Shown here: one piece after another, positions 1 through 52,139 of the stretch | Position numbering within the stretch: position 1 is the stretch's first letter | How the letters are laid out: each line of letters starts with the position of its first letter | Source of the DNA: a virus | Lineage: Duplodnaviria > Heunggongvirae > Uroviricota > Caudoviricetes | DNA: 52,139 nt | Virus record (IMG/VR): IMGVR_UViG_2541047752_000007 | Location: 1-52,139 of that record | Direction: 5' to 3' (one strand) | Translations under genes and position numbers: made by a program | Notes under the pieces: model-generated | What the model was told of the DNA's origin: nothing | What the model saw: the letters and a program-made list of their open reading frames with translations, nothing else | Database searches by the model: none

Positions 1-231
1 TTATGTATTATCTTTGGCTGACGTTAAACCAATCTGATCAAAGAACTGCATTACGTCCTGATAGCGGTACATAACGCCACGCCCGGTACCAAGTACATCA
101 ACAGGGGCCGGGAACGGAGTTCCGTTCCGTTCCCACTTTTTACGCCATAAATAAAACGTTCCCCTGCTAATTCCCCCCAGCATACGGCAGATGGCAGGGC
201 GACTAAGAAGAATTGTCCCGGTTTTATCCAT
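1..231 (-). CDS. AlpA/excisionase-like small DNA-binding protein
   Basis: 76 aa; GTFYLWRKKWERNGTPFPAPV resembles the AlpA/Xis HTH core; last gene of the leftward operon at the prophage edge. Confidence 0.5.
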   Translation of the reverse strand: MDKTGTILLSRPAICRMLGGISRGTFYLWRKKWERNGTPFPAPVDVLGTGRGVMYRYQDVMQFFDQIGLTSAKDNT

Positions 232-886
232 TATTCACCCCCGTGTATTCAACGTGTCCTATACATCCGTCTATAATAGCTTGCGCCATATTGCGATAAT
301 CGCACGAAAATTCGTTGTCGCGGTTAAAATCAATTTCTTTTGCAGCATCTTCACCGATAACCTTAGTAGCAAGTGCAAACGCAATTTCAGCCAGTATTTT
401 TTCTTTCGGATCTACATACAACTTATGAGCGAAATGCTTCCATTCCCCGGCTTGTTCAAAATCAGGCGCATCCATTTCTACAAAAAGAGCAAGGCGATCA
501 CTTATATACTTGTATTTCAGAATAACATATTTCCGACCATCGACAGGATCTAGAAGCTCAAGCCATACTCCGCATGGAGGCTTTTCTCCTGCCATCCATT
601 CCGTAACTTCTGGCGTATCGCAATCATGCCGCTCATCTTCGATTAATTCGTCAATGATTTCACTTTCTTTGTTCATGCCATCATCATCTTTATTAGATAA
701 ATTGGCATATTTATCAAACTTCCAGCTTGCCGCCATAACAGAATAAGTGCCGCGATCAGCGCGAACACCAACTAAATAACATGATCCAAAATTATATTCT
801 TCCCTGCATGTCGATACTTCAAACGATGGGTAGCATTCAGGGTTAGTGCGATGGCTAATCACACCGATTGCTTTTGATTTACTCAT
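224..886 (-). CDS. hypothetical phage protein
   Basis: 220 aa acidic ORF, start overlaps the downstream xis-like gene; no recognisable motif. Confidence 0.4.
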   Translation of the reverse strand: MSKSKAIGVISHRTNPECYPSFEVSTCREEYNFGSCYLVGVRADRGTYSVMAASWKFDKYANLSNKDDDGMNKESEIIDELIEDERHDCDTPEVTEWMAGEKPPCGVWLELLDPVDGRKYVILKYKYISDRLALFVEMDAPDFEQAGEWKHFAHKLYVDPKEKILAEIAFALATKVIGEDAAKEIDFNRDNEFSCDYRNMAQAIIDGCIGHVEYTGVNNG

Positions 887-900
887 TTGTTTATCCTCAA

Positions 901-1077
901 TTATGCCACTGGTACATCGTCAACTTTAATAAAATAATGTGGATGATTTCTAATATCTCTCAGGTAGTAGCACTGACACTCTCGCCACTCATTAGCCGCG
1001 CGATTAAGATAAAACACATTACCATTTTCTACCTTGTAATAAATCCCGGTCGGTTTAGCTTTAAAATACTCAACCAT
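901..1077 (-). CDS. hypothetical small protein (58 aa)
   Basis: Hand-translated MVEYFKAKPTGIYYKVENGNVFYLNRAANEWRECQCYYLRDIRNHPHYFIKVDDVPVA; ATG shares a base with the ninB stop; below ORF-track cutoff. Confidence 0.3.
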   Translation of the reverse strand: MVEYFKAKPTGIYYKVENGNVFYLNRAANEWRECQCYYLRDIRNHPHYFIKVDDVPVA

Positions 1078-1508
1078 TATTGCCCCCAGCGTTTTATAAA
1101 TTCCTCGTTTAATTTTGTATCACCTGACCACTGAACGCCATGCTCAGCGCCGAACGAGTAGATCAATTCGATTAGTTCACTGAATTCTGATTTACTCATT
1201 CGACTTGTAGATGTTCCCAATACAACGAAGCCGGATTTATCCAGATTAGGCACGACGCCATATTTTTTAAGCCCGGCGGTGAATACCGCTTTCCAGTCTT
1301 CCGGCGACAGCTTCTTACCGTACCAATTAACCTGATCACTAATGTCGGTTAGCAACGCCCATAGAAGGCTATTTTGGCTTAGCGAGCGGGTTTTCTCCTG
1401 GATGGTAATTATCAGCGGGCTTTTGCTATCAGGCTGGATCTCTCTTATCTGCCTGATAGCGTTTTCTTTTACGGCGTCGTTTACTATTTCAAATCTAATT
1501 TGCCTCAT
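1077..1508 (-). CDS. ninB: NinB/Orf-family recombination protein
   Basis: 143 aa; SQNSLLWALLTDISDQVNWYGKK and VVPNLDKSGFVVLGTSTSRMSKSEFSELIELI align with remembered lambda NinB. Confidence 0.75.
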   Translation of the reverse strand: MRQIRFEIVNDAVKENAIRQIREIQPDSKSPLIITIQEKTRSLSQNSLLWALLTDISDQVNWYGKKLSPEDWKAVFTAGLKKYGVVPNLDKSGFVVLGTSTSRMSKSEFSELIELIYSFGAEHGVQWSGDTKLNEEFIKRWGQ

Positions 1509-1702
1509 AATACACCGTTACTGTTTTTCCACTGCGCCCGCGCATACATGATCGCCTGCAAAGAAATTAGACGTGAGCTTGTCATGAAAGCGCTTTTTAA
1601 GTATCTCATATCAACCACAACAGGTTTATCAGGATCGTCACCGCGCATGTATTCCGCAATAGTGCTAAAGTCTTCAATGGTTAAATCTAACTCCTTATTC
1701 AT
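1505..1702 (-). CDS. hypothetical protein
   Basis: 65 aa ORF, 4-nt overlap with ninB start. Confidence 0.35.
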   Translation of the reverse strand: MNKELDLTIEDFSTIAEYMRGDDPDKPVVVDMRYLKSAFMTSSRLISLQAIMYARAQWKNSNGVL

Positions 1703-1711
1703 GATCGCCCC

Positions 1712-1918
1712 TCACACAATACGCATTGTGTTTCGTAATTCACCGCGCAGCACCCGCAGTGCATCACGCATTGGTACAAAAACCCGGTTAAATTTTACGT
1801 GTTTATATTTCCGCATCAGTGGCGGTGTATACACCTTTGCGTCGTATACTTCCCACGGATAATAAACGCGCGTATCGTCAACAAACGTTTCAACTGAATA
1901 AAAGATTACCCGTATCAT
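1712..1918 (-). CDS. hypothetical protein
   Basis: 68 aa ORF in operon context. Confidence 0.35.
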   Translation of the reverse strand: MIRVIFYSVETFVDDTRVYYPWEVYDAKVYTPPLMRKYKHVKFNRVFVPMRDALRVLRGELRNTMRIV

Positions 1919-2472
1919 AATTCCAACCCCGTTTCACCGTTAAGTTTTTCGATCTCAAATACTGGTTTATCCGGCAGCAGGCCGTTATTTTTCCGGTATT
2001 CATTCAGGCGGCTGTCAAAATCAAACGCGAGATCATTAGCGTGACCGAAGCGCCCAGGTTTAAACAGTGAGTAAAAATTAAGGCCGTGCTTATTGGTGTC
2101 TATGCAAAGCGTTTCATCCAGTACCATTAAACGCAGCGTGCGCGACAGGTAATTCCACGGAATACCAGTTTCCGCGCTAATGTCACGCATACGCTTTTTA
2201 ACGCTGTAGTCACTAAATAACGATGCCACACGATCGCGACGTTGTGCATACAAATATTTAATTCGATAGCCAAGCAACCTGCGGCGAGGTCCGAAATATG
2301 TATATACACGCTCGACAATGCCAGTGTCGATTAAGTGTTTAATTGTCTCAGGCAAACATCCAGCTTCGTCATATTCCGCTGATAATCCTGTTTTCTGGCG
2401 TAACTGGTGCATTGTGTCGATGCCATCAAGTTCAAGGATATTGATAATTTTTGCTTCAAGTTCAATGCTCAT
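1915..2472 (-). CDS. hypothetical protein, start chosen at MSIELEAK
   Basis: ORF track 1915-2508; internal ATG at 2472 has a GAGG RBS 9 nt upstream; immediately downstream of helicase. Confidence 0.4.
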   Translation of the reverse strand: MSIELEAKIINILELDGIDTMHQLRQKTGLSAEYDEAGCLPETIKHLIDTGIVERVYTYFGPRRRLLGYRIKYLYAQRRDRVASLFSDYSVKKRMRDISAETGIPWNYLSRTLRLMVLDETLCIDTNKHGLNFYSLFKPGRFGHANDLAFDFDSRLNEYRKNNGLLPDKPVFEIEKLNGETGLEL

Positions 2473-2551
2473 TGTTTTTCGCCTCGTTTTAAGCGCGAAA
2501 ACAGCCACTAGAAAGCGGTCAACTTTCCGGTAAGCCGTTTGCTCAAGTTAA

Positions 2552-3973
2552 TTAAAAAGATGCGTTGCTCTGGCTGTTTCGTGGGGAGAATCGACTTGCC
2601 GCCGGACGTTGTTGCATTGACTGAATGCAAGCGGACGCCGCGCGGGCCTGGTTGCATGGGATGATGTTGCCGTTATCGTCAAACCGCTGGTAAACAGTCC
2701 CCGTTTTCCCGTGACGGTTTTTTGAAACGATGATCTCCATATATTCGCGGGCAACCGATTGTTCGTTGTAGTAGCCGTCGCGGTAGACCATGATGATCCG
2801 GTCTGCGTCCTGTTCAAGATTACCGGAATCACGCAGATCAGAATTGTTCGGGCGCTTGTTCGGTCGTTCCTCAACGCGGCGGGATAATTGCGCCAGTGCC
2901 GCCACTGGCACGCGCAACTCTTTCGCCATCATTTTCAATGACCACGACAATTGCCCTACGGCGAGATCATGACGTTCGGCCTTAGCCAGTTTCATTAACC
3001 CGATATAGTCAATCATCACCATCCCCAGGTTAGGATGGTCCTGTTTCATCCGTTCGACGGTGGCGCGTATTTCCTCGACCGTTAACTGCGATGCGTCAAC
3101 AATCCACACATCGAGATCGGCAAGGGCACTCATTCCCTGGGTGACGTGCGCCCAACCTTCGTCATCCAGTTTTACCGGATTACGTAGGCAGTCGGTTGAT
3201 AAATTACCAGCGCCAGCTATAGCGCGTTCAGTCATCTGATCGAGTGACATTTCAAGCGTGAAGAACAAAACGCCAACCCGCTGATCTTTACTGCCAGGGT
3301 AAGGGCGCTCAGCAGCAGCGCGGGCAATCGCCAGCGCCAACGCAGATTTACCAGACCCAGGGCGTCCGGCGAGAAGTACCAAATCAGTAGCGTTAATACC
3401 GCCTAACATTTCGTCGAGCGGTTCTATCCCTGTTTTGATGTTGTCAGAATTGACACCGCATTCCATGCGCTTGCTTAAAACCTCTGTGTATTCCTGTACC
3501 GCATCGCGCAACAGAACAGGAATGATCTTGTCTTTAGTTGCCTTTAATTTTGAATACCGGGAATCAAAATCTTTCATCGTCTCTTTGACGACTTCAAGCG
3601 TCCCCGTTTCCAGCTTGTAGCGCATGTCGTCGATTAGTTCCAACATCTGCCTACGCTGGTGTTCTTCACGTAGTAGCTGTGCGTACCCTTTCAGGTTGGC
3701 AGCAGAAGGGCACGATCGCGCCGTTTGCATCAGCGGAACAAAGTTTTCATTGCCAATCTCATCGCCAACCAATAACGCGTCGATAAGATTCCTGTTTCTG
3801 GCTTGCGCCCGGATAATTTCAAACGCCCGCTTATACAGCGGAATAGTGAACACTTCAGGATCTAGTGTAGCGAGAACATCTTGCGCGTTAGGAGTGAGGC
3901 CGCCTAATAGCAGCCCGCCGATAACTGACGCTTCACGTTCCTGCCGTAGTGAGTTTATTTGCTCAGTTACCAT
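2552..3973 (-). CDS. DnaB-like replicative DNA helicase
   Basis: 473 aa; Walker A GRPGSGKS, IIVSKNRHGKTG and other DnaB C-terminal motifs; GGAGGT RBS; about 30 aa C-terminal extension. Confidence 0.9.
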   Translation of the reverse strand: MVTEQINSLRQEREASVIGGLLLGGLTPNAQDVLATLDPEVFTIPLYKRAFEIIRAQARNRNLIDALLVGDEIGNENFVPLMQTARSCPSAANLKGYAQLLREEHQRRQMLELIDDMRYKLETGTLEVVKETMKDFDSRYSKLKATKDKIIPVLLRDAVQEYTEVLSKRMECGVNSDNIKTGIEPLDEMLGGINATDLVLLAGRPGSGKSALALAIARAAAERPYPGSKDQRVGVLFFTLEMSLDQMTERAIAGAGNLSTDCLRNPVKLDDEGWAHVTQGMSALADLDVWIVDASQLTVEEIRATVERMKQDHPNLGMVMIDYIGLMKLAKAERHDLAVGQLSWSLKMMAKELRVPVAALAQLSRRVEERPNKRPNNSDLRDSGNLEQDADRIIMVYRDGYYNEQSVAREYMEIIVSKNRHGKTGTVYQRFDDNGNIIPCNQARAASACIQSMQQRPAASRFSPRNSQSNASF

Positions 3974-3991
3974 TATGTCATTACCTCCGGT

Positions 3992-5110
3992 TTACAAAAT
4001 GGAATATTCAGGGTAATAAACAAAGCGCCCAATTTCCCCATGATCCGGGCTGTAAATAATCACCGCTGCCAGACGCCGCGACCGCCAGCCGCCATTAGTT
4101 GAATATGCGTCTTTGCCAGCTAATGTGCCGTGGTGCTCAACTATTCCAAGTGATGTTTCAACAACTGATTGATGGTGCAGATGTCCAGTGTGAGCGTAAA
4201 CAGCCACAGACCTCCCGAAATCCTCCCGCCAGTCAGATACGCAAGCCGACAATAAATTTTCCGGCTTTTTGATAGTGTGCCCGTGGTGGTAAGCAAGGAA
4301 TGTTTTGCCGTACTGTGTGTGGTGGACGATAGCAGGGGACACATCAACAGTTACGCGCGGTTCATCTTCGTAAAAAGCCGCCAGCGCCGCACGTAGCCAA
4401 ATCATGCCAGACTGATCGTGATTGCCTGATAGTACCTGGATTTCAATATCCTTATGATTTAACAACATCTTTCCTACCGCCAGACGTACCGCTCGGATCG
4501 CTACATAGACAAGTTTTGCATAGCGTGAATCGCAATCCAGTACGTGATTGCTTGATGGCGTAACTGGCAACAGCCCGTCAGTGTGAAGAACATCCCCACC
4601 GAGAAGCAAAACAGCTTTTTCAGACATCGGCGCAGCGCCCACCGCGTAGTCAAAGAATTCATTCAACACGCGTTCAGCGATCCCAGTGTCGTAGCTCTCG
4701 CCGCATTCAGCTTTATGAGCAAGCGCCCCGATATGCAGATCAAATACCGGATAAAGGGCCAGGCTTTTTTGAAAATCAATTTCAGGCACTGGCACGGCCT
4801 CCGCGCGTGGTATTTCTTCCGTGAATGCGTCGCGGGCAGCTTCCATTAGCCTTTCCATTTCATCACGGTCACGGGCAGTTTTAATCCAGCGCATGACCGT
4901 ATTACCAGCCTTATCGACAAGAACAGATTCACCAGTAATGCCAAAACCAGGCGCGCGACGCGTTGATATTAAACCGCGTTTCGCCAGTTTTGCGCCTAGC
5001 CGCTCGACGTTGCGTTTTGACATGCCATATTTTTCAGCGATCTGCTTGTACGTTAAACCGTTGTTATATTCAGCGATCAATTGCTCATCGCTGATTTTTC
5101 TTTGCGACAT
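3992..5110 (-). CDS. HTH domain fused to calcineurin-like metallophosphoesterase
   Basis: 372 aa; N-terminal LTYKQIAEKYGMSKRNVERL HTH; phosphoesterase motifs FDLHIG, GGDVLHTDG, SGNHD, YHHGH, HTGHLHH. Confidence 0.6.
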   Translation of the reverse strand: MSQRKISDEQLIAEYNNGLTYKQIAEKYGMSKRNVERLGAKLAKRGLISTRRAPGFGITGESVLVDKAGNTVMRWIKTARDRDEMERLMEAARDAFTEEIPRAEAVPVPEIDFQKSLALYPVFDLHIGALAHKAECGESYDTGIAERVLNEFFDYAVGAAPMSEKAVLLLGGDVLHTDGLLPVTPSSNHVLDCDSRYAKLVYVAIRAVRLAVGKMLLNHKDIEIQVLSGNHDQSGMIWLRAALAAFYEDEPRVTVDVSPAIVHHTQYGKTFLAYHHGHTIKKPENLLSACVSDWREDFGRSVAVYAHTGHLHHQSVVETSLGIVEHHGTLAGKDAYSTNGGWRSRRLAAVIIYSPDHGEIGRFVYYPEYSIL

Positions 5111-5143
5111 AATGTTATTTCCTCATGTTTACATTTTGTATAT

Positions 5144-5866
5144 TTATTGACAACAAACAATCTCTTTATATGTTTCTTCTACCATGTCGAATACTTCCGG
5201 CCTGTAATAAAAAAATTCAGTGCTACCATCAAACTTAACAGGGAAGTTTATTTTATAGTCACTGAAAGCATCGTGCATTTTGCTTTCTATTTCCTGCATA
5301 ATCTCAGTAGGCCCATTCCATGTTTTAACTACCTGTAAATCAGTCAGCCTTACACCTGCCTTACGAGCACTTTTAAATACTCTGTTCCTCCTTTCGTTCT
5401 CTTTTACGCTTACACCAATTTTCATTTGTGTAGGCACTTCAAGATCATCAACCATGATGTAAAGTTTTCCGTTGTAGTGTGATAAAAACCCGTATTTAGC
5501 GCATTTCGGGCAACCGCGCCCGCTCTTAATGTCTCTAGGTTTAGCCGACCACTCATGATCACAAACCTTGCAGCGGCATAATACTTTTGTACTGTTATTA
5601 ACTATTTCAACCAGCACTTCAATATCAGGATTAACCTTAGCAATAGCCGATATTTGTTCTTCATGCGATAACTTCATATTCCCAGCGCATTTCTGGCAAC
5701 CACGTCCATATTTAATATTGCTAGGTGTAGCCGACCATTCATGGTTACAAACTTTGCAGCGACATAATACTTTTGTACTGTTATTAACAATTTCCCCTAA
5801 CACTTCAACATCAGGATTAACTTTCGCGATAGCTGCAACTTGTTCTTCATGTGTTAACTTGCGCAT
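5144..5866 (-). CDS. T5orf172 (GIY-YIG-like) domain protein with duplicated N-terminal zinc ribbon
   Basis: 240 aa; two copies of HEEQxAAIAKVNPDxEVLxEIVNNSTKVLCRCKVCxHEWSA...GRGCxKCA; C-terminal GKLYIMVDD...KIGVS...TEFF matches T5orf172 pattern. Confidence 0.5.
   Translation of the reverse strand: MRKLTHEEQVAAIAKVNPDVEVLGEIVNNSTKVLCRCKVCNHEWSATPSNIKYGRGCQKCAGNMKLSHEEQISAIAKVNPDIEVLVEIVNNSTKVLCRCKVCDHEWSAKPRDIKSGRGCPKCAKYGFLSHYNGKLYIMVDDLEVPTQMKIGVSVKENERRNRVFKSARKAGVRLTDLQVVKTWNGPTEIMQEIESKMHDAFSDYKINFPVKFDGSTEFFYYRPEVFDMVEETYKEIVCCQ
5490..5866. repeat. intragenic tandem duplication, about 180-bp unit x2
   Basis: 5570-5700 and 5750-5870 are near-identical (e.g. gcagcggcataatacttttgtactgttattaac vs gcagcgacataatacttttgtactgttattaac). 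Confidence 0.8.
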
Positions 5867-6005
5867 CGCTCCAACTCCTTAAGAACATCATGCGCGCTAC
5901 AACGCAAAAACCCACCGCGACACCCGTTTGCACAGGTTGCAGTGTCTTATTGCGTCAGAGACGCCATCAGGTGGCTAATTTTCGATTTACAGAATGGTAG
6001 GTAGG

Positions 6006-6107
6006 TTATGGATTGATTAGCAGGTACAGACCGCCGAACAAGGCGACGTTAACAGCGATTGCCGCAGCGATGGCAAAAGCCAGGGCGAAAACGTGTTTAC
6101 CGTCCAT
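6006..6107 (-). CDS. small hydrophobic peptide (33 aa, one predicted TM helix)
   Basis: Hand-translated MDGKHVFALAFAIAAAIAVNVALFGGLYLLINP; GAGAGGA RBS about 8 nt upstream; below ORF-track cutoff. Confidence 0.35.
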   Translation of the reverse strand: MDGKHVFALAFAIAAAIAVNVALFGGLYLLINP

Positions 6108-6240
6108 TTTAAAATCCTCTCTGTAACGCTCTATAACGAGCTAATCGCAAAAAGGTAAGCAAGTGTAGCACCACATGCGATTTAGCTCGCTGGTGAGGTT
6201 GTTTTGTGGGTAATTTTGGATTTTTGCGGATCGTGATTGG

Positions 6241-7293
6241 TCAAAGAACGCCAGCGCGCGTATCACGTAGCGTTTTTGGTTTAAGCAGGAAATCAAGTGT
6301 CGCGGTGAAGCCATCGCCGAAGTAAAAATCTGAAGCCGTGTTTTTGAACGTTTCGAAGTAGGCGACAAAGCCGTTAATGCTTTTGTCTTTCAGGTAGTCA
6401 GTGAACGCATAGATCTTGCGTTCAAGATCCCGATCCAGTTCGGCAGGTGGTAACAGGCCGTCAAACGTGCTGTTAAATGCTTCCACCACGTCGGCAGCGT
6501 TTACAGTGGCTGACAGTTTGCGCCATTGTTCAGCATCAGTCAGATACCCATCAAATTTAGTTACCCGGCAAATGTTGATAGGCTTAGGTACTCCACCACG
6601 GCTACGCCATTGGGTTAAAGCCCACTCAATTACTAACGTGATCTCATTCTCCGTATACGCTTTACGTGTTTTTGTTTCTGTCAGTAGTTCTACGAATGGC
6701 TTAGCATCACGACATTTGCATCCTGCCTTGTCGTTGTAGAAGGCAAGGCAACGCAATGCCGCTTCGTTTACGCCATCCTGATTGACCATTTTTTGTTCAT
6801 TTTCGACAATACACGAAGTGTATATATCTTTTTCTCTTTCTTTTTCTACTTCTAATTCTAATTCATGACCCTTTCCTGACCCGGTCATGACCCTATCATG
6901 ACCTTTTTGTGTTGGATTGATTAACTTTTCTAATTTTAATTGCTCCTTCGCTGTGTTTATGGCGGCCCTGTAAGCGCTTTTAGAAGTCATTGATTGGTCC
7001 AGCCTTTTCAATAACTTTAAACAAGTTATGTGGCCTTGAGAACATTCAAACAAACCAATTTCGATGAAGTATTTCATCATTTCTTCTATACGTTTTTCAG
7101 TAGATCCGACGTTTCGAGCAATGATTCTCGCGTCATGTCGTAGGTCAAAAGTCAGATTGTGCTGATCTACGTCATAAGTTATTAGTTCGAGGCAATACCA
7201 ATAAAGCCCGTACCCTTCCAGGCCATAATCTAACAAAACGTTTTGAAGTTTTTCATCGCGGTTCGCATCGCTGTCATGCTTAAACCACTTCAT
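6241..7293 (-). CDS. phage replisome organizer / replication initiation protein (DUF4373-like N-terminus)
   Basis: 350 aa; N-terminus MKWFKHDSDANRDEKL...GLEGYGLYWYCLELI typical of Lin1244-like N-domain; GGAGGG RBS. Confidence 0.6.
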   Translation of the reverse strand: MKWFKHDSDANRDEKLQNVLLDYGLEGYGLYWYCLELITYDVDQHNLTFDLRHDARIIARNVGSTEKRIEEMMKYFIEIGLFECSQGHITCLKLLKRLDQSMTSKSAYRAAINTAKEQLKLEKLINPTQKGHDRVMTGSGKGHELELEVEKEREKDIYTSCIVENEQKMVNQDGVNEAALRCLAFYNDKAGCKCRDAKPFVELLTETKTRKAYTENEITLVIEWALTQWRSRGGVPKPINICRVTKFDGYLTDAEQWRKLSATVNAADVVEAFNSTFDGLLPPAELDRDLERKIYAFTDYLKDKSINGFVAYFETFKNTASDFYFGDGFTATLDFLLKPKTLRDTRAGVL

Positions 7294-7296
7294 AGA

Positions 7297-7554
7297 TCAT
7301 CCCTCCGGCAACATCACTACATAGACATCACTGAATGCATCAAGACGACAAACAAATCCTTTATCCATTAACGCGGCGAAGGCATCATGTACCGTATGAA
7401 CAGGAAGTTCACACATTGCGGCTACTTCTTTGCGTGATGCATCATGTACCCGTCCTTTGTTATCTGCCTTTTCAGCCAGAGCCATTAAGACAAGTTTTTG
7501 AATCGGGCTATTAAGTTTTACGTTCCATGCTTTACTAATCATGTTTATACTCAT
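7297..7554 (-). CDS. winged-helix DNA-binding protein (HTH_36-like)
   Basis: Start moved to ATG 7554 (GGAGA RBS); KLVLMALAEKADNKGRVHDASRKEVAAMCELPVHTVHDAFAALMDKGFV resembles HTH_36; first gene of leftward operon. Confidence 0.5.
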   Translation of the reverse strand: MSINMISKAWNVKLNSPIQKLVLMALAEKADNKGRVHDASRKEVAAMCELPVHTVHDAFAALMDKGFVCRLDAFSDVYVVMLPEG

Positions 7555-7662
7555 CGCATTTTCTCCTATGGTTAGAGTGAACGCGCGGGCGGGCATCCCA
7601 TTAGCATTAGATAGCAGTGACTGACCGCTCAACAGATCCCGCCGTTGCGTGATATTTGTTTT

Positions 7663-7696
7663 TCGCTTCGCAGCGACACCGGATTTTTAAAGAGCA
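7663..7696 (-). promoter_or_regulatory. candidate nut-like site (boxA plus boxB hairpin), leftward operon
   Basis: Minus strand reads TGCTCTTTAAAAATCCGG then hairpin TCGCT-GCGA-AGCGA; resembles remembered lambda nutL CGCTCTTAAAAATTAA plus boxB. Confidence 0.35.
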
Positions 7697-7821
7697 TAAG
7701 GTAAGTGCCTTTTTGTGCCTTCCGTTATCTTTTTCCTTGCGTCTTTGCAAGTATGGCCTTACCTTGTCTGCAAGTTTACAAAATGGAATTTTAAGATCAA
7801 GGCTTAAAATACACGTTTTGT

Positions 7822-7850
7822 GACTTGCATCAAACTTTTTGAGGTTATAG
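7822..7850 (+). promoter_or_regulatory. weak PRM-like promoter for the repressor gene, possibly leaderless mRNA
   Basis: GTGACT-N18-TTATAG ending about 9 nt before the cI ATG at 7860; no SD upstream of ATG. Confidence 0.3.
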
Positions 7851-7859
7851 GGTAGCGAC

Positions 7860-8507
7860 ATGAAAACAAAATGGTATGACTTAGCAAAGCAGCTCATGCG
7901 GGCGCAGGGCATGAGCCAGGATTCGCTCGCGGATCGTATGGGGATAACTAAAGGCGGCCTGTCACACTGGCTGAACGGTCGCCGAGAGCCAAATCTTGAA
8001 GATATTGCGCGGATTATGCGCGAGCTTGGTCGTCGGCAGTTTACTGTTACACATGATGGCATGGTCATTGATGATTCTGTTTCTAATACACTTCAGGCCG
8101 TGCCGCCGCGTGATTTAGGTAGTTACCCGGTTATTGACTGGAAGGACACAGTAAACAATATGGATGACGCAAGGCGTTCAGCATTACGACACGTTACGAC
8201 TAGCGTTATTTGTTCAGATGACAGTTACTGGCTGGTTGCCAAAGGTGAATCAATGAACGCGCCGCAGGGGTTGAGCATCCCGGCGGGGACGATGATACTT
8301 GTGGACCCGCACGCGCCAGCTATTGACGGCAAACTGGTTATAGCCCAGCTTGAGGAAGGGCAGATACCGACGTTTAAACAGTTGATTATTGATGGAGGTC
8401 AAAGGCTTTTACGTTCGCTCAATCCGCTGTATCCGCCAATCCCTATGAATCCAGAATCAAAAATTATAGGCGTGGTGGTTGATGCGAAGATCGTAAACCT
8501 GCCATAA
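7860..8507 (+). CDS. CI-like phage repressor (HTH_XRE plus S24 LexA-like peptidase)
   Basis: 215 aa; N-terminal HTH MSQDSLADRMGITKGGLSHWLNGRR; C-terminal GESM (Ser) and VVDAK (Lys) autocleavage dyad. Confidence 0.85.
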   Translation: MKTKWYDLAKQLMRAQGMSQDSLADRMGITKGGLSHWLNGRREPNLEDIARIMRELGRRQFTVTHDGMVIDDSVSNTLQAVPPRDLGSYPVIDWKDTVNNMDDARRSALRHVTTSVICSDDSYWLVAKGESMNAPQGLSIPAGTMILVDPHAPAIDGKLVIAQLEEGQIPTFKQLIIDGGQRLLRSLNPLYPPIPMNPESKIIGVVVDAKIVNLP

Positions 8508-8512
8508 ACATT

Positions 8513-8538
8513 AGCCGCCGAATGGCGGCTTTTCTTTG
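8513..8538 (+). terminator. rho-independent terminator after repressor gene
   Basis: agccgcc-gaat-ggcggct stem-loop followed by tttctttg. Confidence 0.5.
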
Positions 8539-8630
8539 CCTGGAAAACACCAAAACGTAAACAGAAAACGTTATTTATTATTTAAATATCAATGGCATAT
8601 AAAATATTTTAAAAAAGTATACAAAATGGA

Positions 8631-8659
8631 TTGACTCGATGTTTTACGGGGCGTATATT
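8631..8659 (+). promoter_or_regulatory. strong sigma70-like promoter (pL-like) for rightward early operon
   Basis: TTGACT-N17-TATATT; immediately preceded by the recurring tatacaaaatgga motif. Confidence 0.55.
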
Positions 8660-8701
8660 GCGAGTCAAAGGAAGGGCGCAGGTAACAAAAGCAACTTCCT
8701 G

Positions 8702-8718
8702 GCACTTTAAAAATCAGG
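8702..8718 (+). promoter_or_regulatory. candidate boxA-like element in 340-nt leader
   Basis: GGCACTTTAAAAATCAGG shares CTTTAAAAATC with the minus-strand boxA-like site at 7679-7696. Confidence 0.3.
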
Positions 8719-9007
8719 CTTAACACCTTGTCAACCGTGGAGTAACTCCCCGATGGGGGACCGAAAGCGGCACTGATAACAAGGCGCATGGGGTGTTTAA
8801 AGCGTTACATCCCCCACGAAACCGCACGCAAGGCGACGAGTCAGCTTGCTTGGAGTGAGCAAGGTCACGCCGGGAACGGCGATGATTGCGGGATTAGTTG
8901 AAAGATGTTAAGCCGCTCATTAACAATCTGGTCAGCCGCTGGAAGTGCGGCAATTAACGAAGATGATTTTTTATTAAGTATCATCAAGGATATACGGAGA
9001 TCAGATT

Positions 9008-9298
9008 ATGAGCGTTACAATTATATATGGTAAATGTGATAGCAAAATGAATGCCAGGGAACGCAGAAGGATAAAAAGAGAAAACGAAAGAAAATCATCA
9101 CCTGCAATCAATAAAACAGACAATGTGGATAAAGCTATTCGATTTGCAAACGAGGAAAGATGCAAACCAAATAGCATTAAAGAACGTCGCAAAGGATCAG
9201 TAAAATGGTATACGGAAAATGAAAGCGGCAGCTACTACCACGCAACGCAACCACGCCATTTAGGGGAAAAACCCCTGGATAAAGTCCGCTACCATTAA
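9008..9298 (+). CDS. basic protein with arginine-rich N-terminal motif, possible N-like antiterminator
   Basis: 96 aa; NARERRRIKRENERK resembles an arginine-rich RNA-binding motif; first gene after promoter and long leader. Confidence 0.35.
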   Translation: MSVTIIYGKCDSKMNARERRRIKRENERKSSPAINKTDNVDKAIRFANEERCKPNSIKERRKGSVKWYTENESGSYYHATQPRHLGEKPLDKVRYH

Positions 9299-9328
9299 TA
9301 CAAAATGTAAACATCCGGAGATGACATT

Positions 9329-9451
9329 ATGGTTATTCAGGCGCTTCAATTCAAACTGGCAGTAGCGGAAATGCTTCACGATGCCGAAATGTGGAGCGCC
9401 GCGAATAAAGCCTTATACATAGTGTTAACAGCACGGGAGATTAAATGGTGA
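9329..9451 (+). CDS. hypothetical small protein (40 aa)
   Basis: Hand-translated MVIQALQFKLAVAEMLHDAEMWSAANKALYIVLTAREIKW; GGAG RBS; stop overlaps erf start. Confidence 0.3.
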   Translation: MVIQALQFKLAVAEMLHDAEMWSAANKALYIVLTAREIKW

Positions 9452-10089
9452 AAACAGAGTTACATAAAAAGCTATGGACGATTCAGCAAACGCTGAACGC
9501 GCCGAAAAATCAGCGTAATAATTTTGGTGGATATAATTACAGGTCGGCGGAGGATATTTTAGAGGCGGTTAAACCACTGCTTCAAAATATCACGCTGACT
9601 GTTAGTGATGAAATTGTCCTGATCGGCAATCGCTATTATGTGAAAGCAACGGCGACGCTAAGCGACGGTGAAGACGTAATAGCGGTAACTGCTTATGCCA
9701 GGGAGGAAGAAAACAAGAAGGGTATGGACGCCAGCCAGCTAACAGGAGCAACATCAAGTTACGCGCGTAAATATGCTTTGAACGGTTTATTCTGTATAGA
9801 TGATGCTCGCGATCCTGATACTGATGCTTACGCGAAGCAGACAGGCCAGCAGCCGCGACAACAGAAAAACCCACCAAAACAACAACCGCAGCAGAAGAAA
9901 GCGCCGCCAAATCCTGATGAAGTATTAGCACGTTTCTGTGATGCAGCAGCGAAAGCGCAGGACGCTAACAAGCTGCGTGAAATATTTGGCAAATGCTGGA
10001 AATTACTACCGGAAGGATCGGAACATCGAATCAAGGCAAAAGATGTTTATGACATCCGGGTCGCAGAGCTTAACGGGGAGATGGGTTAA
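9445..10089 (+). CDS. erf: ERF-family single-strand annealing protein
   Basis: 214 aa; NFGGYNYRSAEDILEAVKPLL and overall ERF-like pattern; followed directly by ssb. Confidence 0.8.
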   Translation: MVKTELHKKLWTIQQTLNAPKNQRNNFGGYNYRSAEDILEAVKPLLQNITLTVSDEIVLIGNRYYVKATATLSDGEDVIAVTAYAREEENKKGMDASQLTGATSSYARKYALNGLFCIDDARDPDTDAYAKQTGQQPRQQKNPPKQQPQQKKAPPNPDEVLARFCDAAAKAQDANKLREIFGKCWKLLPEGSEHRIKAKDVYDIRVAELNGEMG

Positions 10090-10508
10090 TGAGTTTGAAT
10101 TCAATTACGCTGGGCGGGAATATCGGAAACGACATGGAAGTTCGCTACACGCAAAACGGTAAAGCGATTGGTAGTTTTCCGTTAGCTGTAACGAATGGCT
10201 ACGGTGATAACAAGCGGACAATGTGGATCACTTGCCTGGTATTTGGTGAGCGTGCGGAAAAATTAGCGCCACATATCCGCAAGGGTGGAAAAATAGTGGT
10301 AAGCGGTCGCCTGGATGTTCGGCAATATGACCGGAACGACGGCACGAAGGGGACTGCGGTAGAAGTGGCGGTTAATGAATTTGAATTCATGAATGTTAAC
10401 CAACAAGGCCAGCAGCAAGGACAGCAGCAGAAAGCGCCGCCGCAGCAGCAGAATAATAACGGGAATAATCCGCCTCCGATGGACTTCGACGACGATATTC
10501 CTTTTTAG
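10089..10508 (+). CDS. ssb: single-stranded DNA-binding protein
   Basis: 139 aa; OB-fold N-terminus, Gln/Gly-rich linker, acidic tail DFDDDIPF. Confidence 0.9.
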   Translation: MSLNSITLGGNIGNDMEVRYTQNGKAIGSFPLAVTNGYGDNKRTMWITCLVFGERAEKLAPHIRKGGKIVVSGRLDVRQYDRNDGTKGTAVEVAVNEFEFMNVNQQGQQQGQQQKAPPQQQNNNGNNPPPMDFDDDIPF

Positions 10509-10524
10509 AATCAATGTGTTAGCG

Positions 10525-10803
10525 ATGAGTGATTATCTAAAACCGCCACCGCAACCACGAACAAAAGAGCAAGTATTAAAAGAAGCCCGCGATCAAATCG
10601 ATCGCGGGCTTTTTTTATGCGGCACGGCAGCGGATCGAATGGCGAAAAGATTTAGTGACCTGTACGCGAAGCAAATCTGGTTTGACAACTGGCGAGCGAG
10701 TTCTTACCCGCTACAGAAAACTGATGATATGCAGTGGCCTGAATATGTTGATCCACGAATGCGCAAATATCGCGGGCGTATGGGCAAGGTTATTAACGAT
10801 TAA
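10525..10803 (+). CDS. hypothetical protein (ORF spans a terminator-like hairpin)
   Basis: ORF-track frame 10393-10803 with first ATG at 10525; contains hairpin 10585-10617. Confidence 0.35.
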   Translation: MSDYLKPPPQPRTKEQVLKEARDQIDRGLFLCGTAADRMAKRFSDLYAKQIWFDNWRASSYPLQKTDDMQWPEYVDPRMRKYRGRMGKVIND

Positions 10804-10815
10804 TGAGGTATTACC

Positions 10816-11067
10816 ATGACAGCTACAACATTAAGCGAAAATAACGGGCGCGGTTTTCAGGGGACTGCGGAAACCTCAGACGATGGTGATGTATTTGTCG
10901 AATTCGGTGGCGGTAACTATGAATTCGAAACGTCGGCGGGCTGGCACGATAAATGGCCTTTCCCGACGCGCAAGGAATTAAGCGAACGTAAATCATTTGG
11001 CGAAGATGCCGAACGGCTGGCTAATAACAAATGGCTTGATAAGTTCATTGCGGAGGGTGGCAAATGA
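10816..11067 (+). CDS. hypothetical protein
   Basis: 83 aa acidic ORF. Confidence 0.4.
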   Translation: MTATTLSENNGRGFQGTAETSDDGDVFVEFGGGNYEFETSAGWHDKWPFPTRKELSERKSFGEDAERLANNKWLDKFIAEGGK

Positions 11068-11171
11068 AAAAGATTGCAATGTTATCCGCCGCCGTTGCTG
11101 TGGCGGCTGTTTACCTTAGTGCGTCACTCTATATCACTGTGGCGATTGTTAAGCTGATTACTGACATGTGA
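11064..11171 (+). CDS. small single-TM peptide (35 aa)
   Basis: MKKIAMLSAAVAVAAVYLSASLYITVAIVKLITDM; GGAGGGTGG RBS; ATGA overlap with upstream stop. Confidence 0.4.
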   Translation: MKKIAMLSAAVAVAAVYLSASLYITVAIVKLITDM

Positions 11172-11178
11172 GGTTTAT

Positions 11179-11295
11179 ATGCGAGTCGACAAAAATACTG
11201 TCAAGGCTGTTTTCTGTGTGGTCGCTTTCGTCTTCATGGTGGTAATAGCTGGCGCGACTGCGGCAATTATTAGCTATATCGGCGGGGTGATGTGA
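11179..11295 (+). CDS. small single-TM peptide (38 aa)
   Basis: MRVDKNTVKAVFCVVAFVFMVVIAGATAAIISYIGGVM; GAGG RBS. Confidence 0.4.
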   Translation: MRVDKNTVKAVFCVVAFVFMVVIAGATAAIISYIGGVM

Positions 11296-11567
11296 TGCCA
11301 TTCATGAATATCAAAACGGGTGATCTGGTCGTGCTCCCGGAATACCGTAAAGACCCTGGTCTGGTTGTGCTGAATAAGACATATAACGATCTTGAGCGTC
11401 CGATCCTGGTTAAATATCTGGACGGAACAATTATAGAGCCGCGCTTCTTTGACAAGATCGAACTGAAGGCCCGTAATGTTCGCGTTAAGCCGTTCCGGGC
11501 TTATGTTGAAGACCACTGGCGGAAATTGTTCGCCGGACTGAATGGGATGTTCGGCGTATGGCTATAA
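11295..11567 (+). CDS. hypothetical protein
   Basis: 90 aa ORF, ATG at 11295. Confidence 0.4.
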   Translation: MPFMNIKTGDLVVLPEYRKDPGLVVLNKTYNDLERPILVKYLDGTIIEPRFFDKIELKARNVRVKPFRAYVEDHWRKLFAGLNGMFGVWL

Positions 11568-11749
11568 AATTGGTAAAAGTTAAAGATTTAAAAGGCGGCG
11601 AAAAGATCCGTACGTGGTATGGGTATAAATTTATCATAGCTGCCTTTTCTTTTGGGCCTGGTGGTCAGGTAACATTATTTGACGAGGAAGATGATGAGGT
11701 GGGTCAATGGCATCTTGAACAATATGTTGAGGTGTTAAATGAAAATTAA
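11558..11749 (+). CDS. hypothetical protein
   Basis: 63 aa ORF. Confidence 0.35.
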   Translation: MAIKLVKVKDLKGGEKIRTWYGYKFIIAAFSFGPGGQVTLFDEEDDEVGQWHLEQYVEVLNEN

Positions 11750-12071
11750 ATTCCATAAAGCATATGATAGCGAAACAAACAAGCTATCACTATTTATCGA
11801 ATTCGAACGCCGGATCGTGGTTGTGCCCTGGGCGCGGCGCTTCAATGACGCTGGCGGACGTAGACAATTCGCGGTCGATATGCTGTTACGCGGCTGCGGC
11901 CTTATGCGTCCGCTATCTGATTTAAAACGAATGATGCCGGGATCGTTCGGTCAGATTGATGAAATAGAAATAAGCCCGGAAGAACTGAAACGGGAGCGTG
12001 ATTTATTCCTTTCAAGCGAAGGAAACCCGTTTAATTCAGAAACTGAAATGAAATGGCATCACCCACTATAA
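11739..12071 (+). CDS. hypothetical protein
   Basis: 110 aa ORF. Confidence 0.4.
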   Translation: MKIKFHKAYDSETNKLSLFIEFERRIVVVPWARRFNDAGGRRQFAVDMLLRGCGLMRPLSDLKRMMPGSFGQIDEIEISPEELKRERDLFLSSEGNPFNSETEMKWHHPL

Positions 12072-12084
12072 AAGGATAAATATC

Positions 12085-12705
12085 ATGAACGACATCAAAA
12101 CAGCTTACTCTCTCGGTAATGAAGGTATGTTGATCACTCGCTATACAGATGATGCAAACTTTCACGAAGTGGAAATTAAAGATTATCACGAAGTATTGAA
12201 AGATATGGAAGCTGGCGCGTATGACGCTGATTTGAATCTGGCGCTACAGGTTGTTGATATTGTGATGGGTGCGTCAATCCGCGATTACGTGTCTTTAAGT
12301 ATGGAAGAAAAAACATCGGTAGCGCGTTATGTATTCTCTCTTACTTTTGTGAAGCGCATGGAGGAAGAATTCGGACGCGTACCAGTGCCGGAAGAGGTTG
12401 ATCCGCTCGCGTTCGGAAGTGCTGTCATTTTCCCGTTGAACAAGGAACAGCTTGGTAGTGTTTCACTGCATCCTATGCGCGGCCTGATGAAAAATATCTT
12501 TGAGGTTAAGATGTTGCAGAAATGCATTGAGGAAGGCCACAAAGAGGAAGAAGTAAAAGCGCTCATGCCATTGTTTTACGGTGAAATGGTTGGCAATGAT
12601 ATGCGTGCAAATGATTTCGGCGTACGGGCGGCTATCGCTGTGCTTAATGACGCACGGAAAAACGCACAGCCGACGCCTGAACAGGGAAAACGTGTACTGC
12701 ATTAA
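12085..12705 (+). CDS. hypothetical protein
   Basis: 206 aa ORF, no recognised motif. Confidence 0.45.
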   Translation: MNDIKTAYSLGNEGMLITRYTDDANFHEVEIKDYHEVLKDMEAGAYDADLNLALQVVDIVMGASIRDYVSLSMEEKTSVARYVFSLTFVKRMEEEFGRVPVPEEVDPLAFGSAVIFPLNKEQLGSVSLHPMRGLMKNIFEVKMLQKCIEEGHKEEEVKALMPLFYGEMVGNDMRANDFGVRAAIAVLNDARKNAQPTPEQGKRVLH

Positions 12706-12804
12706 CCGAGTAATTCCGATCACATAAATATACATTTTGTATTGTGATTGTATATCCGTTTTGTAAGCCGAAATCAAAAGGTTTACGGTGCGGAGGAAGC
12801 AAAA

Positions 12805-13023
12805 ATGGAACGCGAATTGATGCTTTATTGCGTAGAAGGTGGCGTAGGTCACGATGCCTACGTCGCCGGGAAAGACTATCCAGCCGATGAAGTGCTTTCT
12901 AATATGCACTTCAGAGAAAATGAAAGCCAGGTGTCTGTGTGGAAACGGTGTATTGATGGTATTGAGGTTGTAAGTATCGAACGGTATTTAGGCACGTTTG
13001 ATTACGGTGTTATTGAGGCTTAA
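12805..13023 (+). CDS. hypothetical protein
   Basis: ORF-track frame 12748-13023, ATG MERELML at 12805. Confidence 0.35.
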   Translation: MERELMLYCVEGGVGHDAYVAGKDYPADEVLSNMHFRENESQVSVWKRCIDGIEVVSIERYLGTFDYGVIEA

Positions 13024-13025
13024 TT

Positions 13026-13118
13026 ATGGACGATACATTGTTTTATATGTGCTGTTTCTGGGGTTTTATTGCCTTATACCTGTTTATCAGGTGGTTTATT
13101 GAATACCATATGAGGTAA
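13026..13118 (+). CDS. small hydrophobic peptide (30 aa)
   Basis: MDDTLFYMCCFWGFIALYLFIRWFIEYHMR; GAGG RBS 8 nt upstream. Confidence 0.35.
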   Translation: MDDTLFYMCCFWGFIALYLFIRWFIEYHMR

Positions 13119-13121
13119 TGT

Positions 13122-13316
13122 ATGGAACAAGAAACTGATTATCGAATACCTGATAGCCTAAAATTAGTTGGCATTGGTTTCGGGTGTAGATTTGTATCTG
13201 ACGCAAAAGGAGCGATTTATTTAATACGTCTTATTGATGGCGTTCAACATATAAGGAGATTAGGAATTTACATCAAAGCATTCAGAAGAGGTTATTTAAA
13301 AACTCATGAAATTTAA
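13122..13316 (+). CDS. hypothetical protein
   Basis: 64 aa ORF. Confidence 0.35.
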   Translation: MEQETDYRIPDSLKLVGIGFGCRFVSDAKGAIYLIRLIDGVQHIRRLGIYIKAFRRGYLKTHEI

Positions 13317-13509
13317 ACATTACATGGAATGGAAAATTCCAGAAGCAGCAACAAAGGCAGCGCCAGGAAATTTTTCTGGCGTTTATTTTTATATGGATGG
13401 CAAATGGTATTTCGGCAGCAGGCCGGATCACTACTATCAAGAAATATGCAAGCCTCACGTATGGGATATTAAAGAGCGCGTGAAAGGCGGGGTAATTGAG
13501 GACGTTTAA
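13306..13509 (+). CDS. hypothetical protein
   Basis: 67 aa ORF. Confidence 0.35.
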   Translation: MKFKHYMEWKIPEAATKAAPGNFSGVYFYMDGKWYFGSRPDHYYQEICKPHVWDIKERVKGGVIEDV

Positions 13510-13510
13510 A

Positions 13511-13747
13511 ATGCTTAAGAGCTTTTTTAACTGGTTGGGGGTGTGGCTTTTGGCTACGCTTTTTGTTTTCCTGGCGGCCCTGACTGTTATCGGTGTTATT
13601 ATGCTGGGTGCTATGTTTATTACGTGGTCGCTTCCTGAATTTAACGACATTGGGAATATTCTTTTTGCAGCCCGCGCTTTATTGGCTGTTAGCGCATTCA
13701 TTGGTTTTTGCTGGACTGCCGCGCCGGATTGGACTGACACATGGTGA
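13511..13747 (+). CDS. small membrane protein (two predicted TM helices)
   Basis: MLKSFFNWLGVWLLATLFVFLAALTVIGVIMLGAMFITW...; GAGGA RBS. Confidence 0.4.
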   Translation: MLKSFFNWLGVWLLATLFVFLAALTVIGVIMLGAMFITWSLPEFNDIGNILFAARALLAVSAFIGFCWTAAPDWTDTW

Positions 13748-13751
13748 TCCT

Positions 13752-13985
13752 ATGGCCTTATTCAATATGTCAGAGCCGCAATTTAACGCCGTAAAGACTG
13801 CCGCCCGCGCCGCGCTTTCGGCCTGCAAAGCGGAGGTAGAGAAGAACGGCTACAGCGATAAAGCCACGCGGCTGATATTAGATAAGCATTATCGCAAGGT
13901 CGCCCCGCTAATCAGTATTGAGCGTTTTGTGTGGTTGGTGGGGTATCTGAATAACCGCTGGGGAACAGATCAGGATTATTTCTAA
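13752..13985 (+). CDS. hypothetical protein
   Basis: 77 aa, MALFNMSEP start. Confidence 0.35.
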   Translation: MALFNMSEPQFNAVKTAARAALSACKAEVEKNGYSDKATRLILDKHYRKVAPLISIERFVWLVGYLNNRWGTDQDYF

Positions 13986-13994
13986 GGGGGCGTA

Positions 13995-14534
13995 ATGAAA
14001 AATGATTACGGCGGCAGCCATACGCCGAAAGAAATAAAGGACTTATGGCAAACGCCAAAACCCGTTTTTAGAGGAATGGATCGGGAATTCGAGTTCGTCG
14101 CGGATGTGGCGGCAAACAAGGAAAACGCATTAATCCCGAGATATATAACCGAAGAAATGGACACGCTCCATTATCCGTGGGGAGCGGTGGCGATGCCTGG
14201 TGAGTATGTCTGGATGAATCCGCCATATTCTAATCCGGGACCATTCGTTGATAAGGCGGCGCTTGAACATCAACGAAATCACATTGGCTGTGTAATGCTA
14301 TTGCCCGCTGACATTTCTGTTAGCTGGTTTATGAACGGCGTGGAGACGGCAAACGAATGCCGATTAATCACGCGCGGGCGGCTGGCGTTTATCAATGCTG
14401 CAACAGGGAAACCAGTAAGCGGGAACAATAAGGGGAGCTTGTTCTTGATCTGGCATCCACGATGCAGACATGAATGTATTTTCACGCAGATAACACGTAA
14501 AGAGCTATATGCAAGAGGTGCAGATAATGACTAA
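13995..14534 (+). CDS. dam: phage-type DNA N6-adenine methyltransferase (Dam family)
   Basis: 179 aa; LWQTPKPVF N-terminus and catalytic NPPYS motif. Confidence 0.8.
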   Translation: MKNDYGGSHTPKEIKDLWQTPKPVFRGMDREFEFVADVAANKENALIPRYITEEMDTLHYPWGAVAMPGEYVWMNPPYSNPGPFVDKAALEHQRNHIGCVMLLPADISVSWFMNGVETANECRLITRGRLAFINAATGKPVSGNNKGSLFLIWHPRCRHECIFTQITRKELYARGADND

Positions 14535-14859
14535 GGCAGCAGATTTATTGAGACTTGCAGCGGAAACCATAGAGCAAAGAGGTAAACAAAACGGCTACGA
14601 CAAAAAAGAGGAAAAATCAGCGCCAAAAATAGCCACTATTTACAACGCTAAGAAGGGAGCAGATTTAACCCCGCTTGATGTATGGGATCTGCTAATTTGT
14701 CTCAAGGAGGCGCGTTTAGAGGCCATTTTAAGCAATAAATCAGATCCGACAGACACGCTAATTGATTTGATTAGCTATAACGCGCTAAAAGCGGAGCAAA
14801 TATTAACGGAGCGGGAGGAAGCCCAAAGAAAGAAACGGGCTGTTTTGATATACCGTTAA
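14527..14859 (+). CDS. hypothetical protein
   Basis: 110 aa from ATG 14527 (GAGGTG RBS). Confidence 0.4.
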   Translation: MTKAADLLRLAAETIEQRGKQNGYDKKEEKSAPKIATIYNAKKGADLTPLDVWDLLICLKEARLEAILSNKSDPTDTLIDLISYNALKAEQILTEREEAQRKKRAVLIYR

Positions 14860-14925
14860 ATTGCGGCTGTAAGAATGCCTCAATACCAGGCGACTTAATC
14901 GCCAGCAGCAAGGTAACGCTAAATA

Positions 14926-15501
14926 GTGTCCTTGCAAACAGGCTTGATGGTAAGTGTGATAACGAATCACTACTACGCGCGGCGGGGTATCATAAAAATG
15001 GAAAGGGTGACAATTGACAGGTTATTGGCCTGCATTTATGTCGCCGTTTTCGTGATCATTAACCTTATTGTTAACCACTGCGGCCCGTGGGTAATTCCGA
15101 TCACCACGGTAGCCGCCGTGTGCGTCAATATGATGATCCGTGACTTCCTGTTATATGACGGCGGCCTGAAATGGTCGGCTACAACATGCGCCGCCGCTGG
15201 CGCAATCACGGTGCTGATAAACTACGATGCCGGGATGGTGGCGATCGCGTCATTCGTCGCGGTTGTTTCCGGTGCGCTTATTTCTGGCGGTGTTTACCGG
15301 ATTTTACCTGGCGATTTCGATTCAAAACGCTGGCCTGCGAATATAGCGTCCGCCATTGGTGATGCGTTAATTTTTCCCACGCTATCGTTTATGGCATTTA
15401 TGCCGGAAATATCAGCTATGCAATTCATCTCAAAAATGGCGGCTGTAACGGTGATCACTATCATCATTCGTCGCTATTTTACGTTCGAGGGTAGGAAATG
15501 A
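14926..15501 (+). CDS. integral membrane protein (4-5 predicted TM helices)
   Basis: Hydrophobic segments throughout; likely start ATG 14998 (MERVTIDRLL). Confidence 0.5.
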   Translation: MSLQTGLMVSVITNHYYARRGIIKMERVTIDRLLACIYVAVFVIINLIVNHCGPWVIPITTVAAVCVNMMIRDFLLYDGGLKWSATTCAAAGAITVLINYDAGMVAIASFVAVVSGALISGGVYRILPGDFDSKRWPANIASAIGDALIFPTLSFMAFMPEISAMQFISKMAAVTVITIIIRRYFTFEGRK

Positions 15502-16262
15502 GTGGGCTTAGAAATTGGGTGGTGTGGTCGCTGTACGACGGCAGCGGGTACGCCGTTAAAGATTGGGCCGACGCTGGCTATAAGTGTTATTGTTTCAATT
15601 ATGACGGCGCTAATCATGGCGATTATGAAGGCGTCAAGATCATTCATCCTAACATTGAATATGTCAACGTATGGATTGACAGCCATTTCCTGGTAATGTT
15701 CTCCCCTGAATTGTCTGTTTATCCAGATCCTGACATTATCCTGGGCTTTCCTCCGTGCGACGATCTTGCGGTGTCCGGCGCTCGTTGGTTTTCAAGCAAG
15801 CGTGAAAAAGATCCTTACTTCCAGCAGAAGGCGGCATACAACGCAAAACTGGTAGAAACGCTTGCTGACATGTACCACGTCCCGTGGATGGTGGAAAACC
15901 CGGTTGGAGCACTGTCAACGTTATGGCGTAAGCCGGATTTCATTTTTAATCCGTGCGCTTACGGTGGCTACCTGCCGGAAGATGATAAGCATCCAGCTTT
16001 CCCGGAATACATCGCCGACCGCGACGCCTACACGAAGAAAACTTGTATCTGGTGCGGCAACGGATTTAAACAGCCGCTATTTCGGCCTGTACCAATGCCT
16101 GATGAGTGGGAAGATAGTAAGCAGCACGCGAAGTTAGGCGGGAAGTCGAAGCGCACTAAGATGATCCGCTCACTCACGCCGCGAGGATTCGCCCGTGCTG
16201 TATTCCTGGCTAATGACCGGGCAATCACGCGGACTACTCTTAACCGCGTTTTACCGGATTGA
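15498..16262 (+). CDS. compact DNA cytosine-5 methyltransferase-like protein
   Basis: 254 aa; motif I-like SLYDGSGY, PC motif GFPPCDDLAVSG, ENV motif WMVENPVG; no obvious target-recognition domain. Confidence 0.5.
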   Translation: MSGLRNWVVWSLYDGSGYAVKDWADAGYKCYCFNYDGANHGDYEGVKIIHPNIEYVNVWIDSHFLVMFSPELSVYPDPDIILGFPPCDDLAVSGARWFSSKREKDPYFQQKAAYNAKLVETLADMYHVPWMVENPVGALSTLWRKPDFIFNPCAYGGYLPEDDKHPAFPEYIADRDAYTKKTCIWCGNGFKQPLFRPVPMPDEWEDSKQHAKLGGKSKRTKMIRSLTPRGFARAVFLANDRAITRTTLNRVLPD

Positions 16263-16422
16263 TGTTTACAAAATGGCGTCATTGTGTGATGTGGATCACA
16301 TAATGGCGCTTTATTGTTTGTTCGCATGTATCCGTTTTGTATACTTCAAACAAACAAAATGCTCTTTAAAAATCCGGTAACGCTGAAATGCGTAAAAATC
16401 ACCTGAAAAAGGAGAGAGCATT

Positions 16423-16599
16423 ATGTCTTTTGAGAATTACCAATGGCATGACGACTATGAACGGGAAAGTGTCATGCGTGCAATGTGCAGTGTATGCAGC
16501 ACGAAGAAGGGAGAATGTAACGAGTGCAACGAATGCGTAGATCGCTTGCTAAGGGCTGGACACGCCGAAAGGCTGAACGAAACAGAGAATCAAGAATAA
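16423..16599 (+). CDS. small cysteine-rich protein (58 aa)
   Basis: MSFENYQWHDDYERESVMRAMCSVCSTKKGECNECNECVDRLLRAGHAERLNETENQE; below ORF-track cutoff. Confidence 0.3.
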   Translation: MSFENYQWHDDYERESVMRAMCSVCSTKKGECNECNECVDRLLRAGHAERLNETENQE

Positions 16600-16613
16600 T
16601 CGGGGTGGTTTTT

Positions 16614-17219
16614 ATGCAAAACCCTAAGAAACCAATAAGACGCCGTTGCAAATGCTGCGGCGTTTTTTTTGAGCCTAAATATCACAACCAGACGTGGTGC
16701 AGTGAAGAATGTCTGGAAGAACTGAAATTTGATCAGCTATGCCGCGACCGTGAAAAGGCAATGAAGGCGATGGAACGGAAGAAACGCCGTGACAGCCAGC
16801 GCGAGGAACGAAACCGGAAGCGGAAACAGTTAAATCCGCGCAGCTACTGGATCAAGCAAGTTCAAAATGTATTTAACGCCTATATCCGCGAACGTGACGC
16901 GCGGTTGCCGTGCATATCCTGCGGGACTTACTACGGTGAGCAATGCGGGTGGGATGCCGGACACTATAGGACGGTTGCCGCTGCCGGACACCTTCGCTTT
17001 AACGAAGATAATTGCCATAAACAATGTAGACACTGCAACCAGACGTTAGACGGCAACATCGGAGGTTATCGCCCGGCACTGATTAGAAAAATCGGCCTCG
17101 CCAGGGTGGTAGCACTGGAGAACAACAACGATACGCACAAATGGACGATCGCAGAATGTAAGGAGCTAATAAACATCTACCAGGCGAAATTGGACGCCTT
17201 AAGGAGAAAGGCAGCATGA
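16614..17219 (+). CDS. ninG: NinG/Rap recombination protein
   Basis: Start at MQNPKK; RRCKCCGVFFEP, PRSYWIKQ, LPCISCG, WDAGHYR, LRFNE, HKQC align with remembered lambda NinG. Confidence 0.8.
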   Translation: MQNPKKPIRRRCKCCGVFFEPKYHNQTWCSEECLEELKFDQLCRDREKAMKAMERKKRRDSQREERNRKRKQLNPRSYWIKQVQNVFNAYIRERDARLPCISCGTYYGEQCGWDAGHYRTVAAAGHLRFNEDNCHKQCRHCNQTLDGNIGGYRPALIRKIGLARVVALENNNDTHKWTIAECKELINIYQAKLDALRRKAA

Positions 17220-17617
17220 ATGAATATACTTTTAGCCTGCCTTACCCGCCATCGAATAACCGCTATTACCGACATTCGCGTGGTTTTCACTATATCAGCA
17301 AGGTAGGGAAAGAATACCGTGAACGAGTAAGAGACATCATCGAATTATTAAATTTAAACATCAACATATCTTGCCGACTGGCAATCATCATTTATGCCGC
17401 ACCGCCGGATAACAGGACCAGGGATCTCGATAATATCCCAAAATGCCTATTTGACAGCCTTACATATTCCGAATTCTGGAAAGACGACGGTCAGATCGAT
17501 TCTATAAAAATTGTTCGCTGCCGTAAGGTAAAAGGCGGGCGATTGTTTATCAAGGTGCGCGAACGCGGAGACCTGCTACCTGATATTAACGAATACGCAA
17601 CTAATATGTGGTGGTAA
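17216..17617 (+). CDS. rusA: RusA Holliday-junction resolvase
   Basis: 133 aa; LPYPPSNNRYYRH, RDLDNIPKCLFDSL, KGGRLFI match RusA. Confidence 0.85.
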   Translation: MNEYTFSLPYPPSNNRYYRHSRGFHYISKVGKEYRERVRDIIELLNLNINISCRLAIIIYAAPPDNRTRDLDNIPKCLFDSLTYSEFWKDDGQIDSIKIVRCRKVKGGRLFIKVRERGDLLPDINEYATNMWW

Positions 17618-17619
17618 CA

Positions 17620-17801
17620 ATGAAAAACGAAATTAAAGATCTGCAAATAGACATTCAGCGCGACGAGCGTGATTTAGCCACAGTTCGACAAATTCAGGCT
17701 TTTCACATGTGAGAATTACTTGCACTGAAAGAGTTTGAGAGAAAGCTGGTGCAATCAATTTCTGATCGTAAACGCCTTATTGCTCGTTACGGGGGCAAAT
17801 A
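17620..17801 (+). pseudogene. coiled-coil small ORF interrupted by in-frame TGA
   Basis: MKNEIKDLQIDIQRDERDLATVRQIQAFHM, TGA at 17710, then same frame continues ELLALKEFERKLVQSISDRKRLIARYGGK to TAA at 17800. Confidence 0.3.
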
Positions 17802-18530
17802 ATGAATTTAGAATCCATTCTAAAATTCCACTTTCCCAAATCACCGCGATTGTCAGACGAAAGCAGGGGAACATCACCTGATGCACTTAATACGACGGAT
17901 GCGCTTACCGCCGCTGGTATGGCGCAATCGCGCGTAGCGCTTGGTTACAGCGCTTTTTTGGGGAAGATGGAACTATCGCAAACTGAAAAACACAGGGCCG
18001 TAGTTTTGCTTACAGAGCGTTTAAGAGCTATGGCAAAAGATTACGAATACGTTATGGAGTTGGACGATGAGCGACGCAATGATCTTATTATTCTTGTTGC
18101 CGTTTTCGCGTTTCGGGATTACTGCCAGAGTGCGGCGACCGAAAAGGTTTGCCCTAAATGCGGTGGAAACGGGCTTTTACCGCATCCATGCTGCGAATAC
18201 ACATCAACGGTTTGTTCGCGGTGCAACGGGAAAGGCTACGTTAAAAACCATTGCCAGCGGTGCAAAGGGCGCGGCGAGATACCGGATAAAGCAGCCAGTG
18301 AAGCAGCGGAAATGCCAGTTTTCAAAACGTGCCAGCATTGTGGCGGGCGCGGGTACTCGCGTTTCCCGGTAGATCTTGTCCGACAGGCGGTTAATCAGCT
18401 TGTTTTCCCGGTAAGCCGATCAACATGGTGGAAGAAATACAGGGTTTTCTATGAGGACGCCATAGCGGAGCTATTTAAAGAAGAAGCCCGCGCGGAAAGC
18501 GAAATTAAACGAGTGACACGGGGTGAATAA
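17802..18530 (+). CDS. Q-like late-gene antiterminator
   Basis: 242 aa; four CxxC pairs (CPKCGGNG, CSRCNGKG, CQRCKGRG, CQHCGGRG); follows ninG-rusA. Confidence 0.7.
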   Translation: MNLESILKFHFPKSPRLSDESRGTSPDALNTTDALTAAGMAQSRVALGYSAFLGKMELSQTEKHRAVVLLTERLRAMAKDYEYVMELDDERRNDLIILVAVFAFRDYCQSAATEKVCPKCGGNGLLPHPCCEYTSTVCSRCNGKGYVKNHCQRCKGRGEIPDKAASEAAEMPVFKTCQHCGGRGYSRFPVDLVRQAVNQLVFPVSRSTWWKKYRVFYEDAIAELFKEEARAESEIKRVTRGE

Positions 18531-18732
18531 TGACAAGTTAGAAATAAACGATCAGTTTGCCGTTATATTGTTCGAAGATAAAACTGGCGGCGCATGGTGT
18601 AAGAGAGTCACTGGTGCAGAAGCGCGTTTAATATTAGGTATGGCAAGCGCGTTAAACGAAGGAGAATTACCCGCCATCCCTGTTAAACCAGTCCACATCT
18701 ATAAACGGGGCGACGATGATGAAAATAATTAA
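18523..18732 (+). CDS. hypothetical protein
   Basis: 69 aa, GTG start overlapping Q stop. Confidence 0.3.
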   Translation: MNNDKLEINDQFAVILFEDKTGGAWCKRVTGAEARLILGMASALNEGELPAIPVKPVHIYKRGDDDENN

Positions 18733-19066
18733 TATTGGGTGGCTGTATTGCGAAAACTGCGACGACGACGGCATGGTTGTTAAAACTGAAAAAGGCTGCG
18801 GCTTCATACTGTATCAAGATGATAAATTTGTTTGCCCGCGATGCGGTGGTCGTGGTGAGATAGAGATCGTTGATGATATTGCTACCGCACCCAAGCCATC
18901 GCGCATTGTCCTTGATGAAAAAATAAAAATTCATCCTGATTTATTACAGCAAATTATCGATCACGTATCGGCAGCCGCAATCTATAGCGATAACAATTAT
19001 CAGCGTGAAATGAACGTCAAACGTGCGCTTAATCAGTATTTTAAGGGTGACGATGATGAAGCCTAA
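18716..19066 (+). CDS. hypothetical zinc-ribbon protein
   Basis: 116 aa; CENC...CPRCGGRG. Confidence 0.4.
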   Translation: MMKIINIGWLYCENCDDDGMVVKTEKGCGFILYQDDKFVCPRCGGRGEIEIVDDIATAPKPSRIVLDEKIKIHPDLLQQIIDHVSAAAIYSDNNYQREMNVKRALNQYFKGDDDEA

Positions 19067-19328
19067 ATTAAAAGAACATGTTTACCGCCAGTTGGTTAAC
19101 GAGTTGGCTGACACGGCCCGCCATTACGCCGGAACACAACAGCTACGCGGTCGGCTATCTTCGGTTGTTAACCGTTATATTGATGCTGGATGCCATCGCA
19201 AAGGTGAAATTACGATGGACGAGGCAATCAAGCGCCGGACGGCTGAATGGTCAGTGAGTAATACCGGATTAACCGGATACATTGAAGGCTATAACGACTG
19301 TTTACAGGATCATGGCGATGGCAAGTAA
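19053..19328 (+). CDS. hypothetical protein
   Basis: Frame of ORF 19023-19328, ATG at 19053. Confidence 0.35.
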   Translation: MMKPKLKEHVYRQLVNELADTARHYAGTQQLRGRLSSVVNRYIDAGCHRKGEITMDEAIKRRTAEWSVSNTGLTGYIEGYNDCLQDHGDGK

Positions 19329-19626
19329 AGATCTACATTTAAACCTGAAAGGAGAATACTTTTACGCCATCCGGGCGGGAAAGAAGGTGGAGGAATACCG
19401 ACTTTATAATGACTATTGGCGTAAACGCCTGAAAGGGCGGGAATATGAACGCCTGATAATCAAGCTGGGGTATCCAGCCAGCCACGAAACACACCGGATC
19501 ATAAACCTGCCTTATTTCGGGTATGAAGTGAAAACTATCACACATCCATTGTTCGGCCCTGATCCTGTTAAGGTATTCGCAATTAAATGTGATGTGAATT
19601 GGATGTTAAGGTGGGGTGAGCAATGA
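19318..19626 (+). CDS. ASCH-like (PUA-fold) protein
   Basis: LNLKGEYFYAIRAGKKVEEYRL fits ASCH N-terminal pattern; weak. Confidence 0.35.
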   Translation: MASKDLHLNLKGEYFYAIRAGKKVEEYRLYNDYWRKRLKGREYERLIIKLGYPASHETHRIINLPYFGYEVKTITHPLFGPDPVKVFAIKCDVNWMLRWGEQ

Positions 19627-19838
19627 AAAAAGCTGGCCTATCAATTAGCCGTGTATTGTGCGGTGACGAAAACGAGATCCGCATAGAAATTAAATTTAGC
19701 ACAGGTAAAGAGATAATCCTTTACACGACACCTGAAAACCTGACGCTGGCGCTTACTGGTAAATCTGAAACGCCGTGCGACGTCCGGTTGCGCAATATTG
19801 AAATTAAGGAATTAAGGAAGGTGAAAGATGAAAAGTAG
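19623..19838 (+). CDS. hypothetical protein
   Basis: 71 aa ORF. Confidence 0.35.
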   Translation: MKKAGLSISRVLCGDENEIRIEIKFSTGKEIILYTTPENLTLALTGKSETPCDVRLRNIEIKELRKVKDEK

Positions 19839-20028
19839 AATGAAACGCATGGTAAGAGCTTACGATAAGGCTTTAATGGTTTTTGATGATTTGCGACGCA
19901 ATAAGCGTGAGCGTCGTAAATGGGCGCGTTTATTCGCGAAAGAATGGCACGAAGACGATGCGACAATCGACTGTCAAAAAGACGCTGACGAATTAGCTGA
20001 CGATAACGTTTATTATATGATGTGGTGA
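19828..20028 (+). CDS. hypothetical protein
   Basis: 66 aa ORF. Confidence 0.35.
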   Translation: MKSRMKRMVRAYDKALMVFDDLRRNKRERRKWARLFAKEWHEDDATIDCQKDADELADDNVYYMMW

Positions 20029-20032
20029 CAAC

Positions 20033-20398
20033 ATGCAAATAATCATTGATTACCTTTGCCATGCAGCAAATACACTTTTCGGTTTTTATCAACAACCTTT
20101 CCTTAAAGAGTGGGATTCGATGTTAAACGATATCCTCGACAAAGGATTAATAATGGAGGTTGACGAGCTTACAATCAAAATTAATTATGAAGGTGAAGAA
20201 TATCAAATTTGGGTGGGTAATAGATGGTATTCATACGGTCATATTTATTCAATTGGTGGTAAGTTCATTAAAAGAAACCAGGAATTCAGACCGCGCTTCC
20301 GCACAATGCGCCGACTACATAACCTGCATATGAATCTATTTGAAGACCAGGAAGCACGGGAACTATTCAAGATCTACGGAGATAAATCATGGAGCTAA
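20033..20398 (+). CDS. hypothetical protein
   Basis: 121 aa ORF. Confidence 0.4.
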   Translation: MQIIIDYLCHAANTLFGFYQQPFLKEWDSMLNDILDKGLIMEVDELTIKINYEGEEYQIWVGNRWYSYGHIYSIGGKFIKRNQEFRPRFRTMRRLHNLHMNLFEDQEARELFKIYGDKSWS

Positions 20399-20619
20399 AA
20401 ATCTGGAAGGCTATCGACGTAGTTGATAATGAGTTAAGTATGTTTGCCACTGACGGAAAGCGCGCGGTGATCGCCACATGGACGCGTAACCATGATGATA
20501 TCGCTTTTCGTCGCAAGGCTGCGGAGTGGCTTTTCTCTGATGGCGGCTACACGATGAACATCGCCCAGCTTGCCAGAATGAAGGATGAAAAGCTGGTAGA
20601 CAGCTACACAACTGCATAG
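20389..20619 (+). CDS. hypothetical protein
   Basis: 76 aa ORF. Confidence 0.35.
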   Translation: MELKIWKAIDVVDNELSMFATDGKRAVIATWTRNHDDIAFRRKAAEWLFSDGGYTMNIAQLARMKDEKLVDSYTTA

Positions 20620-20629
20620 CGGGGTAAAT

Positions 20630-20863
20630 ATGCGTATCTATGAGCACAAGCGGGATAAAACCCGCTTTTTTGTTCGTGCTGGCGTTGCATACCAGTATCA
20701 CGAATGCGGATACATTGAGGCGCTTGCTTACGATCTGGATTTCGAGCAGGAAAAAGAATGGTTCGATTTCAAAATATACCGCAAGCGTAAACCAACGCGC
20801 TACGAGCGCCACGCTATCCGGGACTTTTTAATCAGCATTGAGCGCTGGGGGACAGAAGAATGA
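20630..20863 (+). CDS. hypothetical protein
   Basis: 77 aa ORF. Confidence 0.35.
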   Translation: MRIYEHKRDKTRFFVRAGVAYQYHECGYIEALAYDLDFEQEKEWFDFKIYRKRKPTRYERHAIRDFLISIERWGTEE

Positions 20864-21138
20864 GAACAAAGAAAACAGCAGATCAGAAAGCGTTAGTTAT
20901 CGCTACAACGGATGTATCGTTATTCACGAAGGGTGAAGAGATAGATCTTAAATTGCTTTTTGGAATGTTTGAGCCACACGAAAAGCCGTGGTTCGTACAT
21001 GAAGATAAACAAGGCAATATGCGCGTAGTAGTGCCTGACAGTAAAAGCGATATATTTTTTGGTATTCCAGATCCGTTACATGACGGTGAGATGTTGGCGG
21101 TGTTGTTGATCTCTGATGCTGTTACTTATAAGGGGTAA
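20860..21138 (+). CDS. hypothetical protein
   Basis: 92 aa ORF. Confidence 0.35.
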   Translation: MRTKKTADQKALVIATTDVSLFTKGEEIDLKLLFGMFEPHEKPWFVHEDKQGNMRVVVPDSKSDIFFGIPDPLHDGEMLAVLLISDAVTYKG

Positions 21139-21140
21139 AG

Positions 21141-21368
21141 ATGAAAGTCAAATTCTTGCACGATCACGGTTATCCGTCATTGAAACAGGTTGTTGGTAAG
21201 GTCGTTAATGTCGTTCATAGCGATGATGTCACTTGCATGATTAACGGTGCTGATTTAATCGCCGCTGGCGCTGATGATCATTACATCAATCCGGCGTGGT
21301 CGTATACGTTCAGCCTGGGTGACTTCGTTGGCGACAAGGGGCGCGGGCTGCAAGTGGTCGAGGGTTAA
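21141..21368 (+). CDS. hypothetical protein
   Basis: 75 aa ORF. Confidence 0.35.
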   Translation: MKVKFLHDHGYPSLKQVVGKVVNVVHSDDVTCMINGADLIAAGADDHYINPAWSYTFSLGDFVGDKGRGLQVVEG

Positions 21369-21371
21369 TAT

Positions 21372-21621
21372 CATGGACGTTTACGAAGATCTATACCTTC
21401 AGACGAATACCCACACTTTTTATTTTTTGAAAAACGGCGTTGTATATCGCAGCGACGACGGGATGGTAATGAAGGAGTGGTTATTTAAGCGTAAAGACCT
21501 ACTCGACGATCTGGTTTTTGCCGGGATATTTCGTAAACGTCCGGCTAACCTGGAAGAAGAAATGTTGATTGAGGTAATTAAAAATGAAAATCAGGGTAAG
21601 TTATTTCCGGGCGAAAGATAA
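21372..21621 (+). CDS. hypothetical protein
   Basis: ATG 21372 within ORF-track frame 21274-21621. Confidence 0.35.
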
Positions 21622-21835
21622 GGCAACAGGAAAGCAGATGGCGATCCTGGTTAACGAGGCCAATTATATGTTTGTACTTCGGCCGTGGTGCATAGCTGAC
21701 TATAACGATGATTATCGTCGTCACGGTGCGCGGAGTGCGGTAGGCATGAAAGGCTGGCAACCGCGCGACATGGAAAACTATTGTGAATGGAAATTAGTAG
21801 CAAAATACACTGTCGATTATAAAGGTGTTTTCTGA
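21584..21835 (+). CDS. hypothetical protein
   Basis: 83 aa ORF. Confidence 0.35.
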   Translation: MKIRVSYFRAKDKATGKQMAILVNEANYMFVLRPWCIADYNDDYRRHGARSAVGMKGWQPRDMENYCEWKLVAKYTVDYKGVF

Positions 21836-21838
21836 TTA

Positions 21839-22207
21839 ATGTTACTTTCACGGAAGATATGCGAACCAGTGGGGCAAATGACCCCATCAAGCCAGAAGGG
21901 TTTAATCATGAAAAGCGATAAATTCATTGCGTGCTGTTTTGTTGAAGTGCCTAAAGGTGATGCCTTCTGCGATTATGAATTTAAAGACAGTTGGGGAAAA
22001 TCTCATGTTGTAGTTGGCAAGCGCGGAGACTGGTTATACATAACAGACGACGACATGATTTTTACTGCAAACCAGTTATTCAAAATTAAGTCAGAAAATA
22101 GTGAAACGCCACTTTGCAGCATGTTTAACATGCATTATCACTCACTATTATTGTTAAAACAAGATGTTATAAATAAAGCGCGTAGCTTACCTGGTGCGGA
22201 GTTTTAA
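21839..22207 (+). CDS. hypothetical protein (start uncertain, possibly ATG 21908)
   Basis: 122 aa ORF; better RBS before MKSDKF. Confidence 0.35.
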   Translation: MLLSRKICEPVGQMTPSSQKGLIMKSDKFIACCFVEVPKGDAFCDYEFKDSWGKSHVVVGKRGDWLYITDDDMIFTANQLFKIKSENSETPLCSMFNMHYHSLLLLKQDVINKARSLPGAEF

Positions 22208-22230
22208 TTTATTACGAAGGGGAATAATAA

Positions 22231-22554
22231 ATGTCTAAATTTATCAGCGTTAAGGTTTTTCGTGGCAATTTTCCAGAAGATAAAGAAATTGGACAATTCG
22301 CAGGTGAACGTGGCGTATGTTTCCGTGTAGCTACTGAAGACGATGCGCACGTTAAATGCTTTCACGTATCTGAACCGCCTTTTAATGCAGACCATCTTGA
22401 AGACCTGAATAGAATTAAAAGCCTTATTTTTGCCTATCTGGCGTTCCCTGGCATAGCTAATGCTGATGTGGGATTGGTTGGAGCTGAACTAGTGGCAGAA
22501 TATAAAATGACTGAAGGAGAAGAAGGGGGAATTAAAATTGAGCGCATCAAATAA
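22231..22554 (+). CDS. hypothetical protein
   Basis: 107 aa ORF. Confidence 0.4.
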   Translation: MSKFISVKVFRGNFPEDKEIGQFAGERGVCFRVATEDDAHVKCFHVSEPPFNADHLEDLNRIKSLIFAYLAFPGIANADVGLVGAELVAEYKMTEGEEGGIKIERIK

Positions 22555-22792
22555 GGTATACAAAATCAGGTGTAAAGGTGAATACCCTGGCTTTACGACT
22601 GGTTGCGAATACCTGGGCCACATTGGATACGGTCCTTTCGGTGAGTTAGGGATGAATACGATTGATGACGATGGCGACAGCAGGACGCTTGGTCTTGATT
22701 CTGATGATTTCGAATACATCCCGCCGATAACTTACCGCGACGTTGATGATTTCATGGCTGAACATGACGACGAGGACGATGATTATGATTGA
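22538..22792 (+). CDS. hypothetical acidic protein
   Basis: 84 aa, Asp/Glu-rich C-terminus. Confidence 0.35.
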   Translation: MSASNKVYKIRCKGEYPGFTTGCEYLGHIGYGPFGELGMNTIDDDGDSRTLGLDSDDFEYIPPITYRDVDDFMAEHDDEDDDYD

Positions 22793-22985
22793 ATGCCTTA
22801 TTGCTGTGACTGTTTTGCTTTATATCGCTGGCGCGATCCTGATGTCATGTTTTATTAAGTTTAGCGGTGCCGAACATGGTGGACTTGAGATTCCTTTTTG
22901 GCCTGTGACTGTGTTTATCGCTTTCTTCGACGCTACGGCAGAGCAAATCAGGCGAGCCATTAAGGAGCGTAAAAATGGGAAATAG
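22785..22985 (+). CDS. small membrane protein (two TM helices)
   Basis: MIECLIAVTVLLYIAGAILMSCFIKF...; GAGGA RBS. Confidence 0.35.
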   Translation: MIECLIAVTVLLYIAGAILMSCFIKFSGAEHGGLEIPFWPVTVFIAFFDATAEQIRRAIKERKNGK

Positions 22986-23172
22986 CGACCATGAATATGA
23001 TGGCGTTTATCAGTCATTGGCTACGCGAGCTTATTACCGCCTCGAAGGTGAGCACGTTTTGATGCGCCTCGGTAGTCTTGATCGGTGGCATGAGCCATTT
23101 TTACCTATGACAGCGAAAGAAGTTATCACGATGGTTAATCATAGATACTGGCGCAAGGTTGGTGATTTGTAA
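22975..23172 (+). CDS. hypothetical protein
   Basis: 65 aa ORF. Confidence 0.35.
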   Translation: MGNSDHEYDGVYQSLATRAYYRLEGEHVLMRLGSLDRWHEPFLPMTAKEVITMVNHRYWRKVGDL

Positions 23173-23235
23173 CCATAATCGCGCATAAAAAACAAATAGA
23201 TTAAAATATTTCCTAACAATGCGAAATTGTAATTG

Positions 23236-23257
23236 CCCGGCCACGCGCCGGGTTTTT
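23236..23257 (+). terminator. rho-independent terminator immediately upstream of holin (tR'-like)
   Basis: cccggc-cacgc-gccggg followed by ttttt. Confidence 0.5.
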
Positions 23258-23278
23258 GCTTTGTTGGAGGTAAATCTA

Positions 23279-23478
23279 TGTTCGACAGAATACGGGAGGC
23301 GTGCGCGTATGTGACTGGGGCCGTAACTGCTTTTTTCGGCGCGATAACCATCAATGACATTGCCGTCTTTGTGGGTATCTTATCAACCGTAGGCACATTT
23401 GCCGTCAATTATTACTTCAAATCACAGGAGAACAAGCGAGCGCAAGAGGAACACGACGCGCGAATGGGGAATAAGTAA
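23279..23478 (+). CDS. class II holin (pinholin-like)
   Basis: 66 aa, two predicted TM segments and charged C-terminus; GGAGG RBS; directly precedes SAR endolysin. Confidence 0.6.
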
Positions 23479-23971
23479 CATGATTAGCCAATCGCTGAAG
23501 AATAAGATTATTGCTGCGGCGGCTGGTGGGGCGATCGCTATTGCGGCGGTGATGGTTAAACCATTAGAGGGCGTGGAGTACGATCCCTATCGTGATGTTA
23601 TCGGCGTATGGACCGTTTGCTATGGTCACACCGGAAAAGACATCATGCTTGGTAAGACTTACACGCAATCAGAATGCGATGCTTTGTTAAACAAGGATCT
23701 CCACAAAACCGCAAAAGCGATTGACCCCTATATTAAAGTCGAAATATCAGATTTTACCCGCGCGGCGCTTTATTCATTCGCCTATAACGTAGGTGCAACC
23801 AATTTCAAAACATCAACCTTATTAAAACTACTCAATGACGGCAAGAAATCAGAAGCGTGCGCACAGCTTAAACGCTGGGTATACGCTGGCGGTAAGAAGT
23901 GGCAAGGCCTGGTAAACCGCCGCGAGGTTGAATATGCCGTTTGCGAATGGGGGGAAACGTGGACAAGGTGA
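23479..23971 (+). CDS. SAR endolysin (T4-lysozyme-like, phage 21 R-type)
   Basis: N-terminal SAR segment [15 protein letters not shown]; [34 protein letters not shown] nearly identical to remembered phage 21 endolysin. Confidence 0.85.
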
Positions 23972-24429
23972 AGGCGTTAATTATCGCCGCTGTTGTTTGC
24001 ATTATTGCCGGACTGACCGCCGTAACATGTTATTACCAGGGTGAGGCGGCAAGGTTACAGGAAGAAGTCACGGTAACGAAAGGCGCACTGAAAACGGCAA
24101 GTAACACTATTCAGCAGATGAAGGAGCGAAACGCCGAACTGTCAAAACTTGATAAGAGGTATCACGATGAGATTAAAGCTATCAGATCTGACATTGCCGA
24201 TCTGCGCACTGGCATTGATAACGGTACTATCCGGTTGCGCGTCAACGCAATACCCGTGCGAGTGTCCGACCCCGCCGCGACCGCCAGCCGCATTGATGGA
24301 GCCACCTGCGAGCTTGATGCCACTGCTAGACAATCTTATCTATCCCTCAGAGAACAACTAAAAGAGAAAGACGCACAGATCACTGGCCTACAGGACTACA
24401 TCAAAACTCAGTGTTTACGCAAAGAATAG
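23947..24429 (+). CDS. i-spanin (Rz-like)
   Basis: N-terminal [16 protein letters not shown] then coiled-coil; start codon uncertain (ATG 23947 or GTG 23959). Confidence 0.6.
24167..24361 (+). CDS. o-spanin (Rz1-like) embedded in +1 frame of Rz
   Basis: [24 protein letters not shown] lipobox then Pro-rich [13 protein letters not shown]; AAGAGG RBS. Confidence 0.6.
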   Translation: MRLKLSDLTLPICALALITVLSGCASTQYPCECPTPPRPPAALMEPPASLMPLLDNLIYPSENN

Positions 24430-24708
24430 CAGCGCGTTGACGTGTCGCCGTTTCTGTCAGCCAGCCATAACCTGGCCAATCCTTCCCGCGAGCGACGGCG
24501 GAATAGTCAAAAACACGTAATACCGGATCAACAGTCCCATTAACAGGTCAGGCGCTACCTGGGTAGAAGAAAGCGCCATTCACCAATTTTATAAAATTCT
24601 GGAAACGGTACTGATGAAGCGCCGTTTTCAGTGTTTTATAACTGTTTTCACTCCCTGCGGTGTCGAGTTTTGCGGGGGTTATATTTTTCAGAATAGGAGA
24701 TTATTCTG

Positions 24709-25251
24709 ATGGCTAAGGCTAAAGGCATTAAATTGCCTCAATTTAAGATCCCACTCTTTGAGCATACAACCGTTTTCTTTTGCCCGACCCGCGAGATGTT
24801 CTATGAATTTTGCGAAAAGGCAGGAATTCCGATTGAACCTGATTTCGAGTTGGCTGGAGGATTAACGCTTACTTGCACTGGCGAGAATGGTGGTAACTTC
24901 TACGTGATCGCAGTATTCAACAATGAGTTGGGAACGCTGGTCCATGAATGCGCCCACACTACATTCCACGTTTTAAGTGATGTAGGCGTCGTGGCTACCA
25001 CGGATCCTACCCATCCGGCGAATGAGACTTACGCTTACATGGTAGGCCGTATCTTCGATGCGTTTTTCCCTATCCTAGCAGAATCAAACGAAGCACAGGT
25101 TGCAGCAATGCAGGCGGCAGAAGTCGTCGATCAGGCGCTGGAACAGGCAGAACAGCCGAAGGAAGAAGAAAAGCCAGCGAAGAAAGGTAAACGTAAGCCT
25201 AAGCAAAAAGATGCGTTAGTCCAGCGTGTAATGAGCTTTAAACGAGGCTGA
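24709..25251 (+). CDS. putative HExxH zinc-metallopeptidase-like protein with Lys-rich tail
   Basis: 180 aa; LVHECAHTTFH motif; C-terminal KPAKKGKRKPKQK. Confidence 0.4.
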   Translation: MAKAKGIKLPQFKIPLFEHTTVFFCPTREMFYEFCEKAGIPIEPDFELAGGLTLTCTGENGGNFYVIAVFNNELGTLVHECAHTTFHVLSDVGVVATTDPTHPANETYAYMVGRIFDAFFPILAESNEAQVAAMQAAEVVDQALEQAEQPKEEEKPAKKGKRKPKQKDALVQRVMSFKRG

Positions 25252-25253
25252 TT

Positions 25254-25343
25254 ATGATTGCATCAATATTAACGTTTATAGGCGGTATGGCGGCTGGATT
25301 CATTCTTTGCATGTTTCTGGTGGTTATGTCTAAGCAGGATTGA
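25254..25343 (+). CDS. small single-TM peptide 1 (29 aa)
   Basis: MIASILTFIGGMAAGFILCMFLVVMSKQD; GAGG RBS 7 nt upstream. Confidence 0.45.
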   Translation: MIASILTFIGGMAAGFILCMFLVVMSKQD

Positions 25344-25345
25344 TT

Positions 25346-25453
25346 ATGGATGATTACATTATCGCCGGATTAATCGGTATCTCTGTGTTTCTGGTGGGTT
25401 CTATTATAGTTGCGCTGATAAACGTATATATCAAGTATTTGGTGGAGGGGTAA
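25346..25453 (+). CDS. small single-TM peptide 2 (35 aa)
   Basis: MDDYIIAGLIGISVFLVGSIIVALINVYIKYLVEG; AGGA RBS. Confidence 0.45.
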   Translation: MDDYIIAGLIGISVFLVGSIIVALINVYIKYLVEG

Positions 25454-25454
25454 G

Positions 25455-25529
25455 ATGATTGACCCGCTCATTATCCTTTCTGCCTGCGTCGCTGTATGGC
25501 TGGCGATCATGATATTCATTGAAAGCTGA
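25455..25529 (+). CDS. small single-TM peptide 3 (24 aa)
   Basis: MIDPLIILSACVAVWLAIMIFIES; GGAGGGG RBS. Confidence 0.45.
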   Translation: MIDPLIILSACVAVWLAIMIFIES

Positions 25530-25540
25530 AGGTATTCACC

Positions 25541-25621
25541 ATGAACGCATATGAAATGCTATTGCTGGTGGCTGTGGTTGTAGTCATTGCCGTAGATGTT
25601 TATCGGGAGTTTAAAAAATGA
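25541..25621 (+). CDS. small single-TM peptide 4 (26 aa)
   Basis: MNAYEMLLLVAVVVVIAVDVYREFKK; GAAGG RBS. Confidence 0.45.
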   Translation: MNAYEMLLLVAVVVVIAVDVYREFKK

Positions 25622-25686
25622 AATGGCTTGATTTCCTTTTCCTGATTGTTGCGATTGTTCTTACCATGACCGCGCTGACTCAATAG
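25618..25686 (+). CDS. small single-TM peptide 5 (22 aa)
   Basis: MKWLDFLFLIVAIVLTMTALTQ; ATGA overlap with peptide 4; GGGAG RBS. Confidence 0.45.
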   Translation: MKWLDFLFLIVAIVLTMTALTQ

Positions 25687-25694
25687 GTGAGTAA

Positions 25695-25769
25695 ATGGAT
25701 GTTATCGAAGCCGTATTATTCGTATGTATCGCCGCGTTAATTATCGTTGGGGTGATTATCAATGTCTGA
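25695..25769 (+). CDS. small single-TM peptide 6 (24 aa)
   Basis: MDVIEAVLFVCIAALIIVGVIINV; AGGTGA RBS. Confidence 0.45.
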   Translation: MDVIEAVLFVCIAALIIVGVIINV

Positions 25770-25830
25770 CCGTGAATTATTAATCATAGCTATAGGTTCG
25801 CTGTTAGCTGTTATTGTTTTCTTCTGGTGA
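25762..25830 (+). CDS. small single-TM peptide 7 (22 aa)
   Basis: MSDRELLIIAIGSLLAVIVFFW; 8-nt overlap with peptide 6; GGGGTGA RBS. Confidence 0.45.
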   Translation: MSDRELLIIAIGSLLAVIVFFW

Positions 25831-25838
25831 GAAATATT

Positions 25839-25982
25839 ATGTTTGAATTTATCGATCTACTGATGTTCTTGCTTTGCGCTGGTGTGCTTATTATCGCGTT
25901 AATGTTATGCGCATACGTGATTGTAATGATTGGCGCGCTTATTTACAGAGAAGCAAAACAGAGATTTAAGGGTAAACAATGA
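25839..25982 (+). CDS. small single-TM peptide 8 (47 aa)
   Basis: MFEFIDLLMFLLCAGVLIIALMLCAYVIVMIGALIYREAKQRFKGKQ; GGTGAG RBS. Confidence 0.45.
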   Translation: MFEFIDLLMFLLCAGVLIIALMLCAYVIVMIGALIYREAKQRFKGKQ

Positions 25983-26062
25983 AAGAGCTATTCGACTGGT
26001 TGGAAGTATTAACATACTGCGCAAGTTTTGCGGCTTGCGTATATATCATCAATAAATATTGA
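25979..26062 (+). CDS. small single-TM peptide 9 (27 aa)
   Basis: MKELFDWLEVLTYCASFAACVYIINKY; ATGA overlap with peptide 8; AAGGG RBS. Confidence 0.45.
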   Translation: MKELFDWLEVLTYCASFAACVYIINKY

Positions 26063-26073
26063 GGGGTGACGTG

Positions 26074-26217
26074 GTGAGCAATGAAGAACTAAAAATGGCT
26101 GATGAAATAAGAAAGGCACTTGACGCGGCAGAAAATAATGAAACCGTCTACATTTCCGAACGGGAAGTGGAAAAGATGATGGATGAATTTAAATTAAAAT
26201 TTGAAAAAGATAATTGA
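26074..26217 (+). CDS. small acidic hydrophilic protein (47 aa, GTG start)
   Basis: VSNEELKMADEIRKALDAAENNETVYISEREVEKMMDEFKLKFEKDN; GAGGGG RBS; ends at TerS start. Confidence 0.3.
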   Translation: MSNEELKMADEIRKALDAAENNETVYISEREVEKMMDEFKLKFEKDN

Positions 26218-26228
26218 GAGGTGAAATT

Positions 26229-26744
26229 ATGGCCCGCACGAAAAAGGCAAATGCTGACGATAAAAAGCCAGCCGCTAAAAAGGTGGGCCGTCCGCATGGT
26301 TATACCGAAGAAAAGGCGTTAGAAATCTGTGAACTGGTGGCGGACGGTCAGAGCGTTAACAAAATTTCGAAGATGCCTGGTATGCCTACCCGTTCAACAA
26401 TCCTGAAATGGTTTAGAGACGTGCCGGAATTCTCGGACATGTACATGCGCGCGAAGGAAATCGGCTTCGAGGTATTAGCTGATGAGATCCTCGATATAGC
26501 TGATGATGCTAAGAACGTTGATAAAGACCAACTACGCCGCCACCAACTGATGATTGAAACGCGCAAATGGTTACTGGCAAAACTGCAACCGCGCAAATAT
26601 GGCGAACGCGTCACACAGGAGATCGTCGGTAACAAGGAAGAAGCACCCGTCCAGGTAGAAGTAAATCAGACTACTGTCCTTGAGATAATCGATAACCTGA
26701 ATAAGGAGTACAATACTCATGGAGACTGCGACGACAAAGATTGA
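26229..26744 (+). CDS. terminase small subunit
   Basis: Start at MARTKK; GRPHGYTEEKALEICELVADGQSVNKISKM HTH and KDQLRRHQLMIETRKWLLAKLQPRKYG typical of TerS. Confidence 0.8.
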   Translation: MARTKKANADDKKPAAKKVGRPHGYTEEKALEICELVADGQSVNKISKMPGMPTRSTILKWFRDVPEFSDMYMRAKEIGFEVLADEILDIADDAKNVDKDQLRRHQLMIETRKWLLAKLQPRKYGERVTQEIVGNKEEAPVQVEVNQTTVLEIIDNLNKEYNTHGDCDDKD

Positions 26745-28233
26745 CAGAGAGGTTCTAAGGGGGTTGTGTGTTAAAGGTTGTGCTCCCAAAGACATATCAG
26801 CACCTTTGTTTTTTAGTTCCTACTTTTATAAGCAACAGGTTGGCAAGGACTTTTTGGTTGGGCGTCATCACAGAATAATTGCCGATACGCTACAACGAGT
26901 TATTAATGGTGAAATCACCAGGTTGATAATCAACATCCCACCGGGCTATGGCAAAACAATGATTGCCACAATTCACATGATGGCCCGCTGCCTCGCAATA
27001 GAACCCCGCACCAGATTCCTGCATGTATCGTATTCACACGGACTCGCCTTGCTTAATTCCTCAGAGACAAGAAACATAATCACGATGCCGCAATATCAGG
27101 AATTGTGGCCTATGCAAATGCGCAACGATTCGAACGCGAAAAACCTGTGGTGGACCACTCAGGGTGGCGGCGTGTATGCGACGTCATCGCTTGGACAGGT
27201 GACAGGGTTCCGCGCCGGGTACATGGAACCTGGGTTTAACGGCGCAATGATTATTGATGACCCCCTGAAACCAGCTGACGCTTATTCTGATGTGGTGCGA
27301 AAGCAGGTTAATACCAATTACAACGACACGCTTTCTTCGCGCCTGGCTGTGCAAACAACGCCAGTGATCGTCATCATGCAGCGTATCCACTACGATGATT
27401 TATCCGGCTACCTGTTACGTGGCGGTAGTGGTGAGAAATGGCATCACCTTTGCCTGCCAGTGAAGATCGACAACAGTCTTGACTATTGGGATCTGTACCC
27501 GGAAAACAAATTTGCTATTCCTGTTCCTCACAACCTGCCGGATGGCTGGCTATGGTTGCATAAGCATAGTGATAAAGATGAATCAACTCTTAAATCACAT
27601 CGCCGAACATTCGAAGCTCAATATATGCAGTGTCCGCGCAAGTTCGATCAAGAGGGCGCATTGTGGACTGAAGCGATGATAACCGCCGCGCACATGATGC
27701 AGATAACGCAGGAGAAAATTCGCACGGTGATAGCCATCGACCCGGCGACAACATCATCTGATGAGTCAGACGAAACAGGGATTGTAGCCTGTTCCGCTTA
27801 TGGTGGTGGCAAGAATGCTCAGTATTCAGTAGACGGTGACTACTCAGGCCGCATGTCACCTAATGACTGGGCGCAAGCAGCAATGAACGCCTACAACATC
27901 CATGAAGCTGACGCGATGGTTATCGAAACCAACCAGGGTGGTGATATGGCAGAGGCCACACTACGCAATGCAGGATTTAAGGGCCGCATTGTTAAGGTGC
28001 ACGCAAGCAAGGGTAAATTTGCCCGCGCCGAACCAATATCTGCATTGTATGCACAGGGTAGGGTAGCCCACACTGGCAGCCTGTACACGCTGGAAAATCA
28101 AATGATGGAATATGTGCCAGCTACCGCTAAAAAATCCCCTGACCGTATGGATGCGATGGTATGGGGGATCACTGAATTAAGCCAACCACAGGCGATGGGT
28201 CTTATGTTACCTAAACGCCTGCGCGGATTTTAA
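26719..28233 (+). CDS. terminase large subunit
   Basis: 504 aa; ATPase Walker A-like PPGYGKTM; C-terminal nuclease-like region; overlaps TerS end. Confidence 0.9.
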   Translation: METATTKIDREVLRGLCVKGCAPKDISAPLFFSSYFYKQQVGKDFLVGRHHRIIADTLQRVINGEITRLIINIPPGYGKTMIATIHMMARCLAIEPRTRFLHVSYSHGLALLNSSETRNIITMPQYQELWPMQMRNDSNAKNLWWTTQGGGVYATSSLGQVTGFRAGYMEPGFNGAMIIDDPLKPADAYSDVVRKQVNTNYNDTLSSRLAVQTTPVIVIMQRIHYDDLSGYLLRGGSGEKWHHLCLPVKIDNSLDYWDLYPENKFAIPVPHNLPDGWLWLHKHSDKDESTLKSHRRTFEAQYMQCPRKFDQEGALWTEAMITAAHMMQITQEKIRTVIAIDPATTSSDESDETGIVACSAYGGGKNAQYSVDGDYSGRMSPNDWAQAAMNAYNIHEADAMVIETNQGGDMAEATLRNAGFKGRIVKVHASKGKFARAEPISALYAQGRVAHTGSLYTLENQMMEYVPATAKKSPDRMDAMVWGITELSQPQAMGLMLPKRLRGF

Positions 28234-28335
28234 GTTATTGATTATTATCAACTTCGAAAAATTTTCGAAGATGAACAAGAATAATTCTCAATTGGCTACA
28301 TAAAATCTGTCTCACAATCCCCCACAAGTTTTTCT

Positions 28336-28359
28336 ATTTTTCGCGTAGCAACGCGTAAA
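28336..28359 (+). promoter_or_regulatory. conserved 24-bp motif upstream of portal gene (copy 1)
   Basis: atttttcgcgtagcaacgcgtaaa; 22/24 identical to 40773-40796. Confidence 0.5.
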
Positions 28360-28381
28360 CATGTATTCAGGAGTAAACATT

Positions 28382-29761
28382 ATGCCATCCAATTTAGAAT
28401 TGGCGGTTAATGCTGCCTTGTCACAACGCCAGGCGGCCTTTGCCCGCTATGCAGCCGCTAACCCATTCTCAATGGGTATTGATGCAAAACGTGATGCTGC
28501 GTGGAGTGAATACGGATTCAAAGAAGAAATCACCTATGCCGATTTATACAAACTGTATCGTCGCGGTGGTATCGCTCACGGTGCTATTGAGAAGATCATT
28601 ACTACGTGCTGGCGCACCAGGCCAACGCTGATTGAAGGTACGGAAGACGAGAAAGCGGAAAAGGAAACTTCGTGGGAAAGAGAAATCAAAAAACGATTCG
28701 ACAATAGATTCTGGCGCGTAATTGCTGAATGCGATCGCCGCCGCCTCATCGGTCGTTATGCTGGACTGTTAATTCACGTCAGGGATAACAAGCCGTGGGA
28801 TCAGCCAGTAACAAAAGGCGTAGGCATTGCCAAATTTACCCCCGTATGGGCTGGTGCTCTTACACCGAAGGACTTCGAAGAAAACCCGGATAAAGAAAAC
28901 TATGGCCTGCCTACATGGTGGGAATACAAGGAGCGCATTAACAGTAAGACCATAGCAAGAAAGATACATCCAGATCGTATATTTATCTTCGGTGATTATT
29001 CTGATGATGCCATCGCTTTCCTTGAACCGTCCTATAACGCATTCGTTTCACTGGAGAAAGTGGAAGGCGGCAGCGGTGAATCATTCCTGAAAAACGCCGC
29101 ACGTCAACTGGCTATCTCATTCGACAAAGAGATTGATTTCCGTTCCCTGGCTGCGACATACGGTTGCGACGTTACAGAGCTGCGCGAAAAATTCAATGAA
29201 GCGGCAGAGGATATAAACAAAGGGAATGATGTGATGATGGCATTACAGGGAGCCACCGTTAGCCCGCTGGTCACTGCCGTAGCAGATCCGTCCGCAACCT
29301 ATGACGTCAACCTGCAAACCGCCGCCGCTGGTATCGACATTCCAACGCGTATCCTGGTTGGGAATCAGCAGGGCGAACGCGCATCAACTGAAGACCTCCG
29401 CTACTTCAATAATCGCTGTATGACCCGCCGTGAGGAAATAGGAGGCGAGCTTGAGGAACTATTCCGCAAGATGGCAGATCTCCGCCTTATCAGTATGCCA
29501 GTCGATGTATCAGTGTTATGGGATGACCTTAACGCCATGACAAAAGCCGAACTACTGGAAGCGGCACACAAGATGGCGCAAATCAATCAGGCATGTCTCG
29601 CTACTGGTGAGGAAATATTTAGCGGCGATGAGATCCGCGAAGCTGCCGGATATGAAGGGCCAACGCAGGAAGTAGAAGTGGAAGACGAGGACGATAAAGA
29701 TGAAGATGAAAGTAAAGAGAATAATCAAAAAGATTCCGCCGTCCGCGATAATGCCATCTAA
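28382..29761 (+). CDS. portal protein
   Basis: about 459 aa from ATG 28382 (AGGAG RBS); size, acidic C-terminus and position after TerL. Confidence 0.8.
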   Translation: MPSNLELAVNAALSQRQAAFARYAAANPFSMGIDAKRDAAWSEYGFKEEITYADLYKLYRRGGIAHGAIEKIITTCWRTRPTLIEGTEDEKAEKETSWEREIKKRFDNRFWRVIAECDRRRLIGRYAGLLIHVRDNKPWDQPVTKGVGIAKFTPVWAGALTPKDFEENPDKENYGLPTWWEYKERINSKTIARKIHPDRIFIFGDYSDDAIAFLEPSYNAFVSLEKVEGGSGESFLKNAARQLAISFDKEIDFRSLAATYGCDVTELREKFNEAAEDINKGNDVMMALQGATVSPLVTAVADPSATYDVNLQTAAAGIDIPTRILVGNQQGERASTEDLRYFNNRCMTRREEIGGELEELFRKMADLRLISMPVDVSVLWDDLNAMTKAELLEAAHKMAQINQACLATGEEIFSGDEIREAAGYEGPTQEVEVEDEDDKDEDESKENNQKDSAVRDNAI

Positions 29762-30647
29762 CACCGAAGACCCGACCATGACAGGTAAGTTGCGGTCTGG
29801 AGCTATTAAGCGTTTTAAATCCTGCCTGAAGAAAATAGCCGATCCATATATCGCCATACTGGACAAAATACAATATAGCCTGGCTGTTAATAAGAAATAT
29901 ACCTTCCAGATTTACATGGATGAATTGCACGACATGCTGGAGGACGCCAGCGACATGATTGATGAGATATTCGAGCTAACCGACCCGGAAAGTTTTTGGT
30001 TCTGGCAGGAATACGTGAAGGTCGCGTATCAGCGAGGCACGGCACAGGAATACGCCAACCTTACTAACCAGTCTGTCACGTACTCAAGCGTTTATCCCGA
30101 TGTATCTGCCGTACTATCAAGCACAACCTACCGCACGCGCCTTGCCCTGGTCCGTACCCGTGTATTTGAGGAAATGCGCGGGCTGACAGCACAGATCAAA
30201 AAGGATATGGCCCGCCGACTAACTGAAGGCATGGCCCGTGGTTTAAACCCACTGGAAATAGCGCGCACATTGAATCAGGAGACGCAATTACCGCTATACA
30301 GATGCAAACGTATTGCTCGAACTGAAATATGCACAGCGTTACGCACAGCGCGTATGGATGAGGCAGAAGCGGCGACAGAAGAATTTAATCTGCGCACTAT
30401 GCAAATGCACATTTCGGCATTGTCACCGACTACCAGGCTATCGCACGCGCAGCGGCACGGGAAAACATACACCATAGATGAGCAGCGCGAATGGTGGAGT
30501 AGATCCCCTAATTCAATTAACTGCAAATGTAGCACGATTACCGTATTAGTTGACGAAGACGGTAACATATTAAACGAAAGAATATTAGATCGGGCGCAAG
30601 AAAACTATAAAGTTGCGCACGCTAAATATGGCGAAGATTGGGAGTAA
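29700..30647 (+). CDS. minor head / head morphogenesis protein (Mu F / SPP1 gp7-like)
   Basis: 315 aa; position after portal; family call from remembered pattern. Confidence 0.65.
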   Translation: MKMKVKRIIKKIPPSAIMPSNTEDPTMTGKLRSGAIKRFKSCLKKIADPYIAILDKIQYSLAVNKKYTFQIYMDELHDMLEDASDMIDEIFELTDPESFWFWQEYVKVAYQRGTAQEYANLTNQSVTYSSVYPDVSAVLSSTTYRTRLALVRTRVFEEMRGLTAQIKKDMARRLTEGMARGLNPLEIARTLNQETQLPLYRCKRIARTEICTALRTARMDEAEAATEEFNLRTMQMHISALSPTTRLSHAQRHGKTYTIDEQREWWSRSPNSINCKCSTITVLVDEDGNILNERILDRAQENYKVAHAKYGEDWE

Positions 30648-30652
30648 AAACC

Positions 30653-31942
30653 GTGAGTAAAGAATTAATTCAGGTTAATACCAAATTAACCGCTAATACC
30701 ATACGCCGGGAAACTTATAACGGACGCGAGCACATTGTTGTGCCATCATATACGCTGCCATTCAATATCGTTATGAATCGTGAGTATTACCCAGAAGCTG
30801 AAATTATCGCTAATTACCAGTTACTGGAGGGGACGCTTGCACCGTTAGGCCATCCTACCGTTGACGGTAAATTTGTTTCCGCATTTAGCCCGGAAGGATT
30901 GAACACGGGTTTTTGTGGAGCGTGGAACAGAAACGTTGAGTTACGCGGCAACCGTGTTTATGTGGAAAAATGGGTGGACGTGGAAACCGCCAGCCATTCA
31001 GAGCAGGGCCGGGAATTGTTAAGCCGACTGGAAGCGCTGGAGAAGGGAGAGAGCAAAGATCCTATCTGGTCGTCCGTCGCTGTATATCGCCAGCGTATGC
31101 CAGCCACCGAAGATATGAAAGCCCAGGGCGCTGACCATGTAGTGAAAATCATGTCGATCGACCATGACGCTATTTTGCTGCATGAGCCTCCAGCCGCTTC
31201 ACCGGAACAAGGTGTAGGCCTGATGGTTAATACTGACCAGGCAAAACCGTTAATGTCGGTGGCGATGAAAGAAAACAGCTACAGAACACTTGAGAAACAA
31301 TTAACAGACGCGGCGCGGGATTTATTCCCTGATGCTGATTATGTGTATGTGGTGGACTTCACTGATAAAGAGGTGACGATCGCCACTAATGCGGAAAGTG
31401 CTCAAGTTTGCGCATATGAAAAACAGGCTGATAAAATTATTCTCAATAATGGCGAGCTTGCAACCAACGAGGAAAGTAAATCATGGTTTGCTCAGTTCGC
31501 TGAACACCTTTCTAATCTTTTCTCCCTGAATGAAAAAATTAAGGCCAATAAATCGGAGGACGATCCCATGCCTTTGACAAAAGAAGAACGCGCCGAACTG
31601 GTAAAAGAAATTAACGAAGGCTTAGCCGCCAATATCGCTAATGCAGTAGCAGAGGCATTAAAACCAGTACAGGCAAGCGTAGAAGAATTACAGACCAACC
31701 AAGAAGAATTACAGACCAACCAGAAAGCAATTAAAGAAGAAATTGCAGCAAACGCAAATAAAGAAGTAGCAGAAAAACGCGCCGCAGTAGCAAAAGTTCA
31801 CGGCGAAATTGTTGCTAACGCATTAAGCGGTGAAGCATTAGAGGCAATGTTTAAATCCCTGGGTAAAGCAACTCCGCTAGCCGCCAACACAGCAAGTGAA
31901 GACAAAAAAGGTGAAGTCCCTGACTTTAACACTTATTTCTAA
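30653..31942 (+). CDS. putative scaffolding protein
   Basis: GTG start 30653 after GGAGT RBS; coiled-coil Glu/Ala/Lys-rich C-terminal half; precedes capsid genes. Confidence 0.5.
   Translation: MSKELIQVNTKLTANTIRRETYNGREHIVVPSYTLPFNIVMNREYYPEAEIIANYQLLEGTLAPLGHPTVDGKFVSAFSPEGLNTGFCGAWNRNVELRGNRVYVEKWVDVETASHSEQGRELLSRLEALEKGESKDPIWSSVAVYRQRMPATEDMKAQGADHVVKIMSIDHDAILLHEPPAASPEQGVGLMVNTDQAKPLMSVAMKENSYRTLEKQLTDAARDLFPDADYVYVVDFTDKEVTIATNAESAQVCAYEKQADKIILNNGELATNEESKSWFAQFAEHLSNLFSLNEKIKANKSEDDPMPLTKEERAELVKEINEGLAANIANAVAEALKPVQASVEELQTNQEELQTNQKAIKEEIAANANKEVAEKRAAVAKVHGEIVANALSGEALEAMFKSLGKATPLAANTASEDKKGEVPDFNTYF
31682..31723 (+). repeat. 21-bp perfect tandem repeat x2 inside scaffold gene
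   Basis: gaagaattacagaccaacca(a/g) twice, encoding EELQTNQ EELQTNQ. Confidence 0.85.
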
Positions 31943-31956
31943 CTGGAGGGAATACA

Positions 31957-32385
31957 ATGTCTCGTTTTCGTCGTGTAAATATTGATGGTAAATCCATTAC
32001 CGAAACCTACACTGCTAAGGTCGCAGTAAAACCAGGTGAACTGGTAAAACTGGACGGAGGTAAGTTTGCAAAAGCAACCAGTGCTGATGTCGGTGCAGCT
32101 CAGTTGTACATCGTCAACCCGGCATTCCACGAAGGCAAAACCATTACTGATGCAATCGCTGCAAATGAAACTGTTGTTGCTGATTATGTGGAACAGGGCC
32201 GAGAGTTTGCTCTCCTTGTTCCTGCAGCCGCTTATGTTAAGGGTGCAGCTATTGCTCTCGCAGCTGACGGGGTGAAACTGTTTGTTGCGCCAAGTGAACA
32301 GGCAGCGCCAGATCCGATCATCGCATACTGCCAGGAAGACGTAACCCTGGAAGCGGAAGATTTTATCCGCGTTCGCGTGGCTTAA
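31957..32385 (+). CDS. putative head decoration / structural head protein
   Basis: 142 aa, Ala/Val-rich; between scaffold and major capsid; GGAGGG RBS. Confidence 0.45.
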   Translation: MSRFRRVNIDGKSITETYTAKVAVKPGELVKLDGGKFAKATSADVGAAQLYIVNPAFHEGKTITDAIAANETVVADYVEQGREFALLVPAAAYVKGAAIALAADGVKLFVAPSEQAAPDPIIAYCQEDVTLEAEDFIRVRVA

Positions 32386-32402
32386 TTTAAAAGGGGAATA
32401 AC

Positions 32403-33467
32403 ATGTACTTTACTAAAGAAAACCTTGTCGCCAACTCCCGGATGCAGAGCCATTGGAAAGAACTGTGGGCGCAACGCAATATCTTCAACGAGCAGCACAA
32501 CGCCATGATTGCAGCAAATCAGGCAAATATGACCGCTGAAATGTTGACCTGTAACGCCGTCGGCGGCTTCGCAAAAGAATTCTGGAAAGAAATCGATAAC
32601 CAAATCATTGAACTGAACACCGAAGAGGTCGGTATCGAGATCGTAAACGACCTGATGGGTGTACAGACCGTATTACCAATCGGTAAAACGCTGAAAATGT
32701 ACAACGTATCCGGCGACATTAACGATGAGGTCGTAATGTCTATGGATGGTCAAGCGCCACACAGCTTTGATCACACCGAATACGGCAGCGATGGCGACCC
32801 GATCCCGATGTTCGCAGCGGGTTACGGTGTTAACTGGCGTTTAGCTCAGGGCTTAAATACTGTAGGTATCGACCTTGCATTAGACAGCCAGCGCCTTAAA
32901 CTGAAAAAATTCAACAAAGCACGCGTCCAGTTCTACCTGAATGGTAACGATCGCATCGTGGTTGATGATCATAAAGCAATGGGTATTAAAAACCACAAAA
33001 ACACCCAGCAACTTAAACTGAAAACTGTTGCTAAAATCGACCTTACCACTGCGGCTTTCGATAAGATTATTGAATTCTTTACCACTGGTGAGTTCGGGAA
33101 ACTGGCCCGCGCCAACTTCGTAGCTAAATACGATGTAATGTGGGTATCGCCAGAAATCATGGCTAACCTGGCACGCCCACACATCGTTAATGGCGCAATT
33201 GTTGGTAGTGTGCTGGATGTTATCAAGCCGTTTGTCCCGGTTGGTGATATTCGCCAGACCTATGCGCTGACTGGCAACGAATTTATCGCTTATCAGCGTA
33301 GCCGCAGCGTCATCACCCCGCTGATTGGCATGACCACTGGCGTAGTTCCGTTACCGCGCATGATGCCGACTGATAACTACAACTTCCGCATCATGTCCGC
33401 TGAGGGTCTGCAAATCACCCGTGACATGGAAGGTCGTTCAGGAGTGGTCTACGGCAGCAATACCTGA
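32403..33467 (+). CDS. major capsid protein
   Basis: 354 aa; position; followed by strong terminator. Confidence 0.7.
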   Translation: MYFTKENLVANSRMQSHWKELWAQRNIFNEQHNAMIAANQANMTAEMLTCNAVGGFAKEFWKEIDNQIIELNTEEVGIEIVNDLMGVQTVLPIGKTLKMYNVSGDINDEVVMSMDGQAPHSFDHTEYGSDGDPIPMFAAGYGVNWRLAQGLNTVGIDLALDSQRLKLKKFNKARVQFYLNGNDRIVVDDHKAMGIKNHKNTQQLKLKTVAKIDLTTAAFDKIIEFFTTGEFGKLARANFVAKYDVMWVSPEIMANLARPHIVNGAIVGSVLDVIKPFVPVGDIRQTYALTGNEFIAYQRSRSVITPLIGMTTGVVPLPRMMPTDNYNFRIMSAEGLQITRDMEGRSGVVYGSNT

Positions 33468-33485
33468 TTGATATGTTTCTGTAGC

Positions 33486-33513
33486 TCCCCGGCGCAATGC
33501 CGGGGATTTTTTT
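33486..33513 (+). terminator. rho-independent terminator after major capsid gene
   Basis: ccccggc-gcaat-gccgggg stem-loop followed by a T-run. Confidence 0.75.
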
Positions 33514-33532
33514 TGTATGTGGAGAAAACAAA

Positions 33533-33919
33533 ATGGTTACCACACAACAGGCGCGGGAATATCTCGAAAGCCAGGGGATTGAAATACCAGACGTGGTTTT
33601 ATCTTTGCTGGTGGAGCAGGCAAATAGCGTTAATGAATGCCTTGATGCCAATTATCCGTCCTCCACTGCAACATTGATTCAGCTTTATCTCATTGGCCTG
33701 TTAGGACTCAGCCAGGCTGATAAATACGTTTCCTCGCAGACTGGTCCGAACGGTGCAAGCCAGTCTTACCGCTATGTCGATTTTAATAAGCGATGGAAGG
33801 CGGCCTATTCGTTGCTTTACTCACTGGACAAACACCATTGTACAGCCGAACTAATTCCACCAGATCCAGAAAACACCGCGCACGCCGGGCTGTGGATTGG
33901 TAAGAGCAGGAGGATGTGA
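33533..33919 (+). CDS. putative head-tail connector / packaging protein
   Basis: 128 aa from MVTTQQARE; GGAGA RBS; position. Confidence 0.4.
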   Translation: MVTTQQAREYLESQGIEIPDVVLSLLVEQANSVNECLDANYPSSTATLIQLYLIGLLGLSQADKYVSSQTGPNGASQSYRYVDFNKRWKAAYSLLYSLDKHHCTAELIPPDPENTAHAGLWIGKSRRM

Positions 33920-33921
33920 CA

Positions 33922-34107
33922 ATGTGGAACGACCTGACATTACCAAATCCAGTATTGCCGAAACCATTTACCCGCGTGTGGGTTAAAACGGATAGCGGAC
34001 GCCAGGTGGCGGCCTACCTCAATGATGCTGGCTTATGGGTAATTCTTTGCCCGCGCGTGGCGAAAACTCATCCAAAGGTCATTAGCTGGAGTTACGGCTA
34101 TGAGTAA
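33922..34107 (+). CDS. hypothetical head-tail joining protein
   Basis: 61 aa; AGGAGGA RBS. Confidence 0.35.
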   Translation: MWNDLTLPNPVLPKPFTRVWVKTDSGRQVAAYLNDAGLWVILCPRVAKTHPKVISWSYGYE

Positions 34108-34468
34108 GATTGCGCGATTCAGTTACAAGGCATTAGCCACCATCTACCCCGTAACGCATGACGACTGGACAAACGCCGACGTATACGGCGCACCATACCT
34201 GATTAACTGCGCATGGGAGCGCACCGACGGCACTGCAACAGACACAAACGGTAATGAGGTTAGCAATACAATAACCGTATTTACCGAACTGCTTCATAAT
34301 ATGCAGCCAGTGCAGCGCCCGAAAAACGGCTGGATGATTGCCACTGGCGACACCACTAATATTTCCGACCCGCTGGTGGCTGGGGCCAACGTTATTACCG
34401 GGATCGTTGAATGGGATATGAGCATGTTTAACGACACGCCGGATTATAAGATCGTGACAGGGGGTTAA
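34100..34468 (+). CDS. putative head-tail adaptor
   Basis: 122 aa; position. Confidence 0.4.
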   Translation: MSKIARFSYKALATIYPVTHDDWTNADVYGAPYLINCAWERTDGTATDTNGNEVSNTITVFTELLHNMQPVQRPKNGWMIATGDTTNISDPLVAGANVITGIVEWDMSMFNDTPDYKIVTGG

Positions 34469-34470
34469 TC

Positions 34471-34935
34471 ATGCCTATCAAGGGGGTTAAACGCGTCCGT
34501 GAGAGATTAAAGCAGGAACTAAAGGAAATCACCGATAAAAAGACGCACGAAGTTTTATGGCGCGTCGGTATGCTGGCTGGTGGCTTCGCGGCTAATATGA
34601 CGCCAGTCGATACGGGCTTCTTAATTAACAGTCAGTTCCAGTACATAGGGAACACGGCGGACGGTATGCAATTACGCCTGGGATATACGGCCCGCTACGC
34701 TGAATGGGTGCACAATATGCCGGGTACATTAAAAGGCCAGCCGCGCGAAGATTTCGGCAAAACGAATAACCTTTCAGATTTCGGACCGAAACAGGTAATT
34801 AGTTTTGGTGGTGGTACTGGAAAGGGTAATTATTGGGATCCAAATGCGGAGCCTGGATTCTTGCGTAAGGCATTCGAAGATCCTAACCACGCCGATGATA
34901 TTTATAAAGAAATTGTAGAAGGTTACAAAGTATGA
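34471..34935 (+). CDS. HK97 gp10-like head-tail joining protein
   Basis: 154 aa; position and general resemblance. Confidence 0.45.
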   Translation: MPIKGVKRVRERLKQELKEITDKKTHEVLWRVGMLAGGFAANMTPVDTGFLINSQFQYIGNTADGMQLRLGYTARYAEWVHNMPGTLKGQPREDFGKTNNLSDFGPKQVISFGGGTGKGNYWDPNAEPGFLRKAFEDPNHADDIYKEIVEGYKV

Positions 34936-35318
34936 AACGCAGCGAAGTTTACGACGAAATAAGGGATTGGATTCAATCCCACGGATACGATGAAGGCTAT
35001 ATTTTGCAGGCCCGTTTCTGGAATGAGCGAAGTAATTCGAATAATGACAGATACATCGTGATCCAGCAAAACGGCGGCGCGGCTGGTGAGGAAGCAATAA
35101 CCCGTGATTATTTCCGCATCCTGGTTATTTCAGCGCGTAATGATGCAAATATCAGTGAGGTGGAAGACCTTGCCGATGCCATCCGTCAAAGTATGTTAAC
35201 AGAATATAAAACTGATAAAATTACACACATGAAGCCAGTTGGCGCTATTCCTGCAATACAGACAAGAGAAGGGCGCTTTATTTTTACCGTAGCCTTTCAA
35301 ACCATCATATCAAGATAA
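34932..35318 (+). CDS. putative tail completion protein
   Basis: 128 aa; immediately upstream of major tail protein. Confidence 0.4.
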   Translation: MKRSEVYDEIRDWIQSHGYDEGYILQARFWNERSNSNNDRYIVIQQNGGAAGEEAITRDYFRILVISARNDANISEVEDLADAIRQSMLTEYKTDKITHMKPVGAIPAIQTREGRFIFTVAFQTIISR

Positions 35319-35331
35319 GAGGTAAATTAAC

Positions 35332-35808
35332 ATGTCTCAGACTTGCGAAAAAGGCACGTTTTCAGGCCGTGACGTTGCTGTATTCTTCGCTATCGCTTGT
35401 CCAAATGCGAAGCCGGAAACTGGAGCGTACAAAGCGTTAGGCATGATGCGTGGTAAAACACTTTCCGTTGAATGGGAAACCGCTGACGCCACCGCCGATA
35501 AATCAGCCGATTACACGAAAGAATCAATGGTTACTTACAAATCCGTTTCTTTCTCCGGCGACGGTGTGTCCCGCACTGAAGAAATCCATAATCAGAAAGC
35601 GCTGAAACGCCACGTAATTACGCCAGGTGAAACCACCGGATCACAACCTTATGTATGGCTGAAGATCGTTTCTCCTGTAGACGTAACTGAAGGCCCATTC
35701 CTTTGCACTTCCTTTAAAGAAGAAGATCCGTATGATGATGTTTCCACCTGGTCTATTGAGTGCGAAAGCGCTGGCAAGGTAACGGTAGGCGACGTTCCGC
35801 CAGCATAA
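35332..35808 (+). CDS. major tail (tube) protein
   Basis: 158 aa; position before chaperone and tape measure; terminator follows. Confidence 0.55.
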   Translation: MSQTCEKGTFSGRDVAVFFAIACPNAKPETGAYKALGMMRGKTLSVEWETADATADKSADYTKESMVTYKSVSFSGDGVSRTEEIHNQKALKRHVITPGETTGSQPYVWLKIVSPVDVTEGPFLCTSFKEEDPYDDVSTWSIECESAGKVTVGDVPPA

Positions 35809-35826
35809 CAGCCAATATTAACAATC

Positions 35827-35851
35827 GGGGCCATTTGGCCCCTTTTCTTTT
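35827..35851 (+). terminator. rho-independent terminator after major tail gene
   Basis: ggggcc-attt-ggcccc followed by ttttctttt. Confidence 0.65.
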
Positions 35852-35863
35852 AAGGTGAATACT

Positions 35864-36541
35864 ATGATCCATGTTCGTACAGGGCAATTTGCGGCTGTGG
35901 TGAACGGTAAGCGCTATGAGTTTAATCCTTGCTTTGCTGCGATGGCTAAAATCGGCAACGATAGTGAGCTTGTCGAATATTTCGCACTTATCCACGGCAG
36001 CAAATACCCTTCACGATTACCTACAGATCCAGACCTCCGCAATCGCATTATGGCACGGTGTTATGGTGAGATAGTGCAAACGTCAATGCGCATCCTGAAA
36101 TGTTGCTCAGACGACGAAACAGGCCCGTTATTGGGCAAATGTAGGTTTACTCCTTCTGGTAAATTGAGACTAAAACCCGGACTGATGCCTACAAGTGATG
36201 TTATCACGCTGGCGCAACATTGCATGTACCACGGTTTAATTGGTGACGGGCCGGAAGAAGACACGGGCGCGATCCAGGAAGGCGAGTACAAGCCGACATT
36301 TGACGTACTTGAGTTTGTTTATTCTGCCGTTGCTCACCTGGGATTGTCAGAATCAGAAGCATGGAATATGACAATGACCGGATACAGGGCCGCAGTGCGC
36401 GCTAAAACGCCGCCAGACGAAAGAAATGAAAGAAGTAGACCAAATGTTCACATAAATAAACGTGCTTATGACGAGCAAATGGAGGCCGCTAAAAAGGCAC
36501 TGGAAAGAATGAAAAATAGCAAGCAAGAAAAAGCCCGGTAG
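35864..36541 (+). CDS. putative tail assembly chaperone
   Basis: 225 aa from ATG 35864; between major tail and tape measure; no slippery heptamer found. Confidence 0.4.
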   Translation: MIHVRTGQFAAVVNGKRYEFNPCFAAMAKIGNDSELVEYFALIHGSKYPSRLPTDPDLRNRIMARCYGEIVQTSMRILKCCSDDETGPLLGKCRFTPSGKLRLKPGLMPTSDVITLAQHCMYHGLIGDGPEEDTGAIQEGEYKPTFDVLEFVYSAVAHLGLSESEAWNMTMTGYRAAVRAKTPPDERNERSRPNVHINKRAYDEQMEAAKKALERMKNSKQEKAR

Positions 36542-36556
36542 ATCCGGGCGTTCATC

Positions 36557-36976
36557 TTATTTGATTCTAATAATATCAATAAACCCGTTACCCAAATCTA
36601 CAATTGCGTAATTTTTTGCGCCCGCGCCGCCTTCATTAAAAATTCTTTCCGCGAAAGCAACTTTATTTGCCTTGCACTCGTTTGCTATCCTGTTTTTTAT
36701 TTCGCTATTATTTTCAAAGACTACGCCTACAGCAGCCTCGTTTACAAGGCCATAATTAAACCAGCGAGCATAAACTGGTTTACCTTCAAATTTTTTATCA
36801 ATTGCCTTAAAAAGAATTGCTGGCGCGGCTGGTTCTTTTTTGATCATGTCGTGATATGCTGCTACATGGTTTGCCACTTCTTCACAGTTAATGCTTATGG
36901 CCTCGTTAGCGTTCGCGTTAAATGCGAGTGCGGCAATCACAGTAAGTGCCATTTTTGCTAACCGTTTCATAATCAA
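36557..36976 (-). CDS. secreted (signal-peptide) protein, reverse-strand moron
   Basis: 139 aa; N-terminal MKRLAKMALTVIAALAFNANA signal peptide; convergent with chaperone gene. Confidence 0.5.
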   Translation of the reverse strand: MIMKRLAKMALTVIAALAFNANANEAISINCEEVANHVAAYHDMIKKEPAAPAILFKAIDKKFEGKPVYARWFNYGLVNEAAVGVVFENNSEIKNRIANECKANKVAFAERIFNEGGAGAKNYAIVDLGNGFIDIIRIK

Positions 36977-37200
36977 CTCCTACCGCTTATTATGATTTGC
37001 TAAATTCTTCCTTTAACTTATTTATACACGCATATTGTTTATTTTTTAAGTGCTTTTAACATTTCTTCGATGAAATCCGCATAGCGTTCATGTTCGTTGG
37101 GGCGGTAGTTTGCGTTTTTCATTTTCTTGTCCCCTTTTGCTTCCTCCGGTTAATCCGGCCTTTTAAATCCATTTGCTCTATCCCTTCCCTTTAGCTTCTT

Positions 37201-37240
37201 TATACAAAATGTATTCGTTGAAATGAAGCCATTTTGTATA
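37201..37240. repeat. perfect 11-bp inverted repeat upstream of tape measure gene
   Basis: tatacaaaatg - 18 bp spacer - cattttgtata; 40 bp upstream of TMP start. Confidence 0.8.
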
Positions 37241-37279
37241 AAATAGAGGCATACATCACATTCTGCATGAGGTTAAATC

Positions 37280-39619
37280 ATGGCTACCAGTGTAGGTACA
37301 ATTTATTACGAAGTTGATGCGAAAACTGGTCAACTTCTCGTTGCACAACGACAGGCAGACCAGGCCTTTGATCGTATAGAGCGCGGCGCAAAACAGGCTG
37401 ACCGCCAGGTAAACACCCTGAAAACATCCATCAAGGCACTGACCAGGGTTATCCATTTGCTAATTGCTGCCGAGGCTGTGCGCCAATTTATGGATATGGC
37501 GGAGCAAGCAAAAATGCTTCGCGTAAAAATCAAAATGCTTACGGGCGATGCAGAGTCCGCCGGACGGGTTTTTGACGGCCTGAAAGCAATATCCAGGGAG
37601 ACGGGTCAGAGCCTGAAGGATACTGGCGAACTATGGCAAGGCCTGGCTATCTCACTGAAGAACACGTCAGCTACCGAAGGTCAATTACTTAACCTTGTCG
37701 GCACTATTCAGAAAATGGGGGCGTTAGGCGGTGCGTCAGCAGAGCAAATGTCAAACTCTATGCGCCAGTTCCGCCAGTCTATAGACGGCGGCGTGCTGCG
37801 TGCTGAAGAATTTAACAGCCTACTTGAAAACACCCCGACCATCGTACAAACAATGGCCCGCCATATGGGATTATCAATGGGCCAGTTCCGCGCCGAAATG
37901 CTGGACGGTAAGATCACGGCAGAAAGGATGGTTAACGCAATCCAGGCGGCTACGCAGGAAACAAACGAGAAGTTTGCGCAGTTGCCGCGCACATCCGGCA
38001 CGGCTATCAATGAACTAAAAGTCGAGGTAATGGGTCTGGTGGAACAACTGGACGATCTTTTCGGTGTATCAGATGGCGTAGTCTCAGCTATCGACTTGAT
38101 CACAAAAGGAGTTAATGGGCTAGGTGAGGGCGCTAAATTCGCTAAAACCTGCTTTGATACGCTCAAAACGGCTGGTAGCGAATTCATCGACATGTTTGAT
38201 GATGTGGCTGTGAAGGCTGGCGAGGTGGCAGAGAAGATCATCGCAATGGTGACGCCAATCAAGGCGCTAATGGATGGCTATAAATGGATGAAAGAGATTG
38301 TCGATGAACGCAAGGAAGAACTAAACAGCAACAACGAGAAAAAATTTGGCCCTACCATCGGTAAATTCATGACGTTTAAAAACGACATTGAAAAGGCGAC
38401 CGCCGCTTATGACGAGCTTATGCAGAAACAGGCAGAAGCCAACGACGGAGCTATTACCGGATTCGATAAGCCAGTTGATAAGCCGAAAAAACAGAAAAAA
38501 GAGAAGAAATCGGAAGCTGATCGGCTTGGAGACAAGGGCATAAGCGTTTCTGATCAGTACAACAAAGACGCCGCCGCCATGCGCAAAGCGTTAGAGAACG
38601 GCAAGGCCATTGATGCTGCGTTCGCCCAGGGTAAAATCACACTCCTTGAGTACCGCGCCGCGCAAAAAGGGATCGGCAAGGAGCTGAAAGAAGAATTAGC
38701 GCAGATCCCGGTAGATGAATTGCGTGATAAATGGTCGCAAATAGTTAGCCCAATGGACCAGCTAAAAGGCGAAGTTGACCCTATCCAGCAGGCGCAAAAT
38801 GAATGGGCCGTCCGTAAGCAAATGCTTATCGACCTGGGCGCTACAGAAGCACAACAGAAACAGGAATTATTAGCCTATGAGCAGCAGATCCGCGATCTGA
38901 AGTGGGAACAGTGGCAGGCGCAAAGCCAGACAAACGGCCTGATCGGTGATTGCGTTAATGGCCTTAAAGGTGGCATGAGCAATGCGCTTGTTGGCCTGCT
39001 TAACGGTACTCAATCATTGAGCGATGTTTTTGCTAACTTAGGCAGCAATATACTTGGGAATATCGGTAACAGACTTTCGGACATAGCTGCCAACTGGATA
39101 GCAGATCAAATCATGATGGAGACACAAAGCAAAGCCACGCAGGCCAGCACAACGGCAAGCGCGGTTGCCGCTCAGGGAAGCATTGCTGCGGCGGCGGCCC
39201 CGGCGGCGGCAGCGACAGCGGCATCAACTGGCGGTAGCTGGGCGGCGGCTGGCTCGGCGGCGCTTACTGCGATCATGTCGCTGGCAACATCCATTTTCGG
39301 CGGCGGGCGCTTTAATGGTGGTAGCGTAATTGGTGGCAATATGTACCGCGTCGGGGAACATAACAGGCCGGAGCTATTCCAGACGTCTAACGGCAACCAA
39401 TACATGATCCCCGGCGAGAATGGCAGGGTTATCCCGGGCCGTGATATTGGCGGCGGCGGCGGTATCAGTATGCCTGTTTACATCGACATTCAAACCACAA
39501 ACGGATTTAGTGACGAAGACAGCCGCAGACTTGAACAGACAATGGAACGTGTAGCCATGAAAATGATAACAAGGGAATCGCAAAGACCTGGCGGGATGTT
39601 GCAACCGCGCCGCAAATAA
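37280..39619 (+). CDS. tail tape measure protein (lambda H-like)
   Basis: 779 aa; coiled-coil, Ala/Gly-rich C-terminal region; position. Confidence 0.85.
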   Translation: MATSVGTIYYEVDAKTGQLLVAQRQADQAFDRIERGAKQADRQVNTLKTSIKALTRVIHLLIAAEAVRQFMDMAEQAKMLRVKIKMLTGDAESAGRVFDGLKAISRETGQSLKDTGELWQGLAISLKNTSATEGQLLNLVGTIQKMGALGGASAEQMSNSMRQFRQSIDGGVLRAEEFNSLLENTPTIVQTMARHMGLSMGQFRAEMLDGKITAERMVNAIQAATQETNEKFAQLPRTSGTAINELKVEVMGLVEQLDDLFGVSDGVVSAIDLITKGVNGLGEGAKFAKTCFDTLKTAGSEFIDMFDDVAVKAGEVAEKIIAMVTPIKALMDGYKWMKEIVDERKEELNSNNEKKFGPTIGKFMTFKNDIEKATAAYDELMQKQAEANDGAITGFDKPVDKPKKQKKEKKSEADRLGDKGISVSDQYNKDAAAMRKALENGKAIDAAFAQGKITLLEYRAAQKGIGKELKEELAQIPVDELRDKWSQIVSPMDQLKGEVDPIQQAQNEWAVRKQMLIDLGATEAQQKQELLAYEQQIRDLKWEQWQAQSQTNGLIGDCVNGLKGGMSNALVGLLNGTQSLSDVFANLGSNILGNIGNRLSDIAANWIADQIMMETQSKATQASTTASAVAAQGSIAAAAAPAAAATAASTGGSWAAAGSAALTAIMSLATSIFGGGRFNGGSVIGGNMYRVGEHNRPELFQTSNGNQYMIPGENGRVIPGRDIGGGGGISMPVYIDIQTTNGFSDEDSRRLEQTMERVAMKMITRESQRPGGMLQPRRK

Positions 39620-39624
39620 CACTA

Positions 39625-39650
39625 AGGCCGCTATAAGCGGCCTTTATTTT
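39625..39650. terminator. bidirectional rho-independent terminator after tape measure gene
   Basis: aggccgc-tataa-gcggcct followed by ttatttt; between convergent genes. Confidence 0.55.
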
Positions 39651-39756
39651 ACATGGTAAGGATATAAATTAAACAGCACAGGAATGCGGGCGCGGCGAAG
39701 TCGCAAACGCTAGCCATATTCCATGCTTTTGGTAAAAAACCACCATACCACGGCAT
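39649..39756 (-). CDS. small hydrophobic peptide (35 aa)
   Basis: MPWYGGFLPKAWNMASVCDFAAPAFLCCLIYILTM; GGAGGG about 12 nt upstream; C-terminal part of ORF-track 39649-39840. Confidence 0.3.
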   Translation of the reverse strand: MPWYGGFLPKAWNMASVCDFAAPAFLCCLIYILTM

Positions 39757-39799
39757 TCTTTCTCGTTTCCCTCCGCAAAATTCCGCTATGTAACGATAT

Positions 39800-39934
39800 T
39801 CAGCCTGTGTGTTCCCGCGCAAAAAAGAATGTACATCCAATCAGGCCGCCAGTGAGATAATCGCCAGTAAGCAGGCCGATAACAACCTGTATAGTCGCCG
39901 CAGCCAGTGCGTGACCAATAACGGTTAAATCCAT
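39800..39934 (-). CDS. small glycine-zipper membrane peptide (44 aa)
   Basis: Hand-translated MDLTVIGHALAAATIQVVIGLLTGDYLTGGLIGCTFFFAREHTG; GGGAGGA RBS 7 nt upstream. Confidence 0.4.
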   Translation of the reverse strand: MDLTVIGHALAAATIQVVIGLLTGDYLTGGLIGCTFFFAREHTG

Positions 39935-39936
39935 CG

Positions 39937-40122
39937 TTAATCCTCCCGATCGTTCTCAAATGTGCCATCTACAAATTTTTGCAGCCCGGCGATAAGTTGT
40001 GTTGCCTGCGATTTTTCAATCACTATGGTTTCAGTCCCCATAAGTTCGGTTATCCACAGCCGACCATCCTCATCAAGATCTAACCTAACTCCGTAACATA
40101 ACTCTGTTTCGTCAATAATCAT
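39937..40122 (-). CDS. hypothetical acidic protein
   Basis: 61 aa; stop overlaps start of the 44-aa peptide gene. Confidence 0.4.
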   Translation of the reverse strand: MIIDETELCYGVRLDLDEDGRLWITELMGTETIVIEKSQATQLIAGLQKFVDGTFENDRED

Positions 40123-40231
40123 TTTTCCTCCTATAATCTTCCGTTACGTGCGACGTAACCCCTGCCGAACATCACTAACCAGATGTTCCAGATCTCCCGC
40201 TAGGTATATTTCTCCTCCTCCATATTCCACC

Positions 40232-40486
40232 TCACTTATGAGCGCCTTTCACTCCGCAATGACGGTTGTATTCCAGGTGATCGATAATTAACCAAATATT
40301 CAAATCTTCACTGAACAGCCGCCAGTCAGGATTGATATCGAATTTAAAGCCATAACCATCACGTAATTTTTTGGGGCGGGCTTCTTTTTTCAGGAAGGCG
40401 TTAAGCAACTTCTTGCCTTTCTTGATTACCCGTTCCTGTGCATTCTTTTGTGCTTTCAGGTTTTTTTCGATAGTTACCAGTTTCAT
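40232..40486 (-). CDS. hypothetical basic protein (84 aa)
   Basis: Lys-rich N-terminal half; possible toxin-like fold but no confident family. Confidence 0.4.
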   Translation of the reverse strand: MKLVTIEKNLKAQKNAQERVIKKGKKLLNAFLKKEARPKKLRDGYGFKFDINPDWRLFSEDLNIWLIIDHLEYNRHCGVKGAHK

Positions 40487-40503
40487 AACTCACCCCATCG
40501 TCC

Positions 40504-40659
40504 TTAGTTAAGCGCCCTCAGGAAGAAATCCCGGTATTCATCATCCTTCGCGTTCATCATGAATTGACCGTATTTGAATGCGTCGTCGAAACCCTTAACA
40601 ATTGCTACTTCCACTTGCTCGAATGCGTTGTTTAGCATCACTACTACATAGCTACTCAT
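40504..40659 (-). CDS. hypothetical small protein (51 aa)
   Basis: Hand-translated MSSYVVVMLNNAFEQVEVAIVKGFDDAFKYGQFMMNAKDDEYRDFFLRALN; 17 nt upstream of the 84-aa gene. Confidence 0.35.
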   Translation of the reverse strand: MSSYVVVMLNNAFEQVEVAIVKGFDDAFKYGQFMMNAKDDEYRDFFLRALN

Positions 40660-40772
40660 TTTTGGGCCTCACTTGCTGGTACCGCTTTTCTTCTTGCTTC
40701 CTGTATACAGCTTGTTGCTTCATGTGTGAATCCATATTGTAAACTAGCTATAATTCTTGTGATGAATATCTC

Positions 40773-40796
40773 ATTTTTCGCGTAGAAGCGCGTAAA
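40773..40796 (+). promoter_or_regulatory. conserved 24-bp motif upstream of tail gene M (copy 2)
   Basis: atttttcgcgtagaagcgcgtaaa, followed by tatacaaaatgtaa motif and RBS. Confidence 0.5.
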
Positions 40797-40830
40797 GATA
40801 TATACAAAATGTAACTTACAGGAGGGGGGT

Positions 40831-41184
40831 ATGCCGGAAGTGTTCAGATGGACACCACAGAGAAGCTACAGCGTAAACAGTGAGCCTAACGTGTCCGTTA
40901 TCAAGCTGGGCGATGGCTATGAACAGCGCCAGACAAAAGGGATTAATCCACTACTTGACAGCTATACGCTGGTCTTTAAAGGTACGAGCGCCGGATGCGG
41001 TGACGCCGGAAACGTGGCGCTCCAGGTTGACGCATTTTTAAGAGCACGTTGCGCGGTCGAGGCGTTTTACTGGACGCCATCTACAGACGGAGTGAAAAGG
41101 CTTTTTGTATGCCGAAAGTGGAGCATGGCGAAAGACGGCCCGGTATGCACTCTGAATGCAACGTTTGAACAAGTTATCAATTAA
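40831..41184 (+). CDS. M: minor tail protein M
   Basis: 117 aa; FRW, GDGYEQRQ, FEQVIN align with remembered lambda gpM. Confidence 0.8.
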   Translation: MPEVFRWTPQRSYSVNSEPNVSVIKLGDGYEQRQTKGINPLLDSYTLVFKGTSAGCGDAGNVALQVDAFLRARCAVEAFYWTPSTDGVKRLFVCRKWSMAKDGPVCTLNATFEQVIN

Positions 41185-41197
41185 TGGAGAAGTCAAT

Positions 41198-41383
41198 ATG
41201 TATGCTATTTGTGTAGTTGACCGCACGGGCGCTTTTACATTATTTGACGACTATGAAATCAAAGATCTTACCGTAAAGGCTGACAATGGCGAGATCTGGT
41301 ATCTTCATGACGTTGGTGACGGGTATGTCGGATGCAGATCGAGAGAGGGTAGGGAAGTTTTATTCTTGCTTGATGGCGTATAA
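41198..41383 (+). CDS. hypothetical small protein
   Basis: 61 aa from MYAICVVDR; GGAGA RBS. Confidence 0.4.
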   Translation: MYAICVVDRTGAFTLFDDYEIKDLTVKADNGEIWYLHDVGDGYVGCRSREGREVLFLLDGV

Positions 41384-41412
41384 ACACTACCCCGCGCGAA
41401 GCGGGGTTATTA

Positions 41413-41529
41413 TTATTCCATTTCCATTAACGCTATATTTTCCGCTATCGTTTTCCAGTCCAGATCTACAGCATGAACACCAAATACTATCAATCCCATT
41501 GCGATTAGTGCTAAAACTTCGATTTTCAT
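41413..41529 (-). CDS. small single-TM peptide (38 aa)
   Basis: MKIEVLALIAMGLIVFGVHAVDLDWKTIAENIALMEME; GAGG RBS. Confidence 0.35.
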   Translation of the reverse strand: MKIEVLALIAMGLIVFGVHAVDLDWKTIAENIALMEME

Positions 41530-41541
41530 AATCAACCTCAC

Positions 41542-41622
41542 TTAATTAAGAAAGGCATAAACGATGACAATCGCGCCAGCCACTACCAAAACGTTTTCGA
41601 TTACTTCGTCCACTCTATTCAT
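41542..41622 (-). CDS. small single-TM peptide (26 aa)
   Basis: MNRVDEVIENVLVVAGAIVIVYAFLN; start shares a base with upstream stop. Confidence 0.3.
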   Translation of the reverse strand: MNRVDEVIENVLVVAGAIVIVYAFLN

Positions 41623-41825
41623 TAAGGTAACTCCACTTCATTAAATGTAACAAGCACCCCTTGATTTTCTTTATTTATAATTATGAAGGCATTAATTGAA
41701 GGCAGACATCTTTCCACGCGGTAAACGTCACCAATATCTAAACTGTAATATTCTGTTAATTCTCTATTGTTCCCTTTAGCAAAACCCGTAAACCTAACCA
41801 TTCCTTGACCGTCGTACTTTAACAT
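41622..41825 (-). CDS. hypothetical protein
   Basis: 67 aa ORF in moron operon. Confidence 0.4.
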   Translation of the reverse strand: MLKYDGQGMVRFTGFAKGNNRELTEYYSLDIGDVYRVERCLPSINAFIIINKENQGVLVTFNEVELP

Positions 41826-41833
41826 ATACAGTC

Positions 41834-42082
41834 CTATAGGCTATCACGCAGATAATTAACGCCCTTATCAGTGACGAATGAATGATTAACCTGGTTTTCA
41901 TCCGTCATGATGATGAATAACTTTTCCTGTAGGTATTTCGCTTTCGGGTACAGCGTTAAGCAGACCTGGTACAAAATCCCGCGCTCAATCAGCAAATCAA
42001 TAAATTCGTGCTCATGATAACCGATAAGGCGGGCGGCCTGCTTCAACGTGTACACATAATCACTGTGATTGCGCCGCGCCAT
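41834..42082 (-). CDS. putative HTH DNA-binding protein
   Basis: 82 aa; YTLKQAARLIGYHEHEFIDLLIERGIL helix-turn-helix-like. Confidence 0.4.
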   Translation of the reverse strand: MARRNHSDYVYTLKQAARLIGYHEHEFIDLLIERGILYQVCLTLYPKAKYLQEKLFIIMTDENQVNHSFVTDKGVNYLRDSL

Positions 42083-42090
42083 ATTGCCAC

Positions 42091-42438
42091 CTATTTGTCG
42101 AACGCTCCAAGATTATCTATACAGAAATCCTTTGCCGCTTTTTCGTATTCGCGTTTTGCTTGCGGATCGTCAGCCGGGAAACCTTTTGCGTGTATTTCAC
42201 CAGGGCAAGACTGATCCATAGAGTCTGCAAAATTAACATTGAAGTTAACATTAATATCTTTCGGGTTCATATCTTCCACCTCATCAACTATCTGTACCGG
42301 ATTAGCAGCATATTTCACTGGATGGCCTAAACTACATTCAAGAATCCTGCCTTCTTCCAGGGCTACTTCTTCGCTATCAAATAATCCGAAACACTCCTTT
42401 CTGCCACTTAACCACACATCAAGACTGTATTTTTTCAT
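42091..42438 (-). CDS. hypothetical protein (about 115 aa from MKKYSL)
   Basis: ORF-track 42091-42540; internal start chosen to avoid long overlap. Confidence 0.4.
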   Translation of the reverse strand: MKKYSLDVWLSGRKECFGLFDSEEVALEEGRILECSLGHPVKYAANPVQIVDEVEDMNPKDINVNFNVNFADSMDQSCPGEIHAKGFPADDPQAKREYEKAAKDFCIDNLGAFDK

Positions 42439-42606
42439 TTTTGTTAGCCTCATATTTGACAGGTTCGATCTGGTATCCCAAAAGGCGGTCATCCTCAACA
42501 AGTAAAAGCGCGTCAACCAATGCTTCCCCCTCGTCGTCATACAGGGCGATAACCTTTTCCCTACCGTCTGTCATGAATGCCGTCAACTTCCATAGCTTTT
42601 CAGTCA
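42419..42606 (-). CDS. hypothetical small protein (62 aa)
   Basis: MTEKLWKLTAFMTDGREKVIALYDDEGEALVDALLLVEDDRLLGYQIEPVKYEANKNEKIQS; GGAGGTG RBS; first gene of moron operon. Confidence 0.45.
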
Positions 42607-42736
42607 TAACGCACCTCCGCGCCATTTTGTTAACTCCTCCTTCGTTTGAGTAAAATATACATATTGTAAAAACCACGATCAATCCATTTTGGTATGATTT
42701 GGCGTGACGCAGATCACAAAATGACAAGGTGAGAAA

Positions 42737-43441
42737 ATGCGCAATATTCCGAGAGAGATGATTATTGATTCCGTCGATGCCGGAGTTGGCGCGGTCATTG
42801 ACTTATTTGAACTGGACCTTACTCCCCTGGGAGGCGAGGTTATCCGCTTCCATTCCGGCGCGAACGGCTATTACGGCCAGGTTATCTGGAAGGGAGTAGC
42901 TTACAACAGCTACCCGATCGAGGCGACGGGCTTCGAAATGAAAAATGAGGGTGTTTATTCGCGGCCTCAAATGATTGTAGCCAATATCGGCGGACTCATT
43001 ACGGGGATGAACAACGATTTTAACGACCTTAGAGGAATGAAGGTTACGCGCCGCCAGGTGGAGGTGAAATATCTTGACGCCGTTAACTTCCCTAACGGTA
43101 ATCCAGACGCAGATCCATCTATTGAGGCTGTATCTTTTTACGTCGTTGAAGCAATGAGCGAAGAAACAGCGGATCAGGTGCAGTATGAACTGTCAACGCC
43201 AATTGATGCAGATAAAGCTGTCATCCCTGGGCGCACCATCCTTGCTGACGTTTGCCAGTGGCAATACAGAGGCGACGGGTGTATGTACGCTGGCGGACCA
43301 GTAGCAAACGATAAAGACGAGCCGACAAGCGATCCTAAAGCCGACAGATGTAGCCACCGTCTGAGCGGTTGTCGTTTACGTTTCCCGCGTCCAAATCCGT
43401 TACCAATTTCCTGTTTCCCCGGTTCAAGTAAGGTGGGCTAA
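42737..43441 (+). CDS. L: minor tail protein L
   Basis: 234 aa; LDLTPLGGE, ARFLDAVNFxNGN-like YLDAVNFPNGN, AVIPGRTILADVCQWQYRGDGC align with remembered lambda gpL. Confidence 0.85.
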   Translation: MRNIPREMIIDSVDAGVGAVIDLFELDLTPLGGEVIRFHSGANGYYGQVIWKGVAYNSYPIEATGFEMKNEGVYSRPQMIVANIGGLITGMNNDFNDLRGMKVTRRQVEVKYLDAVNFPNGNPDADPSIEAVSFYVVEAMSEETADQVQYELSTPIDADKAVIPGRTILADVCQWQYRGDGCMYAGGPVANDKDEPTSDPKADRCSHRLSGCRLRFPRPNPLPISCFPGSSKVG

Positions 43442-43443
43442 TT

Positions 43444-44175
43444 ATGGCACTTGAAGACAAAATGGTTCGCTACGCCGCAGCTCACCCGCGTGAGGAAGTT
43501 TGCGGCCTGGTGATAAATAACGAATATTTTTACCCGTGCGCTAACGTATCTGAAACGCCATACAACAGCTTCAAAATTTCGCCGGACGATTACATCAAAG
43601 CTGACGAATTAGGCGTTATAACCGCCGTTTTTCACTCTCACGTTGATGATATTCCGGTATTGTCTGCGCTGGATCGACAACAACAGGTTATTTCCGGCCT
43701 CCCGTGGCTTTTATGTTCCGGTGGCAGGGTTAGAAAATTCCGCCCGGTAGCGCACCTGTTAGGCCGAAAATTTGAGCACGGGAAAACAGACTGCTACGCG
43801 CTTTTCCGCGACGCATATCACCTTTGTGGCGTGGATCTGCCGGACTTCGAGCGCCTTGATGGCTGGTGGCTTCGCGGTGAAAACCTGTATTTAAAAAACT
43901 TGCCGCGAAACGGGTTTTATCAGGTTGATGCGCAAAGCATCCAGCCAGGTGACGTAATAATCAGGCAGCCGTTCAAAGGCGCTGACCCATGCCACGCGAT
44001 GATTTACCTGGGCGATAACACTGTTTTGCATCATGACAATGCCGGACTGTTAAGCCGCCGCGAGCAAATGCGGCCCGCTTATGTTCGACAAACGCATTCA
44101 ATATGGAGATCTGATAAATGCTCAAATTTAGATTTACGGGCAATCTTCGAAGATATTACAGCAAAGTGTGTTTAA
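43444..44175 (+). CDS. K: tail assembly protein K (MPN/JAB plus NlpC/P60-like)
   Basis: 243 aa; HSH.D metal motif, downstream Cys/His region; position after L. Confidence 0.8.
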   Translation: MALEDKMVRYAAAHPREEVCGLVINNEYFYPCANVSETPYNSFKISPDDYIKADELGVITAVFHSHVDDIPVLSALDRQQQVISGLPWLLCSGGRVRKFRPVAHLLGRKFEHGKTDCYALFRDAYHLCGVDLPDFERLDGWWLRGENLYLKNLPRNGFYQVDAQSIQPGDVIIRQPFKGADPCHAMIYLGDNTVLHHDNAGLLSRREQMRPAYVRQTHSIWRSDKCSNLDLRAIFEDITAKCV

Positions 44176-44648
44176 ACGTTGAAACGCCAGCGCAAGGGCT
44201 TCGCTTATTGACCGCGCAGAATCAGGAATTCAAGAAGGCGTTTTTAAACACTCCTTTGCGCTTACGAATTGCCGGGAAAGATTACGACGAAAAGACCGCG
44301 CCAGCTGCGGTTAATAGCAAATATCCAGATGGAACTACTGTGATTATTGCGCCAATAGTGGAAGGTGGTATTGCAGGTATTGGTGTGATCGGCTGGATTA
44401 TGATTGGGATATCAGTTGTCAGTGTCGCTTTTTCTATTTTTATGTCTCGCAACATGAAGGTAAAAACATCATCAGAAAGCGCACAGGACAACACCATAAC
44501 TAATAACACTTACACCAGCATAGAAAACAGGGTAGGCCAGGGTAGACCAGTGCCAATTTTATTAGGCGAAATGAAAGTAGGTTCAAACGTCGGATCGTTA
44601 GGCATAGACACAACCAACAATAAAGACGCCTTAGACGTTGTAAGTTAA
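44118..44648 (+). CDS. I: tail assembly protein I
   Basis: 176 aa; hydrophobic Gly-rich central segment; overlaps K end as in lambda. Confidence 0.7.
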   Translation: MLKFRFTGNLRRYYSKVCLNVETPAQGLRLLTAQNQEFKKAFLNTPLRLRIAGKDYDEKTAPAAVNSKYPDGTTVIIAPIVEGGIAGIGVIGWIMIGISVVSVAFSIFMSRNMKVKTSSESAQDNTITNNTYTSIENRVGQGRPVPILLGEMKVGSNVGSLGIDTTNNKDALDVVS

Positions 44649-44662
44649 CAGGAGAAATAACC

Positions 44663-47600
44663 ATGAGTAGCGGCGGCGGCAAAGCAAAAACACCGACTTT
44701 GATTAATGATAACCTTTATCACAAACAGTTTTATCGTGTGCTGGATATTATTTCGGAAGGTCCGATTTATGGCCCTGTCAATACCAGTGCGCCATTAAAT
44801 AGCGTAATGCTTAATGACACTCCTGTAACTGACGCGAACGGTAATACCAGTATCCCTGGTGTTAGCGTTGCGTGGCGAAATGGTACTGCCGACCAGTCAC
44901 CAATCAACGGCTTTAATGCCATCGAATCAACGGTAATGGTTAACGCGCAGGTGAAGCACGACACGCCACTTGTAAGGACGGTATCAGATCCGAACGTGAC
45001 GCGAGTCCGGTTAAATATTGGCGTGGATTCACTGGTGGAAAGCGATAGCCAATCAAACCAGAAAGAAACATCTGTCATTATGGCGATCGACGTTAAACCG
45101 TCCTCATCCTCAACATGGTCGTCTATTAAGGCCGTGCAAATAGGTCCAGGTAAAATCAGCGGAGAATACCTTGAAGCGCATATTATTGATGCGCCAGATG
45201 AAAAGCCGTTTGATATTCGCGTTCGCCGCGTAACCGCTGATAACACAAGTGATCTATTGCAGAATGATACGCGGTGGAGTAGCTACAGCGAAATAATCGA
45301 CGATAATTTGTCTTATCCTCACACTGCTGTAGCAGGCGCGGTAATTGATCACGATCAGTATACTGACACACCTACACGCACTTATCACCTGCGTGGGCTT
45401 ATTGTTGACGTGCCTGATAACTACGACCCGGAAACGCGCACTTATTCCGGTTTATGGCTTGGCGGATTTAAACAGGCTTACACTAATAACCCTGCGTGGA
45501 TCTTTCGTTACCTGGTTAAAAACGAGCGTTTCGGCCTTGCCCGCCATGCTGGTTATATCGACGTTGACGACGGCGCATTATACACACTTTCCCAATACTG
45601 CGACCAGTTGGTCGATGATGGTTACGGTGGCCTTGAGCCTCGCGTGACGCTTAATGCGTACATAACAGAGCAAATGAGCGCCCGCGATTTGCTGGACAAT
45701 ATCGCCGGGATGTTCCGTGGCATCGCGTTATGGGACGGGCAACGTCTTACCGTAATGATTGATGCACCGCAAGATCCAATAGCCACCATTACGAATGCAA
45801 ACGTCGTTGATGGCGCGTTCACTCGTTCGAGTATCGCCCGTGCGGAATGCTACAACGCCGTGATCGTATCCTGGACTGACCCGGAAAACGGGTGGGAGCA
45901 GTCAAAAGAGTATGTAGCAGATGATGAGCTAATCGCCCGCGATGGTTACAACGAAACCACGATGGAGGCGTTCGGCTGTACGTCACGCGGGCAAGCGTAC
46001 CGCGCGGGCAAATGGCTGATAGAAACAGCAAAACGCGAGCCGTCAAAATTCACGTTTAAAATGGCACGTGACGCGATTCACTTTACGCCAGGGGATATAG
46101 TCGAAATCCTCGACAATAACCGCGCAGGTGCGCGTTTAGGTGGGCGTATCGTGGCGAACAATGGAAACGTGATAACGGTCGATAAGGTTGACAGCGACTA
46201 TATCACAGCAGGCGACACCATCAGCTTACTCGACAGCGACGGCAAATTTAAAAAACATCAGATTACTGGTGTAAACGGAAACGAAATCACACTAGCGGCG
46301 GCCCCGGCATGGATTCGGAACGGTACTGTATTTGCTGTATCCACCGAAGCGGCAAAACCCGTTTTATGCCGGATCACCAGTGTAGCCGAAACCGAAAATA
46401 ATAGCGTGTATACCATCGAAGCAGCGCAACATGACCCGAACAAACAAGCGGTAGTCGATGAAGGCGCGATATTTGAAATCAACAACGACACGCTTAATCA
46501 CTTCCGTGTCCCGAACATTGAAAACCTGAAAGTGGTAAACATCGGATCTGAAACAGTTCAATGCCGAGCTACATGGGAAACACAGACAACCACGCATCGC
46601 ATGACATTCGAGATCCGCATATACAATACTGATGGTGCGGTGGTTAAAAGCTACGAAACAACGAAATACAGTTATGATTTTTATGGTATTGACGCTGGCG
46701 CGTATTCGTTAGGCGTTCGCGGAAGAAACGATACTGGCATGAAAGGCGCTGAAAGCATTGTTGATCTTGTTATTGGTGCTCCAGCCGCGCCAGTTGGCGT
46801 AAATTGGGTTCCAGGCGTATTTCAGGCGACCGTGTACCCGATAAGCAAAACCACGCTTACTACCGATACGTCATATGAATTCTACTATGCAGGGGAAAAT
46901 CAGATCACAGATCCGGCAAAAATAACCACGTCGGCACAGTTTACCGGGCGCGGGTATCAGTGGACGTTCGGCGGCATGAATACGGGCCATACTTATTACG
47001 TTTATGTGCGCACTCGTAATGCTTTTGGTGTGTCTGATTTCGTCGAGGCATCAGGTAAGCCAACAGAGGATTTTGACGAAATCACTGATTACGTTACAAA
47101 GGATGTAATGGAATCAGAGCAATTCAAGGAGATGATTAGCGACATTAAAGATCTTGGTGATCGCACTGATATTGTAGAAGGAGCTACCGAAGACCTTAAA
47201 ATAGCTACAGAGGATCTTAAAGCTGACACAGATACACTTAAAAAAGACACCGAAGACCTTTATAAAAAAGTCGAAGAAAACGCCGATGAAATAGGCAAAC
47301 ATGAGGTAAGAATAGACTCATTAGAGGTATCAAACGAAAACGTTAACAACGAACTGGCACAGGCAAAAGCAAGTTTACAAAACGCTTCGCTTGCTCTGAT
47401 CAATAACTCGCTTGCTCAAACTAACACGCGGGTTACTCTTACCGCTCAATATAAGAAAGGTCGCAACGAAACAAAGGCACAGATTGACCGCATCGACAAC
47501 GTTATCGCAGAGGAGAAAAAAGCGACAGCGGAATCACTGGAAACCATCACAGCCGAAATAAATACGATAGACTCAAACATCAAAGGAGAAATAGCCCGCG

Positions 47601-48715
47601 TAGACAAAGCAATAGCAACCGAAACGCAGGCGAGAACGGAAGCTATAAGCAACGTTAACGCCAGTATCAGCAGCCTGGAAAACAAAACTGATGCGAGCGT
47701 TTCTCGTCTCGATCAAGCTATCGCTGACGAATCAAGCGCCCGCGCTCAGGCAATATCAGGAATCAGTGCGGAGCTTGGTCTTGTTGAAAATGAGGTTGAT
47801 AAAAACAGCAACGAAATAGATCAGGCGAAAGCAAGTCTGCAAAACGCCTCGATTGCACTTATCAACAACTCAATAGCGCAAAGCAAGATGAGCACCGTTA
47901 TTGAGGCGAAGTACAGGAAAGGCCAGACAAAAACAAAAGCGGAAATAGCAAGGATCGACACAGCAATAGCAGACGAAACCCAGGCCCGCGCGGAGGCTAT
48001 AGCATCACTTGAAGCCAATATTAATGAAAACATTTCAGCAAAAATAACAGATATATCAACGGCGCTCGCAACTCACGAGGCATCAAGTGCTGAAAAATTT
48101 GTCAAAATATCGGCATCTTTCGACGATGTAAATTCAAGTATCACGGAATGGTCACAGGCTATGGCAACGGCAGACGAGGCATTATCAACCAAAATTGATC
48201 AGCTAACAGTTACCGTTAACGGAAACACAACAGCTATCGAGACGACATCGAAAGCATTAACTGATTTCAAAGGTGACGTTAACGCATCATATTCAATCAA
48301 GATTGCCACTGATAACAACGGAATGAAATATGCCACTGGCATGTCGCTTGGCCTGACTGGTAGCGGTACGAACGCTCAATCGCAGTGTATTTTCCTCGTC
48401 GATCGCTTCGTGTTAATGACGGCAGCAAACGGCACATACACAACGCCTTTCTATGTCACTGGCGGAGCAATGTATGTACGTGAAGCGTTTATTAAGGACG
48501 CATCAATCACCAACGCGAAAATAGGTTCTTACATCCAGTCAAATAACTATGTTTCCGGCAGCACAGGCTGGAAACTTGATAAATCAGGTACATTCGAAAA
48601 CTACGGATCAGTAAGCGGTGAAGGAGCAATGAAATGGACGAACACAACTATCTCAGTAAAAGATGGTAATGGCGTGTTACGCGTCCAGGTTGGGCGAATT
48701 ACCGGATCATGGTAG
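44663..48715 (+). CDS. J: tail tip / host-specificity protein J (central tail fiber)
   Basis: 1350 aa; position after I; conserved J-like N-terminal two thirds; coiled-coil repeat region near C-terminus. Confidence 0.85.
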   Translation: MSSGGGKAKTPTLINDNLYHKQFYRVLDIISEGPIYGPVNTSAPLNSVMLNDTPVTDANGNTSIPGVSVAWRNGTADQSPINGFNAIESTVMVNAQVKHDTPLVRTVSDPNVTRVRLNIGVDSLVESDSQSNQKETSVIMAIDVKPSSSSTWSSIKAVQIGPGKISGEYLEAHIIDAPDEKPFDIRVRRVTADNTSDLLQNDTRWSSYSEIIDDNLSYPHTAVAGAVIDHDQYTDTPTRTYHLRGLIVDVPDNYDPETRTYSGLWLGGFKQAYTNNPAWIFRYLVKNERFGLARHAGYIDVDDGALYTLSQYCDQLVDDGYGGLEPRVTLNAYITEQMSARDLLDNIAGMFRGIALWDGQRLTVMIDAPQDPIATITNANVVDGAFTRSSIARAECYNAVIVSWTDPENGWEQSKEYVADDELIARDGYNETTMEAFGCTSRGQAYRAGKWLIETAKREPSKFTFKMARDAIHFTPGDIVEILDNNRAGARLGGRIVANNGNVITVDKVDSDYITAGDTISLLDSDGKFKKHQITGVNGNEITLAAAPAWIRNGTVFAVSTEAAKPVLCRITSVAETENNSVYTIEAAQHDPNKQAVVDEGAIFEINNDTLNHFRVPNIENLKVVNIGSETVQCRATWETQTTTHRMTFEIRIYNTDGAVVKSYETTKYSYDFYGIDAGAYSLGVRGRNDTGMKGAESIVDLVIGAPAAPVGVNWVPGVFQATVYPISKTTLTTDTSYEFYYAGENQITDPAKITTSAQFTGRGYQWTFGGMNTGHTYYVYVRTRNAFGVSDFVEASGKPTEDFDEITDYVTKDVMESEQFKEMISDIKDLGDRTDIVEGATEDLKIATEDLKADTDTLKKDTEDLYKKVEENADEIGKHEVRIDSLEVSNENVNNELAQAKASLQNASLALINNSLAQTNTRVTLTAQYKKGRNETKAQIDRIDNVIAEEKKATAESLETITAEINTIDSNIKGEIARVDKAIATETQARTEAISNVNASISSLENKTDASVSRLDQAIADESSARAQAISGISAELGLVENEVDKNSNEIDQAKASLQNASIALINNSIAQSKMSTVIEAKYRKGQTKTKAEIARIDTAIADETQARAEAIASLEANINENISAKITDISTALATHEASSAEKFVKISASFDDVNSSITEWSQAMATADEALSTKIDQLTVTVNGNTTAIETTSKALTDFKGDVNASYSIKIATDNNGMKYATGMSLGLTGSGTNAQSQCIFLVDRFVLMTAANGTYTTPFYVTGGAMYVREAFIKDASITNAKIGSYIQSNNYVSGSTGWKLDKSGTFENYGSVSGEGAMKWTNTTISVKDGNGVLRVQVGRITGSW
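47360..48010 (+). repeat. intragenic duplication in J C-terminal coiled-coil region
   Basis: QAKASLQNASLALINNSLAQ...YKKGRNETKAQIDRIDN repeated as QAKASLQNASIALINNSIAQ...YRKGQTKTKAEIARIDT about 460 bp later. Confidence 0.7.
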
Positions 48716-48764
48716 AATTAAGGGGCCGACTTGTTCGGCCTCATTTTATTATGGAGGTGTAATA

Positions 48765-49076
48765 ATGGCTACTTTCGGCGTGGCAACATGGGACGCCAAC
48801 GGAAATCCTAATAACTACGGAATTAAACCTTCCGTAGTAGTCGGCTATATTTCCCTATCTTCCGGGCAAGTATCCGGCACATATAATTTTACCGTTCCTA
48901 CAGGATGTAAATTATCATATGCTATGACGCTTGATTATGGCACAACATCATCAACGCGCAGAAAGATCAGTATTTCAGGCGGTACTGTTTCCATTTCCTC
49001 AGCAGGTGATACGGTTGGTGCTAATATATGGCCCGCATCGCAGTGTGAACTGGTTATTTTTACGGAGAGCGCATAA
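48765..49076 (+). CDS. hypothetical tail-associated protein (MATFG paralog 1)
   Basis: 103 aa from MATFGVATW; GGAGGTG RBS. Confidence 0.45.
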   Translation: MATFGVATWDANGNPNNYGIKPSVVVGYISLSSGQVSGTYNFTVPTGCKLSYAMTLDYGTTSSTRRKISISGGTVSISSAGDTVGANIWPASQCELVIFTESA

Positions 49077-49676
49077 ATGGCTACTTTCGGCGCTTATTTA
49101 CGTTTAAGTAATGGCAATATTTTCGTAACTCCAGATTCGACACCTATGTGCCTTTATTCGCGGGTTGCTCTAAATTCAAGCCAACAGCAAACAATAGCCG
49201 TTCCCAATGGTAAGCCTGTAATGGTATTCATAAAAAACACAAACGATACCGCTACTGGTGTAGCCTATCGCAATTCATCGTCTACCATAGTGATCCCACC
49301 TGGGAATGGTTATGCGTATATATTCAGCATCTTCCCACAATCGCGTCCTAAGTGGGGGATGGCTATATGGAACGCTTCAGGGGAACTGGTATTGACAAAC
49401 GAATCAAGAATATTAACAGACATTGTTACGGTAGGCACGGCTGGATCGAGTGGTGGGATTTATATTGATCAGACGTTATCAGGATCTTATGCGGTAGTTC
49501 CTCAGATATTGGGGGCCGCTGTAGGTATGGGTTCCGCAACAATATATACAGAATCATACTACAACGGCAGCAATACACGAATTCGCGGGAAGATGGTTGG
49601 TAGCTTGCAACAGATTTACGGTTACATTAATCACGGGAACGCTATCACCGCCATTAAAACCGACGCCTATGATTAA
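49077..49676 (+). CDS. hypothetical tail-associated protein (MATFG paralog 2)
   Basis: 199 aa starting MATFGAYL; N-terminal similarity to preceding gene. Confidence 0.45.
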   Translation: MATFGAYLRLSNGNIFVTPDSTPMCLYSRVALNSSQQQTIAVPNGKPVMVFIKNTNDTATGVAYRNSSSTIVIPPGNGYAYIFSIFPQSRPKWGMAIWNASGELVLTNESRILTDIVTVGTAGSSGGIYIDQTLSGSYAVVPQILGAAVGMGSATIYTESYYNGSNTRIRGKMVGSLQQIYGYINHGNAITAIKTDAYD

Positions 49677-49912
49677 TTCAGTTCCGGGCAATCCGTTTTC
49701 TTGAAGTGGTCAACGCTTACCCATTGGAAGTTAAACGGATACCCGGCCTTAACCATTTTATGACCGCCAACATCCGCGACACCGAAGACTGCAACCGCAT
49801 ATTCATTACCTCCAGCCTGATAAGTTGCCGTGCATTCACGTTTCGGCATATCAGCGCAACCAACCATACCAGCGACCATTGCAGCTATAGCGATATTTTT
49901 AAAGCCTTTCAT
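49673..49912 (-). CDS. small lipoprotein, Cor/Llp-like superinfection-exclusion candidate
   Basis: 79 aa from MKGFKNIAIAAMVAGMVGC (lipobox MVGC); GGAGGA RBS; reverse strand just downstream of J. Confidence 0.45.
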   Translation of the reverse strand: MKGFKNIAIAAMVAGMVGCADMPKRECTATYQAGGNEYAVAVFGVADVGGHKMVKAGYPFNFQWVSVDHFKKTDCPELN

Positions 49913-50071
49913 TGTCTTATCCTCCATTGTTCCGTCGGTTGTAGTATCCATAAACATCGTTTTCTCAACATTGATATAAATCAATAAATACATTTTGTAT
50001 AAACCAGAAATGTAACGCAGATCACAAAATGGTAAAATTACCAGGTTAATTAACATAATGGAGTCATTGCG

Positions 50072-51862
50072 ATGATTTACACAACAGGCACGATAGCCGT
50101 TAGCGGAAACACAGTTACCGGAAAGGGGACTGAATTCAACGCCGCATTATCTCTGATCAGAGTTGGTTGCACCCTTATTGCCATTAGCAATCCGGTGCAG
50201 ATTTTCTCAATCACAGAGGTAAAAAGCGCAACAAGTTTATCAGTAACACCTGCGGCAAGTCCTGCTATTCCGGCTGGAACTAAATTTAGCATCCTGCTTT
50301 CAGATTCGATCTCTGTGGATGGTCTTGCTCAGGATGTCGCCGAAACACTGCGTTACTATCAGGGCAAAGAATCAGAAATAGCGGACGCAGTTGAATTTTT
50401 TAGCGACAACAAAGATGTGATTTCAGCCTCAAAATTAGCATCACAATCAGCTACCACTGCAACCAACGCTGCAACAACAGCGACAACCGCCGCCGATTCA
50501 GCCAAGACATACAGAGACGAGGCCCACGAATACGCCAATCAGACAGCAGAGCCGTACAGATATGTTTTACAGCCGCTGCCGGATGTGTGGATACCCTTTA
50601 ATGATTCGCTGGATATGATTACGGGCTATTCTCCGGGTTATAAAAAAGTGAAGATTGGTGATAATGTGGTTCAGGTTGCCAGTGATAAACAGGTTAATTT
50701 CAGTCGCGCATCAACGGCAACATATATCAACAAATCTGGCGAACTGAAAACGGCGGAAATTAATGAGCCACGATTTGAAAAAGAAGGTTTATTGATTGAA
50801 GGTCAGCGAACCAACTACATGTTGAATTCAGTAACTCCAGCTTCTTGGGGTAAATCTGCAAATATGAATGTCGCTGAGGTTGGAACTGATAGTTTTGGTT
50901 TTACTTATGGAAAGTTTGTTTGTAATGAATCATTAATTGGGCAAAGTACAACCCTTAATATGGCAGCAGTTTCAACCTCGGGGGGGGTCGATGTATCAGG
51001 CGATAATAAGAGTGTGACGACATCGTGCAGATTTAAAACGGATTTGGAACTCCTGTTAAGGATCAGGTTTGAAGCCTTCGATGGCAGCACTTCATCTAAT
51101 CTTGGATATGCCATTGTTAATACGCGGTCTTTATTGGTTGAAATCACCGGTGTAGCTGCCGACAGGCTCACCGCACGAGTTAACAAAGATGAAGCTACGG
51201 GCTGGATTTTTGTAGAGGCAACGATTCAAGCAAGTAAAGAAACTTACATAACCTCTGCAATACAATACGCACCAAAAAAAGGTGGTGTCGTTGAATCTGG
51301 TGACTATATTTATCTGGCCACCCCTCAGGTTGAGGATGGTTCGTGTGTATCATCTTTTATTATATCAGGAACGACGGCGGCGACGCGCGCAAGCGATATG
51401 GTTACAGTTCCGATTAAGAATAATCTTTATAATCTTCCTTTTACGGTTCTTTGTGAGGTACATAAGAACTGGTATAAAACGCCAAATGCAGCACCGCGTG
51501 TTTTTAATATCAGCGGTCATCAAACCGGAGCGGGGATCGAAATGGGGTTTGGTTCATCAGGTAGGTACGACGGTTTTCCGTATTGCAATATAAGTGGTTC
51601 AGACCGACGAATAAATGAAAATGCCGGGCTGAAAAAAATGCTTATTGGTATGCGGGTAAAGTCCGAACGGTCCACATGTGTAGTCAGTAACGGTAAGTTA
51701 AGCAGCGAAACAAAAACAACCTGGACTTATATTCAAAGCTCCGCAACTATTCGTATCGGTGGTCAGACAACGACAGGACAACGTCATTTATTTGGTCATG
51801 TTAGAAATTTTCGAGTATGGCATAAGGCATTAACTGATGCGCAATTAAGCGAAATTGTTTAA
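50072..51862 (+). CDS. tail fiber protein
   Basis: 596 aa; N-terminal MIYTTGTIAVSGNTVTGKGTEF; Ala/Thr-rich stretch ATTATNAATTATTAADSAKTYRDEA. Confidence 0.6.
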   Translation: MIYTTGTIAVSGNTVTGKGTEFNAALSLIRVGCTLIAISNPVQIFSITEVKSATSLSVTPAASPAIPAGTKFSILLSDSISVDGLAQDVAETLRYYQGKESEIADAVEFFSDNKDVISASKLASQSATTATNAATTATTAADSAKTYRDEAHEYANQTAEPYRYVLQPLPDVWIPFNDSLDMITGYSPGYKKVKIGDNVVQVASDKQVNFSRASTATYINKSGELKTAEINEPRFEKEGLLIEGQRTNYMLNSVTPASWGKSANMNVAEVGTDSFGFTYGKFVCNESLIGQSTTLNMAAVSTSGGVDVSGDNKSVTTSCRFKTDLELLLRIRFEAFDGSTSSNLGYAIVNTRSLLVEITGVAADRLTARVNKDEATGWIFVEATIQASKETYITSAIQYAPKKGGVVESGDYIYLATPQVEDGSCVSSFIISGTTAATRASDMVTVPIKNNLYNLPFTVLCEVHKNWYKTPNAAPRVFNISGHQTGAGIEMGFGSSGRYDGFPYCNISGSDRRINENAGLKKMLIGMRVKSERSTCVVSNGKLSSETKTTWTYIQSSATIRIGGQTTTGQRHLFGHVRNFRVWHKALTDAQLSEIV

Positions 51863-51872
51863 GGTGGTTAAC

Positions 51873-52139
51873 ATGAAAGACGTTAGCTTGCAATTTACTG
51901 ACAAACAGCAATACAACGACATTGTGATTAATAGCGGCTGGCTGGATGCCAATTGGTCAACCGTGTTTATTGATGATATCGGTTTTGTCCTTGTATTCGA
52001 CGATCCAGAAAGCGAGACACCTGTACTTATTGGGAAAAAAGGTTATTACGTCAACGTGCGTATAACTGGTGACGATGTTGATATTTCTCAGCTTGAGCCT
52101 TTCATCGTTCCAGATCCAGGCGTCCGCGCATGGGCTTAA
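51873..52139 (+). CDS. hypothetical protein, possible tail fiber assembly protein
   Basis: ORF 51855-52139, ATG at 51873; stop at last base of window. Confidence 0.3.
   Translation: MKDVSLQFTDKQQYNDIVINSGWLDANWSTVFIDDIGFVLVFDDPESETPVLIGKKGYYVNVRITGDDVDISQLEPFIVPDPGVRAWA

Follow-up and report, generated by a model that had tools for sequence, protein, structure and literature searches.

A compact C5-cytosine methyltransferase-fold protein near Dam in an mEp021-type coliphage: a putative DNA m5C methylase from a large phage family

The bacterial and phage C5-cytosine methyltransferases (C5-MTases) of type II, such as M.HhaI, M.HaeIII and Dcm (PF00145), are proteins of about 320-450 aa that carry motifs I, IV and VI in that order, a target-recognition domain of 80-100 residues, a Gln directly after the catalytic Cys and the sequence ENV in motif VI. 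GGPPCQ is a common form of motif IV in this class. The DNMT3 enzymes, which are eukaryotic de novo C5-MTases and whose motif IV reads PCNDLS in the sequences we verified, have the smallest target-recognition domain among the solved C5-MTases, and in split enzymes, of which M.AquI is one, DNA recognition is contributed by a separately encoded partner of the catalytic subunit. A further phage enzyme, the DNA cytosine C5-carboxymethyltransferase CmoX (PDB 8yf3), is recognized by an SPPC motif together with an Arg replacing Asn304 of M.HhaI, and is usually encoded beside cmoA and an amide ligase (PMC12783734). Phages of the Drexlerviridae are rich in C5 and N6 methyltransferases, which have been proposed to counter restriction; in the BASEL study, resistance to restriction did not follow in any simple way from the presence of methyltransferase genes (PMC8594841). 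The protein described here, which we call C5L, has the fold and motifs of a C5-MTase in only 254 aa.

The DNA analyzed, a stretch of 52,139 nt (the window), belongs to the mEp021 ('mEpimmI') group of E. coli phages and comes from a temperate siphophage or a prophage. In its rightward early operon, the recombination genes (Erf, SSB) lie on one side of the block of interest and NinG/RusA/Q on the other. Four accessory proteins, independent of one another, are encoded in the block, all on the + strand: Dam, a DUF6378 protein, a homologue of VUT/YhhQ-type transporters, and C5L. A pattern scan placed terminator-like hairpins on both sides of it, at 13359..13383 on the + strand (a match to the consensus only, annotated as TERM_3 in mEp021) and at 16275..16310 on the + strand (a 16-bp stem, TERM_4 of mEp021), the second starting 13 nt past the C5L stop codon. 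An ATGA overlap joins the membrane-protein gene to the C5L gene. In the mEp021 record the corresponding labels are "putative DNA N-6 adenine methyltransferase", "putative membrane protein" and "putative DNA cytosine methyltransferase". A sequence-only reading of the window had singled out these three ORFs, and each of them is present on the + strand where it had been placed; the list was incomplete, since the DUF6378 gene between Dam and the membrane protein had been left out. No RNA families or tRNAs were found in the 52,139 nt, and the window has no counterpart of the Lar-like restriction-alleviation gene that the relative L083 carries.

The first ORF (13995..14534, +, 179 aa) is an ordinary phage Dam-family N6-adenine DNA methyltransferase, with nothing notable about it. 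It matches the phage Dam family over its full length and passes both curated thresholds (PF05869 at 2.5e-52 and 177.4 bits against a cutoff of 28.1; TIGR01712 at 143.4 bits against 97.05), is matched by phrog_111 at 1e-64, falls within the family size of about 170-180 aa, and carries the NPPY catalytic motif at residues 75-78 (14217..14228, +). The earlier assignment to the Dam family is thus borne out. Its dN/dS is 0.06. A GATC specificity is assumed here from the family name; palindrome statistics indicate that GATC is not avoided (observed/expected 1.0), and the same statistics were uninformative on the target of C5L. The overlapping second gene (14509..14859, +) encodes a DUF6378 protein (Pfam PF19905 at 1.3e-7; phrog_9871), which likely starts at the ATG at 14527 to give 110 aa, and whose tail is shorter than in mEp021 and MagusPhagus. 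No PDB relatives of it were found, and it does not contribute to methylase function.

The third gene had been described simply as a polytopic membrane protein, which agrees with the six helices of our model. The mechanical ORF spans 14926-15501, and homologues support the ATG at 14998, giving a protein of 167 aa (14998..15501, +). By homology and topology it is a short transporter homologue of the VUT/YhhQ family (COG1738). The Pfam model Vut_1 covers the full length at an E value of 0.15 and 12.9 bits, below the gathering threshold of 27.2, and one homologue (P0277) reaches 5e-4 and 20.8 bits, also under that cutoff. A profile built from eight homologues retrieved 14 PF02592 proteins of 158-196 aa with E values from 3.6e-20 to 1.4e-5, and the best structural match in BFVD is a 'Putative vitamin uptake transporter' (prob 0.92). 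E. coli YhhQ is longer, at about 220 aa, and dN/dS for the phage protein is 0.046. YhhQ apart, the VUT family is associated with compounds of the vitamin type and not with methyl donors. YhhQ itself transports preQ0, a queuosine precursor, and YhhQ homologues were already known in phages, where they show no correlation with deazaguanine genes (PMC6884629). The early region of this phage holds no deazaguanine or queuosine gene (DpdA, TGT) that would explain the YhhQ-like gene.

The proximity of these genes had suggested a 'methylation island', and in principle the four could form one integrated modification system, with the transporter bringing in a precursor or cofactor for the methylases. The order Dam-DUF6378-VUT-C5L is indeed kept in 41/41 mEp-type loci and in a relative whose VUT and C5L proteins are only 54% and 65% identical, the block is delimited by the terminator-like hairpins, and an unrelated polA phage has a DUF6378 gene, a VUT homologue and an N6/N4 methylase within 5 kb. 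The synteny, however, spans the whole genome arm and therefore carries no extra information on a link among the four genes. Outside the mEp group the association breaks down: Dam, DUF6378 and VUT were absent near C5L in all 41 non-mEp loci, and VUT homologues in other phages and in bacteria have no C5L nearby. The known substrate of YhhQ, in a phage whose early region lacks DpdA and TGT, also speaks against the import of a cofactor for methylation. With C5L found alone elsewhere and VUT found without C5L, we rejected a functional link among the four genes; an integrated system is highly improbable, and the four travel together only in mEp021-like phages. As the membrane protein is an unrelated transporter of the vitamin-uptake type, the block is best described as routine phage anti-restriction equipment plus one putative enzyme from a common, uncharacterized family.

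That enzyme, C5L, is encoded by the last gene of the block (15498..16262, +) and belongs to the PHROG 757 family. It was identified only through PHROGs and structure comparison. The protein matches phrog_757 ('DNA methyltransferase') at 1.2e-87, with residues 5-247 aligned to profile positions 13-226 of 247. It has no match in Pfam, NCBIfam or the PDB sequences, PF00145 remaining silent even at E 10. Three homologues (P0012, P0069 and P0101) do pass PF00145, with 24.7-28.5 bits against a threshold of 22, over positions 4-94 and thus motifs I-IV only. The AlphaFold2 model (pLDDT 87.4, pTM 0.88) has the seven-stranded core of a class I SAM-methyltransferase and is closest to solved C5-MTases; the 50 best Foldseek matches were all DNMT3A/B/C or DNMT1, with prob 1.00. 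The C5-MTase fold that had been proposed on the basis of short motifs therefore holds up in both profile and structure comparison.

The motifs themselves were also recovered where they had been read. Motif I, SLYDGSGY (residues 11-18; 15528..15551, +), forms the SAM-binding loop after strand 1, and motif IV, GFPPCDDLAVSG (residues 83-94; 15744..15779, +), contains the putative catalytic Cys87; both are supported by HMM and hhalign alignments and by conservation. VENPVG (residues 132-137; 15891..15908, +) lies at the end of strand 5, on strand E130-134 of the model, and from its position and the order of the motifs would correspond to motif VI, in agreement with its conservation. Among 60 C5L relatives with 28-58% identity to the window protein, the counts are 57/60 for L12, 51/60 for D14 and 47/60 for G17 in motif I; 57/60 for Pro85, 58/60 for Cys87 and 60/60 for Gly94 in motif IV; and 58/60 for Glu133, 56/60 for Asn134 and 60/60 for Pro135 in motif VI. 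Because they are conserved across relatives this distant, the motifs are not chance matches. The motif II position has Asn34 in the mEp clade versus Asp in the wider family. The PPC of motif IV, of which the Phe of FPPC is present in 52/60 relatives, had been called unusual; PPC as such is not odd, and what is odd is the residue that follows the Cys, which is Asp in the window protein and Thr in the family in place of the usual Gln.

The second half of the protein departs further from known enzymes. A conserved, family-specific insert of 30 residues lies between strands 6 and 7 and ends in strand 7 (15948..16067, +; P152, YGGYL, HP, RDAY-K-T-W), with P152 conserved in 60/60, Y158 in 53/60, D176 in 56/60, Y178 in 59/60, K180 in 57/60, T182 in 57/60 and W185 in 59/60 relatives, the last five being carried by strand 7. 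Past strand 7 (residues 182-187) there is just a loop and three short helices. The interval from strand 7 to the C-terminal helix takes about 40 residues (188-228), modelled with low to moderate confidence (pLDDT 61-68 for residues 201-220), whereas it takes about 130 residues in M.HhaI and about 90 in DNMT3A. This remnant of the small domain (16068..16214, +) consists of the low-confidence loop, a basic segment, KLGGKSKRTKMIRS, and the start of a helix resembling motif X, LTPRGFARAVFLAN. Neither the canonical QxRxR of motif VIII nor motif IX is recognizable in C5L; in a tentative alignment, the position of the cytosine-contacting Arg of M.HhaI and DNMT3A would fall on the near-invariant Thr182 or on Lys180. 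The conserved P228-R229-G230-F231, followed by a helix at 229-251, resembles the G-R-S-W of DNMT3A, and by this resemblance to LLGRSWSVPV we assign it as a putative motif X (R224 in 59/60, P228 in 56/60, R229 in 48/60, G230 in 57/60 and A234 in 57/60 relatives). The suspicion that a normal target-recognition domain is missing was correct, this domain and motif IX together being cut to about 40 residues.

Compared with the type II C5-MTases, then, C5L has its motifs I, IV and VI in an unchanged order, and some members of its family still pass PF00145 over the motif I-IV region. It differs in lacking the 80-100 residue target-recognition domain, in having Asp/Thr for Gln after the Cys and ENP for ENV in motif VI, and in size (227-254 aa for C5L proteins). 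hhalign of C5L against M.HhaI gave nothing meaningful. The likeness to DNMT3A and DNMT3B is closer: C5L shares with them the SL(F/Y)DG of motif I and a PC-x-DL motif IV with no Gln after the Cys, and alignments of the family profile with DNMT3B (HMM) and DNMT3A (hhalign) run from motif I to motif IV, SLYDGSGY being paired with SLFDGIATG and motif IV with SPCNDLS. Yet C5L is 30-60 residues shorter than the DNMT3 catalytic domain, has the insert between strands 6 and 7, and is without a recognizable motif IX or motif VIII RxR. The hhalign alignment to DNMT3A covers motifs I-IV only, at a probability of 42%, and the sequence similarity to DNMT3 is marginal, with an E value of 0.08 for a close-clade profile that is gone with the broader family profile, which returned only noise against the PDB. 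A similarity this marginal would not establish a specific evolutionary link between DNMT3 and C5L.

C5L had also been called truncated. This description does not fit, as proteins of this size are the rule in a very large family that is under strong purifying selection. At 90% identity the family falls into 2,367 clusters, and at 50% identity into 1,278, whose members typically have 210-260 aa. Of 50,697 phage records, 1,516 (about 3%), spread over many phage types, carry a PHROG 757 homologue, among them numerous laboratory coliphages (Drexlerviridae, Dhillonvirus, Jersey-like and rV5-like). Comparison within the mEp021-type group, up to a dS of 0.76, gives C5L a dN/dS of 0.039. No Pfam or NCBIfam model covers this compact family, RefSeq often lists its members as "hypothetical protein", and in the searchable literature we found no experimental activity or specificity for any of them.

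We consider it probable that C5L is a DNA m5C methylase that works alone, depends on SAM, recognizes a short motif and is produced early, so that phage DNA is protected in advance. The protein retains the complete seven-stranded SAM core, motif I, motif IV with its Pro-Cys87, the putative motif VI with Glu133-Asn-Pro and the motif-X-like C-terminal helix. It would bind SAM and flip out the cytosine, Cys87 would attack C6, and the methyl group would be transferred to C5. Because so little recognition surface is left, C5L probably reads a very short sequence. Made during lytic growth, it would act together with Dam to methylate replicating phage DNA before packaging, so that progeny could enter the next host already protected against restriction enzymes. 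Counting against this reading are the unrecognizable motifs VIII and IX, Asn34 at the motif II position, the lack of Pfam, NCBIfam and PDB sequence matches for the window protein, and the BASEL result on restriction resistance. Extensive m5C at purine-C sites exposes DNA to McrBC in K-12 hosts, and phages carrying a C5L-family gene have been isolated on MG1655, according to the host field of their records; the target of C5L should therefore be restricted somehow, or methylation should be sparse. Activity, substrate, specificity and the anti-restriction role are what we infer here, and an anti-restriction methylase, an inactive binder and an enzyme of another modification, the three options of the sequence-only reading, are not separated by sequence.

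The missing recognition elements could also point away from double-stranded DNA. The substrate of C5L might be RNA or tRNA, as for DNMT2, or single-stranded DNA, or the protein might be a non-catalytic binder or decoy directed against host defence. The absence of a target-recognition domain, of motif IX and of recognizable motif VIII arginines would suit such a role, as would the reported lack of correlation between methyltransferase genes and restriction phenotype (PMC8594841). We regard this as unlikely, since the near-invariant Pro-Cys and Glu-Asn-Pro favour covalent C5 catalysis over mere binding, the structures that match it best are those of DNMT3-type DNA enzymes, and the gene lies among DNA-metabolism genes in many phage types. 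The conservation of the catalytic residues in particular argues against an inactive protein. The same missing small domain could alternatively mean that C5L is only a catalytic subunit, recognition being supplied by a partner as in split C5-MTases, and in mEp phages C5L is translationally coupled to its upstream neighbour. That neighbour, however, is a membrane transporter homologue; none of the neighbouring protein families extends over different phage types, the most frequent one occurring in 22/41 loci that all belong to one phage type; and the extended family members of 290-450 aa have no added Pfam domains. A split enzyme is thus very unlikely.

The FPPC motif and Arg229 raise another possibility, that C5L transfers a group other than methyl, the obvious candidate being carboxymethyl from carboxy-SAM to give 5-carboxymethylcytosine, with the host CmoA supplying the cofactor. 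CmoX is defined by SPPC and an Arg in place of Asn304 of M.HhaI (PMC12783734), C5L has a conserved Arg (48/60 relatives) just before its C-terminal helix as a candidate for that position, and E. coli CmoA suffices as the Cx-SAM supply for heterologous CmoX. Chain 8yf3_A of CmoX has 333 residues, compared with 254 aa in C5L. Against this reading, the C5L motif is FPPC and not SPPC, Arg229 is present in only 80% of relatives, and neither cmoA nor an amide-ligase gene was found among the early-region proteins, in the mEp021 annotation or at any locus examined. DNMT3A also has an Arg at its GR position, which we take to be equivalent to that of Arg229, and uses SAM; the Arg is therefore not diagnostic, and we judge transfer of a carboxymethyl or other non-methyl group very unlikely.

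For the window, what is gained is mostly a clean annotation of an mEp021-type prophage, with genes for two orphan methylases and for a transporter homologue. A bolder view, to which we give a small chance, is that the PHROG-757 proteins, C5L among them, are the minimal natural C5-cytosine methyltransferase, reduced to the catalytic domain and without any small domain. If so, specificity could be at the dinucleotide level or near zero, and these proteins would be to cytosine what the non-specific methylase M.EcoGII is to adenine; recognition of DNA could instead lie in the 30-residue insert between strands 6 and 7; or the group transferred could be a non-methyl one from a host-made SAM analogue. 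The DNMT3-like spelling of their motifs might also make these proteins relatives of an unknown prokaryotic ancestor of DNMT3. The family could yield a very small cytosine methyltransferase tool, and its target, once known, would help explain the sensitivity of phages to restriction and to type IV systems.

The 254-aa protein encoded at 15498-16262 (+ strand), here called C5L, very probably belongs by fold and family to the C5-cytosine methyltransferases. An ATGA overlap joins its start to the stop of the preceding membrane-protein gene, and the three motifs on which the sequence-only reading had based this proposal lie at residues 11-18, 83-94 and 132-137. Comparison with known enzymes was positive by structure and by match to PHROG 757, and negative by direct sequence search, which returned zero matches for C5L in Pfam, NCBIfam and the PDB. 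The PHROG 757 family, annotated "DNA methyltransferase", was matched at 1.2e-87, and an AlphaFold2 model built from 28 homologues (pLDDT 87.4, pTM 0.88) has seven strands alternating with helices, for which the best 50 Foldseek matches were all DNMT3A/B/C or DNMT1 (E ~1e-6, probability 1.00). Homologues P0012, P0069 and P0101 score above the Pfam cutoff for PF00145 across motifs I-IV (profile positions 4-94), and a close-homologue profile aligned SLFDG through PC-x-DL with DNMT3B (E 0.08), an alignment that hhalign reproduced with DNMT3A. Taken together, the PHROG match, the model and these sequence bridges give good support to the predicted fold and to the recognition of motif I and the motif IV Pro-Cys; motif VI is placed, from its location and the sequence of motifs, at the ENP on strand 130-134. 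Since the marginal sequence likeness to DNMT3 is lost with a broader family profile, we claim no specific evolutionary link.

The same reading had noted that C5L apparently lacks a normal target-recognition domain, and the model agrees. Beyond strand 7 (residues 182-187) it keeps only a low-confidence loop, a basic segment (KLGGKSKRTKMIRS) and a C-terminal helix beginning LTPRGFARAV, whereas the corresponding interval spans ~130 residues in M.HhaI and ~90 in DNMT3A (sequences checked against the PDB). Both the target-recognition domain and motif IX are effectively missing. The PRGF segment resembles DNMT3A motif X (LLGRSWSVPV) and may be its equivalent, and the QxRxR of canonical motif VIII is not visible in C5L. 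Directly following the catalytic Cys, C5L has Asp where most relatives have Thr, DNMT3 has Asn and canonical enzymes have Gln, and the motif II position is Asn34 in the enterobacterial clade as against Asp in the wider family. A family-specific conserved insert of ~30 residues (P152, YGGYL, HP, RDAY-K-T-W) lies between strands 6 and 7.

Compact length is the norm of this family, so the description of C5L as truncated does not hold. An exhaustive search gave 1,278 related clusters at 50% identity (E ≤ 1e-3), typically of 210-260 aa; a word-indexed search gave 2,367 clusters at 90% identity, of which the best 120 are mostly 226-262 aa. By tblastn, 1,516 of 50,697 phage records carry a homologue, in T1-like Drexlerviridae, Dhillonvirus, Jersey-like, 9NA, Webervirus, rV5-like phages and 150-kb myoviruses, with hosts including Escherichia, Klebsiella, Salmonella, Shigella, Vibrio and even Arthrobacter. 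Some members (such as P0219, P0232, P0123, P0149 and P0168) reach 320-450 aa through N- or C-terminal extensions without a Pfam match, and these could be fusions supplying the missing DNA-recognition part or gene-calling artefacts. In an alignment of 60 relatives with 28-58% identity to C5L, residues conserved in at least 90% are L12, W23, G27, P85, C87, G94, K101 and A112 in the N-terminal half, E133, N134, P135, F150 and P152 in the middle, and D176, Y178, K180, T182, W185, P193, R224, P228, G230 and A234 towards the C-terminus. Family size and length, this conservation and a dN/dS of 0.039 (at dS up to 0.76, among the mEp021-like phages) establish C5L as a functional protein under selection. 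It is unlikely that C5L acts on RNA or single-stranded DNA or has a non-catalytic role, and the invariant catalytic residues speak against a purely binding function.

The phage itself is closely related to the mEp021 ("mEpimmI") siphophages of E. coli, which are temperate and Nus-dependent; window positions 13500-16700 are 92% identical to MagusPhagus and 85-87% to mEp013, mEp044, mEp010 and mEp021, and prophage copies of this block occur in 35 of 5,426 complete E. coli genomes. The leftward arm carries NinB, a DnaB-type helicase and replication proteins, then a CI-like repressor, and the rightward arm runs Erf, SSB, small unknown genes, the four-gene block, NinG, RusA and a Q-like antiterminator. 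Terminator-like hairpins at 13359-13383 and 16275-16310, whose counterparts are annotated as terminators in mEp021, flank the block. Scans of the whole window for tRNA genes and for Rfam families came back empty. Its leftward operon encodes a 239-aa protein (5144-5866, - strand) with Pfam matches to a treble-clef zinc finger (DUF4379), CapR-homology and MUG113 (T5orf172-like), an odd domain mix for a temperate-phage replication region. The more distant relative L083 has a Lar-like restriction-alleviation protein (PF14354) at 9188-9415, directly after its Q gene; no homologue was found in the window by tblastn at 1e-3.

The ORFs described from sequence exist, and the Dam-family assignment of the first (13995-14534) is confirmed by a full-length Pfam PF05869 match (2.5e-52), a TIGR01712 "phage N-6-adenine-methyltransferase" score of 143 bits (cutoff 97), and NPPY at residues 75-78; its dN/dS is 0.062 in the mEp group. 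Just 5' of Dam lie a small hydrophobic ORF (13496-13747, 83 aa) and a homologue of mEp021 ipe (inducer of pleiotropic effects; likely ATG ~13752, end 13985). GATC occurs at expectation in the window (observed/expected 1.0), consistent with the presence of a Dam enzyme; under-represented tetranucleotide palindromes are CTAG (0.25), GTAC (0.62) and GGCC (0.69). Overlooked previously was a DUF6378 gene at 14509/14527-14859, whose product has 110-116 aa as against 165-170 aa in mEp021 and MagusPhagus. In the stretch 14840-14997, a T run around 14843 has four residues in the window and five in MagusPhagus, part of the longer tail can still be read in the +2 frame, and the sequence further 3' diverges strongly among relatives. 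Three IMG/VR contigs (L003-L005) share the short form, so a sequencing error in the window is not its cause.

The membrane-protein gene (14998-15501, 167 aa; the ATG at 14998 is the most likely start, matching homologues) gave no Pfam match at the usual threshold. A weak full-length Vut_1 (PF02592) match (E 0.15; 5e-4 for a 54%-identical homologue), an eight-homologue profile that reaches 14 PF02592-bearing proteins of 158-196 aa (E 3.6e-20 to 1.4e-5; one labelled YhhQ/DUF165 by its source), an AlphaFold model with six helices (moderate confidence, pLDDT 64) and a best viral-model match to "putative vitamin uptake transporter" together suggest a short VUT/YhhQ-family homologue. A dN/dS of 0.046 within the mEp group shows that purifying selection on the gene is strong. 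YhhQ imports preQ0, a queuosine precursor, and its phage homologues were previously noted to be uncorrelated with deazaguanine DNA-modification genes (PMC6884629); neither DpdA/TGT nor preQ0-synthesis genes were present among the phage early-region proteins.

The idea of a "methylation island" does not survive as a unit. The order Dam-DUF6378-membrane protein-C5L-NinG-RusA is kept in all 41 mEp-type loci (IMG/VR and GenBank) and in L083 (membrane protein 54%, C5L 65% identical), whose whole genome arm is syntenic, so that the kept order adds nothing to the case for a module. In 41 other loci (C5L 55-61% identical), Dam, DUF6378 and the membrane gene are absent within 4 kb, and no C5L was found near membrane-protein relatives in another phage, in bacteria or in a polA-type phage. 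One integrated system is therefore highly improbable; the four are independent accessory genes that happen to be neighbours in the mEp lineage. That C5L needs a missing specificity subunit is very unlikely, as its neighbours include no protein family common beyond one phage type (the best in 22 of 41 loci). In the unrelated polA-type phage (L087 2360-7794, L088 2300-7734), DUF6378 (174 aa), a VUT homologue (158 aa) and an N6/N4 DNA methylase lie within ~5 kb; such genes thus loosely recur together in phage early regions without C5L.

The mEp021 annotation already names a putative N6-adenine methyltransferase, membrane protein and cytosine methyltransferase, and C5L-type genes are called "DNA methyltransferase" in many phages and often "hypothetical protein" in RefSeq. 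What we add is model-based structural support for the fold, the absence of the small domain throughout the family, the assignment of the membrane protein to VUT and the finding that the island is not a module. We found no measured specificity or chemistry for the family in the searchable literature, and this gap is the sole reason for more than minimal interest.

Non-methyl transfer of the kind performed by CmoX, a carboxy-SAM-dependent phage cytosine C5-carboxymethyltransferase, is very improbable for C5L. Its Pro-Pro-Cys motif, the conserved Arg229, the structural match to 8yf3 and the availability of carboxy-SAM from E. coli CmoA would fit; however, C5L reads FPPC rather than SPPC, cmoA and ligase genes are absent from the early region, Arg229 is conserved at just 80%, and DNMT3A, a SAM user, also carries an Arg at that position.

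We somewhat favor the reading of C5L as an m5C methylase with a short target that, with Dam, protects phage DNA. The Dam-family enzyme and a C5L with a complete catalytic core (nucleophile and ENP conserved) are both in the early operon and both under purifying selection. C5L would bind SAM and flip cytosine, Cys87 would attack C6 and the methyl would then pass to C5; the tiny recognition surface suggests a very short target. McrBC cleaves purine-5mC DNA, and phages with a C5L-type gene have been isolated on K-12 MG1655 (host column of phage records), so the target probably lies outside frequent purine-C contexts, or methylation is incomplete. The BASEL study, in which methyltransferase genes of Drexlerviridae showed no simple relation to restriction resistance (PMC8594841), tempers the anti-restriction role. 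On the favored reading of a short-target m5C methylase, phage DNA replicating in the lytic cycle would be methylated by both Dam and C5L, and progeny with methylated DNA would resist restriction in the next host.

Follow-up and report, generated by a model that had tools for sequence, protein, structure and literature searches.

In a prophage that belongs to mEpimmI, a published group of mEp021-like coliphages, the switch to late transcription is probably split, with the Q antiterminator gene lying in the early operon and the target of its product 4.7 kb downstream, directly before the holin gene. This layout, which we infer by comparing the 52,139-nucleotide stretch of DNA analysed here (hereafter, the window) with its relatives, would represent an unusual form of the textbook lambda-type switch. 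A prophage in E. coli M15 shares 99.9% identity with the window. The membership of the antiterminator in the lambda-Q family, the gene order, the conservation of the module before holin and its PR'-like layout are all evident from the sequences compared. A preliminary description of this DNA had noted a Q-like gene, a run of small ORFs, a terminator before holin and the lysis cassette, all of which are present (Table 1), although its ORF count and its view of that hairpin as the only strong one did not hold. It had left two options, in which either the Q-modified transcript is unusually long or the late promoter lies at a great distance from Q, and the comparative evidence, namely, a module that is conserved before holin and nothing of the kind after Q, better supports the displaced promoter.

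Table 1. Coordinates of the features discussed in the text; o01 to o18 are the ORFs between Q and holin.
Feature	Coordinates	Strand	Match or remark	Presence among 22 relatives
N-like gp17 homolog	9008-9295			
nutR2-like site: boxA TGCTCTTTAA and hairpin with A-rich loop	16360-16395	+	upstream of NinG, RusA, Q and the block	
Q antiterminator, lambda-Q family, 242 aa	17802-18530	+	Pfam PF03589 Antiterm E 1.4e-30; phrog_127 E 1.5e-78	
o01, 69 aa	18523-18732	+	phrog_35000 E 1.7e-39	18
o02, 116 aa, zinc-ribbon protein CxxC...CxxCGGRGE	18716-19066	+	weak DnaJ_CXXCXGXG match E 0.0012	10
o03, 91 aa	19053-19328	+	phrog_29262 E 4.4e-39	19
o04, ~104 aa, ASCH/PUA-like fold, putative RNA-binding	19312-19626	+	phrog_625	15
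o05, 71 aa	19623-19838	+	phrog_1222 E 1.8e-29	6
o06, 66 aa	19828-20028	+	phrog_8758	19
o07, 121 aa, conserved middle of block	20033-20398	+	phrog_16975 E 1.6e-56	21
o08, 76 aa	20389-20619	+	phrog_38280 E 1e-52	22
o09, 77 aa, holds internal terminator-like hairpin	20630-20863	+	phrog_30442 E 2.4e-52	22
Second terminator-like hairpin AAGCGGG-ATAAAA-CCCGCTT + TTTTTTGT	20648-20675	+	inside o09 codons 7-15; stem-loop 20648-20667, then TTTTTTGTT	
o10, 92 aa	20860-21138	+	phrog_33175	14
o11, 75 aa	21141-21368	+	phrog_5009	22
o12, 82 aa	21373-21621	+	95% identity to mEp021_41 (gp41)	22
o13, 83 aa	21584-21835	+	phrog_38609 E 3.4e-59	22
o14, 99 aa	21908-22207	+		17
o15, 107 aa	22231-22554	+	phrog_23107 E 4.5e-62	19
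o16, 84 aa (46 aa with PGAP start), acidic C-terminus	22538-22792	+	phrog_25234	19
o17, 66-80 aa, small membrane protein	22743-22985	+	phrog_10061	17
o18, 65 aa, last ORF before regulatory stretch	22975-23172	+	phrog_15318, weak	10
Candidate -35, poor: TCGCGC	23179-23184	+	commoner allele TTGTGG or TTGTAG	
17-bp spacer ATAAAAAACAAATAGAT	23185-23201	+	conserved part AAACAAAyrGAT	
Candidate -10 TAAAAT	23202-23207	+	invariant in 9/9 BLAST-selected and 28/28 Q-selected relatives	
TAACAAT: predicted start (A 23215) and predicted sigma-dependent pause element	23214-23220	+	invariant in relatives	
Predicted intrinsic terminator (tR'-like) GCCCGGC-CACGC-GCCGGGT, then TTTTGCTTTG	23235-23262	+	stem-loop 23235-23253, 7-bp stem, 5-nt loop	
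Holin, class II, HP1 family	ATG 23278, to 23478	+	Phage_holin_2_3 PF16080 E 1.6e-14; phrog_20	
Endolysin	23480-23971	+	PGAP: lysozyme	
Rz spanin	23959-24429	+	PGAP: i-spanin Rz	
Rz1	24149-24361	+	embedded in Rz	

The Q protein aligns with lambda Q over the full length (33% identity), including the N-terminal segment, which in lambda Q forms the RNA-exit nozzle (PMC9388147). The protein has four CxxCxGxG motifs owing to 33 aa inserted in its zinc-ribbon 'arm', and a motif of this type is common to the arm and o02, which is indeed the zinc-ribbon protein of the preliminary description. Q is kept in every member of the group; its C-terminal DNA-binding part has low diversity and is almost invariant within the group, the arm being variable, and the near-invariance of the DNA-binding part would match an invariant target site. 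The homologs searched included no Q in the intermediate range of 41-84% identity, and the two alleles of the arm showed no association with the two alleles of the region upstream of the candidate promoter.

That Q is normally adjoined by PR', the premise of the preliminary description, agrees both with the published definition of the cassette (PMC9388147) and with our own comparison: in 50 of 50 other lambda-Q-family loci from IMG/VR, with Q proteins 36-41% identical, the promoter, pause and terminator directly follow Q, within ~60 nt of the stop, in the order -35, 17 bp, -10, 5-6 nt, (C)TAAC(G/A)nT, hairpin, T tract. In the window and every relative, the ORF after Q begins before the Q stop, leaving zero intergenic space, and nucleotide diversity jumps from 0.03-0.14 in the 3' half of Q to 0.25-0.45 straight after the stop. 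The comparison of diversity among the relatives revealed no conserved non-coding element 3' of Q, the consensus scan found no promoter- or terminator-like match on the + strand at 18300-18700, and no TAAC-type pause motif was found near the 3' end of Q, the sole + strand match in the early/lysis region being located at 23202.

This match lies in the 105 bp that precede holin and that constitute the only sizeable non-coding gap in the 18.5-23.3 kb interval. Sequence variation is almost absent from the last ~90-100 bp before holin, in 9 of 9 relatives selected by BLAST with the whole region as well as in 28 of 28 loci selected via Q alone, despite at least five different ORFs abutting the stretch in the position of o18; moreover, two or three loci keep the module together with a holin of only 55% identity. 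Outside the searched motif, the diversity of the stretch is ~0.06, compared with 0.13 for the third codon positions of holin. Among the relatives, the module lies anywhere between 1.9 and 7.1 kb beyond the Q stop; its distance to the holin ATG is constant at 78-80 nt (89 nt with the variant holin). The order of the elements is TAAAAT-ATTTCC-TAACAAT followed by the hairpin, with spacing identical to that of lambda (TTGACT-17-TAAATT-TGACTC-AACGAT), and the layout of P22, with its annotated Plate and qut, is lambda-like as well. The putative pause element is a -10-like AACAAT at +1 to +6, compared with AACGAT at +1 to +6 in lambda and P22, and the hairpin would start at about +21 as opposed to +31 for tR' of P22 and ~+150 or more in lambda. 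The conserved part of the spacer, AAACAAAyrGAT, is a candidate Q-binding element by virtue of its position only, which equals that of the lambda QBE (PMC9388147).

The main weakness of the late-promoter reading is the poor -35. With a rough PWM, the promoter allele of the window scores 7.0 bits, a value that is reached or exceeded at 371 positions of the window, and the commoner allele scores 11.0 bits, near the 11.4 bits of SE1Spa; the consensus promoter scan called neither allele although it did call the SE1Spa promoter. The loose pattern TAnnnT-N5-6-TAACrnT is not rare, with 2 occurrences observed against 2.3 expected in the window, and the region shows no overall enrichment of terminator- and promoter-like consensus matches. 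The significance of the element before holin derives from its conservation rather than from the consensus scan.

The hairpin before holin has a local fold of -17.5 kcal/mol (z = -3.2), with a stem that is invariant across the relatives and a loop with at least six variants. It is located where the preliminary description had placed it, although the stem ends 12 nt, not ~20 bp, before the holin RBS (GGAGG, 23266-23270) and ~24-25 nt before the holin ATG, with the T tract reaching into the RBS. In the deposited genomes, independent predictors have annotated the same hairpin, as TERM_5 (score 100) for mEp021 and as ARNold T8-T10 for the other phages; judging by the record numbering, it is probably also t5, which is listed as an experimentally demonstrated terminator in the mEpimmI group (PMC11893012). 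It is not the only strong terminator-like structure in the region because o09 contains a comparable one (-18 kcal/mol, z = -4.1), which is nearly invariant among the relatives at the nucleotide level, shows a compensatory synonymous double change in one of them (CGG to CGC with ACC to ACG) and is predicted by ARNold as T9 in mEp554. Further terminator-like hairpins are found in the same operon at 16275 and 16644.

These elements suggest the following scheme, in which the activity and start site of the promoter, the pause, the binding of Q, the efficiency of termination and the class in which the block is expressed are all deduced from sequence. The early-right operon would end with the Q gene followed by the block, and the target of Q before holin would combine the late promoter with a region bound by Q, a sigma-dependent pause element and a terminator. 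Transcription would start at about A23215, with the pause at +1 to +6, the hairpin at +21 to +39 and the U tract extending to ~+47. Without Q, polymerase would produce a leader of ~45 nt (42-47 nt predicted to the terminator) and halt 20 nt short of the holin ATG; with Q, polymerase modified at the pause would read through into holin, the first late gene, and on into endolysin, Rz/Rz1 and the packaging and morphogenesis genes. The 18 ORFs would fall outside the late transcript and form the tail of the early operon that presumably starts at a PR-like promoter at ~8.65 kb and is transcribed by polymerase modified by the N-like Gp17 at nut sites, which would account for read-through of the hairpins inside the operon at 16644 and 20648. 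A nutR2 has been described for the mEpimmI group (PMC11893012).

A different, in our judgment unlikely, scenario is that there is no promoter before holin and that Gp17-modified polymerase coming from PR (nutR1, nutR2) itself reaches the late genes, in which case the hairpin would close the early-right operon as its final terminator or attenuator, Q would act elsewhere, in an auxiliary capacity or by loading on the incoming polymerase, and the stretch would be kept for some other reason. This is compatible with the N-like antitermination system, whose extra nutR2 immediately precedes NinG, RusA, Q and the block, with the single-strand orientation of all genes from ~8.7 kb on, and with the poor -35 of a promoter that the consensus scan leaves uncalled; the terminator-like hairpins of the operon at 16275, 16644, 20648 and 23235, which imply processive antitermination in any case, fit as well. 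However, Q is present in every member with a near-invariant DNA-binding part, and Q of the lambda family requires a DNA site beside a sigma-dependent pause near the promoter (PMC9388147). Furthermore, the sole conserved non-coding element has exactly the layout of a Q site, and a role in termination only would leave the invariance of TAAAAT and TAACAAT unexplained.

It is quite improbable that the stretch functions mainly as RNA by controlling the translation of holin or the stability of the mRNA, with the hairpin serving, for example, to stabilise the transcript, to direct its processing or to bind an sRNA. The continuity of the hairpin and its T tract with the holin RBS, the conserved stem with a freely varying loop and the constant distance to holin would all suit such a role, but the module is also paired with the 55%-identical holin in a different RBS context, a canonical GC stem and U tract are the hallmark of termination, and conserved pairing is not seen upstream of the hairpin, where the commoner allele disrupts the candidate CAAU-GCGAA-AUUG stem; no Rfam match was found for the stretch. 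Finally, a late promoter at or within the 3' end of Q, with the 18 ORFs opening a very long Q-modified transcript and the hairpin before holin being an internal terminator ignored by the modified polymerase, would be the canonical arrangement and would suit the detection of the o12 homolog, mEp021 gp41, in purified virions by mass spectrometry (PMC11893012), but is very improbable given the findings at the Q stop described above (zero intergenic space, a jump in diversity and no promoter, terminator or pause match) and a block of 8 to about 28 genes with a differing first gene, which is hard to square with a fixed Q-loading site and terminator.

The block itself consists of tightly packed, mostly overlapping + strand ORFs (18523-23172) that number 18, as in the PGAP annotation of the M15 prophage, rather than the 19 counted previously. 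PHROG families of unknown function are matched by 16 of them, 14 at E <=1e-23 and two weakly (o02, 4.6e-5; o18, 5.3e-5), which marks the majority as genuine phage genes that recur; for o14, no family match was found in Pfam/PHROG-type profile searches. In the window, o01 has lost 1 nt compared with the relatives, which shifts the usual ATG to another frame, and a GTG is the start of the ORF. The preliminary description suggested that the block may hold genes for anti-defence or host takeover; Pfam, NCBIfam, PADLOC and PHROGs yielded no functional assignment for any ORF of the block, and the sole, weak functional hint is the ASCH-like fold of o04. The structure-based annotation suggested earlier recovers the proposed ASCH-like protein with weak scores: the Pfam ASCH match has an E-value of 0.15, and the AlphaFold (AF2) model (pLDDT 88) has only ASCH/PUA-like folds among its top 15 PDB matches (E 0.04-0.7), with homologs named ASCH, RNA-binding or DUF3850 in the source records. 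The model of o12 (pLDDT 58) is unusable. As for the protein described as having two TM segments, o17, its hydropathy profile includes one clear hydrophobic segment and a second, moderate one.

Judging by gene content, the block is a mosaic of swappable accessory genes, with a conserved middle (o07-o13) and flanks of freely exchanged small genes. Homologs of the block genes elsewhere are found in early operons or in virulent phages, in particular, those of o05 in Stx phages and virulent Dhillonvirus phages and those of o11 in rV5-like virulent phages. Functionally, the block resembles the 'nin' region of lambda, here placed after Q. If the late promoter is located directly before holin, the block would belong to the Gp17-antiterminated early operon and would be expressed early, not late; while no proof of function, such timing would be compatible with a role in host takeover.

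The Q gene of the window encodes a lambda-family antiterminator, as had been supposed from the sequence: its product matches the Pfam family PF03589 with 105.7 bits (cut-off, 26.7), as well as phrog_127, and aligns with lambda Q over the full length, with 33% identity over 240 aa. In this alignment, the N-terminal nozzle segment and the C-terminal HTH part of lambda Q are conserved, and the DNA-binding part is nearly invariant in the phage group to which the window belongs. The two proteins differ in the zinc-ribbon arm, which in the window's Q is longer by a 33-residue insertion that adds two CxxCxGxG motifs, for a total of four; the arm (residues ~114-160) is thereby enlarged to a DnaJ-like module. 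No other part of Q varies as much among the group members, whose two main Q alleles are 242 and 240 aa long, and the SE1Spa-like Q proteins, the nearest outside the group (39% identity), carry a still longer insertion at this position. No Q proteins with identity between 84% and 41% were detected among phage records and in IMG/VR, and a scan of genome contigs for such intermediates returned nothing. A 60-aa ORF overlaps the start of Q in all relatives; in the window, this ORF contains a premature TGA where the relatives have an arginine codon, a stop shared by the prophage of Escherichia coli strain M15.

The region from Q to the lysis genes shows 86-89% nucleotide identity and the same gene order in seven deposited phages (mEp010, mEp013, mEp021, mEp044, mEp515, mEp554 and MagusPhagus) and a 99.9% match in the M15 prophage; a region of this type is present in 35 of the 5,426 complete E. 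coli genomes. Thus, the window is a member of the mEpimmI phages, which the accessible text of the paper that describes them presents as Nus-dependent temperate siphoviruses, non-lambdoid by recombination or hybridisation, that carry a CI-like repressor, a Q-like protein and Gp17, an N-like antiterminator with three nut sites as its targets (PMC11893012). The same text remarks on the coexistence of Q-like and N-like antitermination and on the concentration of the accessory genes in a 'regulation cluster'; it places neither a late promoter nor a Q target on the genome and is silent on the distance between Q and the lysis genes. In the window, nearly all ORFs of at least 110 aa from ~8.7 kb onward are on the + strand, and homologs of NinG and RusA precede Q, as they do in lambda. 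A methyltransferase gene is followed by a very strong hairpin with a 16-bp stem, then by a site resembling nutR2, and another terminator-like hairpin lies in the 5' end of NinG, so that the nutR2-like site is located between two terminators. A scan of the whole window against Rfam at the gathering scores gave no matches, and a tRNA scan found none.

Features of the window, in order of position
Feature	Coordinates	Remark
Repressor homolog	7911-8504	
PR-like promoter match	8631-8659	
Gp17 homolog (N-like antiterminator)	9008-9295	
Hairpin after the methyltransferase gene	16275-16310	-26 kcal/mol; equivalent of mEp021 TERM_4
nutR2-like boxA/boxB	~16360-16395	
Terminator-like hairpin, NinG 5' end	16644-16662	
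60-aa ORF overlapping the Q start	17620-17802	TGA at 17710
Q	17802-18530	
Zinc-ribbon arm of Q	18140-18270	
One-base deletion (GG to G)	18530-18532	relative to M15 and all relatives
o02 (zinc-ribbon ORF)	18716-19066	
o09	20630-20863	
Terminator-like hairpin in o09	20648-20667	to 20675 with its U tract
Segment with upstream alleles	23173-23201	
Candidate late promoter	23179-23207	
Predicted transcription start	near A23215	
Predicted pause element	23215-23220	
Predicted pre-holin terminator (hairpin and tail)	23235-23262	
Holin start	23278	PF16080
Endolysin	23480-23971	followed by Rz/Rz1

In the window, PR' is not found directly 3' of Q; the candidate for it is located 4.67 kb farther downstream. 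The Q stop codon overlaps the start of the next ORF in every relative, and nucleotide diversity, which is 0.03-0.14 across the 3' half of Q, climbs to 0.25-0.45 as soon as the stop is passed. A scan of the + strand after the stop detected neither promoter-like nor terminator-like matches, and a comparison of diversity among the relatives revealed no conserved element there. The one-base deletion at this junction shifts the first block ORF out of frame with its usual ATG, so that the ORF is open only from a GTG at 18523; this deletion could be either a sequencing error or an inactivating change.

The observation made in the preliminary description, namely, that a run of small ORFs intervenes between Q and the lysis genes and that a terminator-like hairpin precedes holin, is real but slightly misstated. 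Instead of the 19 ORFs reported, we count 18 (o01 to o18), all on the + strand, 65-121 aa in size and overlapping or abutting, and PGAP likewise annotates 18 in the near-identical M15 prophage; the hairpin itself is readily confirmed but is not the only strong one, given that a comparable structure is present in o09. The only sizeable non-coding gap between Q and holin is the 105 bp before holin. PHROG families are matched by 16 of the 18 ORFs (14 at E <=1e-23), nearly all of these being families of unknown function. Pfam, NCBIfam and PHROGs provided neither a named Nin family nor a functional name for any of the 18, and relaxed Pfam searches yielded only noise, as did PADLOC, which had no meaningful match among o01 to o10. 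In a comparison of 22 loci, each containing both Q and the pre-holin region, o08, o09, o11, o12 and o13 are present in all and o07 in 21, with the other twelve ORFs found in 6 to 19; the block has a mosaic make-up around a conserved middle. The distance from Q to the pre-holin region in the group is between 1.9 kb, with eight ORFs, in mEp021 and 7.1 kb, with about 28 ORFs, in some prophages. The block thus consists of small same-strand ORFs that vary in presence among close relatives, but, unlike strict morons, these ORFs overlap or abut and have no promoter and terminator of their own; the + strand of the block contains only three promoter-like matches, all weak and fewer than in shuffled sequences.

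The ASCH-like protein of the preliminary description corresponds to o04, and structure-based annotation lends this assignment weak support: the AF2 model is confident (pLDDT 88), and its 15 best PDB matches, which include 3iuw, 2z0t, 1xne, 5gus, 1wk2 and 2dp9, are all ASCH/PUA-like albeit weak (E 0.04-0.7, TM 0.34-0.54), whereas the match to Pfam ASCH (E 0.15, 13.2 bits) falls below the gathering cut-off of 21.2. The o04 homologs are named ASCH or RNA-binding by NCBI, and a PDB sequence search with o04 is marginal. The model of o12 is not confident (pLDDT 58). This ORF is the homolog of mEp021 gp41 and has homologs in this phage group exclusively (at least 67% identity); the accessible text of PMC11893012 reports the detection of gp41 in CsCl-purified virions by mass spectrometry, despite the location of its gene outside the structural cluster, and suggests a RegA-like protein. 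The zinc-ribbon ORF o02, two genes after Q, has a VCPxCGGxGE motif in common with the Q arm (a short BLASTP match, E 0.002), which could reflect either a chance likeness between zinc knuckles or a fragment derived from the Q arm. Elsewhere, in a Salmonella prophage, an o04 homolog adjoins xis/int within the early-left operon, o05 has homologs in Stx phages and virulent Dhillonvirus phages, and o11 in rV5-like virulent phages, a distribution that agrees only loosely with an early or host-directed role; the suggestion that the block includes anti-defence genes is a guess.

The terminator-like hairpin inside the start of o09, followed by TTTTTTGTT, folds at -18 kcal/mol (z = -4.1) and occupies codons 7-15 of this gene, which is present in all relatives. 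Its nucleotide sequence is nearly invariant across the relatives; in one of these, two synonymous changes that compensate each other (CGG to CGC and ACC to ACG) preserve the stem, and in another, a C-to-T change retains a G-U pair. Within the early operon, this hairpin may function as an internal attenuator.

The pre-holin hairpin has a 7-pair stem, with six G-C pairs, a 5-nt loop and the tail TTTTGCTTTG, with a local fold of -17.5 kcal/mol (z = -3.2). The stem arms never vary among the relatives, in which the loop has at least six variants. A terminator is annotated here in the records of the group, and in that of mEp021 it is TERM_5, with TERM_1 following the repressor. The accessible text of PMC11893012 reports experimental demonstration of the terminators t1, t2 and t5, and judging by this numbering, t5 is probably the pre-holin hairpin. 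Downstream of the lysis genes, the terminase, portal, head and tail ORFs follow, all on the + strand; nothing convincing in the way of other late promoters was found 3' of the lysis cassette (24430-24708).

BLAST of the whole region retrieved nine relatives, and in all of them the sequence from ~23189 to the holin ATG is almost unchanged, even though three different ORFs abut on it in this set. The window reads TAAAAT-ATTTCC-TAACAAT-GCGAAAT, followed by the hairpin: TAAAAT is a 5/6 match to the -10 consensus, AACAAT, 7 nt after it, is a predicted pause element, and both are invariant in the relatives. An exact-motif scan of IMG/VR detected this module in 43 contigs, at 78-80 nt from the holin ATG, or 89 nt where the holin is only 55% identical. 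Because such a scan favours the motif, the test was repeated on loci selected by the Q protein alone, and all 28 of those that extend far enough contain TAAAAT, 7 nt, AACAAT-GCGAAA and the hairpin, with a single spacer base changed in two loci. Diversity outside the searched motif is ~0.06, compared to 0.13 at the third codon positions of holin. The three loci with the divergent holin (L043, L049 and L068; IMG/VR contigs 2700989400_000004, 3300045988_076772), which also have a different RBS context, keep the promoter-like module and the terminator, so the module does not simply travel along with the holin gene. Between the -35 and -10 positions, there is a conserved AAACAAAyrGAT, a candidate Q-binding element by analogy with lambda, where the QBE is placed likewise; it shows no covariation with the Q-arm alleles.

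The main weak point of the promoter assignment is the -35 element, which reads TCGCGC in the window and TTGTGG or TTGTAG in the commoner of two main upstream alleles. With a rough PWM, the window allele totals 7.0 bits, a score that is equalled or exceeded at 371 window positions, compared to 11.0 for the commoner allele, 11.4 for SE1Spa, 9.4 for another comparison promoter and 13.7 for lambda; a consensus promoter scan called SE1Spa but neither allele, and the bare -10/TAAC pattern is not rarer than expected by chance. The two alleles, CCATAATCGCGCATAAAAAAC... and CCGTATTTGTrGGkCGwAAAC..., differ exactly over the candidate -35, with a third in the variant-holin phages; MagusPhagus, a viable phage, has the weak one. 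Covariation of these alleles with those of the Q arm was rejected, as all four combinations occur. Several other assignments within the stretch were discarded as well. A nut site formed by the boxA-like CCUAACAAU and the boxB-like CAAU-GCGAA-AUUG in the leader has a stem broken by A-C or A-G in the commoner allele; the -10 candidate CATAAT at 23174 has no -35, and the commoner allele does not preserve it; TGTAAT at 23228 ends in C instead of T in about half of the relatives and would place the start inside the hairpin; and a minus-strand promoter would have weak hexamers and no minus-strand genes to serve.

By definition, the lambda Q cassette comprises the Q gene and, after it, PR', the pause element and the terminator, with the Q-binding element adjoining the pause element (PMC9388147). 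The lambda sequence is TTGACT-17-TAAATT-TGACTC-AACGAT, in which AACGAT, at +1 to +6, serves as the -10-like pause element; P22, in the record of which Plate, qut, the start site and a terminator from +31 are annotated, has the same layout. Lambda Q/PR'/qut/tR' and P22 gene 23/Plate/tlate, with a Q of the same family (PF03589), share with the window the succession of a -10, 6-7 nt, a -10-like AAC(G/A)AT at the transcript start and a GC hairpin with a U tract, as well as the downstream order of holin, endolysin, Rz and structural genes, and P22, too, has a short terminated leader (~60 nt). The differences are that in the window, the -35 is weak, the TTGACT -35-like element just upstream of the lambda pause element is absent, the terminator is 25 nt from holin compared to 300-400 bp in lambda and P22, and the Q gene does not adjoin the promoter, being 4.7 kb away (1.9-7.1 kb across the group). 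Fifty IMG/VR loci with the Q proteins nearest to the window's outside the group (36-41% identity) provide a further comparison: in all 50, a good -35 is separated by 17 bp from a -10, which is followed after 5-6 nt by (C)TAAC(G/A)nT and then by a hairpin with a T tract, the entire array being within ~60 nt of the Q stop. The elements of the window are spaced in the same way. SE1Spa, the nearest relative outside the group, reads TATCAT-AACCC-TAACAGT-AGAAAT.

Given the conservation of the pre-holin module and the layout it shares with known late promoters, we place the late promoter immediately before holin, where Q would act on a polymerase paused at the start of a leader RNA of a predicted ~45 nt, with the terminator beginning at ~+21; this late-switch mechanism is inferred from sequence. 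The strongest rival, albeit an unlikely one, sees in the hairpin no more than the end or an attenuator of the early operon, with the late genes reached by N-type read-through and the stretch conserved for some other reason. This explanation, however, leaves without a rationale both the conserved lambda-type Q with its invariant DNA-binding part and the invariance of TAAAAT and TAACAAT. An RNA-level role of the stretch in holin translation appears very unlikely, considering that the part upstream of the hairpin would be unexplained and that the module is retained with a divergent holin. Of the two readings offered in the preliminary description, the displaced promoter is the better supported one, and the other, in which a promoter at the end of Q would give rise to a very long late transcript, is likewise very unlikely, given that no conserved element is found there and the first genes of the block are variable.

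If the promoter indeed lies before holin, the 18 block ORFs are upstream of it. Being also downstream of the nutR2-like site, they would make up the far end of the early-right operon, where the transcribing polymerase, modified by Gp17, could pass the hairpins at 16644 and 20648, and we infer early kinetics under N-type antitermination. The lambda nin region consists of small non-essential ORFs between P and Q that are transcribed from PR under N antitermination, with internal terminators. The block would be its counterpart positioned after rather than before Q: like the nin region, it packs small and mostly dispensable ORFs of mosaic occurrence closely on one strand, has terminator-like hairpins embedded in it and follows a nut site within an operon under N-type antitermination; its early expression class is putative. 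Stx-converting and other lambdoid phages with cargo likewise have kilobases of accessory genes between Q and holin. In those phages, PR' and tR' remain beside Q and the cargo is 3' of the terminator, hence Q-dependent and late; by contrast, in the window, the promoter/terminator module is beside holin and the cargo is upstream of it.

This would then be a lambda-family Q cassette in which a variable accessory island uncouples the gene from its target, an arrangement characteristic of the whole published group; we found no description of it in the accessible literature. Lambda Q is known for its adjacency to the target and for a reported cis-preference. Conceivably, although we consider this distinctly improbable, a widespread group of gut coliphages uses Q purely in trans, kilobases from its gene, at a promoter with a deliberately weak -35 and a terminator 25 nt from holin, and the post-Q block is a delayed-early island that is co-expressed with Q and evolves by cassette exchange; in the most radical form of this proposal, the module is no self-sufficient promoter but a Q-loading site for polymerase arriving from the early operon, or requires a further phage factor to initiate.

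Antitermination by Q is a textbook switch, and its cassette is usually annotated as Q directly followed by PR', the pause element and the terminator. Should the promoter call be wrong, the block would be an ordinary accessory block that ends in an ordinary terminator. If it is correct, a natural and prevalent phage group has the Q gene and its target uncoupled by a variable island of 2-7 kb, so adjacency would not be required for the lambda-Q family, and the search for late promoters in prophage annotation would have to change. The ~45-nt leader would be a compact system for addressing how soon after the pause a Q-overridable terminator can sit. Furthermore, ~18 accessory genes would move from the 'late' to the 'early' class, which would shift the guesses on their roles to host takeover or anti-defence rather than virion formation or lysis.

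Follow-up and report, generated by a model that had tools for sequence, protein, structure and literature searches.

A conserved array of hydrophobic-peptide genes next to the small terminase gene of mEp021-group phages

In 14 E. coli prophages that we inspected, the RefSeq/PGAP annotation leaves almost empty an interval of 0.7–1.1 kb in front of the small terminase gene. Does this DNA encode anything, and if so, what might its products do? Standard annotation pipelines drop genes below about 30 codons. We approached the question in a window of 52,139 nucleotides (the whole stretch of DNA analysed here), which nucleotide similarity and synteny place in an E. coli temperate phage of the mEp021 group (mEpimmI). 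Compared with mEp021, mEp010, mEp013, mEp044, mEp554 and mEp515, its lysis–gp49–terminase region has 86–90% nucleotide identity over 30–88% of a 2-kb query, and the order of the genes is identical. An array of small genes at this site is not mentioned in the paper that described the group (PMC11893012). The literature that we searched on small phage and prophage membrane proteins, lysis-cassette neighbours and E. coli Ribo-seq likewise held no description of it, nor of any array, collinear across a phage group, with as many as 13 genes of 22–47 codons.

Nine small open reading frames between the gp49 and small terminase genes

A preliminary description of the window had pointed to nine consecutive ATG open reading frames (ORFs) on the + strand at 25254–26062, and all nine are present, with lengths of 29, 35, 24, 26, 22, 24, 22, 47 and 27 aa. 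Every one has a Shine–Dalgarno (SD)-like purine motif about 4–9 nt 5' of its ATG and encodes a single hydrophobic helix (Kyte–Doolittle 15-residue maximum, 2.0–3.4). The locus is laid out as follows; letters denote peptide families, occurrences refer to the 59 distinct arrays of related phages described below, and pN/pS values are those of each family.

23278–23478, same orientation as the array: class II holin, 66 aa (PF16080)
24709–25251, +: gene for a 180-aa HExxH protein (homologue of mEp021 gp49; phrog_1365), the fixed left border; its stop lies 2 nt before mini-gene 1
25254–25343, +: mini-gene 1, family A, 29 aa, MIASILTFIGGMAAGFILCMFLVVMSKQD; pN/pS = 0.35
25346–25453, +: mini-gene 2, family B, 35 aa, MDDYIIAGLIGISVFLVGSIIVALINVYIKYLVEG, or 37 aa from TTG 25340; B or its variant B2 in 50 arrays, pN/pS = 0.28 for B2
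25455–25529, +: mini-gene 3, core family C, 24 aa, MIDPLIILSACVAVWLAIMIFIES, with a strong GGAGG upstream; 56 arrays, pN/pS = 0.31
25541–25621, +: mini-gene 4, core family D, 26 aa, MNAYEMLLLVAVVVVIAVDVYREFKK, with a C-terminal tail that is basic; its gene and gene 5 share an ATGA overlap; 57 arrays, pN/pS = 0.25
25618–25686, +: mini-gene 5, core family E, 22 aa, MKWLDFLFLIVAIVLTMTALTQ; 53 arrays, pN/pS = 0.15
25695–25769, +: mini-gene 6, family F, 24 aa, MDVIEAVLFVCIAALIIVGVIINV; 33 arrays, besides an allelic F2 form, pN/pS = 0.34
25762–25830, +: mini-gene 7, family G, 22 aa, MSDRELLIIAIGSLLAVIVFFW; 37 arrays, pN/pS = 0.30
25839–25982, +: mini-gene 8, family H, 47 aa, MFEFIDLLMFLLCAGVLIIALMLCAYVIVMIGALIYREAKQRFKGKQ, or 51 aa from GTG 25827, with a hydrophobic stretch of about 30 residues followed by a basic tail; its gene and gene 9 share an ATGA overlap; 16 arrays, pN/pS = 0.34
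25979–26062, +: mini-gene 9, core family I, 27 aa, MKELFDWLEVLTYCASFAACVYIINKY, invariably last in the array; 55 arrays, with an allelic Q in 3, pN/pS = 0.08 with pS 0.26
26071–26217, +: tenth small ORF, starting at GTG, between peptide 9 and terS; its 48-aa product is acidic, soluble and lacks a transmembrane (TM) helix
26226–26744, +: small terminase subunit gene terS, Sf6-type (PF20901, E = 1e-37), the fixed right border

ATGA overlaps join genes 4/5 and 8/9 as had been described; genes 6/7, which had been counted with them, instead share an 8-nt overlap (ATGTCTGA) that is not of the ATGA type. The remaining spacers inside the array are 1–11 nt, and the 180-aa gene joins the same dense chain with its 2-nt spacer, giving an unbroken chain of 12 cistrons from gp49 to terS, with spacers of at most 11 nt, downstream of the lysis genes. 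The earlier placement of the array between the lysis and terminase genes is broadly right, but the array does not directly adjoin the lysis genes, from which a 280-bp spacer and the HExxH gene separate it. The lysis cassette lies about 0.8 kb upstream in the same orientation and comprises the holin, an endolysin and Rz with an embedded Rz1. With a class II holin and an endolysin that has a SAR-like N-terminus, it is a cassette of the pinholin/SAR-endolysin type, complete without the array.

The genes flanking the nine differ in how readily they can be named. The gp49-like protein has an invariant HExxH motif (H79-E80-x-x-H83); it has no Pfam match, nor was there any match to gp49 in GTDB species representatives, and with a low-confidence AlphaFold2 model (pLDDT 65) as the query, Foldseek found no PDB entry at E below 0.09. 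One of its homologues is labelled ‘PolyVal metallopeptidase superfamily’ by its source. The tenth ORF, which also has no Pfam match, is found in some relatives only, and PGAP annotates an equivalent coding sequence in some E. coli prophages.

The density of these ORFs is peculiar to this segment. We counted nine TM-encoding mini-ORFs on its + strand and none on its − strand, covering 96% of its length; 2,000 dinucleotide-preserving shuffles gave a mean of 1.1 and a maximum of 5, with a mean coverage of 16%, which excludes a chance origin of the nine. Elsewhere in the window no kilobase holds more than two TM mini-ORFs, and in lambda none holds more than one.

Conservation, selection and gene content in related arrays

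We collected 69 related loci, taking in each the interval from the HExxH gene to the small terminase gene; they represent 59 distinct arrays. A collinear array of mini-genes, such as the preliminary description had proposed looking for, occurs in 69 of 69 loci; the arrays have 3–13 mini-genes each, which belong to about 20 families and keep a fixed order. Families C, D, E and I are nearly universal, and the others come and go in whole-gene units; the first slot is a variable, allelic position occupied by A, J, O, R, S or W. One array (L030) has only three members and lacks C, D and E. The nine peptides had been called diverse rather than duplicated, which is correct within the window; across the arrays of the group, however, several families are diverged paralogues, E for instance being a paralogue of N, P and V.

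Selection acts on these ORFs in their own frame. The pN/pS ratio is 0.24 in frame, compared with 0.96 and 1.41 in the shifted frames, and the variable columns at codon positions 1, 2 and 3 number 90/61/182. Per-family values of 0.08–0.39 are in the range of the neighbouring gp49 (0.13) and TerS (0.16), and selection inside families is purifying, not diversifying. Real disruptions amount to about 3 of 645 mini-gene copies. An SD-like motif precedes 84% of mini-ORF starts compared with 23% of other ATGs, and intercistronic distances in the 59 arrays range from −8 to +12 nt, clustering at −8, −4 and +4 to +12. Family I has the lowest hydrophobicity and the strongest constraint of the nine; families I (0.08), M (0.12) and E (0.15) are constrained like enzymes despite pS values of 0.20–0.27, which favours a sequence-specific action over one of generic hydrophobicity.

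The nine ORFs are thus real, conserved, modular genes for hydrophobic peptides under purifying selection. Synteny, frame-specific selection, ORF integrity and SD enrichment all support the preliminary description in seeing here a dedicated cassette of separately translatable mini-membrane-protein genes and not an empty gap; of the findings that would have spoken against it, neither loss of the ORFs in relatives nor a noncoding leader is what we see. A non-functional origin, with ORFs that arose by chance in AT-rich leader DNA or are translated only to relay ribosomes and so adjust terminase expression, whatever the peptide sequence, can draw on the base composition (39% GC compared with 46% in the whole window), on the tendency of AT-rich DNA towards hydrophobic ORFs (PMC11188072), on a tight coupling to terS that could in principle pass ribosomes along, and on the absence of the ORFs from PGAP annotation. 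We regard it as very improbable: the shuffle test, frame-specific selection at the amino-acid level and intact ORFs in 59 distinct arrays largely refute both chance and a noncoding leader as explanations, there is a separate SD for TerS, and one family is kept in an unrelated phage lineage.

That family is A, which occurs in about 90 virulent rV5-like phages at 84% DNA identity, with its ORF intact, its SD shared and mostly no annotation. There it stands outside any such array, with no recognisable lysis genes adjoining. Its presence in virulent phages points to a role in lytic infection and not only in lysogens.

Database searches gave few leads. The nine peptides had no significant match in Pfam, PHROGs, NCBIfam or PADLOC, and none to a toxin family in Pfam or NCBIfam even at E up to 1. 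The best holin-type match was a weak one, of peptide H to phrog_920 (E = 0.029, 14.9 bits), with no holin match in Pfam. UniRef names the family A representative, P0145, a ‘DUF3789 domain-containing protein’; we rejected this label, since Pfam gave no DUF3789 match at E up to 10 for P0145, for its relatives or for the rV5-type copy. Family H is an orphan: a search of 5.8 billion proteins (about 20 close clusters) and a full HMMER scan of 1.84 billion representatives (2 representatives in the 50% library) returned close relatives only, plus two spurious TM matches. A family I pattern had no match in GTDB species representatives, and its matches in IMG/VR were confined to the same phage group; the extra families of the related arrays were not found in other phage groups. 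Rfam searches of both strands at E up to 1 gave no match, ruling out a known noncoding or antitoxin RNA at the array.

Topology, expression and candidate functions

Most families have acidic N-terminal flanks and neutral or basic C-terminal flanks; basic tails occur only in D and H, and E, F, G, N and P end 0–3 residues past the helix. Judged by these features, the peptides are probably single-pass inner-membrane microproteins with a predicted N-out/C-in topology. Small-xxx-small or GxxxG motifs can be read in some families (A, B, J, R/S and M). The strong amino-acid constraint on families I, M and E is compatible with specific binding to a larger membrane protein. Variability had no significant helical-face periodicity at 100 degrees (combined p = 0.16) and so gave no sign of a conserved binding face.

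A consensus scan, which could miss weak, non-sigma-70 or lysogen-active promoters, found no + strand sigma-70-like promoter or terminator in 25254–26062. The − strand has only two weak promoter-like sites, and promoter-like sites overall number 5 compared with 7.1 expected from shuffles. Just 5' of the holin gene lies a terminator-like hairpin reminiscent of lambda tR'. With no promoter or terminator of its own and a 12-cistron chain running on past the lysis genes, the array is most likely expressed from the late transcript, during lytic growth. The case for this read-through is weakened by mEp021 and mEp013, which carry a predicted terminator between Rz and gp49.

On balance we favour a late-expressed battery of N-out/C-in inner-membrane microproteins that would act by helix–helix binding to membrane proteins. 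The nine separately initiated, partly translationally coupled genes would be this phage's version of a collinear, modular array, each peptide having a predicted hydrophobic core of 17–20 residues between an acidic N-terminal cap and a short C-terminal tail of neutral or basic character. By analogy with AcrZ, MgrB, SgrT, MgtS and KdpF, the peptides would insert into the inner membrane and may serve there as intramembrane helix ligands that modulate larger membrane proteins. The four core members (C, D, E and I) would have a function intrinsic to the phage group, and variable members might have host- or competitor-specific tasks, such as blocking inner-membrane proteins on which rival phages rely or membrane-embedded defence effectors. 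Late co-expression, membrane insertion, topology, binding mechanism and targets are inferred here. Late expression suits anti-defence or exclusion roles poorly, because such genes are usually early or prophage-expressed, and the purifying selection within families counts against an arms race, in which diversifying selection would be expected.

A bolder form of this proposal, to which we give only tentative credence, is a combinatorial arsenal in which each peptide would be a separately evolved TM-helix ligand neutralising a different host inner-membrane protein, with mini-genes swapped among phages. Targets might be abortive-infection effectors embedded in the membrane, channels, or transporters through which the DNA of rival phages enters. 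Exchange of whole mini-genes, reaching even from temperate siphoviruses to virulent rV5-like myoviruses, would fit each phage to the hosts and competitors that it meets.

The nearby pinholin/SAR-endolysin cassette suits equally well a different reading, in which the peptides adjust the lysis clock: antiholin- or releasin-like action, or a shift in membrane potential, would tune the pinholin and SAR endolysin, and how many peptides there are would determine the timing. Membrane potential governs the release of SAR endolysins (as in lysis by phage 21 and P1), and P1, with its Lyd proteins, and Mu, with its releasin, use several extra small membrane proteins. A complete cassette in the same orientation close upstream, the weak match of H to a holin and the holin-like basic C-terminal tails of D and H fit this reading. 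That cassette, however, is already complete on its own, and the array is packed against terS, with the 280-bp spacer, gp49 and, in some relatives, the predicted terminator in between. The number of genes varies from 3 to 13, yet the holin is of one kind in all the lysis cassettes of the group that we inspected; no recognisable lysis genes adjoin family A in rV5-like phages; and significant holin homology is lacking, as is, in most peptides, the charged C-terminal domain typical of holins. A lysis-clock role is a serious possibility, though one we would not bet on.

We think it unlikely that the peptides are subunits of one hetero-oligomeric membrane assembly, a psbE-F-L-J-like complex or a multi-peptide pore around a C-D-E-I core. 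The fixed gene order and the conserved start/stop overlaps of D/E, F/G and H/I suggest stoichiometric co-expression, and the four nearly universal families and the small-xxx-small/GxxxG motifs would be in keeping with such an assembly. Against it, whole subunits are freely gained or lost (3–13 members), the three-member array does without C, D and E, and family A is present outside any such array in rV5-like phages.

Type-I-toxin-like peptides had also been among the candidates of the preliminary description. As membrane-depolarising peptides like Ibs, Ldr, ShoB and TisB, they would serve host shut-off or prophage addiction; the lengths of 22–47 aa, single hydrophobic helix and tandem layout do resemble Ibs and Ldr arrays, and prophage-borne type I toxins are known (reviewed in PMC12648545). 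This candidate fares badly, and we consider it improbable. There is no sign of an antisense RNA (no Rfam match to an antitoxin or other RNA, no excess of − strand promoter-like sites), no separate transcription unit (neither a promoter for each gene nor the structured 5' UTR that marks type I loci would fit between genes −8 to +12 nt apart, and the genes lie in a polycistronic chain with packaging genes) and no homology (no Pfam or NCBIfam match to Hok, Ldr, Ibs, TisB, ShoB, DinQ and other toxins at E up to 1). Nine unregulated toxins would, moreover, be hard to keep in a lysogen.

Whichever reading holds, up to 13 genes with terminase-like constraint sit in a nearly unannotated interval. They form a natural collection of about 20 families of minimal TM peptides, compact and genetically tractable, in a phage group that infects K-12, and offer a system for the roles of single-helix microproteins in infection, for target recognition and for origin by tandem duplication, divergence and exchange. 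Should the peptides turn out to inhibit host membrane proteins or defence effectors specifically, they would be of use as probes and would represent a new category among the accessory functions of phages; should the combinatorial arsenal be real, it would constitute an unrecognised class of counter-defence or competition genes below annotation size cut-offs.

Comparison with known systems

The ibs/sib, ldr/rdl, shoB/ohsC and tisB/istR loci are one-family repeats, each with its own promoter, long 5' UTR and antisense RNA. The phage array shares with them tiny hydrophobic peptides, sometimes in tandem, but consists of diverse, closely spaced families with no antisense RNA signal or homology.

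Holins usually have 60–150 aa, at least one TM domain and a charged C-terminal domain, and are encoded beside the endolysin gene. Like phage 21 S21, P1 LydA-D and Mu releasin, the array peptides would be small, late phage inner-membrane proteins, and the window phage has its pinholin/SAR cassette upstream; they differ in their length of 22–47 aa, in being mostly tailless, in lying beyond Rz/Rz1 and another gene and in varying in number.

Phages classically carry accessory genes between their lysis and terminase genes. Scattered TM proteins of phages, such as the small hypothetical ones of cluster AU Arthrobacter phages (PMC5679793), and morons, such as lambda bor and lom (PMC3594210), are likewise accessory, horizontally exchanged small genes, often for membrane proteins. 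Morons, however, have a promoter and terminator each, of which our consensus scan found none in the array.

Rows of separate peptide genes of 20–45 codons in one transcript are known from psbE-F-L-J, the pet small subunits and Staphylococcus psm-alpha 1-4, and the phage array likewise has several tiny peptide genes in a row. The psb and pet subunits have a fixed stoichiometry in a known complex, whereas membership of the phage array is variable; the psm-alpha products are amphipathic secreted cytolysins, whereas the phage peptides are uniformly hydrophobic.

The bacterial small membrane-protein regulators AcrZ, MgrB, SgrT, MgtS, KdpF, CydX and PmrR have fewer than 50 aa and one TM helix and bind larger membrane proteins (PMC12648545). 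The array peptides are alike in size and in having one predicted TM helix, although we found no sequence similarity between the two. The regulators are single chromosomal genes, usually near or co-regulated with their target; in the phages, by contrast, up to 13 such genes, unrelated or only distantly related to one another, are chained in a predicted late operon.

A packed chain of mini-genes between lysis and packaging genes

The interval between the lysis and terminase genes, previously described from sequence alone as a cassette of translatable mini-membrane-protein genes, contains real, conserved and modular mini-genes that form a translationally linked chain. The region is laid out as follows:

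23235-23253 (+): terminator-like hairpin, directly 5′ of the holin gene
23278-23478 (+): class II holin, 66 aa, two transmembrane (TM) segments; PF16080 in relatives
23480-23971 (+): endolysin with an Ala/Gly-rich, SAR-like N-terminus
to 24429 (+): Rz
24167-24361 (+): Rz1 lipoprotein ORF embedded in Rz, lipobox LSGC
24430-24708: gene-free spacer of 280 bp between Rz and the gp49-like gene
24709-25251 (+): 180-aa homologue of mEp021 gp49 (phrog_1365, invariant HExxH), which always precedes the array
25254-26062 (+): the array, nine ATG-initiated ORFs of 29, 35, 24, 26, 22, 24, 22, 47 and 27 codons
26071-26217 (+): 48-aa acidic soluble ORF, GTG start after GAGGGGTGA, separating mini-gene 9 from terS

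Downstream of the array, the genes for an Sf6-type small terminase (terS), the large terminase and the portal follow in that order. Each of the nine mini-ORFs has a single strongly hydrophobic stretch (Kyte–Doolittle 15-residue maximum 2.0-3.4; n = 9) and has an SD-like purine-rich motif 5′ of the gene, for example GGAGG for gene 3 and AGGTGAG for gene 6. ATGA overlaps had been proposed at three junctions; those of genes 4/5 and 8/9 were borne out, whereas genes 6/7 overlap by 8 nt instead. The remaining spacers in the array are 1-11 nt, only 2 nt separate the 180-aa gene from mini-gene 1, and 8-nt spacers lie on either side of the 48-aa ORF before terS begins at 26226; the result is one dense chain of 12 cistrons whose packing continues beyond the array on both sides. 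The 48-aa ORF had no match in a family search; its equivalents are called ‘hypothetical’ by PGAP in some E. coli prophages and are absent from other relatives.

The nine mini-ORFs cover 96% of 25254-26062, and the minus strand of this segment has no TM mini-ORFs. Dinucleotide-preserving shuffles (n = 2000) gave a mean of 1.1 such ORFs, a maximum of 5 and a mean coverage of 16%; other kilobases of the window hold at most two each, and phage lambda, counted with an SD as a requirement, never exceeds one per kb. Chance is thus excluded, and the ORF reading and shuffles together confirm nine SD-preceded single-helix mini-ORFs on the plus strand. Similar small ORFs occur elsewhere in the window:

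6006-6107 (-): SD-preceded TM ORF, 33 aa
11064-11171 and 11179-11295 (+): SD-preceded single-TM mini-ORFs of 35 and 38 aa in the early region, adjoining each other and wedged among small soluble ORFs
13026-13118 (+): SD-preceded single-TM mini-ORF, 30 aa, early region
39649-42540 (-): reverse-strand island within the otherwise plus-strand tail-gene region, a moron-like placement
41542-41622 (26 aa), 41413-41529 (38 aa) and 39800-39934 (44 aa) (-): small TM ORFs with good SDs in this island

The region matches Escherichia phages MagusPhagus, mEp010, mEp044, mEp013, mEp554, mEp021 and mEp515 at 86-90% identity, members of the Nus-dependent non-lambdoid mEpimmI group (PMC11893012). Besides an invariant HExxH (H79, E80, H83) with H87 and E106, the gp49-like protein has a disordered tail rich in lysine. 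It has no Pfam match, its AlphaFold2 model was poor (pLDDT 65) and a Foldseek search against the PDB was uninformative; one homologue carries the source name ‘PolyVal metallopeptidase superfamily’. A rho-independent terminator is annotated between Rz and gp49 in the mEp021 and mEp013 records, and a simple scan of the window spacer detected none; the spacer could hold a terminator, a regulatory site or a packaging site.

Modularity and selection across relatives

We compared 69 loci, drawn from phages in GenBank, E. coli prophages in RefSeq, contigs in IMG/VR and two contigs from metagenomes. All 69 have 3-13 mini-TM ORFs in the 316-1241 bp that separate the gp49 homologue from terS; there are 59 different array sequences, and the mini-ORFs total 548. 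These fall into about 20 letter-named families in an invariant order: one of A, J, O, R, S or W, then B/B2-X-C-L-b-M-D-P-E-F-G-N-H-I/Q, with A B C D E F G H I in the window. Families D (57/59), C (56/59), I (55/59) and E (53/59) are near-universal among distinct arrays, while the others are gained or lost in whole-gene units. Variable membership fits poorly with the peptides forming a fixed hetero-oligomeric complex. Of 645 family-locus matches, only about 3 show genuine disruption. An SD-like motif stands ahead of 84% of mini-ORF starts, against 23% for the other ATGs of this DNA, and the distances between neighbouring cistrons are concentrated at -8, -4 and +4 to +12.

Pooled over all families (Nei–Gojobori counts), pS is 0.27 and pN 0.067 in the annotated frame, a pN/pS of 0.24, against 0.96 and 1.41 in the shifted frames; variable columns at codon positions 1/2/3 number 90/61/182. 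These are therefore protein-coding genes under purifying selection at the amino-acid level. Conservation, ORF integrity and selection thus support the cassette reading, and the view that these are not genes is essentially refuted. Per-family values run from 0.08 (I), 0.12 (M) and 0.15 (E and X) up to 0.39 (N), with gp49 at 0.13 and TerS at 0.16 in the same loci, meaning that for several families selection equals that on the packaging enzyme. Constraint this strong argues that specific sequence, beyond plain hydrophobicity, would matter for the most constrained families. A test for a conserved helical face across the peptides was not significant, which leaves specific binding an inference from the low pN/pS values.

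HNH endonuclease genes occur at the array head directly after gp49 in mEp013 (L005 2028-2513) and between the endolysin and Rz genes in metagenome contig ERZ28619225 scaffold_262 (L022 2752-3273). The insertion points thus differ among relatives, consistent with a lysis-array region that is an insertion hotspot for mobile elements. The same contig has a PF14890 intein-splicing match in a Mu-F-like head morphogenesis gene 3′ of the portal, from ~8491.

Peptide anatomy, origin and distribution

In most peptides the N-terminus forms an acidic cap (for instance M-x-x-[DE] or M-[KR]-E-x-D-F), followed by a 17-20-residue hydrophobic core and no tail or a short neutral or basic one, for which the positive-inside rule predicts an N-out/C-in topology. 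Kinship was judged by alignments against segment-preserving shuffles. J/R/S/W, B/B2, I/Q and F/F2 are allelic variants sharing one slot, while E/N/P/V and D/X/L are diverged paralogues co-occurring within one array, indicating that arrays grew partly by tandem duplication and divergence. The preliminary description of the members as diverse rather than duplicated thus holds for the nine in the window, which are mutually dissimilar, but not across arrays.

About 90 rV5-like (Vequintavirus) virulent myoviruses carry a copy of family A, 84% identical including SD and stop context, as an intact 29-codon ORF that is not part of an array but has ordinary small genes around it; most of these records leave it unannotated. 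In Escherichia phage FV3 it takes up precisely the 95-bp space left between two annotated genes:

L007 2006-2095 (JQ031132 96606-96695): mini-gene 1 homologue MIASILTFMGGVAVGFIICLFIVIMSMRG, intact 29 codons

Single mini-genes have therefore been exchanged between unrelated phages, and family A, at least, would seem to work in a strictly lytic phage. Several ~135 kb records labelled ‘Campylobacter phage’ also carry family A and resemble rV5-type coliphage sequences.

The region is present in 35 of 5426 complete E. coli genomes (~0.6%). Neither gp49 relatives nor a degenerate family I pattern were found in GTDB species-representative genomes, IMG/VR matches to that pattern are confined to contigs of mEp021-group phages, and a collection of 5.8 billion proteins yields only ~20 close clusters for family H, which has just two representatives in the 50% library; the cassette is therefore limited to this E. 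coli phage group, family A excepted. In the 14 RefSeq prophages that we inspected, the interval carries no more than one small CDS from PGAP; the mEp021 record has none there, and PHANOTATE and Pharokka records list 4-8 ‘hypothetical proteins’, some in extended frames. Only four of the nine window peptides have exact matches in a 15-billion-protein collection, named ‘hypothetical’, ‘putative membrane protein’ and, once, UniRef ‘DUF3789’, a label that a Pfam scan fails to reproduce. These ORFs go unmentioned in the paper that defined the group (PMC11893012), and we found no description of such an array in the literature.

Candidate functions

Scans found no plus-strand promoter-like or terminator-like sites and no Rfam families inside the array. 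With no internal signals, a tR′-like hairpin before the holin gene and the lambda analogy, the mini-genes would probably be transcribed along with the late genes. A type-I-toxin-like action of the peptides fails on three defining features, judged by the promoter and Rfam scans, the intercistronic distances and the family searches.

The main rival is that the peptides tune a PMF-sensitive lysis clock, the lysis cassette (23235-24429) looking like a pinholin/SAR-endolysin system. The array is close to the lysis genes, and P1 and Mu employ several small membrane proteins in lysis; the cassette, however, is already complete by itself, and the array is set apart from it and variable in content. The best reading is that the array may be a set of independent membrane-protein ligands, inserting into the inner membrane N-out/C-in and probably acting through intramembrane helix–helix contacts. 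Gain and loss in whole-gene units, a first slot with allelic alternatives and the transfer of family A between phage lineages make the variable members look like accessory functions, possibly host- or competitor-specific, whereas near-universal presence suggests a role intrinsic to the phage group for C, D, E and I.

Such contacts would resemble those of AcrZ, MgrB, SgrT, MgtS and KdpF. Small phage membrane proteins without an assigned role are a known kind; what is new is the group-wide, collinear and modular organisation, in which as many as 13 genes of 22-47 codons are each translated separately. They come from ~20 orphan families under purifying selection and largely escape annotation. As a system for studying phage membrane microproteins, the array is unusually clean and tractable.

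Follow-up and report, generated by a model that had tools for sequence, protein, structure and literature searches.

The window analysed here, a stretch of 52,139 nucleotides taken at its full length, is a relative of coliphage mEp021 within the mEpimmI group. Two of its late-gene leaders share a short element: one lies in the terL-portal junction, an operon-internal gap of 57 nt (about 148 nt in the window), and the other precedes the minor tail gene M, whose transcription unit terminates at a strong bidirectional terminator (41389-41407). Pfam confirms the identity of both downstream genes (Phage_portal_3 and Phage_min_tail, respectively). The core of the element reads CGCGTAG-N3-CGCGTAAA, its conserved length is 24-31 bases, and both copies are on the sense strand, with orientation and position fixed (Table 1). 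A sequence-only reading had reported two 24-mers with 22 of 24 bases identical, a direct repeat of CGCGTA and a partial palindrome. Coordinates and identity are confirmed, and both copies contain the direct repeat, with a period of 10, as well as the partial dyad TTTxCGCG-N6-CGCGxAAA. The distance to a late gene start, given there as about 25-35 bp, was nearly right; the measured values are 22 nt for the portal gene, where copy 1 ends 9 nt before the Shine-Dalgarno (SD) sequence, and 34 nt for M. Within the family, the portal leader hardly varies between 28326 and the ATG. Other leader pieces are also reused within the window genome.

Table 1. Features of the two leaders and of the elements compared with them
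Feature	Position	Strand	Remarks
Motif copy 1, ATTTTTCGCGTAGCAACGCGTAAA	28336-28359	+	terL-portal intergenic region; likeness to copy 2 extends to about 28369
Motif copy 2, ATTTTTCGCGTAGAAGCGCGTAAA	40773-40796	+	upstream of minor tail gene M; likeness to copy 1 extends to about 40806
Possible RNA hairpin, copy 1	28342-28356	+	CGCGU-AGCA-ACGCG; folding, alifold consensus
Possible RNA hairpin, copy 2	40779-40793	+	CGCGU-AGAA-GCGCG; folding, alifold consensus
Portal gene SD and start	28369-28384	+	SD AGGAG 28369-73; ATG 28382
Gene M SD and start	40820-40833	+	SD AGGAGG 40820-25; ATG 40831
Invariant TATAAT, probable secondary promoter	40749-40754	+	always 18 nt upstream of copy 2
TACAAAATGT box	40803-40812	+	6 nt downstream of copy 2
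Probable Q-dependent late promoter PR' (control, outside the element)	23202-23253	+	-10 TAAAAT 23202-07; pause element AACAAT 23215-20; terminator 23235-53
nut boxB hairpins of the window phage	8935-51, 16380-93	+
nut boxB hairpin of the window phage	7676-63	-

The element is confined to these two places. A search of both strands of the window with up to three mismatches returned the two copies and no third match (0.00 expected, 100 shuffles), and the pattern CGCGTA-N2-8-CGCGTA likewise occurs in the two copies only (0.11 expected). Furthermore, a 33-nt weight matrix built from the family copies scores the two sites at 56.6 and 52.4, with the next best match near 0. The likeness between the copies reaches 34 nt at 85%, and a 38-nt local alignment, TCT(C)ATTTTTCGCGTAG.A.CGCGTAAA.AT.TAT.CA, scores 44 against a mean of 14.5 and a maximum of 27 in shuffles. 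Outside this shared stretch of 34-38 nt the flanks of the two sites are unrelated.

The same arrangement is found throughout the family. The members examined were 7 records of phages, 35 complete E. coli genomes (out of 5426) and about 80 contigs, viral or metagenomic; in each of them the element occupies the same two orthologous places, with exactly two copies per genome. In mEp021 the core of copy 1 is identical and copy 2 is also present. The core of copy 1 is the same in all 49 portal-anchored IMG/VR loci, except for spacer variants and one T>C change, while copy 2 is found in all M-anchored family loci with a few single-base variants. The element is absent from the ES18-like phages, the next relatives, with which the portal and M modules are held in common (57-67% identical). 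It is also missing from E. coli apart from these prophages and is thus no host element. A recent duplication that included the flanks does not account for the pair, since the positions are orthologous and the surrounding DNA is only 80-90% identical. Across 35 distinct variants the core is invariant or nearly so, whereas the flanks of site 2 vary and are far less conserved. The element is under purifying selection, family-specific and present exactly twice per genome; together with its fixed orientation, this gives good support to the earlier proposal of a conserved site for regulation in cis at the two points of entry into late genes.

The promoter context differs between the two sites. The Q protein of the window falls within PF03589, Pfam's Q-lambda family, and a lambda-like PR' is located near 23200 (Table 1). 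It shares nothing with the motif, which is not the main, Q-dependent late promoter. There is no promoter at site 1: a scan of the + strand found none, no usable -10 lies downstream of copy 1, and the CACAAT upstream of it is not kept in relatives (CACAAC, CACAAA). Because site 1 also lies within the terL-portal junction and ends 22 nt before the ATG, it can be neither a promoter nor an activator site for the portal gene. At site 2, all columns of the upstream TATAAT are invariant in 47 distinct sequences. It is probably a secondary promoter, with a weak -35 (GTGAAT at 40726-31; family consensus GTGAAG) that matches only 3/6 positions, which is why a consensus scan missed it; the motif would then span about +12 to +35 of its transcript. 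Boxes of this -10-like kind number about 21 in the window, the TACAAAATGT box downstream being one of them; if it served as a -10, the two CGCGTA repeats would have their centres near -35 and -25. In no site-2 sequence does the spacing TATAAT-18-motif-6-box change, though the intervening bases vary. Copy 2 lies between the conserved TATAAT and the TACAAAATGT box, which makes an activator or operator role geometrically possible at this site only.

We consider it probable that selection maintains the element as the binding site of a regulator that acts on DNA or RNA. Our first choice, held tentatively, is the RNA-level version, in which the element is a protein-binding site in late mRNA leaders with a short CGCG hairpin of boxB-like build. 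In copy 1 this hairpin comprises the first CGCGTAG and the CGCG that starts the second repeat (CGCGTAA, to 28358). Both sites form it in their minimum-energy and centroid folds, and it is the sole structure retained by the RNAalifold consensus (29 and 49 distinct family sequences). No Rfam family matches the element. The folding energies are only marginally better than those of shuffled sequences (copy 1, -6.1 kcal/mol, z -1.6, 12/200 shuffles as good; copy 2, -8.8 kcal/mol, z -2.4, 3/200). The RNA-level version agrees with the position of both copies on the sense strand, shortly before start codons, and with the operon-internal, promoterless setting of site 1 with its degenerate CACAAT, which excludes a role in transcription initiation there. 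The pattern of conservation is asymmetric, as would be expected for a loop: U-A-G is kept after the first CGCG, the next three bases are free (CAA, AAG, AAT, AGG, CTA, CGA or AAA), and a loop shorter by 1 nt is tolerated (L166/L167). Furthermore, three independent C>U changes in the stem (L165, L170/171 and PAR/Ecol_244) would each keep a G.U pair in the + strand transcript. The nut boxB hairpins of the window phage (Table 1) are built alike, which also favours this reading. Against this reading, compensatory changes were found at 0 of 9 pairs in a covariation test of the stem across family sequences, and a CACGTAG allele in two different prophages (N1286 and PRO_A-1370) carries a G>A change that would break a pair. 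A longer stem of 8-11 bp is unsupported, since changes in the T-run (ATTTGT, ATTATT, ATTTAT) are uncompensated in the AAA tail. Finally, the 7-mer CGCGTAR is present in both halves, which a tandem-repeat binding site explains and a simple hairpin does not.

Such a tandem site is the basis of the rival ranked close behind, a DNA operator, which we regard as less likely. Here a phage-encoded or host DNA-binding protein would bind in tandem to two direct repeats of 7 bp, CGCGTAG and CGCGTAA, which are spaced by one helical turn and have T- and A-tracts on their flanks. At site 2 this protein would sit where repressors classically do, over +12 to +35 relative to the TATAAT promoter, and also cover the -35 region of a promoter using the TACAAAATGT box; at site 1 it would act as an orientation-fixed roadblock. 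The occurrence of repeats with a 10-bp period at these two places only, their conservation without any covariation, the TAR after both CGCG blocks, the almost invariant second repeat with its AAA and the constant spacing at site 2 all agree with an operator. However, site 1 has no promoter to regulate, and a roadblock there would block transcription that the head genes need. The period is 9 bp in L166/L167, and site-2 variants occur without a counterpart at site 1 of the same prophage. The motif is also absent from the early promoters and the immunity region, so the CI-like repressor is not the binder, and scans of neighbouring conserved ORFs against Pfam, PHROGs, NCBIfam and PDB gave no candidate protein. 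The lambda CII sites, TTGC-N6-TTGC around the -35 of PRE, PI and PaQ, are similarly direct repeats one helical turn apart, and at site 2 the repeats would straddle a -35 region with a -10-like box and no -35 hexamer. In contrast to CII-dependent promoters, site 1 has CAGGAG (Shine-Dalgarno) where a -10 would fall and the repeats have another sequence; a CII-like protein was not found. A precedent for orientation-dependent intergenic repressor sites in phages is provided by cluster A mycobacteriophages, whose stoperators (L5 gp71 type) are asymmetric, occupy short gaps between genes, within operons and near promoters, and all point one way relative to transcription (PMC9283540). Stoperators, however, number more than 20 per genome and have their sequence in common with the operator at the early promoter to which the immunity repressor binds, whereas the present element has two sites, none in the immunity region.

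It is improbable that the element works without a dedicated binding protein, as a cassette for RNA processing and stability. In that case RNase E would cut the conserved A-UUUUU tract and the GC hairpin would shield the new 5' end, so that the portal/head and M messages would have a stability independent of the RNA upstream. RNase E prefers RN|WUU, with which the order of purine and U-tract agrees; R-U-U-U-U-U followed directly by a GC hairpin is conserved at both sites, and segmental stability would matter at site 1, a junction internal to its operon. However, within the motif the T-run is conserved least, A+U-rich tracts suit RNase E almost anywhere, the hairpin is weak, and the loop and tail (UAG, UAAA) are conserved in sequence, which a pure structural stabiliser does not need.

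Slightly more doubtful still is a nut-like site of the late region, where the N-like antiterminator Gp17 would bind a boxB-type hairpin and either re-modify RNA polymerase, letting it pass the bidirectional terminators in the split tail operon, or repress portal and M translation from early read-through transcripts. In the family, three nut sites have been described, as has a Gp17-dependent read-through at terminator t5, before the lysis genes (PMC11893012), and Gp17 is the only conserved protein with an arginine-rich motif. The boxB hairpins of the window phage have a GC stem of 4-5 bp, a U-first purine-rich loop and an A-rich tail; the element is built alike, its site-2 loop UAGAAG resembles the UGGAAGU of nutR1, and the terminator closing the M unit is of the type to be passed. 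As with the boxB of lambda N or mEp021 Gp17, there are two or three per genome, conserved in sequence, on the sense strand of long operons. However, the boxA GCTCWTTWA of the three nut sites is not near the motif, and the loop is AGNN, or UAGNNN, instead of GNRA-like. The element is found in the late region before ribosome-binding sites, whereas boxB lies downstream of early promoters; site 1 has no terminator nearby, and the published nut analysis of the family lists no such sites (PMC11893012).

The main idea of the sequence-only reading, a late promoter or Q-loading (qut) site, is very unlikely. Both copies precede late genes in a phage with a Q-lambda family protein, as do the Q-binding and pause elements of lambdoid PR', promoter-like elements flank site 2, and phage 82 Q can load promoter-distally given a Q-binding element and a pause element (PMC4914094). 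However, the motif is unlike the phage's own PR' or a Q-binding site and lies downstream of the nearest promoter, not within it; site 1 is without a -10 and too near the ATG, and of only two copies none precedes the tail-operon restart points at TMP (37280) and L (42737). As an activator site, the proposal fails at site 1 and survives by geometry at site 2.

Insertions gather at the junctions adjoining the copies (67 bp at 28234-28300; in L102, a gene for an HNH endonuclease), and the copies occasionally exchange their spacer (GAAG at site 1 in L004/L030/L247; GCAA at site 2 in L069, L420 and L423). These observations, with the reuse of other leader pieces, would suit an element without regulatory function, either a relic of an old leader-cassette duplication kept alike by gene conversion or the recombination linker proposed earlier, but we give this no more credence than the Q-loading site, since the core is more conserved than adjacent intergenic bases, both sites are kept in every member of this one family and missing from ES18-like relatives with the same modules, and an unselected 24-bp direct repeat around the head genes would favour deletions.

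Returning to the RNA-level version, a parallel in placement is given by the coat-protein operators of MS2 and PP7, whose small stems carry a loop of specific sequence and lie over the ribosome-binding site or just 5' of it; the MS2 operator includes the start codon, whereas the hairpin of the element ends 13-27 nt before the SD sequence. RNA-level action, protein binding and the direction of the effect are our inference. The element would be transcribed within late messages, immediately 5' of the portal and M ribosome-binding sites, where its two CGCG blocks may pair into a G+C hairpin of 4-5 bp with a loop conserved in its 5' half (U-A-G) and free in its 3' half, followed by an invariant UAAA tail. 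One sequence-specific factor, phage-encoded or host, would bind both leaders. This previously undescribed element, restricted to the mEpimmI group, may thereby allow these phages to set translation or stability of portal and tail-tip M together, and thus of two low-copy proteins that would initiate assembly.

The 24-nt CGCGTA-repeat element is present in the two copies that the sequence-only reading had located, one in the terL-portal gap (site 1) and one upstream of the minor tail gene M (site 2), both on the + strand and mismatched at two positions. Given the start positions of portal and M, the motif ends 22 and 34 nt before the respective start codons. In all genomes compared, each copy lies between genes and reads in the sense direction of the late genes. 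The likeness of the copies extends about 10 bases further (...CGCGTAAA-N-AT-N-TAT) to 34 nt at 85%, and a local alignment of the two sites scores 44 versus a shuffle maximum of 27, with the flanks further out being unrelated. A search of the window on either strand at up to three mismatches returned no copies beyond these two (shuffles: 0). The spaced repeat CGCGTA-N2-8-CGCGTA likewise occurs only at the two sites (0.11 expected), and a 33-nt weight matrix from the family copies scores them at 56.6 and 52.4, with the next best position at about 0. No third or degenerate copy was found in the window by mismatch search, half-site pairs or weight matrix.

The phage is a relative of coliphage mEp021 and other mEpimmI phages, with 80-93% identity. 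These phages are as frequent in the human gut as lambdoid phages, and we know of no studies of their late regulation so far. The mEp021 genome carries identical 24-mers at both orthologous positions. Full-length matches among 50,697 phage records are confined to the seven mEpimmI records, all of which have the motif in two places each, whereas the other 58 matches are 17-nt chance matches within a T4-type tail-fibre gene. Of 5426 complete E. coli genomes, 35 contain the motif, the median being two places each, and never outside these prophages. Family loci were also collected independently of the motif, via the portal protein, the M protein or the site-2 promoter box, and every one of them carries the element. 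The motif was not found in the nearest outside relatives (ES18, S137, other IMG/VR contigs and 24 prophages of other Enterobacterales), in which M is 57-67% or portal about 60% identical and M directly follows the tape-measure gene or a terminator. The strict pattern also has about 30 non-family IMG/VR matches, mostly within coding sequence and in unrelated surroundings, a number within the chance range; a flank-free pattern (ATTTTTN4TAGN7TAAASAT) was discarded as too A+T-rich, the IMG/VR matches listed being chance. Because all family loci carry the motif and the outside relatives do not, it is the signature of one family with exactly two copies per genome, and a clean diagnostic one, as it occurs nowhere else in E. 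coli or in the phage records. The suggestion that the element is a recombination linker at module boundaries is not supported, with full-length matches in the seven mEpimmI records only and ES18, S137 and the 24 enterobacterial prophages having a related M without the motif. The mEpimmI phages were recently described as Nus-dependent, non-lambdoid temperate siphoviruses in a paper that covers only the repressor and the N-like system and does not mention the motif (PMC11893012). Motif 14- and 16-mers were not found in the searchable literature, in which the element is so far undescribed.

Across 35 distinct 34-nt variants, 14 columns show no change at all. These are TT, the final CG of the first CGCG block plus the T next to it, the G in TAG, GCGTAAA and a single T further downstream. 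Nearly all remaining motif columns are at least 90% conserved, and free variation is limited to the three positions that follow TAG. At site 1 the entire leader from TTTTTCT to ATG is nearly invariant; at site 2 variation is far greater, both in the 18 nt that separate TATAAT from the motif and in the bases 3' of the motif. The rare variants comprise TGCGTAG (two lineages), TGCGTAA (one lineage), CACGTAG (a single allele in two prophages), CGCGTGG (one occurrence), several changes in the T-run and a spacer shorter by one base in two IMG/VR loci of the family (L166/L167). Site-2 variants have no counterpart at site 1 in the same prophage. The spacers of the two sites are occasionally swapped between them, which suggests gene conversion between the two sites. 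No other non-coding sequence ahead of the two assembly-initiator genes is conserved as strongly as the motif, which marks portal and M as a co-regulated pair.

The late region runs rightward through Q (the late antiterminator gene), accessory genes, lysis genes, terS, terL, portal, head genes and tail genes. The tail operon is broken three times by opposite-strand cassettes, before the tape-measure gene (37280), M and L (42737), and the resulting tail units are the tape measure, M with a small ORF, and L-K-I-J. One of the three cassettes holds a KilAC antirepressor fragment. Elsewhere in the window, about 960 bp upstream of terS (25252-26213) contain no ORF of at least 60 aa on either strand and have no Rfam match; the gap is about 490 bp in mEp021 and could contain the packaging site or a non-coding RNA. 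A 177-nt direct repeat (5498-5674 and 5684-5860, 82% identity) lies inside a minus-strand ORF (5144-5866). A 67-bp insert (28234-28300) with the palindrome CTTCGAAAAATTTTCGAAG (28252-28270) separates the terL stop codon from the site-1 leader; it is found in part of the family only, the other members having a 57-nt gap. On the IMG/VR contig L102, an inserted free-standing HNH homing-endonuclease gene (about 8690-9500, reverse strand) parts the site-2 leader from M, so that motif and promoter there now precede the endonuclease gene. Homologues of the portal gene (28382-29761) in most E. coli genomes are named 'anti-CBASS protein Acb1 family protein' by RefSeq/PGAP. This automatic label is probably misleading, because Pfam (Phage_portal_3) and the mEp021 record both give portal and NCBIfam gives no match.

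Coordinates of the motif copies and associated features in the window
Feature	Position	Strand	Remarks
Motif copy 1 (site 1)	28336-28359	+
Motif copy 2 (site 2)	40773-40796	+
Portal gene	start 28382	+	Pfam Phage_portal_3; SD AGGAG 28369-73
Gene M	start 40831	+	Pfam Phage_min_tail; SD AGGAGG 40820-25
Q gene	17802-18530		rightward late region; Q-lambda family, Pfam PF03589
PR' (probable Q-dependent late promoter)	23202-23253 (region 23150-23260)		directly before holin gene; lambda-like layout
TATAAT at site 2	40749-54	+	invariant; weak -35 GTGAAT in window, GTGAAG family consensus; TATAAT at 42065-70 in mEp021
TACAAAATG[GT] box copies	3993, 5131(-), 7777, 8620, 9299, 12732(-), 12756(-), 16267, 16332(-), 37203, 37229(-), 40732(-), 40803, 42622(-), 49990(-), 50023, and others
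nut boxB hairpins	7663-7676(-), 8935-8951, 16380-16393		boxA + boxB; match three nut sites described for mEp021
Opposite-strand accessory cassettes	36557-37122, 39649-40659, 41413-42727	-	bounded by bidirectional terminators
Bidirectional terminators at cassettes	36533-36549, 39624-39644, 41389-41407

The motif had been proposed as a late promoter or activator site. The promoter layout does not bear this out for a Q-dependent late promoter, nor for site 1. In lambda, the pause element of PR' is AACGAT at +1 to +6. The probable PR' of this phage lies elsewhere; its -10 is TAAAAT, its pause element (+1 to +6) is AACAAT, and a strong terminator comes 20 nt further. It is conserved in nine family sequences. 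Its upstream half has two forms in the family, perhaps reflecting two Q specificities. Local alignments of PR' with the motif sites do not rise above shuffles (16 versus 14.3 for site 1 and 14 versus 15.3 for site 2), and the Q-binding element of PR', and with it a Q-utilisation site, was not found in the motif by local alignment. A consensus scan gave no + strand sigma-70 promoter-like site overlapping either copy. At site 1 only 9 nt separate the motif from the Shine-Dalgarno sequence and there is no downstream -10, leaving no place for a promoter or activator; CACAAT upstream of copy 1 is without a -35 and reads CACAAC or CACAAA in relatives. Intrinsic terminators were not called by scan at the motif on either strand, UAAA following the hairpin and the T-run lying 5' of it.

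Site 2 does have promoter elements, both outside the motif. TATAAT lies exactly 18 nt upstream of the copy in every site-2 sequence, and a TACAAAATGT box lies 6 nt downstream. The motif would here either occupy about +12 to +35 of the TATAAT transcript, or lie over the -35 region of a box promoter with its repeats at about -35 and -25. The 10-bp box TACAAAATG[GT] occurs 21 times in the window (at most one mismatch) versus 5.4 expected. Its copies form divergent pairs around opposite-strand cassettes and precede several ATGs by about 20 nt, the leader continuing there as ...TGTAAACAT...ACATTATG. Because of this excess, the mostly intergenic position, the divergent pairs and the distance to starts, the box probably serves the phage's many small transcription units, which lack a -35 hexamer, as their -10-type signal. 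The sequence TGTGATGAATATCTCA is found just 5' of the motif at site 2. A second reused leader piece, GTGAYGCAGATCACAAAATG, lies at 16286-16305, 42704-42723 and 50012-50031; the copy 14 nt before L and the one before ORF 50072 are 95% identical, and the piece contains a CRP-like TGTGA-N6-TCACA dyad.

The element is likely to be the selected binding site of some regulator, in DNA or RNA. The reading preferred here, that it acts at the RNA level, is quite possible, if still somewhat doubtful. The motif has the sense-strand orientation at both sites, site 1 is operon-internal and directly 5' of the ribosome-binding site, and the CGCG/CGCG hairpin appears in minimum-energy, centroid and alifold structures. 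Furthermore, conservation is asymmetric as in a loop, with UAG kept, the next three bases free and one deletion tolerated; three independent C>U changes retain G.U pairs, and the build is like that of the boxB hairpins of the same phage. However, compensatory changes on both sides are seen at none of nine pairs (92.7% of pair cells are paired), one G>A allele (two cells) breaks a pair, and the folding energies are only marginally better than those of shuffles. The T-run changes are uncompensated, which rules out a longer stem. A longer RNA structure or an anti-Shine-Dalgarno stem was rejected, since alifold keeps the short hairpin only and whole-leader z-scores are 0.17 and -1.1, and a leader mini-ORF ending at the conserved TAG is present at site 2 only and impossible at site 1. 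Rfam 15 gave no matches in the whole window.

In two of the three nut boxB hairpins, a U.U or U-A pair closes a GNRA tetraloop. The motif shares their stem architecture, a U-A or U.G pair closing its 5-bp stem, but its loop is AGCA or AGAA. The boxA sequence (CGCTCTTTA-like, GCTCWTTWA) was not found near 28336 or 40773 in a search of the window, which places it at 7687(-), 8915 and 16361, the three nut sites, and at 13469(-) and 50760(-). With boxA absent, the motif does not read as a canonical nut site.

A DNA operator at the motif is a close rival, somewhat less likely than the RNA-level reading. The 7-mer CGCGTAR occurs twice with a 10-bp period, nothing but sequence is conserved, the spacing to the site-2 promoter elements is fixed and the geometry is CII-like; yet there is nothing to activate at site 1, where a roadblock would impede essential late transcription, the period is 9 bp in one lineage and no candidate binder was found. 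A CII-type site fits site 2 geometrically if CAAAAT (40805-10) is the -10, but does not fit site 1, which has CAGGAG in the equivalent place, and a scan of the neighbouring conserved ORFs found no CII-like protein. With stoperators the motif shares intergenic position, asymmetry and a single orientation relative to transcription, but it has only two copies and none in the immunity/early-promoter region (7630-9010). An operator of a CI-like repressor was rejected, as nothing similar to the motif occurs in the immunity region. The consensus of CpxR is GTAAA-N5-GTAAA, and 8-9 of 10 positions match it, but the invariant CGC is left unexplained; the motif does not agree with the consensus sequences of PurR, PhoP, marbox, ops or Fis. 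Searches with the conserved ORFs nearby yielded no family or structure match that was informative. Two other ORFs were dropped as candidate binders: orf19828, an accessory ORF with an arginine-rich stretch, is absent from mEp021, and the ORF after M (41198-41383; single-sequence model of low confidence, pLDDT 65) is also found in T1/Rtp-like phages without the motif.

Since the element departs from each known system in at least one defining test, it is not assigned to any of them; the best description is a variant, confined to one family, of an element type already known. In its working it would come nearest to a small protein-binding leader hairpin (boxB, coat-protein operators), the alternative being an orientation-fixed operator (stoperator, CII site). 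A highly speculative and improbable version of the leader-hairpin reading takes the motif as a second boxB-like class. An arginine-rich-motif protein, either Gp17 (the N-like antiterminator of mEp021) or an unrecognised partner, would bind the portal and M leaders, holding back translation on early read-through transcripts or re-arming polymerase in the interrupted tail operon. To our knowledge, no such N link exists in lambda-type phages beyond N repressing its own translation. The motif has no bearing on a long-standing open question. If the N-type version were true, it would tie an N-type factor directly to the timing of the virion assembly initiators. Whatever the binder may be, identifying it would show how a phage with a thrice-broken tail operon balances its structural proteins.
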